A DNA stretch of 32,000 nucleotides from Candidatus Thorarchaeota archaeon. GTDB lineage: Archaea > Asgardarchaeota > Heimdallarchaeia > Hodarchaeales > Hodarchaeaceae. How positions within the stretch are numbered: the first letter of the stretch is position 1; every line of letters starts with the position of its first letter. A model generated the notes under the pieces. The model was not told where the DNA came from. It was given only the letters and a program-made list of their open reading frames with translations, and ran no database searches. The DNA lies in the NCBI GenBank assembly GCA_048882505.1, contig JBHLRO010000006.1, positions 133,640-165,639 on the forward strand. Reading direction: 5' to 3'. The position numbers were made by a program, and so were the translations under genes. This document shows positions 1 to 32,000 of the stretch, piece after piece.

Positions 1-82
1 GCGCGTCCCGTTCCCAAGATCCAGGTTTGTAATCTAAAACGGGTTCATTCTTGGGTTTGGGGACTTTATAGATTCCTAACAA
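1..82 (-). CDS. pruA: 5' fragment of 1-pyrroline-5-carboxylate (glutamate gamma-semialdehyde) dehydrogenase; runs off the window's left edge
   Basis: Manual translation from TTG at 82 gives MLGIYKVPKPKNEPVLDYKPGSWERDA, matching the VPxPxNEPVxxYxPGSxER N-terminus of P5C dehydrogenases. A GGTGA SD lies just upstream. Not in the ORF track. Confidence 0.75.
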   Translation of the reverse strand, partial: MLGIYKVPKPKNEPVLDYKPGSWERDA

Positions 83-382
83 TATTTATCACCCATTTCT
101 CCGGCGATTTTTTCTTTACGGTTATTTACTCTCTGCCAAGAGCTGATGAGACGGGTTTTTTGAGTCAATCCTCCGAACTTCGCTATAAAAATAGGTTTTG
201 GATTTGTCCGAAAGAAAATTTTTTTGTATCCGGTTTTATATGACCTATTTGAAGAGTTAATCGATTTATTTTTGAGGAACTGCTCTAGATCTGTATTTCA
301 AACCAGATAAAAGACCTGGATTTACCTGAAAAGAGAATACCAAGTCTGAAGTTGAGTCTTCATACTTCTTGGCCGGAAAACT

Positions 383-1414
383 ATGCAGGTTTCAAAACCA
401 TTATCGAATATACATACAGAAGAGGAACTGGAGGCTGAGGCCAATCGATTATATGGTAAGTTAAAGTCATTGAATTGGGGATGGGAAGAGTGCGCCCTAA
501 TTGCGCCCCAAACGTTGGCTATTAATGAACTTAAACAACAAAAAAATGCCATCATATTGGCACATTCCTATCAGAAACCCCAGATTATATTCGGCGTTGC
601 CGATTTTGTTGGAGACAGTTATGGTTTGAGCAAAGAGGCAATGAAAACTGAAGCAGATATCATTGTCTTTGCCGGTGTCCGATTTATGGCGGAAACTGCG
701 AAGCTGCTAAATCCAAACAAAACCGTTCTTCTTCCGTCGCTCGAAGCAGGATGTTCATTGGCTGAAGGAATTCAACCACAAGACGTTCGACGATTAAAAG
801 AGCAATATCCTGGAGTACCTGTATTAGGTTATGTAAATACAACCGCCGAAGTCAAAGCTGAATGTGATGTCTGTTTTACCAGCGCTAACGCGTTACAGAT
901 CATAAACAGTTTAGAGACTGATCAAGATACAATCATTGTCATACCTGATAAGTACATGGCTAAAAACCTAGAAGAATCGACTGGAAAAAGAATTATCGGA
1001 TGGGATGCCGAATGTATTGTTCACAACCAGTTTACTTCAGAACAAATCGAATTCCTGCGAGAGCAATATCCAGACATACAAGTATTGGCCCATTCAGAAT
1101 GTGATCCTTCGGTAGCCTTGCAGGCTGATTTGGTTGGAGGGACGGGCGATATGATCCGGTTCGTAAAATCCACAGAATATCGAAATTATGCCTTAATAAC
1201 TGAATGTGGGCTCTCGGAAAGACTACGTGTTGAATTTCCCGAAAAAAACTTCGTGGGCAGCTGTGTGATGTGTCCCTATATGAAAACTGTTTTCCTAGAG
1301 CGCATTTTCAATGTTCTCCATTTACCCAGCCCCTCTCATATCATTGAAATCCCAGATAAGGTTCGGCACCGAGCAAGACAGAGTCTCGATAGGATGTTTG
1401 AACTCTCGAGGTGA
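383..1414 (+). CDS. nadA: quinolinate synthase A ([4Fe-4S])
   Basis: LAHSYQ, DFVGDSYGL, FMAETAKLLNP, YVNT motifs; three cluster cysteines in GCSLA, CIVH, CPYMK. Confidence 0.97.
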   Translation: MQVSKPLSNIHTEEELEAEANRLYGKLKSLNWGWEECALIAPQTLAINELKQQKNAIILAHSYQKPQIIFGVADFVGDSYGLSKEAMKTEADIIVFAGVRFMAETAKLLNPNKTVLLPSLEAGCSLAEGIQPQDVRRLKEQYPGVPVLGYVNTTAEVKAECDVCFTSANALQIINSLETDQDTIIVIPDKYMAKNLEESTGKRIIGWDAECIVHNQFTSEQIEFLREQYPDIQVLAHSECDPSVALQADLVGGTGDMIRFVKSTEYRNYALITECGLSERLRVEFPEKNFVGSCVMCPYMKTVFLERIFNVLHLPSPSHIIEIPDKVRHRARQSLDRMFELSR

Positions 1415-1426
1415 GGCCCCCTCACC
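1410..1426 (+). promoter_or_regulatory. 7-bp hairpin GGTGAGG-ccc-CCTCACC covering the nadA stop and nadC Shine-Dalgarno
   Basis: Perfect inverted repeat ending at the base before the nadC ATG (1427); the left arm holds TGA 1412-1414 and most of GAGGTGA. Confidence 0.55.
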
Positions 1427-2287
1427 ATGGCATATCTTCCCTCCAAACTCCTGGAGCAACGACTTCTCAGGTTCCTTGAGGAGGATTTAGAACTTGGAGA
1501 TGTTACGGTAGAGTTCATTCCCAATAAGAAAGTAAAAGCTGGTATCATTGCGAAAGAAGAAGGAATAATCTGTGGGACACGTTTTGCTGCCATCATCATG
1601 GAGGCCGTTGGCATTAATGTTGTTGAAAAATGGGAAGATGGCAGCCCCGTGAAAACAGGGGACATTGTCTTGAATCTTGAGGGGATGAGTAAGGATATTC
1701 TTACTGTAGAGAGGACCATTCTAAACCTAATCATGAGACTGTCAGGTATTGCAACACTCACCCACAACCTGGTAAATCTTGTAAACCAGTCTGGTTTGGG
1801 GATTCGAATTACTGCCACTCGTAAAACAACACCTGGTTTTCGATATTTTGAAAAGTACGCGGTCAAGATAGGAGGAGGAGATACCCATCGATGGGGTCTT
1901 TCTGATGCAGTACTCATAAAGAAGAATCATCTATCCTTGTTCGATAAAGATCCAATTCCTAGCGTTCTTAACGGTATTAAGACTCAGGCTTCCTTTTCCA
2001 AGAAAATCGAAATTGAAGTTGAAAACAATACGCAATTAGAAAAGGCCCTAGAATTCCGTCCTGATATCATTATGTTGGATAATTTCAATCCTGAAGCAAT
2101 CGGTGAAGCAATTCGTATCGTGGAAGGCCACTCTCACCGCTCTCGTCCAGTCATCGAAGTATCTGGTGGGATTACAGAAGATAATATTGTTCAATTTCTT
2201 ATCCCTGGGGTAGATATTCTCTCAATGGGATTATTAACTCATTCCGCCAAAGCCTTGGACTTTTCCTTATTGATCAACGCCCCTTAG
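1427..2287 (+). CDS. nadC: nicotinate-nucleotide pyrophosphorylase (quinolinate phosphoribosyltransferase)
   Basis: LSGIAT, TRKTTPG, EKYAV-GGG-HR, IEVE, IMLDN, EVSGGI, GLLTH motifs; directly follows nadA. Confidence 0.97.
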   Translation: MAYLPSKLLEQRLLRFLEEDLELGDVTVEFIPNKKVKAGIIAKEEGIICGTRFAAIIMEAVGINVVEKWEDGSPVKTGDIVLNLEGMSKDILTVERTILNLIMRLSGIATLTHNLVNLVNQSGLGIRITATRKTTPGFRYFEKYAVKIGGGDTHRWGLSDAVLIKKNHLSLFDKDPIPSVLNGIKTQASFSKKIEIEVENNTQLEKALEFRPDIIMLDNFNPEAIGEAIRIVEGHSHRSRPVIEVSGGITEDNIVQFLIPGVDILSMGLLTHSAKALDFSLLINAP

Positions 2288-2330
2288 TCTTGTACTGGAT
2301 AATATGCCTACATCTGTAGAATGTTATTAC

Positions 2331-3530
2331 CTATATTATGTTGTTTTTTTTGAAATGAGCTAGCTCGGATTCCTTATAGCCTAATAGATCACAGAGAATT
2401 TCCCTGTTATGAACCCCGAGCTCTGGAGCTGGTGTGGTAAGTTTTCCTGGTGTGCGACCATAGCGAATGATTGGATTTGGTATGGTGGCTTTGAGAACTC
2501 CGTATTTTGAAAAGTCAAAGTTTGAATTTAAAGTTCCTCGGGCTTTAAGCTGCGGATGATCTCTGACGTCGTCGATAGTCTGAACCAACCCGCAGGGTAT
2601 TCTCTGACTTTCCAATTCTCGAAGTGCTTCATCTTGTGTTTTGTTTTGTGTATATTTGGTCACAATTTCATCCAGTTCCTCCACGTAATCAAAACGTTTG
2701 ATCGGAGTGTCGAATCGCTTATCGTACTTTAATTCCGGATTATTTAACACATTGTCGCAGAATCGATACCATTGAGGCTCTGTGAGAACCACTATGGCAA
2801 TCTTTCCTCCATCTTTCGTTGGATATTGATTGTAGATGGGTAAAATTCTAGATACATCATTAAGCTTTGAGGCTCTTGTTAAAAATTCCTTTGCATGCGC
2901 TCGAAGGTTAATTGCGTACATGATATCTTGCATTGATAAATCGATCAATTGACCATTACGTGTTCGTTCCCTATAGTATAATGCGGAGGCAAGTGCGATT
3001 GCTGCAACATGACCAGCACTGTAATCAGCAATGGGAAGGCCTGGAGCGTCTTTGACTCGCATCGAATCTAAAACTCCACTTGCGGCCTGGGCAATAAGGT
3101 CAAATGCTGGTTTTGCAACATATCGGTCAATCCCCGTACGTCCAAAACCACTTATCGACACGTAAATTAGATCTGTTTTGATTTGCTTTAACTGCTCATA
3201 TCCTAGTCCCCATCTCTCCATGGATCCAACAACTAAGTTGTCCACGACAGCATCAGAGATCTTTACCAGACGTCTAAAGATCTCTTGGGCTTCGGGTTTT
3301 CGTAAATTGAGAGTAACGGACCTCTTGTTGTTATTCAAAATAGAGAATAGAGGAAAGATCTCTGGATCAAAGAAAGAATAAAGCCTAAAAGTATCTCCAA
3401 ACTGGGGTGTTTCTATTTTAACTATATCCGCACCTTGATTTGCAAAGAATGTTGTCGCCCACGGACCACTTATGAAGTTACACACTTCAATAATCCGAAT
3501 ACCTTCAAATATTTGCATTTTCAGTCCCAA
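2331..3530 (-). CDS. CaiB/BaiF family (class III) CoA transferase
   Basis: GP-A-GADIVKIETP-GD-R, NNNKRS-LNL, FDLIAQAASG, catalytic Asp in ADYSAG, APELGVHN. Start is TTG 3530 or ATG 3518. Confidence 0.93.
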   Translation of the reverse strand: MGLKMQIFEGIRIIEVCNFISGPWATTFFANQGADIVKIETPQFGDTFRLYSFFDPEIFPLFSILNNNKRSVTLNLRKPEAQEIFRRLVKISDAVVDNLVVGSMERWGLGYEQLKQIKTDLIYVSISGFGRTGIDRYVAKPAFDLIAQAASGVLDSMRVKDAPGLPIADYSAGHVAAIALASALYYRERTRNGQLIDLSMQDIMYAINLRAHAKEFLTRASKLNDVSRILPIYNQYPTKDGGKIAIVVLTEPQWYRFCDNVLNNPELKYDKRFDTPIKRFDYVEELDEIVTKYTQNKTQDEALRELESQRIPCGLVQTIDDVRDHPQLKARGTLNSNFDFSKYGVLKATIPNPIIRYGRTPGKLTTPAPELGVHNREILCDLLGYKESELAHFKKNNII

Positions 3531-3693
3531 TTTTATCTGGAATTGTAGAATATCTCTAAATTTTGGTAGAAATTATTATGTTGGAGCAAGTCAATCTCTA
3601 TAGATTTTTGGCGCCCTATATGGGCCGTGGTTGATGGTCAACACTTTTGAATTTACCGGTTTTTTTTAATTTTGGAGCTAGAACAACTCTACA

Positions 3694-5382
3694 GTGGAAA
3701 AATTGGCCTGGACAAGCATCATCACAATTATAGCCTTTATTACCAGTGTCTTCCTTTGGATATACGATCCTAAAGGGGAAAAGATACCTGAAAAAATAAT
3801 CCTTCCTGTTATTGGTATCACAGCGATTCTAATGGTTGCCAGTCTCCTTTTCATTGCACCACCATCGGCCTTTACCTATGTTCACACTCAAATTCTCATA
3901 GTTCTCATATTCATTGTCGTTTTCGGCTTCCTGACCTTGGCAGAGGAGGATAAACTTAGGGTTATCTTGTTTGGTGCAACCATTGCCGTATCGGTAACCA
4001 TAATTTTTCTTCCGAACCTACTGCCCTTGGACTATCTAGGCGGGCTCTCTACCGATGCATTGGAAAATCTGACCTCAGAAGATTTGGAACATGCCATTGG
4101 TCGGAAACCTCCGCTTTCAATCGAGCAGCTCAAGGAAATCTTGGAAAATCCCAGTCTTTTCTTTGAAATCGCCCTCTTTAGCTCGTTTATTGAGTGGGAG
4201 GTGATTAGTATCGTATTTGGCATGAGCTTACTCGTCGCCGTATTATCTGATACAGGACTCTTTGACATGGTCTCAATTAGAACAATTAAGGCATCTCAGG
4301 GTGTTCCCCGACGATTTTTGATCCTTGTATTTTTCCTTACCTTGGTCTTATCGGCATTACTTGATAATACAACAGCTATAATACTGATCAGTGGCATTAC
4401 GATCACTATAACTCGTGGTTTGGATCTCAATCCAAAACCATACATCCTGGCGGAAGTTTCTGCAACAGTCATGGCTGGAATTATTACAGTTATCGGATCA
4501 TTACCTGGAATTCTTATCGCATCCCCGAATGCAGGTAACATCCCCTTTGCTACGTTTTCCATTGTGAACTCTGGATTAATCATTGTTTCAGTGATCGTCT
4601 CCCTGGCTTATCTCTTTTTAATCTTTAAACAAGAGCTAACAATCCCCCAGACCGCAGGATTCGATGCTAGCGCACTAAACCTCTTGGATGAATGGTCAGT
4701 AGTTGAGTCTCCCCGAAATCTATATGCTGGTTCGGTCGTGATGGGGATTGTAGTCATGGGGTTAGTTTTTTCTAGCCTAATAGGGCTATCAGTGGGATTT
4801 GTTGCCATTACTGGAGCCATTCTCGCGATAGTCGTGACTCGAGCGAATTTAGAACATGTTCTGCATCGTGTGGAGTTGGAAGGTATTCTCTTCTTTATGG
4901 GTCTATTCATTCTGGTAGGTACCTTACAATTATCAGGAGCTTTGGAAGTATTCGCACAGATGATGCTGGAATGGTCAGGTGGCAATCCACTGATCTTAGC
5001 CTTGGTTATCATCACTTTAATCTCCATATTGTCCGCCATTGTTGCAAATATCCCGATTACGATTGCCCTAGCTGAAGTCATTAGTATATTGCTGTCAGAT
5101 CCTATTTTCAGAGCTAATACCGTGTTCGGATTTCCAGTGGGCGGCTTTTTGTGGTTTACTCTGTTGTATGCTGTTACATTCGGAGGAGGATTCACGCCAT
5201 TTGGAACAGTAACAGGGGTAATTGGTGTTCAGGTTCTTTCACAGGAAGGCCATCCTGTGACTTTTATGGATTTTGTGAAGAAGATGGCACCATTGAGTGT
5301 AATCTTACTAACATTAGGTTTTATCTATCTCCTTGTACTCCAATTTTTAGGGATTTTAGCCATCTTAATCCCCCCCTCGTGA
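3694..5382 (+). CDS. ArsB/NhaD-like (IT superfamily, SLC13/P-protein type) permease with N-terminal membrane extension
   Basis: IEWEVISIVFGM, DTGLFD, LSALLDNTTAI, VELEGILFFMGLFILVG, SAIVANIP, GGGFTPFG; many hydrophobic helices; GTG start. Confidence 0.8.
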   Translation: MEKLAWTSIITIIAFITSVFLWIYDPKGEKIPEKIILPVIGITAILMVASLLFIAPPSAFTYVHTQILIVLIFIVVFGFLTLAEEDKLRVILFGATIAVSVTIIFLPNLLPLDYLGGLSTDALENLTSEDLEHAIGRKPPLSIEQLKEILENPSLFFEIALFSSFIEWEVISIVFGMSLLVAVLSDTGLFDMVSIRTIKASQGVPRRFLILVFFLTLVLSALLDNTTAIILISGITITITRGLDLNPKPYILAEVSATVMAGIITVIGSLPGILIASPNAGNIPFATFSIVNSGLIIVSVIVSLAYLFLIFKQELTIPQTAGFDASALNLLDEWSVVESPRNLYAGSVVMGIVVMGLVFSSLIGLSVGFVAITGAILAIVVTRANLEHVLHRVELEGILFFMGLFILVGTLQLSGALEVFAQMMLEWSGGNPLILALVIITLISILSAIVANIPITIALAEVISILLSDPIFRANTVFGFPVGGFLWFTLLYAVTFGGGFTPFGTVTGVIGVQVLSQEGHPVTFMDFVKKMAPLSVILLTLGFIYLLVLQFLGILAILIPPS

Positions 5383-5387
5383 TCGGA

Positions 5388-6293
5388 CTATCCCATTAGT
5401 ATCAATAGAACAGTTATCATGAAAATTCCGATGGCTATTCCTATTGATACTACATTTGCAGCAAATTCACGATCTAAATCTTCTAGCGCTGCAAATGTAA
5501 GCGTATTGAAGCCAACAGGTGCCGCCGAGCTTAAAATTACAATTTTTTGACCTATAATACTCATAGGAACTAGTATTATAAATATAAACCCCAAAAATAG
5601 GCCTATTATCGTTCGAATGCCCACTACAGTAATTGCGGCGACAATGTTTTTATTGGAAGGACTGAAATAGAGTCCAATAGCGATCATGAGAAGAGGGGTA
5701 ACCAACGCACCTAATAGGGCCAAAATGTCAGGTATTGGATTTAAATCCAAACTGATTCCAAGTAAGTTTATTCCGATGGCAAAAATTAAAGCTAGCAAGG
5801 GAGGAGATAACAGCAATCTTTTGTTTAGAAATCGAACATTTTCAGCTTTTGAGTTATGCATTTGTGCCAAATAATACACTAGGGTAAGCATCATGGTAAG
5901 GTTTCCGATATCAAAAAAACTAGCATAGATGAATCCTTCCTCACCATAAACACCCAATACGAAAGGGACATTAAAGCCAAGATTTAATATCATTGGGCCA
6001 ATAATGAATACACCCTTTGTCTCCCGCTCAAACACCCAGAATCGAGCTAAGAGAGAGGAGAAAACGAGCATCGTGGATATTAGAATAACTGCTAAAATAG
6101 CTAGGAATAGAAACTCAAGTGAAAGAGTAGTCCTTGGTATTGTATTCAAAATAATAGCAGGGAGGGATACAAAAAAGGCCAACCTTATGAAACTATTGGC
6201 ATCCTGTTTGGTAAAGAGATTTAACTGACGCAGCAAAAGGCCTAACAGGAATAGTGCAATGATCGGAATCACAATGGGCAGGACGTCAGTCAT
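5388..6293 (-). CDS. AEC (auxin efflux carrier / malate permease) family transporter
   Basis: About 10 TM helices; FFVSLPA, N-GF-VP, SPPLLAL, PL-MIAIG, SAAPVGFNT motifs. Confidence 0.85.
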   Translation of the reverse strand: MTDVLPIVIPIIALFLLGLLLRQLNLFTKQDANSFIRLAFFVSLPAIILNTIPRTTLSLEFLFLAILAVILISTMLVFSSLLARFWVFERETKGVFIIGPMILNLGFNVPFVLGVYGEEGFIYASFFDIGNLTMMLTLVYYLAQMHNSKAENVRFLNKRLLLSPPLLALIFAIGINLLGISLDLNPIPDILALLGALVTPLLMIAIGLYFSPSNKNIVAAITVVGIRTIIGLFLGFIFIILVPMSIIGQKIVILSSAAPVGFNTLTFAALEDLDREFAANVVSIGIAIGIFMITVLLILMG

Positions 6294-6550
6294 TTTTAGT
6301 ACCCAATCAGACCAAAAACTAGAAAGCCGATAAATGCTCCTAGGTTTGGATTACTTCTGGTGTCCAAATATAGAATTCTTCAAAACAAAAACTCAATAAT
6401 CTTTCCCCGACTCGAATAATCTTTTGGCACATTGAAAACAAAGGAATGCCATTCATCCGCACTATTACTAAGATAGGTACCGCTGAAATATAATTGACGT
6501 GATATTAATAAGTCAAGCGAAAAAATATGACATGAAAGAGGCGATACGGC

Positions 6551-7075
6551 ATGACGTGGATCAGTGTCGATATAGAAGCCGACGGCCCAATTCCAGGTGA
6601 TTATTCCATGGTGTGGTTTGGTGCAGTAGTCGTTAGAACAGGATTTGAATTGATTTTTGAGGGTAAATTAGCCCCTATATCCGAAAAATATTCCCCTGAT
6701 GCTCTAGCTGTTGCAGGTCTTACTCGAGAAGATACATTGAAATTTCCTGATCCTCGTCAAGTGATGGAAGAGTTTAGAAGTTGGATTTTCAGAGTTTCTA
6801 AAGGAAAACGGGTGTTTTTCATAGCTGATAACAACGGGTTTGATTGGTCTTTCATTAACTGGTATTTTCACCATTTTTTAGGGGAAAATCCATTTGGTCA
6901 TTCCTCTCAGAACTTAGGATCGTTATATAAGGGATTGGTCAAAGACGTATTTGAAAATTTCAAACATTTGAGGGTTACTGAGCATACACACAACCCCGTC
7001 GATGATGCCCGTGGTAATGCAGAAGCTCTCCTATTTATGAAGACACAAATGGGATTAAAGATTGCTTTAGAATGA
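6551..7075 (+). CDS. DEDDh 3'-5' exonuclease (Rv2179c/DUF5051-like)
   Basis: VDIEADGP (Exo I), DNNGFDW (Exo II), HTHNPVDDA (Exo III). Confidence 0.85.
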   Translation: MTWISVDIEADGPIPGDYSMVWFGAVVVRTGFELIFEGKLAPISEKYSPDALAVAGLTREDTLKFPDPRQVMEEFRSWIFRVSKGKRVFFIADNNGFDWSFINWYFHHFLGENPFGHSSQNLGSLYKGLVKDVFENFKHLRVTEHTHNPVDDARGNAEALLFMKTQMGLKIALE

Positions 7076-7091
7076 AGCTCTTGAGCGAGGA

Positions 7092-8015
7092 ATGATAATG
7101 GATCAGGCCCAGAAAAATGGTGATAAATACAACCAATTTTATCTATGGACGGAATATCGTTCTGTCGAGAGGAGAAAACTTCTCCTATCATTCTTGATTA
7201 CTTTTTCTGTCATGTTTGTTGAAATAACTGGAGCCTTTATCACGTACAGCGTGGCTCTTCTAAGCGATGCAGGACACATGTTTACACATGTGTTTGCAAT
7301 CGGGATTAGTCTATTTGCGGTGTTTATCGCTCAAACTCCCCCATGTTGTCATCGCACATATGGTTTAAGTAGAGCTGAGGTGCTTGCAGCATTTGTGAAC
7401 GGTTTATTTCTAATTGTCATCGTAATCGTAATTGTAATCGAGGCCATACTTAGATTTCTTGCCCCTGCGAATATTTTGGCGGCCGAAATGTTCCTCGTTG
7501 CCATCCTTGGATTAATAGTTAACCTTGCCAGTATAATGATTCTGGGGAGGACTAAACAAGATTTAAACCTACAGGGCCTTTTTTATCATATGGTTGCAGA
7601 CGCCTCCTCTTCGATTGGGATCATCGTGGTTGCTGTGGTTATTTACTTCACTGGTTGGAACTTTCTAGATCCGTTAATCAGCTTGCTAATCTCCCTCATA
7701 ATTTTACATTGGGCGTGGTCTATTCTCAGAGACTCTGGGAGAATCTTACTTGAGATGGGGCCTCGAGAACAGAATTCTGAGACGATTGTCCAAGGTCTTC
7801 TATCCAAATTTCCCTCCATTCAGGCGATAGAATCGATTCACTATTGGACAATTTCGCCAGGGGACACAGTTCTCACAGCACATATCCGGTTTCCAATTCC
7901 TAATCCGAGCGATGAGTCGATTTCAAAATATCAAACTATTATTTCCGAGATCAACGATCACTTGGAGCAATATTACAAAATAAAAGAGTCAACGATTCAA
8001 TACTCAATTGGTTAA
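7092..8015 (+). CDS. cation diffusion facilitator (CzcD/ZitB-like) metal exporter
   Basis: ALLSDAGHM, TYG-RAEVLAAFVNG, HMVAD, DPLISL, ILLEMGP, HYW-TAH motifs. Confidence 0.92.
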   Translation: MIMDQAQKNGDKYNQFYLWTEYRSVERRKLLLSFLITFSVMFVEITGAFITYSVALLSDAGHMFTHVFAIGISLFAVFIAQTPPCCHRTYGLSRAEVLAAFVNGLFLIVIVIVIVIEAILRFLAPANILAAEMFLVAILGLIVNLASIMILGRTKQDLNLQGLFYHMVADASSSIGIIVVAVVIYFTGWNFLDPLISLLISLIILHWAWSILRDSGRILLEMGPREQNSETIVQGLLSKFPSIQAIESIHYWTISPGDTVLTAHIRFPIPNPSDESISKYQTIISEINDHLEQYYKIKESTIQYSIG

Positions 8016-8028
8016 CGGGATTTGCTGA

Positions 8029-8883
8029 TCATAGAAAGTATATGGATGCGAGAAAGAAGTACTGTTGGATCATTACGGCCATGGCTAGTTTTGCGAAGGA
8101 ACGACTACCATTTTTTTGGAACACATGAATATAATAGCTGAGGCCAAATAATTGAAATATTATTGACAAGGGAAGACCTATTGCAGGAATGACCTCCAAT
8201 AGTGCTGGAATGGGAGGTAATAAGCTAATAACCACAAAAACTGTTGTTATAATGGTTTGTGGGATTAGTACATGAGAAGCAAATTCCCCACGCTTCTTAT
8301 CTACATGTTTCGCGTAGCCATCAAATACCCAGAAAAGAAATAAGGCGATTATCCCGGTAAAGGTTGAAAAAATGGAATACATGATAAGGATTAACGAATC
8401 GTCGATAGAAAATAAAAAAAAACCAGCAATTCCGAATTGGTGTGATATCGTCAGCATAACCAGCCCCCCTACTATCAGTAGAAGTTGTATTAGCAAACTG
8501 AAAAAGGGAAATCGCGTTACTACCGTGGAAACAGGGGAATAAATTTTCACCCACGACAGTAGGGGATTTGGTTGGGTCGCTGGAAGGCTAGAACGGAAAA
8601 ACTCTGCTGCACGCGCTCCGTTAGGTGTGATTTCATACGTTTTATCCCTAACAGATTGATTGATCAAACCCGCTTCTACAAGGATTCTCATATGATGATA
8701 AAATACCCCAGATGTTAATTTAAGCCAGTGTGTAAGCTCTGTATACCCCGCCCATCCTTTTTCGTAGAGTTCGAATAAGATTCGGCGTCTAATGTTATGG
8801 TTGAGCGCTTTCAAAACAAGTTCGTCTATCTCTACGTGTTGCTCCGTCTCATGGTCATTGGATTCAGCCACGGATAATCCCAC
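8029..8883 (-). CDS. ArsR-like winged-helix domain fused to a multi-pass membrane domain (putative membrane-anchored regulator)
   Basis: LKALNHNIRRRIL-L, SGVFYHHMRIL-AGLI, YEITPNG, followed by about 5-6 hydrophobic segments; GTG start. Confidence 0.75.
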   Translation of the reverse strand: MGLSVAESNDHETEQHVEIDELVLKALNHNIRRRILFELYEKGWAGYTELTHWLKLTSGVFYHHMRILVEAGLINQSVRDKTYEITPNGARAAEFFRSSLPATQPNPLLSWVKIYSPVSTVVTRFPFFSLLIQLLLIVGGLVMLTISHQFGIAGFFLFSIDDSLILIMYSIFSTFTGIIALFLFWVFDGYAKHVDKKRGEFASHVLIPQTIITTVFVVISLLPPIPALLEVIPAIGLPLSIIFQLFGLSYYIHVFQKNGSRSFAKLAMAVMIQQYFFLASIYFL

Positions 8884-8942
8884 TAAATTCAGTGACGCAA
8901 TAAACTATCGGAAGTGAATAAAAATACCGTTAAATGCACAAA

Positions 8943-10172
8943 TTAAACCTCATTCTCTATCAGGGTTTCTTCAGGGTGCCTTTTAATACGGTTTAATATT
9001 GCGCCACTAACCACAACCAGAGTCACCAAAATCATTGAAAGAAAATACCCACCCGGAGTCATCTTCAACAATCCTATTACGTTGGAAAGGATTTCCTCAA
9101 CGACTGGAATTAGTATATCTTCTACGCCGATCTTTGGATCATGTAGAATCCTATTCCCCTGCGGATATACAAGATAAAGCCATTGGTTGCCTGTATCTTG
9201 AGTTGTATTGACAGGTTTTTTGACTCCATCTACTAAAGCATTTTCATTCCAGGAAAAATATCCTGAAAACCCCCCAAGAGTCACCTTTAGTTCTTTTTCA
9301 TCGAATGCTCGCCCCTCCGCTTCATCCTCGGTACTCTCGTCCGCATCATACTCGGAATCAGCTTCGAACTCGGTTCGAAGAGCTAGGAAGGAAGTATTTT
9401 TTGTAAATGAGAAGTTATTGATCGCTATATCGATTTTAACTTGTGTTGGGCTGATTATCGCTTGATTTATCTTTGTGAATTCATTACTGACATAAAATTG
9501 AAGACTAAAAAGGCCATCGCTGGTCGTTGTATTAAAAATCTCCACGGTCGAATTTCCAGAACTCATGTTCGCGTGTTGGATAGGTAGAAACGTCATAGAA
9601 TCCAAAGCCAAAGACGTCAGGATTTGATCACCAGGAGTACTAAGTGTACCGTCACCATTAATGTCTTCGAATTGAATAAGAGCTAAGAAACGAAAAAAGA
9701 ATTGGAGTTCTACCTCTCCTGAGCCTGATCTGGATTCATATTCCAGTTTAAATTCAGGAAAATCGGAAATCTTGAATTCCATTTTGATCTTGTCCTTTTG
9801 GACTCCATCTTTAAGCTCTGATTCGATATTAACTTTTTCCTCGTCATATTCTATGGTGATTTTGCGACGATTGACATCTTCAAACTCATCTCCCACCCCA
9901 TCATCATCATCATCGCGTTCTTCTTCGGAAGTACTCATTGAATGTTCTTGTGTCTCCGTTCCATCCTCCTCCTCGGTCGTTTCACTTGTTTCATCCGAAG
10001 TGGTATTATCATCCTCGGGTTGATCCCCAGCCATGGAACTTTCGGAAGAGGCTGCTATACCCGAATTCATTTTCGTAGAAATCAATAAAAGAACTACAAA
10101 GACCGTAATGAGAACCGCGGCTGTTTTTCTCCTTTTTGTTCGATTTTGGCTTTGCATAAACAGTTTTAACAT
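8943..10172 (-). CDS. acidic secreted/membrane-anchored surface protein, paralog A (function unknown)
   Basis: N-terminal hydrophobic signal, S/T/E/D-rich linker, DDDDDGVGDEFE and DINGDG motifs, HDPKIGV, C-terminal TM; aligns by eye with 10270..11448. Confidence 0.75.
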   Translation of the reverse strand: MLKLFMQSQNRTKRRKTAAVLITVFVVLLLISTKMNSGIAASSESSMAGDQPEDDNTTSDETSETTEEEDGTETQEHSMSTSEEERDDDDDGVGDEFEDVNRRKITIEYDEEKVNIESELKDGVQKDKIKMEFKISDFPEFKLEYESRSGSGEVELQFFFRFLALIQFEDINGDGTLSTPGDQILTSLALDSMTFLPIQHANMSSGNSTVEIFNTTTSDGLFSLQFYVSNEFTKINQAIISPTQVKIDIAINNFSFTKNTSFLALRTEFEADSEYDADESTEDEAEGRAFDEKELKVTLGGFSGYFSWNENALVDGVKKPVNTTQDTGNQWLYLVYPQGNRILHDPKIGVEDILIPVVEEILSNVIGLLKMTPGGYFLSMILVTLVVVSGAILNRIKRHPEETLIENEV

Positions 10173-10228
10173 CAGTATCCGCCCTGCGAAATATCAGATA
10201 TTTCTGTGTTTCTTCATCTTGGGATCCT

Positions 10229-10247
10229 AAAAAAAGAAAGAAAAGGG
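10229..10247 (-). terminator. U-rich putative archaeal terminator between the two paralogs
   Basis: The minus strand reads CCCTTTTCTTTCTTTTTTT shortly after the paralog B stop. Confidence 0.4.
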
Positions 10248-10269
10248 TTTGGTGGAAAACGGAATGATT

Positions 10270-11448
10270 TTATTTACGCTTTCGTTGATATACCGTTTTT
10301 CCACCAATTAGGGCAAGTACCACAAGGGTTACTGGGATTAAATATCCATTGGAAGGTGAACCAGATGGTGATAAATTATCCGCTACCAGAATAACCCCTG
10401 CGACTCCAATCTTTGGATCGTGGATGATATCATTACCCCTTGGGTAGTTTAGGAAGATCTTTTGATCTGTACTGCTGTCATCATCTTCAACAGGGCTACT
10501 TAACACGGTTTGATTGACCCCATCAACCAGAGCAGTCTCTGTCCAGGAGAAAAATCCTACAAACCCACCCATGGAAACTTCAACTTCTTTTTCCTCATCC
10601 GCGCGTCCTTCGGTCTCGTCCTCTGTATCTTCGTCTTCTTCGTATTCTTTTGTGGCCTCTAGCTTAGTTTGTAGGGCGAGGTCAGAGTTAGTATCATTGT
10701 ATGGAAAATTATGGATTTCTACATCTATTTTTGCTTGAGTGGGAGTTACTAATGCTTCATTGACAATCGTGAATTCGGAAACTGCGTAGAATCGGAGAAG
10801 AAATACCCCATCTGTGGTATTAATTGTGATTTTGTGAAGAATGGAATTTCCAGGACCATCTTGTGTTACATAATCGATAGGTTCAAATGCTACTTGATCC
10901 AACCGATATTCTTGTACTATAAGATCTTCTGATTCGTTGAAAACGCCATTAGCATCTTGATCAATGTATTCGATTATTGAATAGAATTTCACTTTAAATG
11001 CCAGTTCAACCTCAGCACTATTGGCTTCTGACGAGTACTCCAATTTTACCTTTGGTTCATCGTGGACTTCGATCTCAATATGAATTTCATCTTTCTGTTC
11101 GCCAAATTTTAACTGCGATTCAATTTTCACGTCATCAGCATCGTGTTCGATTGAGATTTCACGTTCATTCTTCGCTTCGGTTTCATCGTCAATTCCATCA
11201 TCATCGTCATCATGTTCCTCTTCTAGTTCTGTTTCGGTGATGTCGGTATCTTCAGTTTGGGTTCCACTAGTTTGGTCATCCACACTGGTTTCACTGGTTT
11301 CTTGGAGGATGGAATCAGCGACGCCGCTGACAGTTAAAAATGACGTCATCATGAGTCCTAATAAAAAACTGGCTAAAAGCAGGGATAGAAAAAACGATTT
11401 CTTGTTTGATATTTTCGTTGCTGTTTGTAACATTTTATTTTGCACCAT
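10270..11448 (-). CDS. acidic secreted/membrane-anchored surface protein, paralog B (function unknown)
   Basis: Signal peptide, DDDDDGIDDETE and DQDANG motifs, HDPKIGV, C-terminal TM plus basic tail QRKRK. Confidence 0.78.
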   Translation of the reverse strand: MVQNKMLQTATKISNKKSFFLSLLLASFLLGLMMTSFLTVSGVADSILQETSETSVDDQTSGTQTEDTDITETELEEEHDDDDDGIDDETEAKNEREISIEHDADDVKIESQLKFGEQKDEIHIEIEVHDEPKVKLEYSSEANSAEVELAFKVKFYSIIEYIDQDANGVFNESEDLIVQEYRLDQVAFEPIDYVTQDGPGNSILHKITINTTDGVFLLRFYAVSEFTIVNEALVTPTQAKIDVEIHNFPYNDTNSDLALQTKLEATKEYEEDEDTEDETEGRADEEKEVEVSMGGFVGFFSWTETALVDGVNQTVLSSPVEDDDSSTDQKIFLNYPRGNDIIHDPKIGVAGVILVADNLSPSGSPSNGYLIPVTLVVLALIGGKTVYQRKRK

Positions 11449-11868
11449 TTTGTTTAATGAATCTGATCAATTAGACAGATAGACTCGGTTTAAGATCGAC
11501 CTATAGAAACCTGTAAATAGGGAATTTCTATCGTTTTGGAGTTACGTTTTTCGTAAATTTGATTGTTAATACTACATAGAAGAGAGAAATCAGACATCAA
11601 AGGTATCACGAGCTTCTTCAGAGATTTTATTAGCGCGTTTTGGGATTGCACTCTGTTTGGAAGTCAATCTGCCAAAATTTTATTCATGTTGTGCGTCTGG
11701 TTTGATAAAAGCCAAATAATGAGCTTCTAGGAGGTAAATCATAACATAAAGGAGATAATTACCAACCTCTCACCTTAAGACATAACCTAGTTGAATCGAA
11801 TACTCACGAACCTTTCACTATCTAGGTCACCTGCACTGTCTAGACCTCTAAAAGAACGTTGAACTAAG

Positions 11869-12414
11869 ATGAGGGTAATAGAAGGGCAACATGCCATTAA
11901 ATTTCAAGCACGGGATATATATAACAACCGGATTGCTCTAGACGACTTTTCTGCGCATCCCCTGTACCTTTGTTTCTTCAGATACGCATCATGCCCCTTT
12001 TGCAATCTCCGTTTCTCTGAATTAATTACAAAATACCCTAGACTTCATTCCGAATATAATCTACAGATATTGGCTTTTTTCCAATCTCCCAAAGAGCTTA
12101 TATCCAAGTACGTTGAAAAAAGACAAGGAAATATCCCTTTTCCGGTAATCCCAGATCCTAATCATGAAGTTTATAGGCTTTACGGGGTTTATGCATCCAA
12201 GTGGGGCTATATACGGGGCTACTTTCGTTGGGGGAAGTTTCTTAGGGCAATAAAAAGAGGGTTTCACCTTGGAATCATGGATGGAATTCGAACATTAATT
12301 CCTGCGAGCTTTCTGATCGATCAAGGGATTGTGGTAAAAGCCTACTACGGAAGCGATATTACCGACCATCTCCCCCTATCAGCCATACATGAATATTTTC
12401 TCGGTACATCATAA
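11869..12414 (+). CDS. AhpC/TSA peroxiredoxin-like (thioredoxin-fold) protein
   Basis: FFRYASCPFCNL (CxxC), PFPVIPDP-YRLYG, PASFLID. Confidence 0.85.
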   Translation: MRVIEGQHAIKFQARDIYNNRIALDDFSAHPLYLCFFRYASCPFCNLRFSELITKYPRLHSEYNLQILAFFQSPKELISKYVEKRQGNIPFPVIPDPNHEVYRLYGVYASKWGYIRGYFRWGKFLRAIKRGFHLGIMDGIRTLIPASFLIDQGIVVKAYYGSDITDHLPLSAIHEYFLGTS

Positions 12415-12466
12415 TATTTATCCCGGCTTACAAAGATTAATTTAACAATTATGCTGGAATTGAACA

Positions 12467-13300
12467 ATGACGATATATTTAGGAACAACAGGATGGCATT
12501 ACCCCTTCTGGCGTGGACGATTTTATCCTAATGACACAAAGAGCGAGCTGAAATATTACGCACGTCATTCGAAATTAAACGAGATTAATACTACTTTCTA
12601 CAGTATTCCTTCGCATTCACTAGTGAAACGATGGTATAAATCTACTCCTGAAGATTTCCAGTTCACTGCCAAAATGATAAGGGATGTCACCCATTCCAGT
12701 AATCTTTCCTCAAAGTCGGATCTGATCGAAGAATTTTTCTTACCTTTAAGGGGTTTGGAACCAAAATTAAAGGGGATTCTTCTTCAATTTCCCCCATCAT
12801 TTCGTTTTAATTCAAATCGGTTACAGTATCTGGTCGGGATACTAGATGAATGTTCCAAGCATTTTTCAAGAATTCTAATCTTAGAGCTAAGAAATTCATC
12901 TTGGCTTATTCCTGAATTGAAGTACTTAATAACTGATTATTCCCTCGTGCTCACAGACACGACAAAGATAATGATTCCTCCTGACTTTTTTTCCAAAAAG
13001 GTTCCTGTTTATTACGTTCGAATTTTGGGAGATAGAAAAGCTATTCCTGATTCACAGCTCGGCCGCACATTTTTGGTGAAAGATACTGAAATAGATGGCC
13101 TGGTTAGCAGAATCAAACAATTTTACGAGGTTTATCAAAGGATTTTCATCTTGATTAACAATCGATTTTCAGGATATGCTATAAATGATGTTATTTCGCT
13201 TCGGAGGCGCCTAACAAGAGAAAAACTAGATGTTCAGGGTTTTTCTGATGCATCCAAGTACCTCCCCCGTCAATATGGCCTCTCTGAATTTTTTGGCTAG
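12467..13300 (+). CDS. DUF72 (YecE-like) protein
   Basis: GTTGWHY-W-FYP, EINTTFY, WY-TPEDFQFTAK, LLQFPPSF, ELRNSSW, YVRILG. Confidence 0.88.
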   Translation: MTIYLGTTGWHYPFWRGRFYPNDTKSELKYYARHSKLNEINTTFYSIPSHSLVKRWYKSTPEDFQFTAKMIRDVTHSSNLSSKSDLIEEFFLPLRGLEPKLKGILLQFPPSFRFNSNRLQYLVGILDECSKHFSRILILELRNSSWLIPELKYLITDYSLVLTDTTKIMIPPDFFSKKVPVYYVRILGDRKAIPDSQLGRTFLVKDTEIDGLVSRIKQFYEVYQRIFILINNRFSGYAINDVISLRRRLTREKLDVQGFSDASKYLPRQYGLSEFFG

Positions 13301-13312
13301 ATGTTCGGTCTT

Positions 13313-14182
13313 TTATTGTAGCTTTGCTGCATCTCTTGCCAATTGTGGACTTTTGTTTGGGTACAGGGTCTTTCCCCTATAGTATTTATCTAGAAGAATA
13401 AATATCAACCAAGCAACTCCTGTTGAAAATAAAACGTCTGAGGCATAATGTGCTCCTGCAACAACACGTCCAAGTGCAACGATCACTCCCCATGTTAAAA
13501 CGATGACCGTTACCAGGTAATAAATAGCTTTTTTCCTCTTCAAACGAGGCACATATAGTATTGGGAGTAGCATCCATCCCATGGCCGCGTGGCCCGAGGG
13601 AAACGAAGCATGCCCAGTCGATCCCCGTGGAAGAAACCAGGGGGTATAATCTGAATAATCTAAAGCTAGGTCTCGAAAGCGAACACGCCCCCACATGATT
13701 TTAATTACTTGTACAAATAGAAGCGGGTTCAAAACAGCCAAAATTAGAGTAAAAACAGCAAATGTTTGGAATTCATTCGATATGGTGAAATTTCCCCAGC
13801 GAATCACGACTAATGTTACTAAAACAAATGGAAAGACGATTAGAATGAGTTGGGAGTTAATTCCTCCAAATATCGCGTTGATCAAGGCGGATATCTGCCA
13901 AACAAGGCCCCCAATGACGACTGCGATTATTATAGAACTTTTTACTGTCCTAGTTTCTTTTACTGCAATGAAAACGGCGAAAATTGCTAATACAATGATA
14001 ATATTCCCTGGGATCTCTCCATACTCTGCGATGAACCTCGCCCACACTGCTTCGCTATCAACAAGGGCCATAGAAATTTCAAGATCCCAAACAGCAAAGA
14101 TGAGCGCCAGGAAACCAAAACAGGCACCAAGAAGATAGACTAAACGTTTTCCTATTGTACTATTCATCTTGGCTTTGGACAT
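13313..14182 (-). CDS. PAP2 family membrane phosphatase
   Basis: K-WGRVR (motif 1), SFPSGH (motif 2), GRVVAGAHYASDV (motif 3); about 6-7 TM. Confidence 0.9.
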   Translation of the reverse strand: MSKAKMNSTIGKRLVYLLGACFGFLALIFAVWDLEISMALVDSEAVWARFIAEYGEIPGNIIIVLAIFAVFIAVKETRTVKSSIIIAVVIGGLVWQISALINAIFGGINSQLILIVFPFVLVTLVVIRWGNFTISNEFQTFAVFTLILAVLNPLLFVQVIKIMWGRVRFRDLALDYSDYTPWFLPRGSTGHASFPSGHAAMGWMLLPILYVPRLKRKKAIYYLVTVIVLTWGVIVALGRVVAGAHYASDVLFSTGVAWLIFILLDKYYRGKTLYPNKSPQLARDAAKLQ

Positions 14183-14358
14183 GGTTAGGTCTTAAACCAA
14201 AATGGAGAATACTTATTGATATTTTTTCGTAAAAGTAGATAATTATTTTGTTGCAAACGAAAAAAACATCAAAGAAATCAAATGAAATTAACAGGAAAAT
14301 GGTTTATTAGGAACTGGGCCTACATTCGTTCTGTCAAGAGAAAAGGAGGATTAAGCAA

Positions 14359-15429
14359 GTGGTTATAACCCCACTAGATTTTCTTAGTGCTTTGGTCTTG
14401 GGAATTACAATTGGCTTGGTGTTACAAAGAGGACGTGTATGTTCTAATACTGCCTTCAGAAATTTATTATTAATCAGAAATCCCGAGGTTGCATTAGTTC
14501 TGGTTATTGCAGTTATGGTAGAGTTGATTGGTTACCAGCTATTGCAATTATTTTCACTGACCGAAATCTTTCCGGGATTTAGCATTTATTCAAATCCAAT
14601 AAGGTTCTCTTTGATTCTTATTCCTATAGGAAGTCTCTTGTTTGGATTTGGAACAGTTTTTGCGGGGGGATGTGCTGGGGGAGTGTGTTACAGGGTAGGG
14701 GAAGGATCAATTAAGTCACTCCTCGCTTTTCTTGGTTTTGGCATCGGGATTGCTGTTTTTGCCGTGGAACCCCTCCGCTCTGCATTTGCTGAAGTACAAA
14801 ATGCGACCCTTTGGACAATACAAGGTCAAACTCCTTCTCTTGAACAGATACTACCTCGGCCGATATGGACGATCGGAGCCCTAATTATGCTAGGAGTACT
14901 GGTTTACAAGTACAGGAGAACTCCTCCACAGTTACCGCATTTTCGTGAAGGATGGTCTCCTTTAATGTCCGGGCTTGTGCTTGGGGTTCTGGGTACACTA
15001 GCACGGTTTTTTTCCACGGTAGCTGGCCGTCCATTTGGGCTTTCAACGACGGACGGGATTGGGGAGCTTTTCTCAGTTGTTTCAAGCATTCTTGGAGTCA
15101 CCTCCTCTCTTTTGGGATGGGCAGGAATTATGATTCTCGGTCTTATTATCGGAGCAAGCTTGTCATCCCTTCAAATTAACGAGTTCAAAGTAAAAACTCC
15201 AAATAGGCGTGACATAATTCGGTTTTTTGGAGGAGGCCTTCTATTAGGGATTGGAGCTATGCTGGCATCGGGATGTAATTTCGGGCATATTCTGGGTGGA
15301 ATACCAGAACTTGGGATTTCCTCAGTTATAGCGTCAATATTCATGATGTTTGGTAATTGGATTTCATCATATTTGATGTATAATGTCCTTGGAGAAGAAA
15401 CTCCAGTTTCCACCCCATTATTACTTTAG
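14359..15429 (+). CDS. YeeE/YedE (TsuA-like) thiosulfate/sulfur-compound transporter
   Basis: QRGRVC, FGFG-FAGGCAGG, GAMLASGCNFGH: the three conserved YeeE cysteines; GTG start. Confidence 0.88.
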   Translation: MVITPLDFLSALVLGITIGLVLQRGRVCSNTAFRNLLLIRNPEVALVLVIAVMVELIGYQLLQLFSLTEIFPGFSIYSNPIRFSLILIPIGSLLFGFGTVFAGGCAGGVCYRVGEGSIKSLLAFLGFGIGIAVFAVEPLRSAFAEVQNATLWTIQGQTPSLEQILPRPIWTIGALIMLGVLVYKYRRTPPQLPHFREGWSPLMSGLVLGVLGTLARFFSTVAGRPFGLSTTDGIGELFSVVSSILGVTSSLLGWAGIMILGLIIGASLSSLQINEFKVKTPNRRDIIRFFGGGLLLGIGAMLASGCNFGHILGGIPELGISSVIASIFMMFGNWISSYLMYNVLGEETPVSTPLLL

Positions 15430-15592
15430 ATATGTGATAGATTAGTTCTACTCATTTAAAAATATGTTTTAGCTTTAACATTGAATAACCGATTGATTTC
15501 TGACCAGTTTAGGTCAAGGATTTGTTGTTCACGGTCTTGCTCTCTAGGATTTCGACACCAATCAGAGTTATTTTAAATTCCATCGAGTTCCC

Positions 15593-16321
15593 ATGTTAAA
15601 TGTGGAAATCCCTCCTGATATGATTGTACTTATTCCAGCAAAGAATGAAGAAACCGCCCTCGCATTCCTTCTTCCACGACTTTTGAAAAGGGTTAAACAA
15701 GTTCTCGTCGTGGATAATGGCTCTGAAGATCAAACCGCAAAGGTTGCCCGAGATGTAGGGGTCCAAGTAATAACGGAAAAGAGACCTGGGTACGGATCCG
15801 CGTGTTTGGCTGGTTTAAAATATCTTGCAAGACAACCAAACCCCCCTAAATATGTTTGTTTCTTTGATGGTGATGGACAAAGTAATGTGGCCGATATTGA
15901 TAAAGTAGCCCTTCCTGTTTTAAAGGACAGAACACCTTATTGTCAAGGGAGCCGTATGATAGATCCACAGTCTCGTAACAATCTTACCATCATAGCTCGC
16001 GTTGCAAATCGGCTGTTCGCGAAGTTTTTGTCAATGGTTTGGAAACAGCACCTAACCGATCTCGGCCCGCTTCGTGTTATAAGTTGGGATCTCCTTTCGG
16101 AACTAAATATGGCATCAATAAACTACGGTTGGACCATAGAAATGAGTACAAAGATATTAAAAATGGGGGGAGTTCCGTATCTGGAAGTTCCTGTTAATTG
16201 GCATCCACGTACTTCAGGTAAAAGTAAAATCTCTGGAAACTTTAATACCGCATTCAAAGCGGGGTCGATAATGATTTTGACGCTCCTTCGTGTACTTTTA
16301 TTTTGGAAACCTGGGATTTAA
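15593..16321 (+). CDS. GT2 glycosyltransferase, DPM1-like (polyprenol-phosphate-sugar synthase type)
   Basis: IPAKNEE, VVDNGSEDQT, RPGYGSAC, FFDGDGQ, TDLGPLR, YGWTIEM, R-SGKSKISG. Confidence 0.9.
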   Translation: MLNVEIPPDMIVLIPAKNEETALAFLLPRLLKRVKQVLVVDNGSEDQTAKVARDVGVQVITEKRPGYGSACLAGLKYLARQPNPPKYVCFFDGDGQSNVADIDKVALPVLKDRTPYCQGSRMIDPQSRNNLTIIARVANRLFAKFLSMVWKQHLTDLGPLRVISWDLLSELNMASINYGWTIEMSTKILKMGGVPYLEVPVNWHPRTSGKSKISGNFNTAFKAGSIMILTLLRVLLFWKPGI

Positions 16322-16322
16322 A

Positions 16323-17114
16323 ATGTCAATTAGGCAGGGAATCGTACTGTTTACGAAAGTACCGACCCAGGTACCAGTGAAAACGCGTTTGGCGCATTCC
16401 CAATTTCCGAAAAACTTCCAAGTTGATTTAACAACCGCGATGATAAAAGATACCCTCCTGATTTTAGATGAAGTGATGAAACACACCCTATTCACACCAA
16501 TTATCAATTATTTCCCTGAAACCAATTCTGCGCGAAATATGATAAAAAAGATCATAACAGCGATTATGGAGCATGAAAACCCAAGCTTGATGGAGAAGGT
16601 GAATCTGGTACCACAAATAGGGGATACGGTAGGTCAACGATTTTCTATCGCCATTGATAGCGCTTTTAAGGATTTAAAAATGAAATCAACGATTATTGTT
16701 GGTTCTGATACTCCCCACCTATCTCCTGCCTATATATTAAAGGGAATGGAATTCTTGATGTCGAATCCAAAAGGGCTTGTGTTGGGTCCATCTCAAAATG
16801 GAGGTTTCTACCTATTCGGAACAAACCATCCATGCCCTAGGGAAATCAGCGAGATATTTCAGAAGAACTCTATACACAATGAGTTGGGGAACCTATTAGA
16901 GTTGTTCCCCGACCATAAAGCGTGTATATTGCCGACGGTTTTTGATATTGATACGTTTTCTGATTTAAGAAACGTTTTCTCTGAGGTTTATGCGCGATCC
17001 TTTAATAATCCTAGAGAGCCAGCAAAAATGACAGCGGCGCACATGTGGTCTTTGCTTAAAACTTTGGATAAATCGATTTGGGAATCTTCGCAGGACTCCA
17101 GAACAATGAGTTAG
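16323..17114 (+). CDS. DUF2064 / TIGR04282-like (CofC-like) glycosyl/nucleotidyltransferase
   Basis: LFTKVP-VKTRLA, Q-G-VGQRF, IIVGSDTPHL, VLGPSQNGGFYL, FDIDTFSDL. The real start is probably ATG 16323, right after the upstream TAA, not 16290. Confidence 0.85.
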   Translation: MSIRQGIVLFTKVPTQVPVKTRLAHSQFPKNFQVDLTTAMIKDTLLILDEVMKHTLFTPIINYFPETNSARNMIKKIITAIMEHENPSLMEKVNLVPQIGDTVGQRFSIAIDSAFKDLKMKSTIIVGSDTPHLSPAYILKGMEFLMSNPKGLVLGPSQNGGFYLFGTNHPCPREISEIFQKNSIHNELGNLLELFPDHKACILPTVFDIDTFSDLRNVFSEVYARSFNNPREPAKMTAAHMWSLLKTLDKSIWESSQDSRTMS

Positions 17115-17124
17115 AGGAAAAACA

Positions 17125-18543
17125 ATGGAATTTACAATCGCCTTTGGAATTTGGACGTTAGGAGCTGTTATTTTCCTCATCTGTACCTTGTATTATGCTC
17201 TTGAATTAATCCCTGCGTACATTAGAAACCGTAAACAATATCAAAATCCTATTATTCTAACGGATCAGCAAATCGGTGAATTATTAAAAAAAACGGAACA
17301 AGAACTACCTATCTTCAAATTTCAAATTACAACTCGCGGTAATGAAGTTGAAGTGGTCACAAGAGGGATCGATTCCATTTATCAGATAGCACAGAATCCT
17401 TTATTCAGAAAAAACATTGAACTGCTAATAGTAACTGATTTCCAGGATGAGGTTGTTCTCTTTAACCAGTATTTGCAAAATCAGGGCATTGACATTTCTG
17501 TTGAAGTTATCGCAGTTCCTCCTGACTATCAAACTCCTAAGGATTCCCTATATAAGGCCCGAAGTCTACATTATTCCTCAGAATTCCGAGCGGCAGACCC
17601 AGGTGAAAAGCGCGCATTTGTTTTTTATTTTGATGCAGAATCCACCATATCGGAAGATGATTTCCGCCGTATTATACACTCGATACTTGTATCGCCGGAG
17701 AAGAAGATTTTTGAAGGCCCTATAGTCTATTCGCACAAATATTTTGATGCAAATCTTATAAGTCGTCAGATGGAGGCATCACGACCCTTTAATTGCTATC
17801 ACTGCGCACAAGTAATGACTAATCCTCCTCCTCTTCACCTTCATGGATCGAATTTACTTGTGGATGCGGAACTAGTATCATCGATCGGGTGGGATTCAGG
17901 AAGGCTTCCTAACGATGATCCCTTACTAGCAGAAGACTTGTATTTCGGTATGAGAGCATACAGTAGATTTGGTCGGGAGGTATTCGGATGGCATGGAGGA
18001 CTAGTGACTGAACAACCGCCATTTAGTGTCCGAGAGTCCTTTAATGCTCGTATGCGATGGATTACGGGTGCTTGGCAGGCTTTGACTCTCATAAGGAAAA
18101 ATGAAGAATTTCTCAGATTAAATTGGTTTGCACGGATTCGGTTCTTGTCTCGGTTGCGCTTCAGAATTATTGCACATGGGATAAGTTTTTTTGCTGCCTT
18201 GTTTATTATTCTCACGCTTTTGTTTGTATTAGTGCCGTCAGCTTTTCCCTTTTTAGCGATGGATGCATCTTTTATATCACCGATGCTTCGTACATTTCAG
18301 GTGACTGTTTCACGGCTAATCTTACTACCTGGAACCTTATTTTGGCTTTTCGGCATCATCAATGGATCTTCGAAAAATATTAGGTCCCTCGGGCTTACTA
18401 AAAGACAAAAAACATGGGAATATATCAAACTACTTCTTGTAACACCAATTGGAGGAGCGGTTGAGTCTTTTGCTGCCCTGTATGCCACTCTTAGGTACTG
18501 GATTGGACATCCATACCGATCCTGGGATGTAACACGTAAGTAG
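17125..18543 (+). CDS. membrane GT2 glycosyltransferase (Glyco_trans_2_3 / egghead-BRE-3-like)
   Basis: N-terminal TM, YKARSLHY, FDAE, AEDLYFG, EQPPFS-ARMRW, 2-3 C-terminal TM. Confidence 0.75.
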   Translation: MEFTIAFGIWTLGAVIFLICTLYYALELIPAYIRNRKQYQNPIILTDQQIGELLKKTEQELPIFKFQITTRGNEVEVVTRGIDSIYQIAQNPLFRKNIELLIVTDFQDEVVLFNQYLQNQGIDISVEVIAVPPDYQTPKDSLYKARSLHYSSEFRAADPGEKRAFVFYFDAESTISEDDFRRIIHSILVSPEKKIFEGPIVYSHKYFDANLISRQMEASRPFNCYHCAQVMTNPPPLHLHGSNLLVDAELVSSIGWDSGRLPNDDPLLAEDLYFGMRAYSRFGREVFGWHGGLVTEQPPFSVRESFNARMRWITGAWQALTLIRKNEEFLRLNWFARIRFLSRLRFRIIAHGISFFAALFIILTLLFVLVPSAFPFLAMDASFISPMLRTFQVTVSRLILLPGTLFWLFGIINGSSKNIRSLGLTKRQKTWEYIKLLLVTPIGGAVESFAALYATLRYWIGHPYRSWDVTRK

Positions 18544-18552
18544 GTAAATCCA

Positions 18553-19908
18553 TTGAAAACCTCAAGGCCACAATGGCGTCAAGACAGTATTTCATACGTT
18601 GGACTTGCGCTGATGGGGATCATCCTTGTTTTAGCGCTTGAAATATTGATATTGACAACCTTCCTAAAGCGCTCATCCTGGAATTTCATAATTGGATTTT
18701 TCATTCCCTTCAGTGTTTATTGCGTGATAGCTGTAGTAATCCGTCGGTATCAGAATTTGTTGGTCAAGAAAAGGTACTTCACTGTAATCCTCATGATTGT
18801 GGCATCAATAATCCAGATTCGTCTCCTATTTACTAATGCTACGCTATCTGACGATATCTATCGTTTTTTTATGGAGGGTATGGCCCTCGTAAACGGAATC
18901 AATCCCTATTCTACCCCACCCTCGGATTTTCCATCCAGTTTACAGCCTCCATTTCAATTTCTAGTGAATAATCCGGATGTTACCTCCCCGTATCCCCCGC
19001 TTACACTTTTGGTATTTGCCGTTCTCTACATGGCCTCTCTAGTTGCATCTCCAGTAATCTTTCGAGTTTTCTTTTCATTTATGTACTTAGCTACTATCCC
19101 ACTCATGGCGCACCTTCTTTCAATCTTTGATAAACCTTCTTGGCGAATCATTCTGTACGCGTGGAATCCGCTTTTGCATCTAGAGACCGGAAATGGGTCT
19201 CATTTCGACCCTCTGGTAGTGTTCGTAGTGATGTGTGCGATTTATGCTCTAAATCGTGAGAACCACTCTCTGGGAGGAACGGCCCTACTCATGGCGACAC
19301 TGCTCAAATATTATCCAATTTTCCTGATTGGCGTATATTGGCGTCAATTAGGGAGAAATGGAAGAGTAATCGTGCTTTTAGGCCTTTTTGTTTACAGCTT
19401 GTCAATTTTATTGACTCCCTCCATCATTTCTGGTCTGCTCATTTATGCTGATAGATGGTACTTCAATGCGAGCGTTATGTGGGCCTTGGTAGAATCAACT
19501 GGAACCTTTTTTGGCGCCAAAGTTGTAGTTGGAGCCATTTTCTTGGGCATTTATCTTATAATAATCTTAAAATCAGAACATAGCCCTCACATCTTAAATC
19601 CAGTGAGCGGGCTTTTTGTGTTGGCTTCATTTCTTCTCTTGCAACCTGTGTTTCATCCTTGGTATCTGTTCTGGATATTTCCCTTCGTGTTGTTAGTTGA
19701 ACCGTTAGACTATTCCTGGATCCTCCTAACCGGAACAATTATTCTATCATACCACGTATATATCAATTTTGATGCCATTGGTGTTTGGTACGAATCGGAC
19801 ATTGTTCGGATAATCGAATTTCTCCCCTTTTATGCTGGTATACTCTATATTTACCGCGAGAAACTGAAAAACATTTATCGAACCCTGTCAAAGCCACAAG
19901 GTGCTTAA
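18553..19908 (+). CDS. GT-C fold membrane glycosyltransferase (GT87/DUF2029-like)
   Basis: LSDDIYRF-EG-GINPY, YPP, YAWNPL-E-GNGSHFD, LKYYP, HPWY; about 10 TM; TTG start. Confidence 0.8.
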   Translation: MKTSRPQWRQDSISYVGLALMGIILVLALEILILTTFLKRSSWNFIIGFFIPFSVYCVIAVVIRRYQNLLVKKRYFTVILMIVASIIQIRLLFTNATLSDDIYRFFMEGMALVNGINPYSTPPSDFPSSLQPPFQFLVNNPDVTSPYPPLTLLVFAVLYMASLVASPVIFRVFFSFMYLATIPLMAHLLSIFDKPSWRIILYAWNPLLHLETGNGSHFDPLVVFVVMCAIYALNRENHSLGGTALLMATLLKYYPIFLIGVYWRQLGRNGRVIVLLGLFVYSLSILLTPSIISGLLIYADRWYFNASVMWALVESTGTFFGAKVVVGAIFLGIYLIIILKSEHSPHILNPVSGLFVLASFLLLQPVFHPWYLFWIFPFVLLVEPLDYSWILLTGTIILSYHVYINFDAIGVWYESDIVRIIEFLPFYAGILYIYREKLKNIYRTLSKPQGA

Positions 19909-19960
19909 ACAGAATAACTACGCAAACTCTAGACGTTTTAGAAAGCGTTTTCAGCTGCCG

Positions 19961-20464
19961 CTAGACCAAGAACTTCACGAGACCAGTAGGGAGTTTGTCT
20001 TTAAGCCAATAATCAATGCCGTACCACCGACCAGCTCCTGTCAAGGCACAGATCGCAAAACCCACGATCATTAAAAGGTAGGTCCAAACCCAATCTACTC
20101 CTAAGGTAGTAAAAAGCAAAACTGTCGACACACCGGCACCTACCAGAGCTCCTGGACGTGTAAACACCCCGAAAAGAACTGTAACAGAAATAAAAAGCTC
20201 CAGAAGCATCCAGCCAGGGGCCATAAGAGCGGCATTAGGAAAAACAAAATCCCTCACAATTGTATCAAGGGGAGTAACAACATGTAAAGGATCATCCAAG
20301 AAGAAACTAATGGTCCCAACGTAACCTGTGGCCGTAAATACTCCCTTCATGATGTTACTTACCCATGTCGTCAGAAAAGCAGCCCCTAGTGACAATCGGA
20401 TAAGTGCGACATACGTACCTGATACTCGTTGAGCGTTTATCTCTCGAATTGCTTGCATGGCCAT
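19961..20464 (-). CDS. DoxX/DoxD-like membrane protein
   Basis: LIRLSLGAAFL, ELFISVTVLFGVFTRPGALVG, GAGRWYGID; ATG 20464 preceded by AGGTGA. Confidence 0.75.
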   Translation of the reverse strand: MAMQAIREINAQRVSGTYVALIRLSLGAAFLTTWVSNIMKGVFTATGYVGTISFFLDDPLHVVTPLDTIVRDFVFPNAALMAPGWMLLELFISVTVLFGVFTRPGALVGAGVSTVLLFTTLGVDWVWTYLLMIVGFAICALTGAGRWYGIDYWLKDKLPTGLVKFLV

Positions 20465-20505
20465 CAATATTCACCTTTGACTTTTAATTGATTTCTTAAT
20501 TAATC

Positions 20506-20979
20506 CTACATTAACACCTTTACCCATTTTGGCAAATCCTTGGCATTAAGCTGCTCGTCAATCCCCCTAAACATTCCGGGATGGCTAAAAAGCAGGAGGA
20601 CCAATGACATAACCGCTGCAGTCCATGGAACGATCAAATCAAGAATTCCAAGACCAACTCCAGCCAATCCGATGGCAAATCCGTTGAATGTAGCTAGTGC
20701 AGCACCAGCTCGCGCCAAGGTACCTGTAAGGAGACTTAGGGATGAGATAATCTCTATACTGAGTACAATACCGAATATCAGAACCCAATTGGAAACAGCC
20801 CAGTCCATTAAGGCAGGCGGAAGAAGGGGTTCACCTGCCGCCATATCAGTGATTCGATCAAGGAAATTTGGGAATAATACTCTTCGAATAGCAGTTCCAA
20901 ACCAGATTAATCCGGTAATTAACCTTAGAGGAAATATGATGGAGTAATTCTCTGCCAAGGCAGTTTTAATAATGGGCAT
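20506..20979 (-). CDS. DoxX/DoxD-like membrane protein (tandem paralog)
   Basis: PLRLITGLIWF, EIISSLSLLTGTLARAGA, PGMFRGID; same architecture as its neighbour. Confidence 0.7.
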   Translation of the reverse strand: MPIIKTALAENYSIIFPLRLITGLIWFGTAIRRVLFPNFLDRITDMAAGEPLLPPALMDWAVSNWVLIFGIVLSIEIISSLSLLTGTLARAGAALATFNGFAIGLAGVGLGILDLIVPWTAAVMSLVLLLFSHPGMFRGIDEQLNAKDLPKWVKVLM

Positions 20980-21102
20980 ATGCAGATCCGTCTTTTAGCA
21001 ATTTAAAAAAGGTTGCGATGAATATTGATAACCAAACAAACGCCGATCTGGAAAGAATAATCCTCCTGTAATATGCGGAAACGATGTTAAATCGGCGTGT
21101 AT

Positions 21103-21135
21103 AAGAAAAAAAGAAGGGAAAAGGGAAATAAGGGG
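21103..21135 (-). terminator. pyrimidine/U-rich putative terminator after the NSS gene
   Basis: A run of C/T tracts on the minus strand (TTTCCCTTTTCCCTTCTTTTTTT) just after the stop at 21136. Confidence 0.45.
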
Positions 21136-22683
21136 CTATATCGCAGATGTTTCTACCCTACGAGTTCTTCTTTGGTCATATAAGACCAAAAGAAAGATAA
21201 AAATTGTTAATACCAAAGCAAGCCAGGGAGCTACAGATGAAATCAGGGTATAAAATACGTAAGCATCTCCAGGAATAGCATTCAGACCGAACGTGCCAAC
21301 AATTATGTCAGAGAAGGCATATAAGATGACAAAAATGAGGAAAAACGGTTGGACAAATTTTACCCAAAAATGCCATTTATTCCCTAATTTGAATCGGGAA
21401 GCTGTGTTGACTTCTTTTAGCGCCATCTTTTTAGGTACAAACCAACCAAACGCTATTATTGCGATAATACTACCAATTACTGAACCAGTAGCACCGACAA
21501 AAAGATCTAAATTATACAAGAAGCCACCGTCTAACGGAGATAACATTGAGGGTATAGCAAGTACCATGGTTAGGAATCCAATGACCAGATAAGCTTGTTT
21601 TCTGGATATTCCAACATTATCAACCAGATAGACGATTGTTACTTCAAATATTGCAGTCAGAGGTAGATAGGCAGCGAAGAAGAACATCAAAAAGAATATC
21701 GACATACCGATTCCTGACACTCCAATTCCCAGAGATTTGAAAACCTCCGGTATGACTCCAAAGAATAGTCCAGGTCCGAAAGTCTCTGCGTTATTCATCC
21801 CAATACCTGCCAGTGAAATAACCCCGAAAACCAATAGGACAGAAATTAAGCTGGCCACAGTATTTCCGACGAGGGTTAAGCCTGCGTTGACAGGAATATC
21901 ATGGGCGGACTTTCTTTTCATATAACTGGCATACAAAACCATGTAGGATCCACCAAGACATAAAGAGAAAAATGCTTGTCCTAATGCAGCTACGAAGGTA
22001 TAAGATGTAACTTGCTCTGTGATGTTAATGGTTGTAAGGTATCCAATAACATTAGAGAATACTCCAGGTTGAAGAAAAACGAGAATGGTCAGAAAACTAA
22101 CACTGCCATAGAAAATTGGAACCACGAATTTACTGATCTGCTCAATCCTTCGGGTTCCGTGAAGCAACGGAACTGCAATTGCGAGAATGACGATAGCAGT
22201 GAAAATGAATTGTGACACGGGATCAGCCGCAACCGTGGTTTCAAAATATTCAGTACTCTGTGTTGTTAACGCAGTTAGCCGGCTATCAAACATGGCAGAG
22301 AATGCATAACGAAGAATCCAACCGATCCAAACGACGAAATAACTTCCAACTGCTAATACTATCAAAAATAGAAGAATAGAAACGACTTTTCCGCCTGGAA
22401 ATCTCACTTGATTATAGGCCCCATCAGGACCTCTTCCAGTTAATCGACCTAAACCCCATTCCGCGGTTAGAGCAGGGTATACGAAAAGCGCAGCTAGGAT
22501 AAAATAGATCCCCAGATAAGCAGCGCCCCCAAACGAAGCTACTTGATAGGGAAATCGCCAAAGAGTGCTGAAACAAACGGTCATGCCCAGCATGACAGAT
22601 ATTAGGCCGGTACGACTTTTGGTACTGAAACAATCATGGCATATTACATCCGAGGATTCGGAATTTAAGGAAGGAGAAGACAT
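21136..22683 (-). CDS. NSS/SLC6 (LeuT-like) transporter with atypical substrate and ion sites
   Basis: WRFPY-FGGAAYL-Y, AEWGLGR, GTRRIE-SK, ALGQAFFSL-LG, YASY, GPGLFF-PEVF; about 12 TM. Confidence 0.88.
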   Translation of the reverse strand: MSSPSLNSESSDVICHDCFSTKSRTGLISVMLGMTVCFSTLWRFPYQVASFGGAAYLGIYFILAALFVYPALTAEWGLGRLTGRGPDGAYNQVRFPGGKVVSILLFLIVLAVGSYFVVWIGWILRYAFSAMFDSRLTALTTQSTEYFETTVAADPVSQFIFTAIVILAIAVPLLHGTRRIEQISKFVVPIFYGSVSFLTILVFLQPGVFSNVIGYLTTINITEQVTSYTFVAALGQAFFSLCLGGSYMVLYASYMKRKSAHDIPVNAGLTLVGNTVASLISVLLVFGVISLAGIGMNNAETFGPGLFFGVIPEVFKSLGIGVSGIGMSIFFLMFFFAAYLPLTAIFEVTIVYLVDNVGISRKQAYLVIGFLTMVLAIPSMLSPLDGGFLYNLDLFVGATGSVIGSIIAIIAFGWFVPKKMALKEVNTASRFKLGNKWHFWVKFVQPFFLIFVILYAFSDIIVGTFGLNAIPGDAYVFYTLISSVAPWLALVLTIFIFLLVLYDQRRTRRVETSAI

Positions 22684-22770
22684 TAAATCACGTTATCCTT
22701 TTTTTAGGCTCCACTACCCCTTTTTTTCAATTAAAAGCATTGCGGTGCTTTTATCGTAGATAAGACCGAT

Positions 22771-23682
22771 TTAAGAATTAGTACAGTTCATGCCTTCCAT
22801 TCTGCAAGTCCAACATGCCATATATCTCATTGGAAAAGCGGTTGCCGCTTCATCAAGAGTATCTCCCATACGAGCCCCTTCTTCGTTTACTAAGATTGGG
22901 CACACCCAAACTCCCTTTTCCGTTACCATACGGCATGTACTACATTGTAAGTTCGAATAATCGTAATCTACAAAGCATTCCTTTGTGAATAGTTCATGCT
23001 GTGAATAGGGTCTGCTCCGGTCCGCTTCTCTACCTATCCGTAACGGTGGTAGAATCTTTAAACGCTGTTTTGCAGGAGGGATCCCACTTTTTTCCAACAT
23101 TGTCTGGAAATCTGCTTTAACCTGCTCTAATTCCTCACTGGACCAGCTTCTCATTGCAGTTATGATGGGATTAAACCCAACTTCAACTAAGTTCTTGAGA
23201 CCACCGTTTGCCTTTATATAGGAGTTTTTACCTCTGATCAAATCGTTCGAGCGTTCGTCAGGACCATCAAATGAGACTCTAAACGTAAGAGTGAACTTTC
23301 CAGCGTCTTGAATTTTCCGTAATTGGGCGGCCCTTCTTTTTGCTATTCGGGTTGCATTTGTCAAAACGGTTGTATCAGCATGTAATAGGGATTCAGCGAG
23401 CATAGAATCGATTTCAGGGTTAATAAATGGTTCTCCTCCAGTGAAATAGATTTCCAGACGGGAGTAATTGCGAGATAGCGTGTTGTTCAATGCTCGTTTG
23501 AAAGTAGCATATCTAAGATAGGGATATCGATTTGCGGTGGGGCTTGATTCAACATAGCAGTGATGGCAGCTCAAATTACATCTACTACCCGTGAAGAACC
23601 ATAAAACGAATGAATCGAGAGTATCAGCAAGGAATGGAACCGAATAAACATTTTTTTGGGAAGTTGGATTGAGCTCGAGCAA
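22771..23682 (-). CDS. radical SAM protein (family often near DUF2064/GT clusters; ArsS-related, not clearly ArsS)
   Basis: LWFFTGSRCNLSCHHCYVESSP (CxxxCxxC), FTGGEPF, VLTNAT, RVSFDG; Cys-rich C-terminus CSTCRMV-CPIL-CWTC-C; TTG start. Confidence 0.88.
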   Translation of the reverse strand: MLELNPTSQKNVYSVPFLADTLDSFVLWFFTGSRCNLSCHHCYVESSPTANRYPYLRYATFKRALNNTLSRNYSRLEIYFTGGEPFINPEIDSMLAESLLHADTTVLTNATRIAKRRAAQLRKIQDAGKFTLTFRVSFDGPDERSNDLIRGKNSYIKANGGLKNLVEVGFNPIITAMRSWSSEELEQVKADFQTMLEKSGIPPAKQRLKILPPLRIGREADRSRPYSQHELFTKECFVDYDYSNLQCSTCRMVTEKGVWVCPILVNEEGARMGDTLDEAATAFPMRYMACWTCRMEGMNCTNS

Positions 23683-23802
23683 TCTTAGTTCCTGTGAAAC
23701 AGAAACACTCTTATTTATGATATTTGCGATTCGTTTCTCTCATCGTTTCAAAAAGTTAAATAGCGATAAGCTTTGAGACAACACCGATAGTGGGAATCAG
23801 CA

Positions 23803-24165
23803 TTGGTTGAAAACTTAGAACAGAAAAAAAAATCGTTAATATCTTGGGACGATTTTCAAAAAGTGGATATTCGGGTAGGTACTATAAAGGATGTTCAGGA
23901 TTTCCCCGAAGCCCGAATTCCTGCCTTCAAACTATGGATCGACTTCGGATCGCTTGGTATCAAGAAATCAAGTGCCCAGATTACTCAGCTATATACGAAG
24001 CGGTATTTGATCGACCGCCAGGTCTTAGCGGTGGTGAACTTTCCCAAAAAGCAGATTGCTAATTTTAGATCGGAGGTACTTGTATTGGGTCTGGTTGCGG
24101 AAAATAAAGAGGTAGTTCTGATTTCTCCAGATCGGCCTGTACCCAACGGATTAAAATTGGCCTAG
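23803..24165 (+). CDS. csaA: CsaA / tRNA-binding OB-fold chaperone
   Basis: WDDFQKVDIRVGTI, AFKLWIDFG-G-KKSSAQIT, VVNFP-KQIA-F-SEVLVLG, PVPNG. Confidence 0.88.
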   Translation: MVENLEQKKKSLISWDDFQKVDIRVGTIKDVQDFPEARIPAFKLWIDFGSLGIKKSSAQITQLYTKRYLIDRQVLAVVNFPKKQIANFRSEVLVLGLVAENKEVVLISPDRPVPNGLKLA

Positions 24166-24252
24166 CCGTCCATCTCGATAAGCGGGCGACTCTAAAATGA
24201 GAAAAAGAAGAGAGCAGGATCGCTAAACGTGATCATGCAATCTTGAGGAAAA

Positions 24253-24825
24253 TTACTTTTTCCTTCTCTGGACTAGGGCCAGGCTAGCAATGATTAAAAG
24301 ACCAATCGCTAGTTCGAACCCAGGCGCTGGAGTACCAGGAGGATTCCCAGTCGGGTTACCCACTTTGAAATAACCCCACATCCCTGCATCGAAATGTCCT
24401 GAAAAGGAGCAGTAAAACATGATATAGGTGTCCTTATCGGGAGTTGTAAAGGTCGTGTTCCAAACACTTGTTTCTGTTCCCCCTGAGTTGCCTGTATTGG
24501 CTTCAGCGGGAAGAGGTCCTAGTACCAGATCCCCAGACTTTGGTGTGTCTGATGCAGTTGCTGAGGTTACTATCCGTTCGTCTGCCGCCACTATCAAATT
24601 ATGCCATACACCTGATTCATTGTTCCAGAATACTATTGTGTATTGTGTGTTCTTCTGTACGTCTATGGCCTTCTTATCATACAGAGTACCAGTAAGGGCC
24701 GTAATTGTGATTGTCGTCCCTTGAGTGGGTGTATTTGTTGTAGCCGAGAGATTTAGGGGAACGATTATAGATAAGAACATTATCCCCGTAAATAAGGCTA
24801 GTAAGATAACTCCTTGTTTTTTCAT
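24253..24825 (-). CDS. secreted type-1 blue copper protein (cupredoxin) with PGF-CTERM-like anchor
   Basis: Signal peptide; VWHNL (His ligand); FYCSFSGHFDAGMWG (C-x4-H-x4-M); tail PAPGFELAIGLLIIASLALVQRRKK. Confidence 0.85.
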   Translation of the reverse strand: MKKQGVILLALFTGIMFLSIIVPLNLSATTNTPTQGTTITITALTGTLYDKKAIDVQKNTQYTIVFWNNESGVWHNLIVAADERIVTSATASDTPKSGDLVLGPLPAEANTGNSGGTETSVWNTTFTTPDKDTYIMFYCSFSGHFDAGMWGYFKVGNPTGNPPGTPAPGFELAIGLLIIASLALVQRRKK

Positions 24826-25112
24826 GATATATCAATCCCATTTAGAGGTAGACTCTTTACCATTTATAGTCGTAGAAGTCGGCGTCCGTTTCTTCTTTTT
24901 ATTTATAAATTGGTTTCTTTTTTTTTTTCACAGGAAAATTGTTCTGGTGGCTGATCCGATCCGTTTTTCGAAAACCGATCCTCACTTTACCAGCAAATCC
25001 CCTATCTAATTAACCTCCCTTTATGTCCAGAGAGAAGAGAGACAGGATTTACTATATCTAATGTGGTAAGAACAGTTTATGGGTTATTGGTATAACCAAT
25101 GGATTCAATTGA

Positions 25113-25133
25113 TAAAAAAAAGAAAAAGGGGGG
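25113..25133 (-). terminator. U-rich putative terminator after the polyferredoxin gene
   Basis: The minus strand reads CCCCCCTTTTTCTTTTTTTT about 10 nt after the stop. Confidence 0.45.
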
Positions 25134-25143
25134 AATTAGGGGT

Positions 25144-27393
25144 TTAAACCTGGCTCGATAATGCATAGAGTCCCAAGAACGTGAAAAGAACAATCCAGGT
25201 CACTACTGGGACCAATATCTTGAGACGATCTTTTTTATCGTGCTCCAAGTTCAATATTAGGGTTCGATGCGTGGCGAAAATCGAAGCAGCCATTCCACCA
25301 AGAACTGCGATCAACCGGATAGCAAAGCCCGCCTCGGCTGGTATTAGGGATCCTAGTTCCAAGTTATGGAAACCTATCAAATATAATGGATTTAGTAGGT
25401 AAGCTATCGCGACCGGGAAGACAATAGGATTGTCAAGAGCCAGCGTGCTTCCATTATAGATTGCATTATTCATGAAGTATCCGCCAAATGGATCTGCTAG
25501 GATACCAAGAATTGCGGGAGTATGTTCGAAGATCCTTACCACCCAAAATGCAAAGTGGAGTGAGAGTCCGACTGGAATCACAGAATAGCTAAATAGGTTG
25601 AATAGATCTTGGACATTTTTCTTTTTCTCGTTCTTCACATATTTTCTAGTGAACAATAAAACTAGAAAGAATAGGCCTATAGGCAAGAGAAATGCCGCTG
25701 TCAAGAACCAGGCGAATGTTGTGATAACCTGTGCAATGAATGCATCACCAAATACCCCGGTAAGCCCAGCGATTGACGAGTCTAAGGTGGTACGAACAAA
25801 AGGTATACTTGGCATGATTACCGCTAAGGTTAAGCCGACAAGCACCGCCGCCAGACCAGATTGATCAAATCGTCGTTTTTTCGGATTGTACGTGTCTACG
25901 AATGGTGCACGAATATTTAACGTAATGTTGTCATACGGACAGCTCTTAAAACATTCGGTACACATAATACACCCAAGGTTTCGATCCATGATCATTGGAA
26001 ACTGTTCCATTGGACATGCGTATCCGCTATCCCATGTTGGAACTGTCAATTTTCCCTTTCGATCCAGAACTTCAGTCTCTGTACGTCCACGAAGGCAGTA
26101 TTTCCCCGTACACAGCTTACATACATCTAAATCCTTGTTACGGACTTCAATGGTTCCTGCCATTCCGTAGGTTCCGATCAATCCTCCCAGCGGGCAGACG
26201 TACATACAGAACGCCCGACGTTCGTAGAATAGTCCTAGGATAATTGATAGCCCTATAAGAATGACTATGAAGAGAGCCGTGAAGAGTGGATTGACAAACA
26301 TACCAACAATAAAATCAAACATCATGATGCCTGCAAAGAGGCCTGTTGTGATCCACATGGAGGTCAGTCTCTTGGGATATTTACGTTTTGGATCCGTATC
26401 TCCCTTCAATGGTTTTCCAATAACCATAGCTTGCGTAAACTCTGGAATAGCGTAACCGAAGTACGCTCCAACGTAGAGCCCGAAGAGAATTGCCAAGAGC
26501 CAAAAGATTCCAACTATGGTATCGATTATCCCTGTACCCGCGACTATTGTTGTAAAAACGCGTGATAACAAGACCACGGGGACAAATGCTAAGAAGATAA
26601 GATAATCAAGGATTCCTTGAACCAAATCCGTACTGATGGCTCCAGTTCCCATTAATTCCTCGGCAGAAAGTCCTCCAAACAATCCAATGGTAATGCCCAC
26701 AATCAATGCACTGCCAACTCCTAGGAAGAAAGCCATTACAAAACGAATGATTCGGCCCGAGGTTGAAACAGATTCTGGCAGGTGGGTTCTATGGGCCCAT
26801 TCGCCAATACAACCGAGTGGACATACCGTACACCACACACGGCCAAGAAACATGAACGTTATAATCATGCCTGGCCACCAGATGTTCCAGGTCAGAAATG
26901 TGGCACCATTAATTAACGCCGAGTCTTTTGCATAAATGTAACCGCCATATCCGTATATACCGAAGATCATTACCAGGACAAAGAATACGGCATTAGGAAA
27001 CTCTAACACCCATTGAAACCAACGACGTTTGATTAGCCAGCTTCCAAACCGATTATCGGTCAATGAAAACTTCCAGTATCCACCAAATCGACGTTTTTCC
27101 AAGGATTCCTTATCATCAGGGGAGCGGTACAGGAGAAACAAGGTCAAACCCGCAAAAAGAGCGGGTAGGACGAGCGTTGGAAGGAGCGTATTGGCTATTA
27201 GGCCACCAAGATCTCTGCCAAGCAATCCAATGAGATCGAATCCAAAGAATGAAATAGTGTCTTTTAACATGTACAGACTCAGATACGATACCCATACTAA
27301 TGCAATGACGAAGATTAGGAGCGAGAAATTCTTTGAGTTTTGCCCTCTTAGTTGAGCAAAGGTAGCGTCTTCTGACGTTACTTCTTTTTGCAT
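25144..27393 (-). CDS. integral membrane polyferredoxin (4Fe-4S binding; NapH/MauN/NosR/CcoG-like)
   Basis: RVWCTVCPLG and RAFCMYVCPLGG (CxxxCP), CKLCTGKYC, ACPMEQFP, CIMCTECFKSCP; many TM helices. Confidence 0.88.
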   Translation of the reverse strand: MQKEVTSEDATFAQLRGQNSKNFSLLIFVIALVWVSYLSLYMLKDTISFFGFDLIGLLGRDLGGLIANTLLPTLVLPALFAGLTLFLLYRSPDDKESLEKRRFGGYWKFSLTDNRFGSWLIKRRWFQWVLEFPNAVFFVLVMIFGIYGYGGYIYAKDSALINGATFLTWNIWWPGMIITFMFLGRVWCTVCPLGCIGEWAHRTHLPESVSTSGRIIRFVMAFFLGVGSALIVGITIGLFGGLSAEELMGTGAISTDLVQGILDYLIFLAFVPVVLLSRVFTTIVAGTGIIDTIVGIFWLLAILFGLYVGAYFGYAIPEFTQAMVIGKPLKGDTDPKRKYPKRLTSMWITTGLFAGIMMFDFIVGMFVNPLFTALFIVILIGLSIILGLFYERRAFCMYVCPLGGLIGTYGMAGTIEVRNKDLDVCKLCTGKYCLRGRTETEVLDRKGKLTVPTWDSGYACPMEQFPMIMDRNLGCIMCTECFKSCPYDNITLNIRAPFVDTYNPKKRRFDQSGLAAVLVGLTLAVIMPSIPFVRTTLDSSIAGLTGVFGDAFIAQVITTFAWFLTAAFLLPIGLFFLVLLFTRKYVKNEKKKNVQDLFNLFSYSVIPVGLSLHFAFWVVRIFEHTPAILGILADPFGGYFMNNAIYNGSTLALDNPIVFPVAIAYLLNPLYLIGFHNLELGSLIPAEAGFAIRLIAVLGGMAASIFATHRTLILNLEHDKKDRLKILVPVVTWIVLFTFLGLYALSSQV

Positions 27394-27409
27394 AAATTTT
27401 CCACCTTTA

Positions 27410-28060
27410 TTATGCTGTTGTTACTGTTACAAATCCGTTCATCTGCCCATGCCCAAGTCCACAGTAGAAGTTGCAAGAGAAGAGATGGTTGCCGATTTGA
27501 TCAACCGTGGGTTTTGCGTAGAATGATATCTCTTTTAGCTGTGGTAGATTCAGTACGACAGGATTACCAAAGTAATCTTGGAAGGTTGGGACGATTTCAA
27601 AACCGTGATCTGTATCAAGTGCCTTGATTATAATTTGGTATACGGTGCCGACCTTGAGGTCGATGTTGTAATATGCTGCCGTCTCTGGATAACCCACCCC
27701 TTCAGGAATTGTTTCGTACTTGGATACGTTTATCGGAATGGATTCCTCGGTCGTGGCATTTTCAATGCGTGTGACGTTAAAGGTCCACGGTTTGAGCTGT
27801 GCTTCAACGTGTATGACGTAATCTATTGGCTCGTCTGGTACTTCTGTTCCTAGGTTACTTAATAGGAGATTCGGGGTAATTCCCATAGCCCCACCTAGTA
27901 ATATTCCGCTTAGCAAAGCGGCTGGCACTAAAACGACTATAATCTCCTTCGGTTTCCAGGAATTTCGAATCGCTGCTACTAGGACACCAATGATTAAGAG
28001 GCTAGATAGTATCAGGAGCAAAATGTTATGATCTAGCGGTATCCAGCTGGTTTCTGACAT
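27410..28060 (-). CDS. membrane-anchored CuA cupredoxin (cytochrome c oxidase subunit II-like domain), stand-alone
   Basis: Two N-terminal TM helices, AQLKPWTF, DTDHGF, SCNFYCGLGHGQM (complete H/C/C/H/M CuA ligand set). Confidence 0.85.
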   Translation of the reverse strand: MSETSWIPLDHNILLLILSSLLIIGVLVAAIRNSWKPKEIIVVLVPAALLSGILLGGAMGITPNLLLSNLGTEVPDEPIDYVIHVEAQLKPWTFNVTRIENATTEESIPINVSKYETIPEGVGYPETAAYYNIDLKVGTVYQIIIKALDTDHGFEIVPTFQDYFGNPVVLNLPQLKEISFYAKPTVDQIGNHLFSCNFYCGLGHGQMNGFVTVTTA

Positions 28061-28162
28061 TTTTTTTCCTTCTCTATAACGACTGTTTAGACTGGTTGAC
28101 TTCGGTTAGGCATCCTCTGAGGGATTTACAGTTGTTATTACATACGAGTCCCCAATGAATTA

Positions 28163-28187
28163 TCACAACAAAAGTATTACGTTGTGA
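28163..28187. promoter_or_regulatory. inverted repeat TCACAAC-N11-GTTGTGA, putative operator
   Basis: Perfect 7-bp arms in the divergent intergenic region between the CuA gene and DUF1786. Confidence 0.35.
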
Positions 28188-28355
28188 ATTCAGGATTCCT
28201 AATTTAAGAAGACTAAATCCGAATTCTTTTCGAGATATTTAAGGTCACCGTGAATCTTATCGTATTTCTCTTCTATGCGGAATTACGTATGTATTTCGTT
28301 TGGAACTCCAATAAAAATAAGTAGCGGCTCAAATAATTATGTTATTGACCTAGAA

Positions 28356-29468
28356 ATGTTGAATTTACATGAAAGAGTTTTGGCAATTGATGTAGGTAAG
28401 GGGACGGAAGATATTTACCTCTTTGAACCCCACCAAAATCTCGAAAACGGAATACACGTCATTCGTCCATCACGAGCATACCTTCTCAGAAAACAGCTAG
28501 ATATGCAGCTTCGAGGGTTGACTAATCTCTATTTTCATGGTACAATAATGGGAGGGGAACCGTGGCACATTCCTCTCTATAAAATAGCCCAAAACCCAAA
28601 TCGAAAAGTCGTCATGACTTCAAGATCTGCCAAATCCCTAAGATATAAGCTTGACCAGGTAACTTCTCGCGGTGTTATAGTACAGGATCCACTCCCCAAA
28701 ATGGATGAAAACAGTAAAAGGATTGAAACCTATGATATCGACTTTGAATGGATAGATCAGTTTTTTCGCGGATTAGATATAAACATTTTTGAAACCACAC
28801 ATGTTCTACTCATTGCGTGCCAAGAACACGGCTATCCTGGCCCTGAACCCATTTCTGTGCGTCAATTCCGAATCCAGGAAATGTACCAACGTTATCTTGA
28901 AAAGCATCCCTATCTAGAGTCTTTAATGTTCCATCAAAACGAAATTCCTAAATTTGCATGGCGATTTCAGGCTAATGTTGAACGGGCTCGACAGTACTTT
29001 CCAGGTGCTCAGATATTCGTTATGGATTCCTCACCGGCAGTTATATTAGGAAGTATGCTGGATCCTATAATTCCTTCTGGAGCTAAAACCATTATCAATC
29101 TTGGTAACGGACATACTCTTGCAATGGTTCTAAGCAAGTCCTGGGAGGTTCTGGCCGTATGGGAACACCATACTGGGCAATTTCGATCTAATCCTACGGG
29201 ATTAGATGAGTACCTGGAAAAATTATTTACCTCTCAATTAAATCAGGAGTTCGTCTTGGAACACGGCGGGCACGGGTATTATCAACGCATAACAAAGATC
29301 CCCGAGTCCGCCGCAAAGCAAATCCTAGCTATTGGTCCAAATAGATCCCTTTTGCAGGATTCTCGGTTTAAAGATGCTATTTCATGGGTTCACCCTCTTG
29401 GTAGCATGATGTTGGCTGGCCCTGCTGGATTACTAAAGACCTATGAAGCTAGAATCAAAAAAACATGA
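28356..29468 (+). CDS. DUF1786 family protein (ASKHA/actin-like ATPase fold)
   Basis: VLAIDVGKGTEDI, G-IMGG, QEHG, VMDS-PAVILG, INLGNGHTLA, WEHHTG, GGHG; probable start ATG 28356 rather than 28275. Confidence 0.82.
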   Translation: MLNLHERVLAIDVGKGTEDIYLFEPHQNLENGIHVIRPSRAYLLRKQLDMQLRGLTNLYFHGTIMGGEPWHIPLYKIAQNPNRKVVMTSRSAKSLRYKLDQVTSRGVIVQDPLPKMDENSKRIETYDIDFEWIDQFFRGLDINIFETTHVLLIACQEHGYPGPEPISVRQFRIQEMYQRYLEKHPYLESLMFHQNEIPKFAWRFQANVERARQYFPGAQIFVMDSSPAVILGSMLDPIIPSGAKTIINLGNGHTLAMVLSKSWEVLAVWEHHTGQFRSNPTGLDEYLEKLFTSQLNQEFVLEHGGHGYYQRITKIPESAAKQILAIGPNRSLLQDSRFKDAISWVHPLGSMMLAGPAGLLKTYEARIKKT

Positions 29469-29611
29469 AAACGGAACAATCTTTTTATTTGAATAAAAAC
29501 GTCAAGCCGAGATTGTTTTGTCGTTATCGAATTTATGGAATAAGATCCTCAGGAAGAGACAAACAAGCGAAAAATGGCATTGTTTGTAGGGATATGATAA
29601 TTATGGTTACA

Positions 29612-30340
29612 ATGGCCGATTTAATTCACCCAACACGAGTAAGACTGCTGAATCTTCTTATTGAAGGTCCTGAAACATTGTCATCCTTAGCAAAAAACCT
29701 GGAGCTTTCAAAACCAGAGATATCCCGTCATTTGGCACGATTAAGAGATCAAGCCTTAGTGGAAAGAGGTGAGAAAACTCACCAAATCACCAATCTGGGA
29801 GAAACAGTCATGTCTATCCTCTCGCCTTTAGAATTTCTCGTGAAACATTATGAATTCTTTATGGCTCACCAGATTTTCGATCTCCCGGCTTTTATAATGC
29901 GGAACTTGGATTCGCTTATGCAAAGCGAACTATTGACTGGTACTGGCTATATCTTTTCAAAAATGCAGGAAATCCAACAAGCAGTAAAAAAAGAGATTAA
30001 GGTAGTAATCGATCAACCTTTCCCAGGTAACGACTCCAGTCCACCTGATAATGTATATTTCATTGTCCCTGTATACGCTAAAGATGAAAATCTGAGCTTA
30101 GAAACCTTAAAAAGGCAAACTAAATATTTTGAATTTCGTACTCTACCTGTCATCTCATACGGTTTTGGGATTGCAGATGAAAAGGTTGGATTCATCTTTT
30201 TTCCTGGAATAAATAAAAAAATCGATTATAATTACGCATTTTTTGTTTCTGATCCTCTTGGAATTGATTTTCTTTCCCAATTATGGGATTATTATTGGAA
30301 CCGATCTGAATTTCGTGATTGCTCGAAAACCGTTAGATAA
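29612..30340 (+). CDS. ArsR-type wHTH transcription regulator with C-terminal effector domain (DUF1724-like)
   Basis: HPTRVRLLNLL-EGP-LA-LELSKPEISRHLARL-LV, ITNLG. The start is uncertain (ATG 29594, 29603 or 29612); the ORF's 29465 start is unlikely. Confidence 0.75.
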   Translation: MADLIHPTRVRLLNLLIEGPETLSSLAKNLELSKPEISRHLARLRDQALVERGEKTHQITNLGETVMSILSPLEFLVKHYEFFMAHQIFDLPAFIMRNLDSLMQSELLTGTGYIFSKMQEIQQAVKKEIKVVIDQPFPGNDSSPPDNVYFIVPVYAKDENLSLETLKRQTKYFEFRTLPVISYGFGIADEKVGFIFFPGINKKIDYNYAFFVSDPLGIDFLSQLWDYYWNRSEFRDCSKTVR

Positions 30341-30655
30341 CCTACAAATCAATATCTCTAATTATCCTGGTTTGGTAACGGGTGGTACGCCATTCAGATC
30401 GTTACTAGTTTCCTAAATGGTAAAGAGTGACAGAAATGAGGAACTATTTGAGTTGTTATGCCAACTTTCCAGTGAAGCTTGAACACGTCTTTTTAATAAT
30501 AGACATCAATCTTTCAAAGCCCTTTTTCTGCATTTTTCGTGATTGAACCTATTTAATTTGATTCAGCAAATAGAGGTTTAATGAGGGGAAATAAAACCAA
30601 CTAGGGTCTTCAGGTCCCTACCAATTTAAATTTCTATAATTTATGGGCGTTTCCA

Positions 30656-31381
30656 GTGAGCAAATTGACGAGCGACTATGAGAATTCAAACGGTTTGGTT
30701 GAATCGCAACGCGCCCTCATGATTCCATTTCGTCGAGTCCAAAAGATTCTGAACAATCAACTTCTTTCTAGCGTCTACGTTGTTGGTACTTTTATCCTGG
30801 TCATTTTTTTCCTAGTATTAATGGATGGACTGAAAGCTCCTTTTGAAATTATATTCATCACCCTCAACACATCTGTATTGGTGGGAGTGGCTCTCAATAA
30901 TATACGAATAGTATGGCCCCACTGGAAAGATCTTGATGGAAGGTTAAAGCAGATAAAGGAAAAATCCAGCGTCACTGGAATGCCAGGTTACGATGGCATC
31001 ACAAATTACGTCAATAGGATGCAGGCCATGTTGTACAATCAACGGGAAAGCATCCCCGAATCCTCCCAAGATCATGCGCACACAACTCCTCGGTTTTTCT
31101 ATACCAAAGGATGGGTTCTTCAGGTAATTATAGGAATTGCCATATTATTAATCAACTTAGGGGTTTTCTTCCTTTTCGTTGACCCTCGAACCTTTGATAC
31201 TATTTTATGGCTTTCAATAGCATATATAGGGGTTCTAATGTCCTATGGAGGAATGATCTTCCATGGGAAAAAAGCGAGGGACGTATTTTTAAGATGGAAC
31301 AAAGTTTTCGATGAACTGGAAAAATGGGGGTCTGAGATTGAACTTATGTCGGCTGATGAGTCCTTGACTGGAGCCGATTAA
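30656..31381 (+). CDS. hypothetical membrane protein (about 4 TM)
   Basis: Two pairs of hydrophobic helices separated by a polar loop; no family recognised. Confidence 0.6.
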   Translation: MSKLTSDYENSNGLVESQRALMIPFRRVQKILNNQLLSSVYVVGTFILVIFFLVLMDGLKAPFEIIFITLNTSVLVGVALNNIRIVWPHWKDLDGRLKQIKEKSSVTGMPGYDGITNYVNRMQAMLYNQRESIPESSQDHAHTTPRFFYTKGWVLQVIIGIAILLINLGVFFLFVDPRTFDTILWLSIAYIGVLMSYGGMIFHGKKARDVFLRWNKVFDELEKWGSEIELMSADESLTGAD

Positions 31382-31398
31382 CCGGGGGATTCATAGGA

Positions 31399-31698
31399 AT
31401 GGAGAAAGAGCAAACTGATTCGAAAAGAAACGGAAGTCGGCGGAGATCCTCATTTGAAATCTGGTCTGAACTACTCGAAGTTTGTGCTCGAACACCCAGA
31501 ACGCAGAGCTGGCTACGACGTAACTTGAGATTAAAGACCAGCGGCTTTAAGGATGCCATCGAGTTTCTCATGGTTCGTGGCCTGATTAAAGAAGTCAATA
31601 ACTTCGGTGCATTAGAATATCTTACCACAAAGAAAGGAGAGGAAGCACTACTCCACTATTATAAGTTAATCAACAGATTTTTCGTTTTGGATTTCTGA
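31399..31698 (+). CDS. small archaeal winged-helix DNA-binding protein
   Basis: RRRSSFEIWSELLE-FLMVRGLIKEV-YLTTKKGEEAL pattern of archaeal wHTH proteins. Confidence 0.75.
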   Translation: MEKEQTDSKRNGSRRRSSFEIWSELLEVCARTPRTQSWLRRNLRLKTSGFKDAIEFLMVRGLIKEVNNFGALEYLTTKKGEEALLHYYKLINRFFVLDF

Positions 31699-31731
31699 TT
31701 GGAAATAAAATAGATGGCGAGAGAATGAAAC

Positions 31732-32000
31732 ATGTATGTAATTGAAATAAAAGAACTTACAAAACGATTTAAGAATATCACTGCGTTAAACACGGTTTCA
31801 CTTAATGTGAAGAGAGGAGAAGTATTCGGGTTATTGGGCCCGAATGGAGCTGGTAAGACAACCCTTATCAGGATCCTACTAGGGTTAATACGACCAACAA
31901 GCGGATCAGCCACTTTTTTCGGTAATCTAGATATGATCAAAGATGTGTACAAAATTCGGAAGAGGTCATCGCTACTTCCGCAAGAAGCCAGCTGTGTGGA
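31732..32000 (+). CDS. ABC transporter ATP-binding protein, 5' part; runs off the right edge
   Basis: Manual translation [36 protein letters not shown] (Walker A); not in the ORF track. Confidence 0.93.
   Translation, partial: [89 protein letters not shown]

Follow-up and report, generated by a model that had tools for sequence, protein, structure and literature searches.

A Hodarchaeales gene cluster with a probable role in the lipid-linked transfer of an unusual sugar

The gene cluster analyzed here, part of a 32,000-nucleotide stretch of Hodarchaeales DNA (the window), is probably the Hodarchaeales version of a widespread cassette that would make an unusual sugar, place it on polyprenyl (dolichyl) phosphate and, on the membrane's outer face, pass it to a glycan or glycolipid. 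Most likely the sugar, itself unusual and probably derived from adenosine, is loaded on the lipid carrier and attached outside the membrane. The cluster is best read as a variant of the cassette type of the methylthioxylose (MTX) and ArsS systems, making a lipid-linked unusual pentose. The arrangement is not mere chance: its genes have been kept and reshuffled as a set across lineages.

All eight open reading frames of the preliminary description are present at the coordinates given, and its account of the genes was confirmed (Table 1). Four close-packed plus-strand genes, encoding a DPM1-like GT2, a DUF2064 protein, a membrane-embedded GT2 and a GT-C, face a convergent minus-strand unit of radical SAM enzyme (rSAM), NSS transporter, small membrane protein and DoxX. 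The DUF2064 ATG at 16323 lies 1 nt past the GT2 stop, and gaps of 10 and 9 nt separate DUF2064 from the membrane GT2 and the latter from the 451-aa protein.

Table 1. Genes of the cluster and its upstream neighbors, in window positions
Feature	Position	Strand	Basis
PAP2 phosphatase	13313..14182	-	PF01569 64.4 bits
YeeE/TsuA-family sulfur-compound transporter	14359..15429	+	PF04143 206.9 bits
Short DPM1/MtxS-like GT2	15593..16321	+	PF00535 57.6 bits
DUF2064 protein	16323..17114	+	PF09837 55.3 bits
Membrane-embedded GT2	17125..18543	+	PF13632 54.3 bits
GT-C, MptA_B/GT87-like, 451 aa	18553..19908	+	precomputed PF26314 match
DoxX/DoxD-family small membrane protein	19961..20467	-	PF07681 24.7 bits (cut-off 23.6)
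Hydrophobic membrane protein, 157 aa	20506..20979	-	no Pfam match
NSS (SNF-family) transporter, divergent	21136..22683	-	PF00209 84 bits
Radical SAM enzyme, 303 aa	22771..23682	-	PF04055 56.9 bits; CNLSCHHC motif

Synteny across 12 Hodarchaeales species spans YeeE, the four transferase genes and DoxX, and the order YeeE-GT2-DUF2064-membrane GT2-GT-C, with DoxX, is kept at 35–60% identity in at least 10 genomes of the same genus. Orthologs of the rSAM (55–65% identity) stand beside this block in five different gene orders: that of the window and genome G016, and those of loci L115 and L293, L292 and L294, L064 and L165, and L116. On every fetched contig with an rSAM ortholog and sufficient flank, the ortholog lay beside the block; overall, each ortholog found was either next to the block or in a block-bearing genome (5/5 Asgard genomes and six further contigs). 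Of 400 Asgard genomes only five have the rSAM; DUF2064 is present in each of the five (versus 80 of the 400 overall), and NSS orthologs are confined to four of them, although such co-occurrence counts overstate support because related genomes are not independent samples. NSS and rSAM share one contig in G085. In Heimdall LC_3 the NSS ortholog adjoins the cluster, being the SNF gene that immediately follows the membrane GT2 (59% identity, E 1e-169). The preliminary description had the genes acting together, an idea that a failure of the rSAM and NSS orthologs to co-occur with the transferase operon would have undermined; comparative genomics ties both genes to the block and, in the sense that matters, they do co-occur with it.

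Most relatives in the genus nevertheless lack both rSAM and NSS. Block-bearing relatives without the window-type rSAM carry in its stead an alternative module of SPASM rSAM and methyltransferase, 49–51% identical to a pair that, in another Asgard family, immediately precedes DUF2064-GT2. An ortholog of the SPASM rSAM (at least 67% identity) was found in 10/10 same-genus DUF2064-positive genomes without the window-type enzyme and is absent from G000 and G016; DUF2064-negative genomes of the genus have no such ortholog, and at most an approximately 40%-identical paralog. Genes for nucleoside processing also join the set. A gene resembling methylthioadenosine (MTA)/5'-deoxyadenosine deaminases lies beside the rSAM in L064, L116 and L294; L064 and L294 add an MTA-phosphorylase-like gene, and L165 has unannotated ORFs at the matching positions. 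The cluster phosphorylase is an extra copy, since G080 has a second one elsewhere. Counting against the scheme proposed here, genes for MTA phosphorylase, deaminase and NAD epimerase are all missing from the window, and its genome has a single, distant MTA-phosphorylase copy elsewhere.

Invariant residues of the rSAM comprise the CX3CX2C motif and C247, C261, C290, C293 and C300, the C-terminal region being Cys-rich (twitch-like) and of the auxiliary-cluster type. Its model (pLDDT 92) is closest to BlsE, SkfB, anSME and EpeE, and the nearest named family is Rv1681 (NF049973, 102.5 bits, cut-off 380). The association of DUF2064 with radical SAM enzymes to which the preliminary description appealed proved general, extending to bacteria: DUF2064 shared the locus of 13 of 79 bacterial rSAM homologs versus 0 of 68 control loci (Fisher p = 2e-4), and 10 of the 30 homolog loci of at least 8 kb had it. 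In the bacterial locus L212 a single operon encodes the rSAM along with a DPM1-like GT2, a GT-C and DUF2064 in two copies. The commonest bacterial partner, a metallophosphoesterase (45/79 loci), is not accounted for by the scheme proposed here.

The short GT2 is a candidate dolichyl-phosphate-sugar synthase. It resembles AglJ (82 bits) and PpgS (58 bits) at a similarly low level, both matches falling far under their cut-offs. DUF2064, a candidate sugar-1-phosphate nucleotidyltransferase with a CofC-like GT-A fold, scored 25 bits against CofC and matched PDB 3cgx (E 0.007). The membrane GT2 has a cellulose/chitin-synthase-like architecture with an RxRW motif, conserved residues seen in alignment A1, and chitin-synthase-like and MdoH-like structural neighbors in the Atlas; its product may be the acceptor glycan or glycolipid. 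Calling it "egghead-like" holds insofar as PF13632 is shared, and the label means nothing beyond that membership. Its close relatives over the full length come from Actinomycetota, Chloroflexota and Thermoplasmata, look-alike clusters in the Atlas lead to Nitrososphaerota, and in every Heimdall locus the gene directly follows DUF2064.

The 451-aa protein had no match in a local Pfam copy; precomputed matches place PF26314 (MptA_B_family) on it and PF09594 on its homologs. Structure prediction (AlphaFold2, pLDDT 89, pTM 0.90) and fold search confirm the predicted GT-C identity, with Foldseek retrieving GPI mannosyltransferase I (9wno, TM 0.57/0.63), PimE (9dm5, 0.54/0.62) and ALG3. An LSDDIYR motif in the first loop includes invariant S99, D101 and R104. 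The protein is a candidate outer-face transferase using a lipid-linked sugar. Together with the GT2 comparison, the fold match upholds the lipid-phosphate-sugar logic proposed earlier, in which a DPM1-like GT2 is paired with a GT-C.

DoxX belongs to the cassette throughout: it immediately follows the rSAM in L115, L292, L293 and L294, adjoins it in L181 and is found also in L064, L116 and L165; candidate roles include flippase-like protein and rSAM partner. The DoxX pair described earlier is instead one DoxX and a separate small membrane protein, because the 157-aa protein has neither a Pfam match nor BLAST similarity to its neighbor, and it was rejected as a DoxX paralog. Its orthologs (52–58% identity) hold the same position in some Hodarchaeales loci. 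YeeE and PAP2 had both been suggested as possible partners. YeeE is a conserved upstream neighbor, adjoining the block in Hodarchaeales loci and in L064, L164, L292, L293, L294 and L115; L116 has none in the vicinity. It scored 199 bits against TsuA (NF052577, cut-off 400). PAP2 lies beside the block only in the approximately 90%-identical relative G016 and is probably not part of the cassette.

Three other accounts of the cluster were weighed. In a sulfur-based variant, which we regard as unlikely, the rSAM would make or exploit a carbon-sulfur bond, giving a lipid-linked thio-, methylthio- or sulfo-pentose de novo and not from waste MTA; the enzyme may adenosylate a sulfur species imported by YeeE, or act with the methyltransferase of sister loci to introduce sulfur or a methylthio group. 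Consistent with this, L292 and L294 have rSAM, DoxX and YeeE as a single co-directional unit, 5 nt separate DoxX from YeeE in L064, the rSAM of L115 and L293 follows a methyltransferase gene, and a more distant contig unites TusA, rhodanese, DsrE, membrane GT2 and a GT-C::GT2 fusion. YeeE is TsuA-like and kin to a thiosulfate transporter, DoxX is kin to DoxD, a thiosulfate:quinone oxidoreductase subunit, and MTX, the known relative, is also a methylthio sugar. All these points are, however, gene context, and the sulfur role of DoxX here is putative. L116 has no YeeE near the cluster, Thermoplasmata relatives of the membrane GT2 have no sulfur genes beside them, and the genes found instead in bacterial versions encode porin, SSF-like transporter and phosphoesterase. 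It is quite unlikely that the GT2 simply makes Dol-P-mannose or -glucose for a plain mannosyl- or glucosyltransferase acting on a glycolipid, lipoglycan or S-layer glycan, with rSAM, NSS, DoxX and YeeE as unrelated neighbors. The best named GT2 matches (AglJ, PpgS and dolichyl-phosphate hexose transferase) and the Dol-P-Man-dependent mannosyltransferases nearest in fold to the GT-C would fit, as would the absence of window-type rSAM and NSS from 10 of the 12 same-genus block-bearing genomes. Yet DUF2064, always within the operon, would be left without a role, and an rSAM of window or SPASM type is always present. Moreover, five rearrangements have not parted rSAM, DoxX and YeeE from the block, with which they are also found in a second family of the class, and the rSAM-DUF2064 association recurs in bacteria.

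The metalloid pathway suggested by the preliminary description, in which the rSAM adenosylates methylated arsenic or selenium as ArsS does and DUF2064 and the transferases make an arseno- or seleno-glycoconjugate or lipid, is very unlikely. The DUF2064, GT2 and rSAM triad does share the architecture of the ArsS/TIGR04282/TIGR04283 cassette, which other Asgard lineages have in canonical form (in L167, ArsS 384.6 bits and TIGR04282 193 bits). YeeE relatives include selenium-linked YedE (102 bits), and the alternative-module methyltransferase has weak ArsM-like matches. A genome-wide search did recover an arsM-like gene (295 bits, cut-off 263), but it is unlinked, on contig C32 and not that of the cluster. 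All three proteins fall below the family cut-offs: the rSAM scored 48.8 bits against TIGR04167 (cut-off 300), which rules it out as ArsS, DUF2064 77.4 against TIGR04282 (134), and GT2 31.7 against TIGR04283 (182). The rSAM aligns with ArsS over the N-terminal core only and has no PF12345/DUF3641 match, and nothing in the genome scores above it with the ArsS profile. Selenium fares no better, SelD being below cut-off (54 bits versus 125) in a 94.5%-complete genome.

For the preferred reading, a lipid-linked unusual pentose, we propose that a 5'-substituted 5'-deoxyadenosine, supplied by SAM metabolism (MTA or 5'-deoxyadenosine) or produced by the rSAM, would be converted to a 5-substituted 5-deoxyribose-1-phosphate. 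The housekeeping MTA phosphorylase may perform this step in the window's genome, and the deaminase and second phosphorylase copy beside the rSAM would be dedicated to it in sister lineages. The CofC-like DUF2064 would make the nucleotide sugar, from which the MtxS-like GT2 would form dolichyl-phosphate-sugar. The rSAM may create the adenosyl precursor, ArsS-fashion, or tailor or epimerize the sugar, taking over the mycobacterial role of GalE3. After flipping of the lipid-linked sugar, for which DoxX is a candidate, the PimE/PIG-M-like GT-C would move it onto an acceptor possibly built by the membrane GT2, with YeeE and the NSS transporter presumably supplying or removing a small substrate. The rSAM, NSS and DoxX genes would belong to this system as its second transcription unit, convergent with the first. 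A search of RNA runs recovered none that includes this DNA.

Tuberculosis bacilli have a lipoglycan capped with methylthioxylose, and the mycobacterial MTX locus is the closest studied system. That pathway starts from 5'-methylthioadenosine; MtxS (Rv0539) produces decaprenyl-P-MTX and MtxT (Rv0541c) is a GT-C (PMC8780516, PMC12088412, PMC11127046). Loci of Mycobacteriaceae run PNP (MTA phosphorylase), NAD epimerase, GT2, DUF2064 and membrane ORF. Over 221 aa the window GT2 and the GT2 of such a locus share 33% identity (E 2e-27), and the mycobacterial enzyme, as query, retrieves the window GT2 as best match in the window's genome. The DUF2064 proteins are 24% identical (E 1e-6). The last step is analogous and not orthologous, because the window GT-C shows no homology to the mycobacterial membrane ORF in the MtxT position (hhalign probability 0.2). 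The MTX pathway, moreover, lacks counterparts of the membrane GT2, YeeE, DoxX and NSS. The same cassette type has a parallel version in the ArsS/TIGR04282/TIGR04283 arsenosugar cassette.

Homologs of the window's proteins are labelled Heimdallarchaeota or Hodarchaeales, and the genome itself is a 4.3-Mb metagenome-assembled genome, 94.5% complete, with the window on contig C6. All eight genes that the preliminary description had grouped, the plus-strand four as a tightly packed operon with gaps of 1, 10 and 9 nt, proved real at the positions tabulated here. Four minus-strand genes, encoding DoxX, a 157-aa membrane protein, an SNF-family transporter (NSS) and a 303-aa radical SAM enzyme (rSAM), converge on the plus-strand row of four. 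The supposed pair of DoxX genes was reduced to one: 19961-20467 passes PF07681, and the 157-aa protein (20506-20979) was ruled out as a DoxX by its lack of both a Pfam match and similarity to its neighbor. A nearby PAP2 gene, suggested as a possible participant, is kept beside the cluster only in a ~90%-identical relative (G016) and was dropped from the cassette.

Genes of the cluster, with position, strand and distinguishing features
Gene	Position	Strand	Features
GT2, short, DPM1/MtxS-like	15593-16321	+	first gene of four-gene row
DUF2064	16323-17114	+	1-nt gap after GT2
Membrane GT2	17125-18543	+	10-nt gap after DUF2064
GT-C, 451-aa membrane protein	18553-19908	+	9-nt gap after membrane GT2
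DoxX	19961-20467	-	PF07681, 24.7 bits versus 23.6; orthologs match DoxD
157-aa membrane protein	20506-20979	-	no Pfam match
NSS	21136-22683	-	PF00209, 84 bits versus 27
Radical SAM	22771-23682	-	Pfam PF04055 and PF13353

On the far side of rSAM, a cupredoxin/sulfocyanin-like gene (24253-24825, minus strand) encodes a Heimdall-CTERM sorting tail (NF045529, 25.3 bits versus a cut-off of 24). This tail assigns the window to Heimdallarchaeia and identifies the copper protein as anchored at the surface. Next on the same strand (25144-28060) are genes encoding a membrane polyferredoxin of 749 aa (Fer4_5) and a 216-aa protein that matched no Pfam family. The polyferredoxin (25144-27393) and a Pyr_redox/Fer4 protein of bacterial loci have only Fer4_5-type motifs in common, and no link to the cassette was found.

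YeeE, GT2, DUF2064, membrane GT2, GT-C and DoxX are syntenic in at least 10 same-genus genomes at 35-60% identity (hereafter, the block). A first synteny pass found rSAM and NSS with this block only in G016, and the idea that they are unrelated neighbors was dropped given further loci (L064, L115, L116 and L292-L294). These rSAM-bearing loci came from a search anchored on the membrane GT2 followed by look-up of rSAM homologs. In L064, from another family of the same class, a 59%-identical rSAM shares one operon with GT-C and GT2, divergent from DUF2064 and membrane GT2 and with DoxX-YeeE close by. A methyltransferase, rSAM and DoxX converge on the block in L115 and L293, the order in L116 is GT2, GT-C, rSAM and deaminase, and L292 (Kariarchaeaceae) has rSAM, DoxX and YeeE followed by the block. 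L294 (Heimdall LC_3) begins with PNP and deaminase-rSAM-DoxX-YeeE, continues with GT-C and GT2, and ends with DUF2064, membrane GT2 and an SNF gene. YeeE, flagged in the preliminary description as possibly linked, is conserved with the block in same-genus genomes and adjoins DoxX/rSAM in L292, L294 and L064.

Co-occurrence of rSAM and NSS with the glycosyltransferase genes, on which the preliminary description depended, was borne out wherever this rSAM was found. Among 400 Asgard genomes, an rSAM ortholog is present in five, every one of them DUF2064-positive (80/400 overall), and an NSS ortholog in four, all of which belong to the rSAM-bearing five; because of shared ancestry among the genomes, these counts cannot be treated as independent. 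The gene order nevertheless takes five different forms, which favors selection for keeping the genes linked. The NSS ortholog and rSAM of another genome (G085) lie on one contig, and the LC_3 NSS, 59% identical to that of the window, adjoins its cluster. Loci L038 (6724-10001), L039 (3302-4391) and L037 (8885-10001), from three Hodarchaeales genomes, carry 1-3 kb of extra DNA between DUF2064 and membrane GT2; in other genomes the two genes are no more than a few tens of bases apart. The extra DNA could represent an insertion or an additional gene.

The preliminary description had related the cluster to the ArsS/TIGR04282/TIGR04283 cassette, whose members were named 'rSAM/selenodomain-associated transferases' and are now named for arsenosugar biosynthesis. 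All three window proteins fell well short of these families. rSAM scored 48.8 bits on TIGR04167 (cut-off 300), over model positions 9-149 of 303; DUF2064 scored 77.4 bits on TIGR04282 (cut-off 134) and was recognized by the broader PF09837 (55.3 versus 25.8); and GT2 scored 31.7 bits on TIGR04283 (cut-off 182) over its N-terminal 60 residues only. The window rSAM is itself the best TIGR04167 match in the whole genome, at 48.5 bits, and a true ArsS of another Asgard genome reaches 384.6 bits. DUF3641 (PF12345), the C-terminal domain of ArsS, was absent from rSAM in a Pfam search that returned PF04055 and PF13353 only; PF12345 occurs in 100% of members of the Atlas ArsS cluster, which ranks 40th among rSAM look-alikes. 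The nearest named family is Rv1681 (NF049973), at 102.5 bits versus a cut-off of 380, so rSAM is not a member. It is 28% identical over 274 aa to mycobacterial near-members of that family, and its likeness to ArsS is confined to the N-terminal core. A fold search returned twitch/SPASM neighbors headed by the nucleoside-sugar enzyme BlsE, a generic result that does not fix the reaction. Within Mycobacteriaceae, Rv1681-family near-members occur in 2/61 genomes, both DUF2064-positive with the genes non-adjacent, a sample too small to weigh; no Rv1681-family rSAM turned up in five other actinobacterial genomes. A literature search returned nothing on DUF2064, TIGR04282 function or Rv1681 function.

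A search of the 94.5%-complete genome found no SelD above cut-off. An arsenite-methyltransferase match to the arsM sought by the preliminary description does exist (G000:C32:21216-22070; NF008823, 295 bits versus 263), placed on a contig other than that of the cluster. Arsenic or selenium chemistry is not supported, and the proposal that the genes act together on an unusual acceptor is upheld in part, as to one system including rSAM and NSS but not as to that chemistry. Two further arsenite-methyltransferase near-matches lie on C10 and C13 of the same genome.

Ten same-genus genomes bear the block without the 303-aa rSAM, and all carry a 354-aa SPASM radical SAM ortholog (67-93% identity), which in several of them lies next to a methyltransferase, a few kb past DoxX. 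This ortholog is absent from the window genome and G016, and the nearest protein in genomes that lack the block is a paralog of ~40% identity at most. In a different Asgard family, the same SPASM rSAM and methyltransferase (49% and 51% identity) immediately precede DUF2064-GT2, and a third Asgard genome set has the canonical arrangement of ArsS, TIGR04282 and TIGR04283. With three rSAM types beside them, DUF2064 and GT2 look like a constant module joined to exchangeable radical SAM enzymes. Most Hodarchaeales keep, just past DoxX, a UbiE-like methyltransferase, a 354-377-aa SPASM radical SAM enzyme, a second methyltransferase and a UbiA prenyltransferase (L024:12853-16370; L115:6404-9899; G009:C1:1628642-1629700), adjoining cytochrome bd or COX genes; this module is absent from the window genome.

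Relatives of rSAM extend to bacteria. Eighty metagenome loci anchored on the rSAM family comprised one archaeal locus (56% identity) and 79, at 36-43%, taken as bacterial. Using profiles built from Heimdall proteins, DUF2064 was detected in 13/79 bacterial loci versus 0/68 controls, which together span 1.1 Mb (Fisher p = 2e-4), and in 10/30 of the bacterial loci of at least 8 kb. The commonest neighbor is a metallophosphoesterase directly downstream of rSAM (45/79 loci). Bacterial locus L212 has, in order, a Pyr_redox/Fer4 protein, a GT2::DUF2064 fusion, DUF547, DUF2064, a porin, an SSF-like transporter, rSAM, Metallophos_2, a DPM1-like GT2 and GT-C, the last two scoring 239 and 178 bits, respectively, on Heimdall profiles. 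In bacterial loci L182-L260, the rSAM-metallophosphoesterase pair is repeatedly followed at close range by AhpC/TSA peroxiredoxin genes; an AhpC gene is also found at 11869-12414 of the window and in the archaeal locus L024.

On its predicted structure, the 451-aa protein is a GT-C (GT87/MptA_B-like), in agreement with the operon position assigned to a GT-C in the preliminary description. It has a precomputed MptA_B_family match (PF26314), and PF09594 is found on homologs. Its AlphaFold2 model (pLDDT 89) has a multi-helix fold matching GPI mannosyltransferase I, PimE and ALG3, with Foldseek hits to 9wno, 9dm5, 9s6r and 6snh at probability 1.00 and TM 0.50-0.63; the match between the GT-C family profile and PimE (9dm5) is weak (E 0.015). 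The first outer loop carries a conserved acidic motif in which D101 is invariant. The membrane GT2 was compared to the egghead/BRE-3 beta-1,4-mannosyltransferase at the level of domains and has only PF13632 in common with it; one distant homolog bears a JGI 'egghead' label, all nearest relatives are prokaryotic, and a PDB sequence search with the family profile returned nothing. Homologs in Actinomycetota and Chloroflexota loci have no cassette around them, and Thermoplasmata loci have only B12-rSAM, DUF6687 and a GtrA-type GT2. Taken as a family, the membrane GT2 is thus no marker of the cassette.

Methylthioxylose (MTX), or 5-deoxy-5-methylthio-xylofuranose, is found on lipoglycan, and Angala and colleagues are said to have assigned to its pathway, in 2017, Rv0535 as 5'-methylthioadenosine (MTA) phosphorylase, Rv0536 as GalE3, and also Rv0540. 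A short GT2 beside DUF2064, together with a GT-C, led us to compare the cluster with the MTX locus of Mycobacterium tuberculosis. Three papers (PMC8780516, PMC12088412, PMC11127046) describe MTX capping of lipoarabinomannan as starting from 5'-methylthioadenosine, with MtxS (Rv0539) making decaprenyl-phospho-MTX and the GT-C MtxT (Rv0541c) capping lipoarabinomannan. Whether this type of route extends beyond lipoarabinomannan assembly is unclear (Kelly et al. 2024, PMC11127046). DUF2064 was found in 23/61 sampled Mycobacteriaceae genomes, and a Mycobacteriaceae locus (L288) carries MTA phosphorylase, an NAD epimerase, GT2, DUF2064 and a membrane ORF. To the GT2 of L288, presumably Rv0539 (MtxS), the window GT2 shows 33% identity over 221 aa (E 2e-27), and the L288 GT2 in turn has the window GT2 as its best match in the window genome; the DUF2064 proteins are 24% identical. 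Homology of the GT-C to MtxT was not detected: against the membrane ORF of 531 aa that takes the place of MtxT in the mycobacterial locus, the Heimdall GT-C profile gave an hhalign probability of 0.2. Neither MTA phosphorylase nor NAD-dependent epimerase is encoded in the window, and no Heimdall locus examined has an epimerase. The clusters of sister loci L064 and L294 do contain an MTA-phosphorylase-like gene, and in Heimdall sister loci such a gene lies beside rSAM with an MTA/5'-deoxyadenosine-deaminase-like gene; the cluster copy in another genome, G080, is an extra one.

NSS falls just under the NCBIfam Na_transp cut-off (49.2 versus 50) and has a conserved, cysteine-bearing TM1 motif. 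That unusual motif, GMTVCFSTLWRFPYQ, is letter-identical in NSS (21136-22683) and its 59%-identical LC_3 ortholog (L294:16385-18414), whose gene call falls into two parts of 424 aa and 262 aa, suggesting a frameshift or split. A contig of a more distant lineage (P0097, GCA_024449895.1) is a sulfur-relay context for the same transferases, with an end-cut gene, TusA, a 587-aa rhodanese, a 40%-identical membrane GT2, an 839-aa Pyr_redox/Fer4 protein, a 732-aa GT-C::GT2 fusion and, further on, DsrE. In Heimdall LC_3 (L294:1-2141), tandem ThiS and ThiF genes and a ThiF-rhodanese fusion (sulfur carrier) lie ~4.5 kb from the cluster, separated from it by fibrillarin/Nop genes and an aldehyde dehydrogenase gene.

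Building on the established family assignments, GT-C fold, and positional and phyletic linkage, we infer a route whose six steps would be as follows. A 5'-substituted 5'-deoxyadenosine would be converted to a pentose-1-phosphate, which DUF2064 would activate as a nucleotide sugar; rSAM would either make the adenosyl precursor or tailor the sugar. GT2 would then make a dolichyl-phosphate sugar, this lipid-linked sugar would be flipped, with DoxX a candidate, and GT-C would transfer the sugar to an acceptor, possibly a product of the membrane GT2. This scheme does not account for the parts played by DoxX, YeeE, NSS, the 157-aa protein or the bacterial phosphoesterase. The recurrent rSAM-DoxX-YeeE unit, with the TusA/rhodanese/DsrE context of the one distant contig, keeps a sulfur-sugar variant alive. 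The boldest reading, which we consider improbable, would make rSAM a second, ArsS-independent adenosylating or sulfur-inserting enzyme supplied with sulfur by YeeE and DoxX and served by a dedicated NSS-type transporter; a new thio-, methylthio- or sulfo-pentose would be made de novo and displayed by DUF2064, the MtxS-like GT2 and GT-C on a Heimdallarchaeia surface glycolipid or glycan. If true, DUF2064 and GT2 would be a general module for 5-substituted 5-deoxyribose sugars, into which different radical SAM enzymes (ArsS, SPASM type, Rv1681-like type) plug.

Our data suggest that the short GT2/DUF2064/GT-C core is widespread, reaching Asgard archaea, and that it is regularly coupled to at least three radical SAM subfamilies; on the six-step reading, DUF2064 is a candidate nucleotidyltransferase for 5-substituted pentose-1-phosphates. 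The cluster and its bacterial relatives bear on how far an MTX-type route, in which a lipid-linked pentose derives from an adenosine metabolite, reaches beyond lipoarabinomannan. They also offer candidates for later, uncharacterized steps of arsenosugar synthesis. Through the cluster, a divergent NSS transporter whose TM1 motif is conserved and bears a cysteine becomes linked to a defined pathway. Heimdallarchaeia are the closest archaeal relatives of eukaryotes, and the cluster provides a surface sugar lead for Hodarchaeales, a lineage that figures prominently in hypotheses of how eukaryotic membranes and glycosylation arose.

PimE (GT87), MptA/MptB and GPI mannosyltransferase I (PIG-M/Gpi14) are GT-C enzymes with polyprenyl-phosphate-mannose as donor. 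The window GT-C resembles them in fold and in the position of its acidic motif (TM 0.54-0.63), but sequence identity is just 15-18% and the local Pfam GT87 model fails to reach it. Two three-component systems for extracytoplasmic glycosylation, the Gtr type (GtrA/GtrB/Gtr*) and the one in which Kelly et al. 2024 (PMC11127046) describe polyprenyl-phosphoribose, a MATE flippase and GT136, likewise combine a cytoplasmic polyprenyl-phosphate-sugar synthase, a membrane flip and a GT-C that decorates a finished glycan. No match to GtrA (PF04138) or a MATE flippase was found in the window, where DoxX or YeeE, candidates only, would have to act as flippase; furthermore, the sugar probably does not come from PRPP, and DUF2064 and rSAM have no counterpart in these systems.

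The triad of radical SAM enzyme, DUF2064 and GT2 is common to the window and the ArsS cassette, which is present in canonical form in other Asgard families and, like bacterial versions of the window cassette, has a phosphoesterase partner. In contrast to that cassette, the window adds GT-C and membrane GT2, all three of its triad proteins lie well under the family cut-offs, and its rSAM, without a DUF3641 match, is closer to the Rv1681 family. The bacterial rSAM/metallophosphoesterase pair has an Rv1681-like rSAM 36-43% identical to that of the window, a LeuT-fold-type transporter beside it and, often, DUF2064, DPM1-like GT2 and GT-C, which in L212 lie in the same operon. Archaeal loci differ in having no metallophosphoesterase, porin, DUF547 or Pyr_redox/Fer4 protein, and in adding membrane GT2, DoxX, YeeE and, in part, deaminase and MTA phosphorylase. 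With the MTX locus, the cluster shares a short GT2 adjoining DUF2064, the proposed use by GT-C of a lipid-phosphate-sugar donor outside the membrane and, in sister Heimdall loci, MTA-phosphorylase-like genes. Unlike the MTX locus, it has a GT-C from another family (MptA_B/GT87-like) that is not alignable with the mycobacterial one, a radical SAM enzyme in place of the NAD epimerase, extra membrane GT2, DoxX, YeeE and NSS genes, and a carrier that would be dolichol rather than decaprenol. We read the cluster as an archaeal variant, new to date, of the type of cassette to which the MTX and ArsS systems belong.

Follow-up and report, generated by a model that had tools for sequence, protein, structure and literature searches.

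An Asgard archaeal clade of LeuT-fold NSS proteins with a rebuilt two-cysteine site and a linked radical SAM gene

Few secondary carriers have been studied as closely as the NSS/SLC6 transporters, whose mechanism is taught as two Na+ sites combined with a Gly-or-Asp switch. In the YeeE/TsuA thiosulfate importer, a central constriction lined by conserved cysteines relays a sulfur oxyanion. The structural references for the present work, MhsT of Bacillus halodurans and LeuT of Aquifex aeolicus, are bacterial NSS amino-acid/Na+ symporters with broken TM1 and TM6 helices. At the column of LeuT G24, Gly or Asp distinguishes amino-acid carriers from amine carriers (the Gly/Asp switch; PMC10707687). 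Nramp is a LeuT-fold carrier that binds metal through an i, i+3 pair in the unwound TM1 and a methionine in TM6 (PMC6398981).

The transporter studied here is encoded in a window of 32,000 nucleotides, which is the whole stretch of DNA that was analysed, and it is the sole NSS protein of its genome. Its open reading frame translates free of stops, and the product matched PF00209 (SNF) at E 1.2e-23, its 84 bits exceeding the cut-off of 27, while the NCBIfam Na_transp subfamily model gave 49.2, slightly below its cut-off of 50. The top PDB sequence matches were MhsT (E 3e-27) and LeuT (E 1e-19). An AF2 model (pLDDT 90.3, pTM 0.90) aligned in Foldseek with MhsT at a TM score of 0.87 and an rmsd of 3.0, and with LeuT and dDAT at 0.75-0.79; its helix breaks fall at residues 36-37 of TM1 and 241-246 of TM6. 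Judged by sequence and predicted structure, the protein is a member of the NSS/SNF family (Pfam PF00209, TC 2.A.22) with a LeuT fold and discontinuous TM1 and TM6. Homology to MhsT and LeuT extends over the whole core, to which an extra TM12 is added. Matches in the ESM Atlas were to ordinary SNF clusters only, and a literature search for Asgard NSS proteins found no paper. The features of the locus are collected in Table 1.

Table 1. Features of the transporter locus, in window positions
Feature	Position	Strand	Details	Basis
NSS/SNF (LeuT-fold) transporter, Asgard 'Cys-Cys' clade	21136..22683	(-)	515 aa, 12 TM	PF00209, AF2, Foldseek
Partner radical SAM (rSAM)	22771..23682	(-)	303 aa, Cys-rich twitch/SPASM-like C-terminal domain; family uncharacterised	PF04055
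Two small 4-TM membrane proteins, downstream of transporter	19961..20979	(-)	unnamed, 157 aa, 20506-20979; DoxX, 19961-20467	
Associated cluster converging on the operon	14359..19908	(+)	YeeE/TsuA-like, GT2, DUF2064, GT2_3, MptA_B-like GT-C	Pfam, NCBIfam
YeeE/TsuA-like	14359-15429	(+)	within associated cluster	
CHDC, cytosolic N-terminus	22630..22641	(-)	residues 15-18; C18 in column of gate Arg (LeuT R5 equivalent)	
TM1 motif MLGMTVCFSTLWRFPYQ	22543..22593	(-)	residues 31-47; M34 (LeuT N21), T35 (A22), C37 (G24), S39 (G26), T40 (N27)	
TM3 GSYF	22336..22347	(-)	residues 113-116; F116 in place of Tyr108	
TM6 motif GQAFFSLCLGGSY	21943..21981	(-)	residues 235-247; C242 (LeuT S256), unwound segment	
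TM7 N274-S278	21850..21864	(-)	Asn for Asp of MhsT-like NSS (LeuT N286); Ser at LeuT E290	
TM8 AAYLPL	21658..21675	(-)	residues 337-342; L340 (LeuT T354), P341 (LeuT S355)	

A preliminary description of the locus had aligned this protein with LeuT by eye and proposed a rebuilt substrate pocket with two cysteines. The translated reading frame places Cys37 at codon 22573-22575 and Cys242 at codon 21958-21960, as given there, and contains the four motifs that had been quoted, namely GMTVCFSTLWRFP in TM1 (residues 33-45), GSYF in TM3, GQAFFSLCLGGSY in TM6 and FAAYLPLTAI in TM8 (residues 336-345). Pairwise HMMER alignment with the LeuT chains reproduced every substitution listed by eye (G24>C37, G26>S39, N27>T40, Y108>F116, S256>C242, F259>G245, T354>L340 and S355>P341) and added N21>M34, A22>T35, I111>W119 and E290>S278. 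A MAFFT multiple alignment of 117 NSS proteins gave the same columns.

Relative to MhsT and LeuT, the changes N21>M, A22>T, G24>C, G26>S, N27>T, Y108>F, S256>C, D/N286>N, E290>S and S355>P are fixed in a small and isolated clade of about 28 sequence clusters from Asgard archaea (Heimdallarchaeia) that share 49-95% identity; its known range is a few Asgard archaea only. Residues M34, T35, C37, S39, T40, F116, C242, N274 and P341 are invariant in the 24-28 clade members compared, both cysteines of the pair are present throughout the clade, and the TM1 motif is identical across it except for one V/I change. In at least 99% of other NSS proteins, each of the LeuT 24, 26 and 108 columns holds its Gly, Gly or Tyr, where the clade has C37, S39 and F116. 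The Y108 column is Tyr in 93/93 other NSS proteins and Phe in 24/24 clade members, and the S355 column likewise changes from Ser (93/93) to Pro (24/24). Among about 270 NSS proteins, Cys at the G24 column occurs in the clade only, and the Asp that marks biogenic-amine carriers is absent from this position. The S256 column is Cys in all clade members and Ser or Gly in other NSS proteins, apart from two outliers with Cys, both of which have a canonical TM1. A further sulfur residue, Met at position 342, is found in 18 of 24 members.

For a test of targeting, positions were counted as conserved when they reached at least 85% in 93 other NSS proteins. Replaced and then fixed residues were found at 8 of 11 conserved binding-site positions and at 2 of 49 conserved positions elsewhere (Fisher p 2.6e-6). 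The binding-site changes are thus beyond chance, because they are invariant despite identities of 49-95% and are concentrated at site positions. The clade is monophyletic (SH-aLRT 100) and its stem, with 1.16 substitutions per site, is the longest internal branch in the NSS tree; inner branches measure at most 0.3. A search of 1.84 billion representatives revealed no intermediates between the clade and other NSS proteins: the single full-length clade representative scored 848 bits, clade fragments 155-502 and the nearest non-clade protein 299. Tree and alignment show one burst of change on the clade stem, after which the residues were frozen. The clade is a variant within the known NSS family, and the rebuilt two-Cys site is real as judged by translation, HMMER alignment and clade invariance.

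The substitutions bear on substrate and ion binding alike. The determinants for the alpha-carboxylate are gone, as had been proposed, with the G24/G26 pair and the Y108 hydroxyl replaced by C37, S39 and F116. The same holds for the Na2 site, where both TM8 Ser/Thr hydroxyls are missing (L340, P341) and the side chain of Ser355 is now that of Pro. Na1 is altered by N27>T40 and by the Asn at the LeuT 286 position (24/24 clade members), which is Asp in 91 of 93 other NSS proteins; a weaker Na1 site may nevertheless persist. The suggestion that the pocket is enlarged did not stand, since F259>G and T354>L are not clade-specific: Gly occupies LeuT 259 in 8/8 sister-clade and 34/85 other sequences, and the Leu at position 340 is common to the clade and its otherwise canonical sister clade.

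The gates are preserved. R43 (LeuT R30), D393 (D404), F239 (F253) and E75 (E62) are kept, along with the Gln and Tyr of LeuT Q250 and Y47, and the residues of the extracellular Arg30/Asp404 gate and the Phe253 lid (R43, D393, F239) are invariant in the clade. Also invariant are Y60, Q236, S240, N274 and S278 at the LeuT Tyr47, Gln250, Ser/Thr254, Asn286 and Ser290 positions, none of which carries an acidic residue. We take this to be the chloride-site pattern established for SLC6 and LeuT-E290S, the latter of which binds Cl- (PDB 4HOD). Eukaryotic SLC6 proteins (SERT, DAT, GAT-1) have the same Asn at LeuT 286 and Ser at LeuT 290 together with Tyr, Gln and Ser, and, like the transporter, no fixed acidic charge at Na1. 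However, the Gly/Asp of the switch column, the Na2 Ser/Thr pair, Asn27 and Tyr108 are all retained in SLC6 proteins and all missing from the clade, and the clade is not specifically related to them, its best matches being bacterial-type NSS proteins. The Tyr-Gln-Ser-Asn-Ser set next to Na1, free of acidic residues, suggests that a bound chloride-like anion or a thiolate balances a cation.

Both C37 and C242 lie within the modelled non-helical breaks of TM1 and TM6, and we infer, by homology and predicted secondary structure, that the sulfur side chains of M34, C37 and C242 face one cavity. An i/i+3 pair on unwound TM1 joined by a sulfur residue on unwound TM6 is the arrangement of the divalent-metal transporters Nramp/SLC11. 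These use Asp, Asn and Met as ligands, whereas the transporter would offer Met, Cys and Cys for a hypothetical metal; the two families have no family-level sequence homology. YeeE/TsuA has an unrelated fold and family and is an analogy only for a Cys-lined transport site, although a YeeE/TsuA-type gene shares the genomic neighbourhood of the rSAM.

The extra N-terminal CHDC pointed out in the preliminary description is present, and its Cys15 and Cys18 complete, with Cys37 and Cys242, the four cysteines of the protein. In contrast to MhsT and LeuT, CHxC here replaces the gate Arg, a residue that at least 85% of other NSS proteins have in this column. CHxCF is conserved in one part of the clade (P0001-P0015/P0025) and is also encoded 5' of truncated gene calls at loci L003 and L004; about a third of the clade is missing CHxC.

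The transporter gene lies directly downstream of the rSAM gene, which ends 87 nt before the transporter start on the same strand. A structure model of the rSAM (pLDDT 95.6) has BlsE, SkfB, anSME, SuiB and EpeE as closest solved structures, at TM scores of about 0.6, and its relatives among solved structures are generic twitch/SPASM enzymes only. Orthologues with 59-61% identity adjoin the transporter at L002 and L003, and the pair is adjacent in three gene orders, with rSAM preceding NSS in the window and in genome G070 and following it at L002 and L003. The two genes also share one cluster at L006 and L050 and are 8 kb apart at L049. When 400 genomes of the phylum were searched, the transporter was found in 4 of the 83 genomes of the class (G000, G070, G045 and G050) and the rSAM in 5, namely the same four and G047; taking kinship into account, genomes with both genes form about 3 independent lineages. 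No transporter is near the rSAM at L051, at L052 or in G045 (where the two are on different contigs), and no rSAM is near the transporter at L001, L004, L005 and L007. By gene neighbourhood and shared genome distribution, the rSAM link is real. Bacterial relatives of the rSAM have a conserved context of Mur-ligase-like, unknown, rSAM, AhpC/TSA and UPF0182 genes; no NSS gene stands beside them in it and it gave no substrate clue. Literature searches on Rv1681-type rSAMs and on DUF2064 with rSAM found no paper.

The DoxX gene (Pfam E 3.6e-5) adjoins the rSAM at L006, L042, L050 and L052, and genes of the associated cluster also surround it at L006, L048, L050, L051 and L052. The rSAM is usually found within this glycosyltransferase cluster. 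As an obligate partner of the transporter the cluster was rejected: of the 22 genomes of the genus, 12 have GT2_3 and 2 have the pair. Just upstream are the genome's only plastocyanin-type cupredoxin and a CuA protein, and copper proteins are located near the rSAM-transporter pair at L003 and L049 and near the rSAM at L052. The adjacent copper module includes a NapH-like polyferredoxin, which was rejected as a strict third partner: it is present in 11 of the 83 genomes of the class, among them G079 and G054, both without transporter and rSAM, and was not found in G045.

We hypothesize, with a probability of roughly 45%, that the transporter is a working NSS-fold secondary carrier re-specialised away from Na+/amino-acid symport and towards a soft, thiol-reactive solute that is not an amino acid. 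The burst on the clade stem replaced nearly all residues that in other NSS proteins hold the alpha-carboxylate, Na1 and Na2, and it placed Met34 and Cys37, an i, i+3 pair, in the break of TM1 and Cys242 in that of TM6. Two thiols and a thioether would line the central site and bind the solute; a soft metal ion and reduced species of sulfur, selenium or arsenic are candidates. This solute may be needed for, or made by, an rSAM-dependent pathway that is often encoded within a YeeE/DoxX/glycosyltransferase cluster. Coupling would operate without a canonical Na2 site, and the cytosolic CHxC, which in most members stands in place of the N-terminal gate Arg, may receive or deliver the substrate. The cargo is very probably something other than an amino acid, because a Met and two-Cys site has replaced the binding site and is inherited with the rSAM; the thiophilic substrate put forward earlier is a reasonable reading of these residues. 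A more specific and more doubtful version is that the NSS fold was converted to a carrier of soft inorganic or organo-element species (a metal ion or reduced S, Se or As) at a Met/Cys/Cys site on the former Na1/head-group position, exchanged with the cytosolic CHxC and supplying the rSAM pathway in Heimdallarchaeia. Of the earlier interpretation as a whole, the alignment, the loss of carboxylate and Na2 determinants, the invariant cysteines and the rSAM link were upheld, and the enlarged pocket and the organoarsenical substrate were not.

The clear NSS homology, the intact gates and the status as the genome's only NSS protein would also fit an ordinary nutrient symporter for an amino acid, amine or osmolyte, in which the changes retune specificity or alter ion coupling (Na1 alone, H+ or Cl-dependent) and the cysteines have no binding chemistry. 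TuriSERT shows that an NSS protein lacking the expected residue can still bind a non-canonical substrate (PMC10707687), and several rSAM-free contexts of the transporter contain genes for aminotransferases, a PLP decarboxylase, an aspartate kinase and a prephenate dehydrogenase. We nevertheless regard this as rather unlikely: the side chains for Na1 (the Asn/Asp pair) and Na2 (Ser) were replaced jointly with all three carboxylate determinants and then frozen, a bacterial NSS protein loses its function when the Na2 Ser is changed to Ala (PMC10707687), no NSS protein outside the clade among those compared has Cys at the switch column, and the co-inheritance with the rSAM is left unexplained. The rSAM neighbourhood would be secondary if the protein were a soft-metal-ion transporter, for example for Cu(I), Zn, Cd or Fe(II), that had reached an Nramp-like site by convergence, with M34, C37 and C242 as ligands at the Na1/head-group place and CHxC for hand-off. 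The Nramp-like geometry, the extra Met342, the N-terminal Cys-His-x-Cys, the loss of fixed negative charge at Na1 and the neighbouring copper proteins all point this way. But the tight rSAM link would then have no explanation, the polyferredoxin of the copper module does not follow the pair across genomes, the cupredoxin, a surface protein, would be loaded extracellularly, and a sizeable part of the clade has no CHxC; such a metal carrier is thus unlikely.

Two further readings have lower probabilities than the soft-solute carrier that we prefer. The invariance of both cysteines, predicted at adjacent hinges of one bundle, could reflect a TM1-TM6 hinge disulfide, a redox switch or a target of modification by the rSAM, making the protein a redox-gated carrier or sensor. 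The rSAM is similar to enzymes whose targets are cysteines of proteins or peptides (anSME, SkfB, SuiB), and thioredoxin-fold genes follow it at L003 and in bacterial relatives. This structural or regulatory role is very unlikely, however, given that a disulfide leaves the joint loss of Na1, Na2 and carboxylate ligands and the added Met34 unexplained and that bacterial rSAM relatives occur without the transporter. The organoarsenical substrate named in the preliminary description would correspond to a trivalent organoarsenical carrier in an arsenosugar-like pathway with an ArsS-type rSAM, DUF2064 and GT2. The associated cluster does encode DUF2064 and GT2, the DUF2064 protein aligns with the TIGR04282 profile over its full length, and the genome encodes an ArsM above cut-off. 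By language-model features, no family of a different name except ArsS came close to the rSAM (0.95), which serves as a lead only, and rSAM-plus-permease pairs have been described for arsinothricin (PMC8552651). Against the family models of the ArsS arsenosugar system (TIGR04167, TIGR04282 and TIGR04283), however, all three proteins fell below cut-off, with 48.5-48.8 bits versus 300 for the rSAM, 77.4 versus 134 for DUF2064 and 31.7 versus 182 for GT2, and the substrate received no specific support. The rSAM also has no DUF3641 domain and its top family match is not ArsS, the sole ArsM above cut-off is on another contig, and the glycosyltransferase cluster is more widespread in the genus than the pair. 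Such an organoarsenical carrier is therefore highly improbable.

Heimdallarchaeia are the closest archaeal relatives of eukaryotes, and the clade represents a natural, strongly constrained NSS subfamily without the Na2 Ser, the Na1 Asn/Asp pair or the carboxylate cradle and with Cys at the switch. It offers a ready test case for the limits to which the fold can be re-purposed and for the driving ion, if any. If the carrier of soft species proves true, it would be the first NSS protein to move no amino acid, amine or osmolyte and the first without a Na2 site. The co-inheritance with an uncharacterised rSAM and with the YeeE/DoxX/glycosyltransferase cluster points to an undescribed pathway, and the substrate of the transporter, once identified, would probably name its precursor or product. 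Among the sequencing runs listed as containing the window DNA there were no RNA runs; those that did contain it were sediment metagenomes.

The transporter P0001 is, as judged by homology, a member of the neurotransmitter/amino-acid sodium symporter (NSS) family. It matched Pfam SNF (PF00209) with 84 bits (E 1.2e-23), scored 49.2 against the NCBI sodium-dependent-transporter subfamily model, just below the cut-off of 50, and had MhsT (E 3e-27) and LeuT (1e-19) as its nearest solved relatives by sequence. An AlphaFold2 model with 117 homologues as input (pLDDT 90.3, pTM 0.90) gave TM scores of 0.87 against MhsT (rmsd 3.0) and 0.75-0.79 against LeuT and dDAT on superposition. P0001 is thus an NSS-fold homologue with its gates intact. 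It holds four cysteines in all, two in an N-terminal CHDC (C15, C18) and one each at positions 37 and 242. C37 and C242 are predicted to sit in the unwound hinges of TM1 and TM6, which make up the central site of the LeuT fold, since the 12-helix model breaks these helices at residues 36-37 and 241-246, respectively.

All motifs quoted in the preliminary description were found at their residues and codons in the translated ORF. Its by-eye alignment to LeuT was also correct, because HMMER alignment to LeuT chains gave matching correspondences, which MAFFT alignment of 117 NSS reproduced column by column. In TM1, G20, V23 and R30 of LeuT are retained (G33, V36, R43), and N21, A22, G24, L25, G26 and N27 are replaced by M34, T35, C37, F38, S39 and T40. 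Y108 and I111 of TM3 became F116 and W119. TM6 keeps Q250 and F253 (Q236, F239) and has S240, C242 and G245 for T254, S256 and F259; TM7 keeps N286 (N274) and has S278 for E290; TM8 keeps A351 (A337) and has L340 and P341 for T354 and S355.

P0001 belongs to an Asgard clade of about 28 sequence clusters (49-95% identity), as revealed by a search of 5.8 billion proteins; below it, identity falls to 37% or less, in canonical NSS. All named members are Heimdallarchaeota or Thorarchaeota MAGs. Every member carries GMT[VI]CFSTLWRFP in TM1 and GQ[AG]FFSLCLGG in TM6, so the expected conservation of Cys37 and Cys242 in close homologues was borne out. When 1.84 billion representatives (50% identity) were searched with a profile, one full-length clade representative (848 bits) and fragments (155-502 bits) were recovered, and the best non-clade protein scored 299 bits; therefore, no intermediates between the clade and other NSS are known from that search. 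The clade was monophyletic in a maximum-likelihood tree (SH-aLRT 100), and its stem was the longest internal branch (1.16 substitutions per site, within-clade branches ≤0.3), the pattern left by a burst of change and subsequent purifying selection. In a set of ~270 NSS sequences, only clade members had Cys at the LeuT-G24 column; at the S256 column, Cys was confined to the clade and two outliers with a canonical TM1. No description of such an NSS clade was found in the searchable literature.

The remodelling is concentrated in the binding site. Sixty columns were at least 85% conserved in 93 non-clade NSS, and 11 of these belong to the central substrate site (S1) or the sodium sites Na1 and Na2 by LeuT mapping. 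Eight of the 11 were replaced by another residue and fixed in the clade (T35, C37, S39, T40, F116, C242, N274, P341), compared with only two (V68, G287) of the 49 others (Fisher's exact test, p 2.6e-6). M34 is likewise clade-specific, other NSS having Ser, Val or Ala. The carboxylate cradle, the Na1 Asn/Asp pair and the Na2 Ser are replaced, and Met/Cys/Cys were brought into the hinges and frozen; P0001 lacks those hallmarks of Na+-coupled amino-acid and amine symport that were tested. The proposed rebuilding of the site is therefore upheld, as is degradation of Na2, where S355>P is the clade-specific, fixed loss. An enlarged pocket, also proposed, is unsupported as a special feature, because Gly at the F259 column is common among ordinary NSS and an otherwise canonical sister clade also has Leu at the T354 column. 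The LeuT-G24 column is a recognised switch, with Gly in amino-acid carriers and Asp in amine carriers, and a bacterial NSS loses its function when the Na2 Ser is changed to Ala (PMC10707687).

Of the related bacterial-type NSS, 91 of 93 have Asp at the LeuT-286 column, and the clade has Asn; Ser at the E290 column is invariant in the clade, and the acidic residue at Na1 is absent. With Y60, Q236 and S240, these residues complete the chloride-site pattern (Tyr, Gln, Ser, Asn, Ser) of the SLC6 carriers that depend on chloride; LeuT-E290S (PDB 4HOD) binds chloride. The clade transporter may be a prokaryotic NSS dependent on an anion. The column of the conserved N-terminal gate Arg holds C18 of the CHxC motif, and about two in three clade members have CHxCF. 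Several database gene calls begin at the Met of MLGMT (M31 in P0001) and are truncated, because CHxCF is encoded in frame upstream (locus L003, 4082-4174; L004, 6911-7000). In Heimdallarchaeota LC_2 (L006, 7001-9030) the orthologue was called as two overlapping ORFs of 424 and 262 aa, a frameshift due either to misassembly or to disruption of the gene.

Features of the transporter locus (window coordinates)
Feature	Position	Strand	Remarks
NSS/SNF transporter P0001, 515 aa	21136-22683	minus	translated ORF
TM7 Asn/Ser part of chloride-site pattern	21850-21864		with Y60, Q236, S240
Radical SAM (rSAM) gene, 303 aa	22771-23682	minus	ends 87 nt upstream of transporter
157-aa ORF	20506-20979		between transporter and DoxX
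Conserved rSAM/GT cluster	13313-20979		also L006, L048, L050, L051, L052; gene order shuffled between lineages
Copper module	24253-28060		coordinates of the cupredoxin and the polyferredoxin

The suggested tie to the rSAM gene holds, given adjacency in the window and in two further loci (L002, L003) and a shared genome distribution. In L002 and L003, rSAM orthologues (59-61% identity) lie directly downstream of the transporter, the opposite order to the window. The distance is 6-7 kb, within the same cluster, in LC_2 and L050, and 8 kb in genome G050 (L049). No rSAM lies within 7 kb of the transporter in four other contexts; one of them is from G045, where the rSAM is on a different contig. 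The distribution was assessed in 400 Asgard species genomes, among them every one of the 83 genomes of the class: the transporter clade was found in the window's genome (G000), G070, G045 and G050, and the rSAM in these and G047, a 650-contig assembly. The genomes sharing the pair are kin, so that they count as some three independent lineages rather than four or five. Either gene occurs in only 2 of 22 genomes of the window's genus, several of the rest being 96-99% complete. Because of this shared distribution in few genomes and absence from near-complete relatives, the pair is an accessory, co-inherited unit. Two small membrane proteins follow the transporter, DoxX and an unnamed 157-aa protein. 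The latter is hydrophobic, Gly/Ala/Leu-rich and about DoxX-sized, has no family match, is kept in G070 (90% identity) and did not turn up close to the pair in other lineages.

The family of the rSAM is uncharacterised and occurs in Asgard archaea and, at 42-45% identity, in Nitrospinota, Brocadiales and others. The structures nearest to the rSAM model (pLDDT 95.6) are those of the twitch/SPASM enzymes BlsE, SkfB, anSME, SuiB and EpeE (TM about 0.6), and five C-terminal cysteines are invariant.

We tentatively propose, with a probability of roughly 0.45, a carrier of a soft, thiol-reactive, non-amino-acid cargo tied to the rSAM pathway. The sulfur side chains of M34, C37 and C242 would face the central cavity and bind this cargo, which the pathway would use or make. 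Coupling would proceed without the canonical Na2 site, and an anion or thiolate would balance the charge where Na1 used to be. Nramp, a carrier of the LeuT fold, binds its metal through residues at i and i+3 of the unwound TM1 together with a Met of the unwound TM6 (PMC6398981), a geometry matched by M34/C37 and C242. An ordinary carrier whose coupling has been retuned would agree with the intact gates, and less readily with the Cys that only the clade has at the LeuT-G24 column; we consider it unlikely. A soft-metal importer independent of the rSAM would suit the likeness to Nramp and leave the co-inheritance aside, and seems improbable.

A purely structural or redox Cys pair would be consistent with the invariance of both cysteines, and less so with the replacement of the surrounding site; it is very unlikely. 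Marginally less credible still is the organoarsenical cargo of the preliminary description: the two-cysteine site would suit such a cargo, and the rSAM was ruled out as ArsS (48.5-48.8 bits vs 300). Of that description's interpretation, the rebuilt site, the degraded Na2 and the rSAM link stand; neither the arsenical nor the enlargement of the pocket is supported. Beyond the locus, an ArsM match was observed (G000:C32:21216-22070; 295 bits, curated cut-off 263), with two near-cut-off paralogues on contigs C10 and C13; no ArsM was linked to the transporter locus.

The rSAM cluster of Heimdallarchaeia usually comprises DoxX, a YeeE/TsuA-like sulfur-compound importer, a polyprenyl-phosphate-sugar-synthase-like GT2, DUF2064, GT2_3 and an MptA_B-like GT-C, and has the look of a glycoconjugate pathway, hitherto undescribed, that depends on the rSAM and includes an importer of sulfur compounds. 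It was rejected as an obligate transporter partner, because 10 further genomes of the window's genus have the GT cluster without rSAM and transporter. An amidohydrolase (Amidohydro_1) is often present, flanking the rSAM in L050 and L051, and in G050 (L049, 6843-10102) a PNP_UDP_1 phosphorylase and an Amidohydro_1 gene precede it; both may resemble 5'-deoxyadenosine/MTA salvage enzymes. A thioredoxin-fold AhpC/TSA gene follows the rSAM in L003 (7479-8153) and in bacterial relatives. The latter (Nitrospina and others; L043, 5806-6702; L044, 7001-7879) share a conserved row of a Mur-ligase-like gene, an unknown gene (~380 aa), rSAM, AhpC/TSA and UPF0182.

The polyferredoxin of the adjacent copper module (cupredoxin, polyferredoxin, CuA) was rejected as a strictly co-inherited partner, its distribution differing from that of the pair: full-length orthologues of this 749-aa NapH-like protein occur in only 4 of 83 class genomes (G000, G070, G079, G054); another 7 have shorter relatives. 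The Heimdall-CTERM cupredoxin is the sole PF00127 (plastocyanin-type) match in the 4.3-Mb genome.

Follow-up and report, generated by a model that had tools for sequence, protein, structure and literature searches.

What does a CuA centre do in a locus without oxidase subunit I? The question is raised by a 32,000-nt stretch of DNA (the window) from a Heimdall-group (Asgard) archaeon, in which a first-pass annotation described three co-oriented genes for copper and iron-sulfur proteins. All three open reading frames are indeed open and lie on the minus strand. They encode P0001, a CuA-type cupredoxin of 216 aa with a COX subunit II-like architecture (27410–28060), P0002, a polyferredoxin of 749 aa from the Fer4_5/NapH-like superfamily (25144–27393), and P0003, a type-1 (blue) copper protein of 190 aa that is predicted to be surface-anchored (24253–24825). 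As annotated, the window holds no oxidase subunit I, and the only COX1 of the whole genome is found on another contig (C17). An ArsR/SmtB-type regulator is encoded two genes upstream within the window. The reading we favour, and to which we give about an even chance, is a quinol-linked NapH/NosR-like module in which the CuA protein is the exit subunit, passing electrons to blue copper and from there to an A-type oxidase.

The genes for P0001 and P0002 are separated by 16 nt, as first reported (27394–27409, minus strand), and this tight coupling implies, as far as gene layout can tell, that they are co-transcribed. An oligo-T tract (T5CT8, 25114–25127, minus strand), which lies 17 nt past the P0002 stop codon and is kept in the sister genome (G016), may be the terminator that closes this two-gene unit, since oligo-T tracts have a known role in archaeal transcription termination. 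The P0003 gene lies behind the tract, 318 nt downstream of the polyferredoxin gene. Two TATA-like boxes (24862–24909, minus strand) precede its ATG by ≈80 and ≈40 nt and may serve as promoter; the distal box is kept in the sister genome, the proximal box is not. Because of the tract and the boxes, and because, outside the present genome, P0003 adjoins the pair solely in the 93%-identical sister, the P0003 gene is probably a transcription unit of its own.

P0001 begins with two TM helices (residues 11–33 and 37–58; AF2 model, pLDDT 73.7), as the first-pass annotation had it, and carries the C-terminal motif C-N-F-Y-C-G-L-G-H-G-Q-M. Its CuA ligands (H152, C196, C200, H204, and M207) are all invariant in six family members. 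The pattern CxxxCxxxHxxM occurs in 3 of the 11,405 ORFs (≥70 aa) of the genome, all three in cupredoxin contexts, and therefore its presence in P0001 is not due to chance. A Pfam scan gave no match at E ≤ 0.01, and the COX2 model misses P0001. Foldseek ranks COX subunit II chains and NosZ CuA domains highest (E 3e-7 to 5e-6), and the best PDB-sequence match in a profile search is the CuA domain of Thermus ba3 (4.9e-6). The family is small, with 11 representatives among 1.84 billion proteins, and all members with a named source come from Heimdallarchaeota MAGs. Its nearest outgroup is Pfam Cupredoxin_1. As the modeled helices are COX2-like and some homologs start with a signal peptide and end in an anchor, the CuA domain is predicted to be extracytoplasmic. 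Other members of the CuA family have a fused DOMON-like domain or stand first in an MFS-DOMON-NarG cluster.

P0001 shares with CoxB, and especially with the Thermus thermophilus ba3 CuA protein, the two N-terminal TM helices followed by a cupredoxin, as well as an identical ligand pattern (H...C-x3-C-x3-H-x2-M), and in the PDB its closest matches by structure and by sequence are of the oxidase subunit II type. Unlike for CoxB, however, the P0001 gene does not stand beside a gene for subunit I, and the P0001 cupredoxin is longer and has an inserted segment. A complete coxBACD cluster (coxB-coxA-coxC-coxD) is found on the separate contig C17. Its CoxB carries Glu in the motif (C-A-E-M-C) and is only 24% identical to P0001. 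As the Pfam COX2 model also misses P0001, we conclude that P0001 is not a stray CoxB. The description of P0001 as a CuA protein without an oxidase is thus upheld; the first-pass annotation had allowed for a canonical CoxB with coxA elsewhere and for a loss of adjacency in relatives; coxA does lie elsewhere, but beside a coxB of its own, and the CuA-polyferredoxin adjacency is kept. The emphasis it put on Phe in place of the Glu of CxExC was less fortunate. Phe is present at this position, which is occupied by the Mg-binding Glu in A-type oxidases and by Gln in ba3, but relatives have Tyr, Arg, Thr, or Val, and among the 149 best profile matches the CuA motif is found in 146 and Glu at that position in only one, so that Phe is nothing special. 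The subunit II Glu/Gln is absent throughout the P0001 family.

Synteny between the CuA and polyferredoxin genes is kept across divergent relatives. The CuA gene is directly upstream of the polyferredoxin gene at seven loci (G000, which is the present genome, G016, two in G023, L046, L051, and L062); the two loci in G023 are paralogous, and at L062 only the first 75 codons of the polyferredoxin gene lie on the contig. The gaps in the relatives are 16 nt (G016), 11–28 nt (G023, L046, and L051), and 23 nt (L062), while the identities across the loci go down to 35–37% for the CuA protein and 50–59% for the polyferredoxin. Shorter relatives of P0002 in G082 and G022 also adjoin cupredoxins with a CuA motif, and the neighbor in G082, which was scanned, matches Pfam Cupredoxin_1. 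In an orthologue of P0002 (P0008) a NarI domain is fused to the N-terminal, where the CuA gene otherwise stands, and the gene order is narH-narJ-[narI-polyFd]-DOMON-Fer4_11-NrfD. The LC_3 clade of the polyferredoxin (40% identity) adjoins UbiA and UbiE genes, and no CuA neighbor was found in the polyferredoxin clade of 40–45% identity. At L051, a BlaI/CopY-family repressor gene follows the pair, and a C-terminally anchored triple cupredoxin is encoded divergently from it.

The CuA-polyferredoxin gene pair is rare and undescribed. Within the genus it is present in 2 of 22 genomes, and nine others have a COX1 above cut-off without having the pair, which therefore cannot be a general link to the oxidase. 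This patchy distribution, the fold and ligand set of subunit II, and a degenerate paralog in G023 that is missing the His/Met ligands would all fit P0001 being a spare or decaying subunit II paralog, serving the C17 oxidase or nothing, with no meaning in its position. We find this very improbable, since the adjacency is kept at seven loci at 35–40% identity with gaps of 11–28 nt, all five CuA ligands are invariant, the Glu/Gln of subunit II is never found in the family, and coxA on C17 has a coxB next to it. Moreover, the three genes are 91–92% identical at the nucleotide level between G000 and G016, compared to 85–88% for the flanking genes.

P0002 (AF2 model, pLDDT 71.3) matches Pfam Fer4_5 with 30 bits (cut-off 22) and has 12 invariant Cys residues, of which four form a CxxCP (C188 and C191) and a CxxxCP motif (C396 and C400) and eight follow the two-cluster ferredoxin pattern for two [4Fe-4S] clusters (C425, C428, C433, C460, C475, C478, C481, and C485). 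Its first-pass label as a NapH-type polyferredoxin is supported at the level of sequence models, as TIGR02163 is weakly matched by all 13 of the family members investigated; for P0002 itself the NCBIfam NapH/MauN match (8.4e-11) is far under the cut-off (41.9 vs. 213 bits). Hydropathy and K+R counts place the Cys motifs, like the Fe-S domain, in K/R-rich loops that are predicted to be cytoplasmic. The external loop 633–680 is conserved and free of K/R and may be available for docking of the CuA domain. H201 and H613 are the only invariant His residues in the family, which leaves no conserved pair to hold a bridging heme.

With NosR/NosH (which work with NosZ) and NapH (with NapG), membrane polyferredoxins serving redox partners outside the cytoplasm, P0002 has in common the Fer4_5 core with two Cys-Pro motifs at cytoplasmic helix ends and a cytoplasmic domain for two [4Fe-4S] clusters. 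There is also a likeness to NosZ, in that the genetically coupled partner P0001 would bear CuA on the outer face, but P0001 is a bare subunit-II-like CuA protein without the catalytic CuZ propeller. P0002 differs from NosR and NapH in its length (749 aa), its ∼12–14 hydrophobic segments, an insert (205–338), and a long C-terminal membrane domain, and it scores far under the family cut-offs. It also differs in having no FMN-binding domain by Pfam. The genome yielded no molybdopterin enzyme; a NosZ search gave no match, but neither did its control.

The same core also invites comparison with CcoG (FixG/RdxA), which contains two Fe-S clusters and two Cu sites, reduces Cu(II) but not Fe(III), and is the sole biochemically characterized member of the superfamily with a link to copper (PMC7558416). 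P0002 could accordingly be a CcoG-like cupric reductase, reducing Cu(II) at the CxxCP/CxxxCP sites and providing Cu(I) for metallating P0001 and other cuproproteins or protecting against copper, with P0001 as a client or as a copper-sensing or copper-buffering partner. The Fer4_5 core, the two Cys-x-x(-x)-Cys-Pro motifs, the two [4Fe-4S] clusters, and the link to a copper protein are common to both, and M357, D360, and H613 are conserved in the TM helices of P0002. The repressor after the pair at L051, the ArsR/SmtB-type regulator in the window, and a P0003 paralog that carries a fused thioredoxin-like domain and neighbors a CopA-type ATPase would also fit with copper handling. We nevertheless regard it as unlikely. 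None of the 13 family members matches the CcoG/FixG models of NCBIfam, NapH/MauN being the sole consistent match; the FixG_C/Ig-like domain that CcoG has at its C-terminal was not found in P0002 by Pfam, the extra membrane domains differ, and the cco/fix context is missing. None of the seven loci has a gene for a Cu-ATPase, CopZ, Sco, or PCuAC next to it, and a maturation factor would be expected beside the real oxidase genes, which are elsewhere. The NarI domain fused in place of the CuA gene, within a nar cluster, suits electron transfer instead.

P0003 is only a looser associate of the pair. It matches the Pfam models Copper-bind (23.3, cut-off 21.2) and SoxE (21.3, cut-off 21), has the ligands H75, C139, H144, and M149, and consists of a signal/TM start, the cupredoxin, a Pro/Gly linker, and an anchor. 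It is thus a type-1 cupredoxin as annotated, but its supposed PGF tail is a Heimdall-CTERM sorting domain (NCBIfam, 25.3 bits, cut-off 24); the letters P-G-F are present, yet the PGF-CTERM model does not match the tail. Its membership of the module is likewise only partly sustained. The two genomes with the pair are also the only ones of the genus to have the P0003 family, but the P0003 gene probably forms its own unit, and it does not adjoin the pair in G023 and L046. A P0003 paralog adjoins a 2xDOMON/TAT-Fer4_11/NrfD module.

A cupredoxin encoded together with a NapH-like polyferredoxin also recalls FtrB/FtrD of the FtrABCD system in Bordetella/Brucella, for which an electron sink has been proposed. 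By this logic the outer copper proteins would oxidize a substrate from outside, e.g., Fe(II), Cu(I), or a reduced mineral, with P0002 serving as the electron sink in the membrane. All copper domains are predicted to be surface-exposed and Cupredoxin_1 is the outgroup closest to the CuA family, both of which would fit. However, no Ftr1 permease or P19/EfeO-type protein adjoins any of the loci, and the analogy drawn in the first-pass annotation finds no local support: the genome's only Ftr1, on contig C3, neighbors a P-type ATPase but no cupredoxin or polyferredoxin. P0001 differs from the Ftr cupredoxin in its complete binuclear CuA ligand set and its subunit-II membrane anchor, and to our knowledge CuA acts as an electron relay only, never as a substrate oxidase. 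Transfer from CuA or blue copper, with their high potentials, to low-potential [4Fe-4S] clusters would also be uphill. We therefore hold electron uptake of this kind to be quite unlikely.

Returning to the quinol-linked module, P0001 and P0002 would form a two-subunit membrane redox module with P0002 as scaffold, to which an oxidase subunit II paralog was recruited while its tie to subunit I was lost. The respiratory surroundings of relatives speak for it, namely the NarI fusion in a nar cluster, the UbiA and UbiE neighbors of the LC_3 clade, and the DOMON and NarG associations of the CuA family. A link to blue copper is favored by the co-occurrence of the P0003 family with the pair, the P0003 paralog at the DOMON/NrfD module, and the triple cupredoxin at L051. 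Modeling of the complex, as first proposed, gave an ipSAE of 0.54 against 0.00 for the best of three controls, and the runs share at least 78% of contacts with a partner pLDDT of at least 72. The result counts as 'weak support'. Of 80 solved complexes 58 reach this mark, as do 2 of 110 mismatched pairs; at ≤0.60 it is reached by only seven of the 80 and by both mismatched pairs.

Electrons would most likely come from the membrane quinol pool, the other possible source being the cytoplasmic Fe-S domain. NapH and NosH are thought to draw electrons from quinol, but for P0002 this is only an analogy, because the NapH models score far under their cut-offs. The straight wire first suggested, from quinol via Fe-S and CuA to blue copper, meets a difficulty: in P0001–P0002 one sees no chain of cofactors through the membrane, since the Fe-S clusters are predicted to be cytoplasmic and CuA outside and there is no conserved heme His pair. 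NapH and NosR pose the same topology problem. Extracellular electron transfer or metal oxidation, both suggested at first, may also take place but gains no support from these loci. Flow is suggested to be toward copper, as the usual potentials of Fe-S and quinol are below those of CuA and blue copper. P0001 would present its binuclear CuA center on the outer membrane face, and electrons would exit through it to extracytoplasmic copper carriers, e.g., the anchored P0003, which might then reduce the CuA of the A-type oxidase (C17) or a CuA-cytochrome-d1 protein encoded on C22.

The module would thereby share its task, transfer from quinol via a surface copper carrier to a CuA oxidase without bc1, with alternative complex III-like NrfD/Fe-S modules and the archaeal blue-copper carriers sulfocyanin and halocyanin, and the genome has an NrfD/TAT-Fer4_11/DOMON cluster beside the P0003 paralog. 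The present module would differ in having a Fer4_5 polyferredoxin instead of NrfD as membrane subunit, no hemes, and CuA as exit. In this 94.55%-complete genome neither PF00033 nor PF13631 detected a cytochrome b, although there is an A-type oxidase that has CuA as its entry site. There would thus be a need for such a module, which may fill the role of a quinol:cupredoxin oxidoreductase.

The window lies within contig C6 of the 4.3-Mb, 94.55%-complete genome, and three minus-strand open reading frames were found at exactly the positions given by the first-pass annotation. They encode the CuA protein P0001 (27410–28060, 216 aa), the polyferredoxin P0002 (25144–27393, 749 aa), which starts 16 nt past the end of P0001, and the blue copper protein P0003 (24253–24825, 190 aa), located 318 nt beyond P0002. 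Neither NosZ nor NirK is encoded in the window, in agreement with the first-pass annotation, and both were rejected as partners within it. The genome is that of an Asgard archaeon of the Heimdall group: the tail of P0003 matches Heimdall-CTERM, and the named homologues and related contigs are all from 'Candidatus Heimdallarchaeota'.

P0001 shares with the oxidase subunit CoxB two transmembrane helices before a cupredoxin fold and a complete CuA ligand set (H, C, C, H, M). The AF2 model (pLDDT 73.7) has helices at residues 11–33 and 37–58 followed by a β-sandwich, and in Foldseek the top ranks went to subunit II chains of oxidases and to the CuA domains of NosZ (E 3e-7 to 5e-6). When the family profile was compared with PDB sequences, the CuA domain of the Thermus ba3 oxidase was the best match (4.9e-6). 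The ligands H152, C196, C200, H204, and M207 are unchanged across six homologues, and only three ORFs in the genome contain the CxxxCxxxHxxM pattern. Unlike CoxB, P0001 stays below the threshold of the family models: no Pfam match was obtained at E ≤ 0.01, COX2 (PF00116) included, and the NCBIfam model for aa3 CtaC gave 18.5 bits (cut-off 250). A PF00116 scan across the genome found contigs C17 and C22 only and missed the P0001 gene.

The gene also differs from coxB in its surroundings, as it is not beside a heme-copper subunit I but is adjoined by a polyferredoxin gene in seven loci. The sole COX1 of the genome is on contig C17, adjoining its own coxB, coxC, and coxD in a complete coxB-coxA-coxC-coxD cluster, and the CoxB encoded there (motif C-A-E-M-C) is 24% identical to P0001. 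P0001 was therefore rejected as the CoxB of this oxidase, and the earlier view of it as an oxidase-less protein rather than a canonical CoxB holds. Between the two Cys residues P0001 has Phe, where A-type oxidases have Glu and ba3 oxidases have Gln (subunit I interface). This replacement of Glu had been singled out in the first-pass annotation; the Phe is present, but it is not special. The CuA motif was found in 146 of the best 149 profile hits, only one of which has Glu between the cysteines, so that Phe is the rule for CuA-motif cupredoxins outside oxidases. Within the P0001 family the position is F, Y, R, T, V, or S, and never E or Q.

An exhaustive profile search of 1.84 billion representatives returned 11 representatives of the P0001 family at E < 1e-30, and all members whose source is named come from Heimdallarchaeota MAGs. 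The next-best hits were small Cupredoxin_1/COX2-like proteins. The exhaustive search was needed because a word-index homologue search found P0001 itself only. Scans with the CuA alignment gave 78 pattern matches and zero relatives in metagenome contigs, and only the known loci of the sister genome G016 and of genome G023 in genome contigs.

Other members of the family occur in different settings. In two loci (L060:2494–6352 and L061:482–3965) they begin with a DOMON-like domain (BLASTP 8e-12 against a protein with Pfam DOMON), which is followed by two transmembrane helices and a CuA cupredoxin. Directly after the fusion gene comes a 170–172-aa protein of unknown family, followed in L060 by a GMC flavin oxidoreductase; in L061 the contig end cuts the next gene. 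The domain logic of this DOMON-CuA(-GMC) set recalls cellobiose dehydrogenase. A 202-aa member, P0035, heads a cluster of an MFS transporter, a DOMON protein and a NarG-like molybdopterin oxidoreductase (L063:4617–10225), in the same MAG assembly as one of the CuA-polyferredoxin pairs (L046), and one further member adjoins ETF genes. A degenerate CuA paralogue of 184 aa (L016:379–933, minus strand; contig C250 of G023) has lost the downstream His/Met ligands, though both Cys and the upstream His are still there; it is without a polyferredoxin neighbour and stands next to a 304-aa ORF of unknown family.

P0002 is similar to NapH/MauN in that its membrane helices end in two Cys-x(2-3)-Cys-Pro motifs (Fer4_5) and in having an eight-Cys domain with two predicted [4Fe-4S] clusters on the cytoplasmic side. 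Pfam Fer4_5 matched in two stretches (30 bits, cut-off 22). Twelve Cys are invariant, namely C188-x2-C191-P, C396-x3-C400-P, and eight in a two-[4Fe-4S] pattern at residues 425–485, in a K/R-rich segment (18 K+R). With 749 aa and many more helices, P0002 differs from the four-helix NapH/MauN proteins of about 290 aa, whose partner NapG/NapAB (or MauM) is missing from the window. The NapH/MauN models (TIGR02163, NF007013) gave 41.9 bits against 213 and were matched in their C-terminal half only; weak matches to them were seen for 13/13 full-length relatives (best 6.6e-11), far under the cut-off. A weak match to the NosR model was found in one of the 13, and unlike NosR, P0002 has no match to FMN_bind, the N-terminal extracytoplasmic FMN-binding domain. 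The NosZ propeller model gave no match over the genome, and its control gave none either.

According to hydropathy and charge counts, the Cys motifs and the Fe-S domain of P0002, with their K/R-rich loops, are predicted to be cytoplasmic and the K/R-poor loops, including the conserved segment 633–680, to be outside, which is the topology reported for NosR. Only two His residues (H201 and H613) are invariant, and a bis-His heme bridge is therefore unlikely. Foldseek with the P0002 model found nothing among solved structures at E ≤ 0.001, only generic transporter helices, and the profile gave only ferredoxin-motif noise against PDB sequences. The nearest ESM Atlas clusters were unnamed bacterial Fer4_5 proteins of about 510–536 aa, which are leads only; for the C-terminal domain by itself the score stayed under 0.9.

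The main rival to a respiratory role is that P0002 is a cupric reductase like CcoG and works in copper delivery, which we consider unlikely. No CcoG/FixG model was among the NCBIfam matches of the 13 P0002-family members, and P0002 differs from CcoG/FixG in having no match to the FixG_C/Ig-like domain and no cbb3 context in the window. The informative contexts of the pair and of the CuA family are all respiratory electron transfer and none copper trafficking.

The synteny of the pair could be confirmed, with the CuA gene immediately upstream of the polyferredoxin gene in seven loci. These are the studied genome and its sister G016 (93% and 95% identity), two paralogous loci in G023, which represents another family of the order, a contig of a Heimdallarchaeota MAG (L046), a contig from a sequencing-run assembly (L051) and a contig whose end cuts off, after 75 codons, a gene that matches the N-terminus of P0002 (L062). 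The gaps between the genes are 11–28 nt, with one exception of 70 nt (contig C395 of G023). That this adjacency is without functional meaning seems to us highly improbable. Both the pair and the conservation of it are well established, and the family is undescribed: literature searches found no description of the pair, and nothing on polyferredoxin, CuA, and cupredoxin together or on FtrB/FtrD. The public runs listed as carrying the locus were DNA only, none RNA, and one of the DNA runs is probably from the source sample. In the L051 locus, the gene divergent from the pair (587–1885, minus strand) encodes a C-terminally anchored 432-aa protein with three Cupredoxin_1 repeats (motifs C-x2-4-H-x2-3-M); downstream of the pair (5000–7549, plus strand) are a BlaI/CopY-family repressor and two BlaR1-like M56/M48 peptidases.

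Complex modeling weakly supports a physical complex of P0001 and P0002. The ipSAE was 0.54, with 0.00 for the best of three controls; in the calibration, 58 of 80 solved complexes reached the ipSAE mark, as did 2 of 110 mismatched pairs; of these, only 7 solved complexes and both mismatched pairs did so at 0.60 or under. The model runs had at least 78% of their contacts in common, with a pLDDT of at least 72 for the partner.

Further polyferredoxin relatives have other neighbors. A P0002 clade at 40–45% identity has no CuA neighbor, and two of its members adjoin the quinone-biosynthesis genes UbiA and UbiE. Shorter relatives in genomes G082 and G022 have CuA-motif cupredoxins alongside, of which the scanned one from G082 matched Cupredoxin_1; apart from these, the short polyferredoxins of about 535 aa (family f5) have uninformative neighbors (zinc-ribbon proteins, Na/H exchanger). 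A natural fusion, P0008 (973 aa; L047:2–7494, gene 1180–4101), joins a polyferredoxin orthologue (49% identity) to an N-terminal NarI domain (Nitrate_red_gam) where the CuA gene otherwise sits. It has the narH C-terminus and narJ on one side and DOMON, TAT-Fer4_11, and NrfD genes on the other (narH-narJ-[narI-polyFd]-DOMON-Fer4_11-NrfD).

P0003 is a bona fide type-1 cupredoxin, matching Copper-bind (23.3, cut-off 21.2) and SoxE (21.3, cut-off 21), with the ligands H75, C139, H144, and M149 that are present in both of its paralogues too. Its residues 166–190 match Heimdall-CTERM (NF045529; 25.3 bits, cut-off 24) instead of the PGF tail read earlier, and a PGF-CTERM/archaeosortase A signal was accordingly rejected. 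The tie of P0003 to the pair is looser than that between P0001 and P0002. Besides the studied genome, P0003 adjoins the pair in G016 only; in G023 the gene after the pair encodes an unrelated membrane protein, with no P0003, and the L046 contig ends without a P0003-type gene. The blue copper part of the three-gene wire first proposed is thus loosely tied to the rest. Among the genomes of the genus, the P0003 family occurs in the studied one (G000) and G016 only, the two genomes with the pair, and across the class it tracks the same families, f2 and f5. As related genomes are not independent, this co-occurrence is merely suggestive of a link. In one genome (G054) a P0003 homologue adjoins a heme-copper oxidase gene.

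The 318-nt spacer ahead of P0003 is 89.6% identical between the two sister genomes, about equal to the coding regions. It holds, as further signs of the looser tie, a T5CT8 tract 17 nt past the P0002 stop and TATA-like boxes about 80 and 40 nt ahead of the P0003 start; G016 keeps the tract and the distal box, while the proximal box is not kept. At 24952–24981 (minus strand), about 150 nt upstream of the P0003 gene, GGATCGG/CGGATCGGATC repeats stand on either side of a perfect 10-bp palindrome (TTTTCGAAAA), a region nearly identical in G016 with one mismatch in a flanking repeat. The palindrome could be an operator. Over 23803–29468, compared with locus L013 of G016, the three copper/Fe-S genes and the upstream spacer are 91–92.5% identical at the nucleotide level. 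The flanking CsaA and DUF1786 genes are 85–88% identical and the spacer below P0003 78%; CsaA and DUF1786 have no shared neighborhood in other genomes of the genus.

Further redox genes were searched for across the genome. No cytochrome b was found with two Pfam models, whose controls match in archaea, nor any molybdopterin enzyme/oxidoreductase, and the Rieske search gave one small protein. Contig C3 carries two multicopper oxidase-type genes, and a second Fer4_5 protein of NapH size is on C18. The third CuA-motif protein (L003:1126–2862, plus strand; contig C22, about 38464–40200) has 578 aa, an N-terminal transmembrane helix, a cupredoxin motif C-G-I-F-C-G-R-D-H-A-A-M with weak Cupredoxin_1/COX2 matches, and a cytochrome d1 heme domain that is complete (Pfam Cytochrom_D1, E 2.3e-61). 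The protein resembles cd1 nitrite reductases of the NirS/NirN type, with a CuA-type cupredoxin in place of the heme c domain, and is a possible acceptor for the copper carriers.

The two P0003 paralogues are found in distinct surroundings. One (212 aa) heads a redox cluster on contig C5 (L074:8261–14043; about 220260–226042), in which the next genes encode a 576-aa protein carrying two DOMON domains, an iron-sulfur protein of the Fer4_11 type with a TAT signal, and a membrane subunit of the NrfD type. This cluster is a candidate second quinol:carrier oxidoreductase, alternative-complex-III-like. The other (L075:5739–9658; contig C11, about 53738–57657) is a fusion in which the blue copper domain is joined to a thioredoxin-like domain (AhpC/TSA) bearing a CxxC motif, and the protein has a C-terminal anchor. 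It adjoins a CopA-type P1B ATPase with HMA domains and may be a copper-site maturation factor.

Reverse electron flow of the Ftr type was also considered, the first-pass annotation having drawn on this analogy, and appears improbable. The Ftr1 of the genome is on C3 among unrelated neighbors, unlinked to the pair, and the P0001-P0002 loci differ from FtrABCD in that none has an Ftr1-type permease or P19 protein.

On scores, architecture and context the module falls outside CoxB, NapH, NosR, CcoG, and Ftr. In its working it comes closest to NosR/NosH-NosZ or NapH-NapG, the outer partner here being a CuA protein of the subunit II type; the function of the pair is inferred. P0002 and P0001 would form a membrane complex in which P0002 serves the membrane or cytoplasmic side, quinol being the most probable electron donor if NapH/NosH are a guide, and CuA on the outer face would be the exit site. 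Anchored blue copper proteins would then pass the electrons either to the A-type oxidase, via its CuA, or to the CuA-d1 protein. This is the reading that we favor, at about even odds. Quinol and Fe-S centers usually have lower potentials than CuA and blue copper, and the direction from the former to the latter is deduced from this. The weak point is the gap between the cytoplasmic Fe-S clusters and the external CuA, the same gap as in NapH and NosR. A further-reaching and rather doubtful proposal is a heme-free respiratory complex, in which an oxidase subunit II paralogue on a NapH-like polyferredoxin acts as a quinol:cupredoxin oxidoreductase and stands in for complex III. If true, it would feed an Asgard terminal oxidase via copper centers only.

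Surveys of Heimdallarchaeia report complex IV in 72 MAGs and complex III in several new ones only, and suggest cupredoxins or DOMON proteins as carriers with the quinol-oxidizing partner unnamed (PMC10307638; bioRxiv 10.1101/2024.07.04.601786). The genome studied here gives two concrete quinol-oxidizing candidates, the CuA-polyferredoxin pair and the NrfD/Fe-S/DOMON cluster, each adjoined by a blue copper paralogue. Nine other genomes of the genus have COX1 above the cut-off without the pair, which is thus an accessory route and not the general solution of the lineage, and its rarity restricts its general importance. To our knowledge, CuA is known only in two enzyme types, the heme-copper oxidases with their NO-reductase relatives and nitrous oxide reductase. 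In the present loci, a CuA protein similar to subunit II is regularly paired with a NapH/NosR-type polyferredoxin, and the pair may offer a handle on the NapH/NosR-type mechanism. If P0001 is a stand-alone electron exit, a third setting would be added to those known for CuA, along with a new design for an electron outlet in the membrane.
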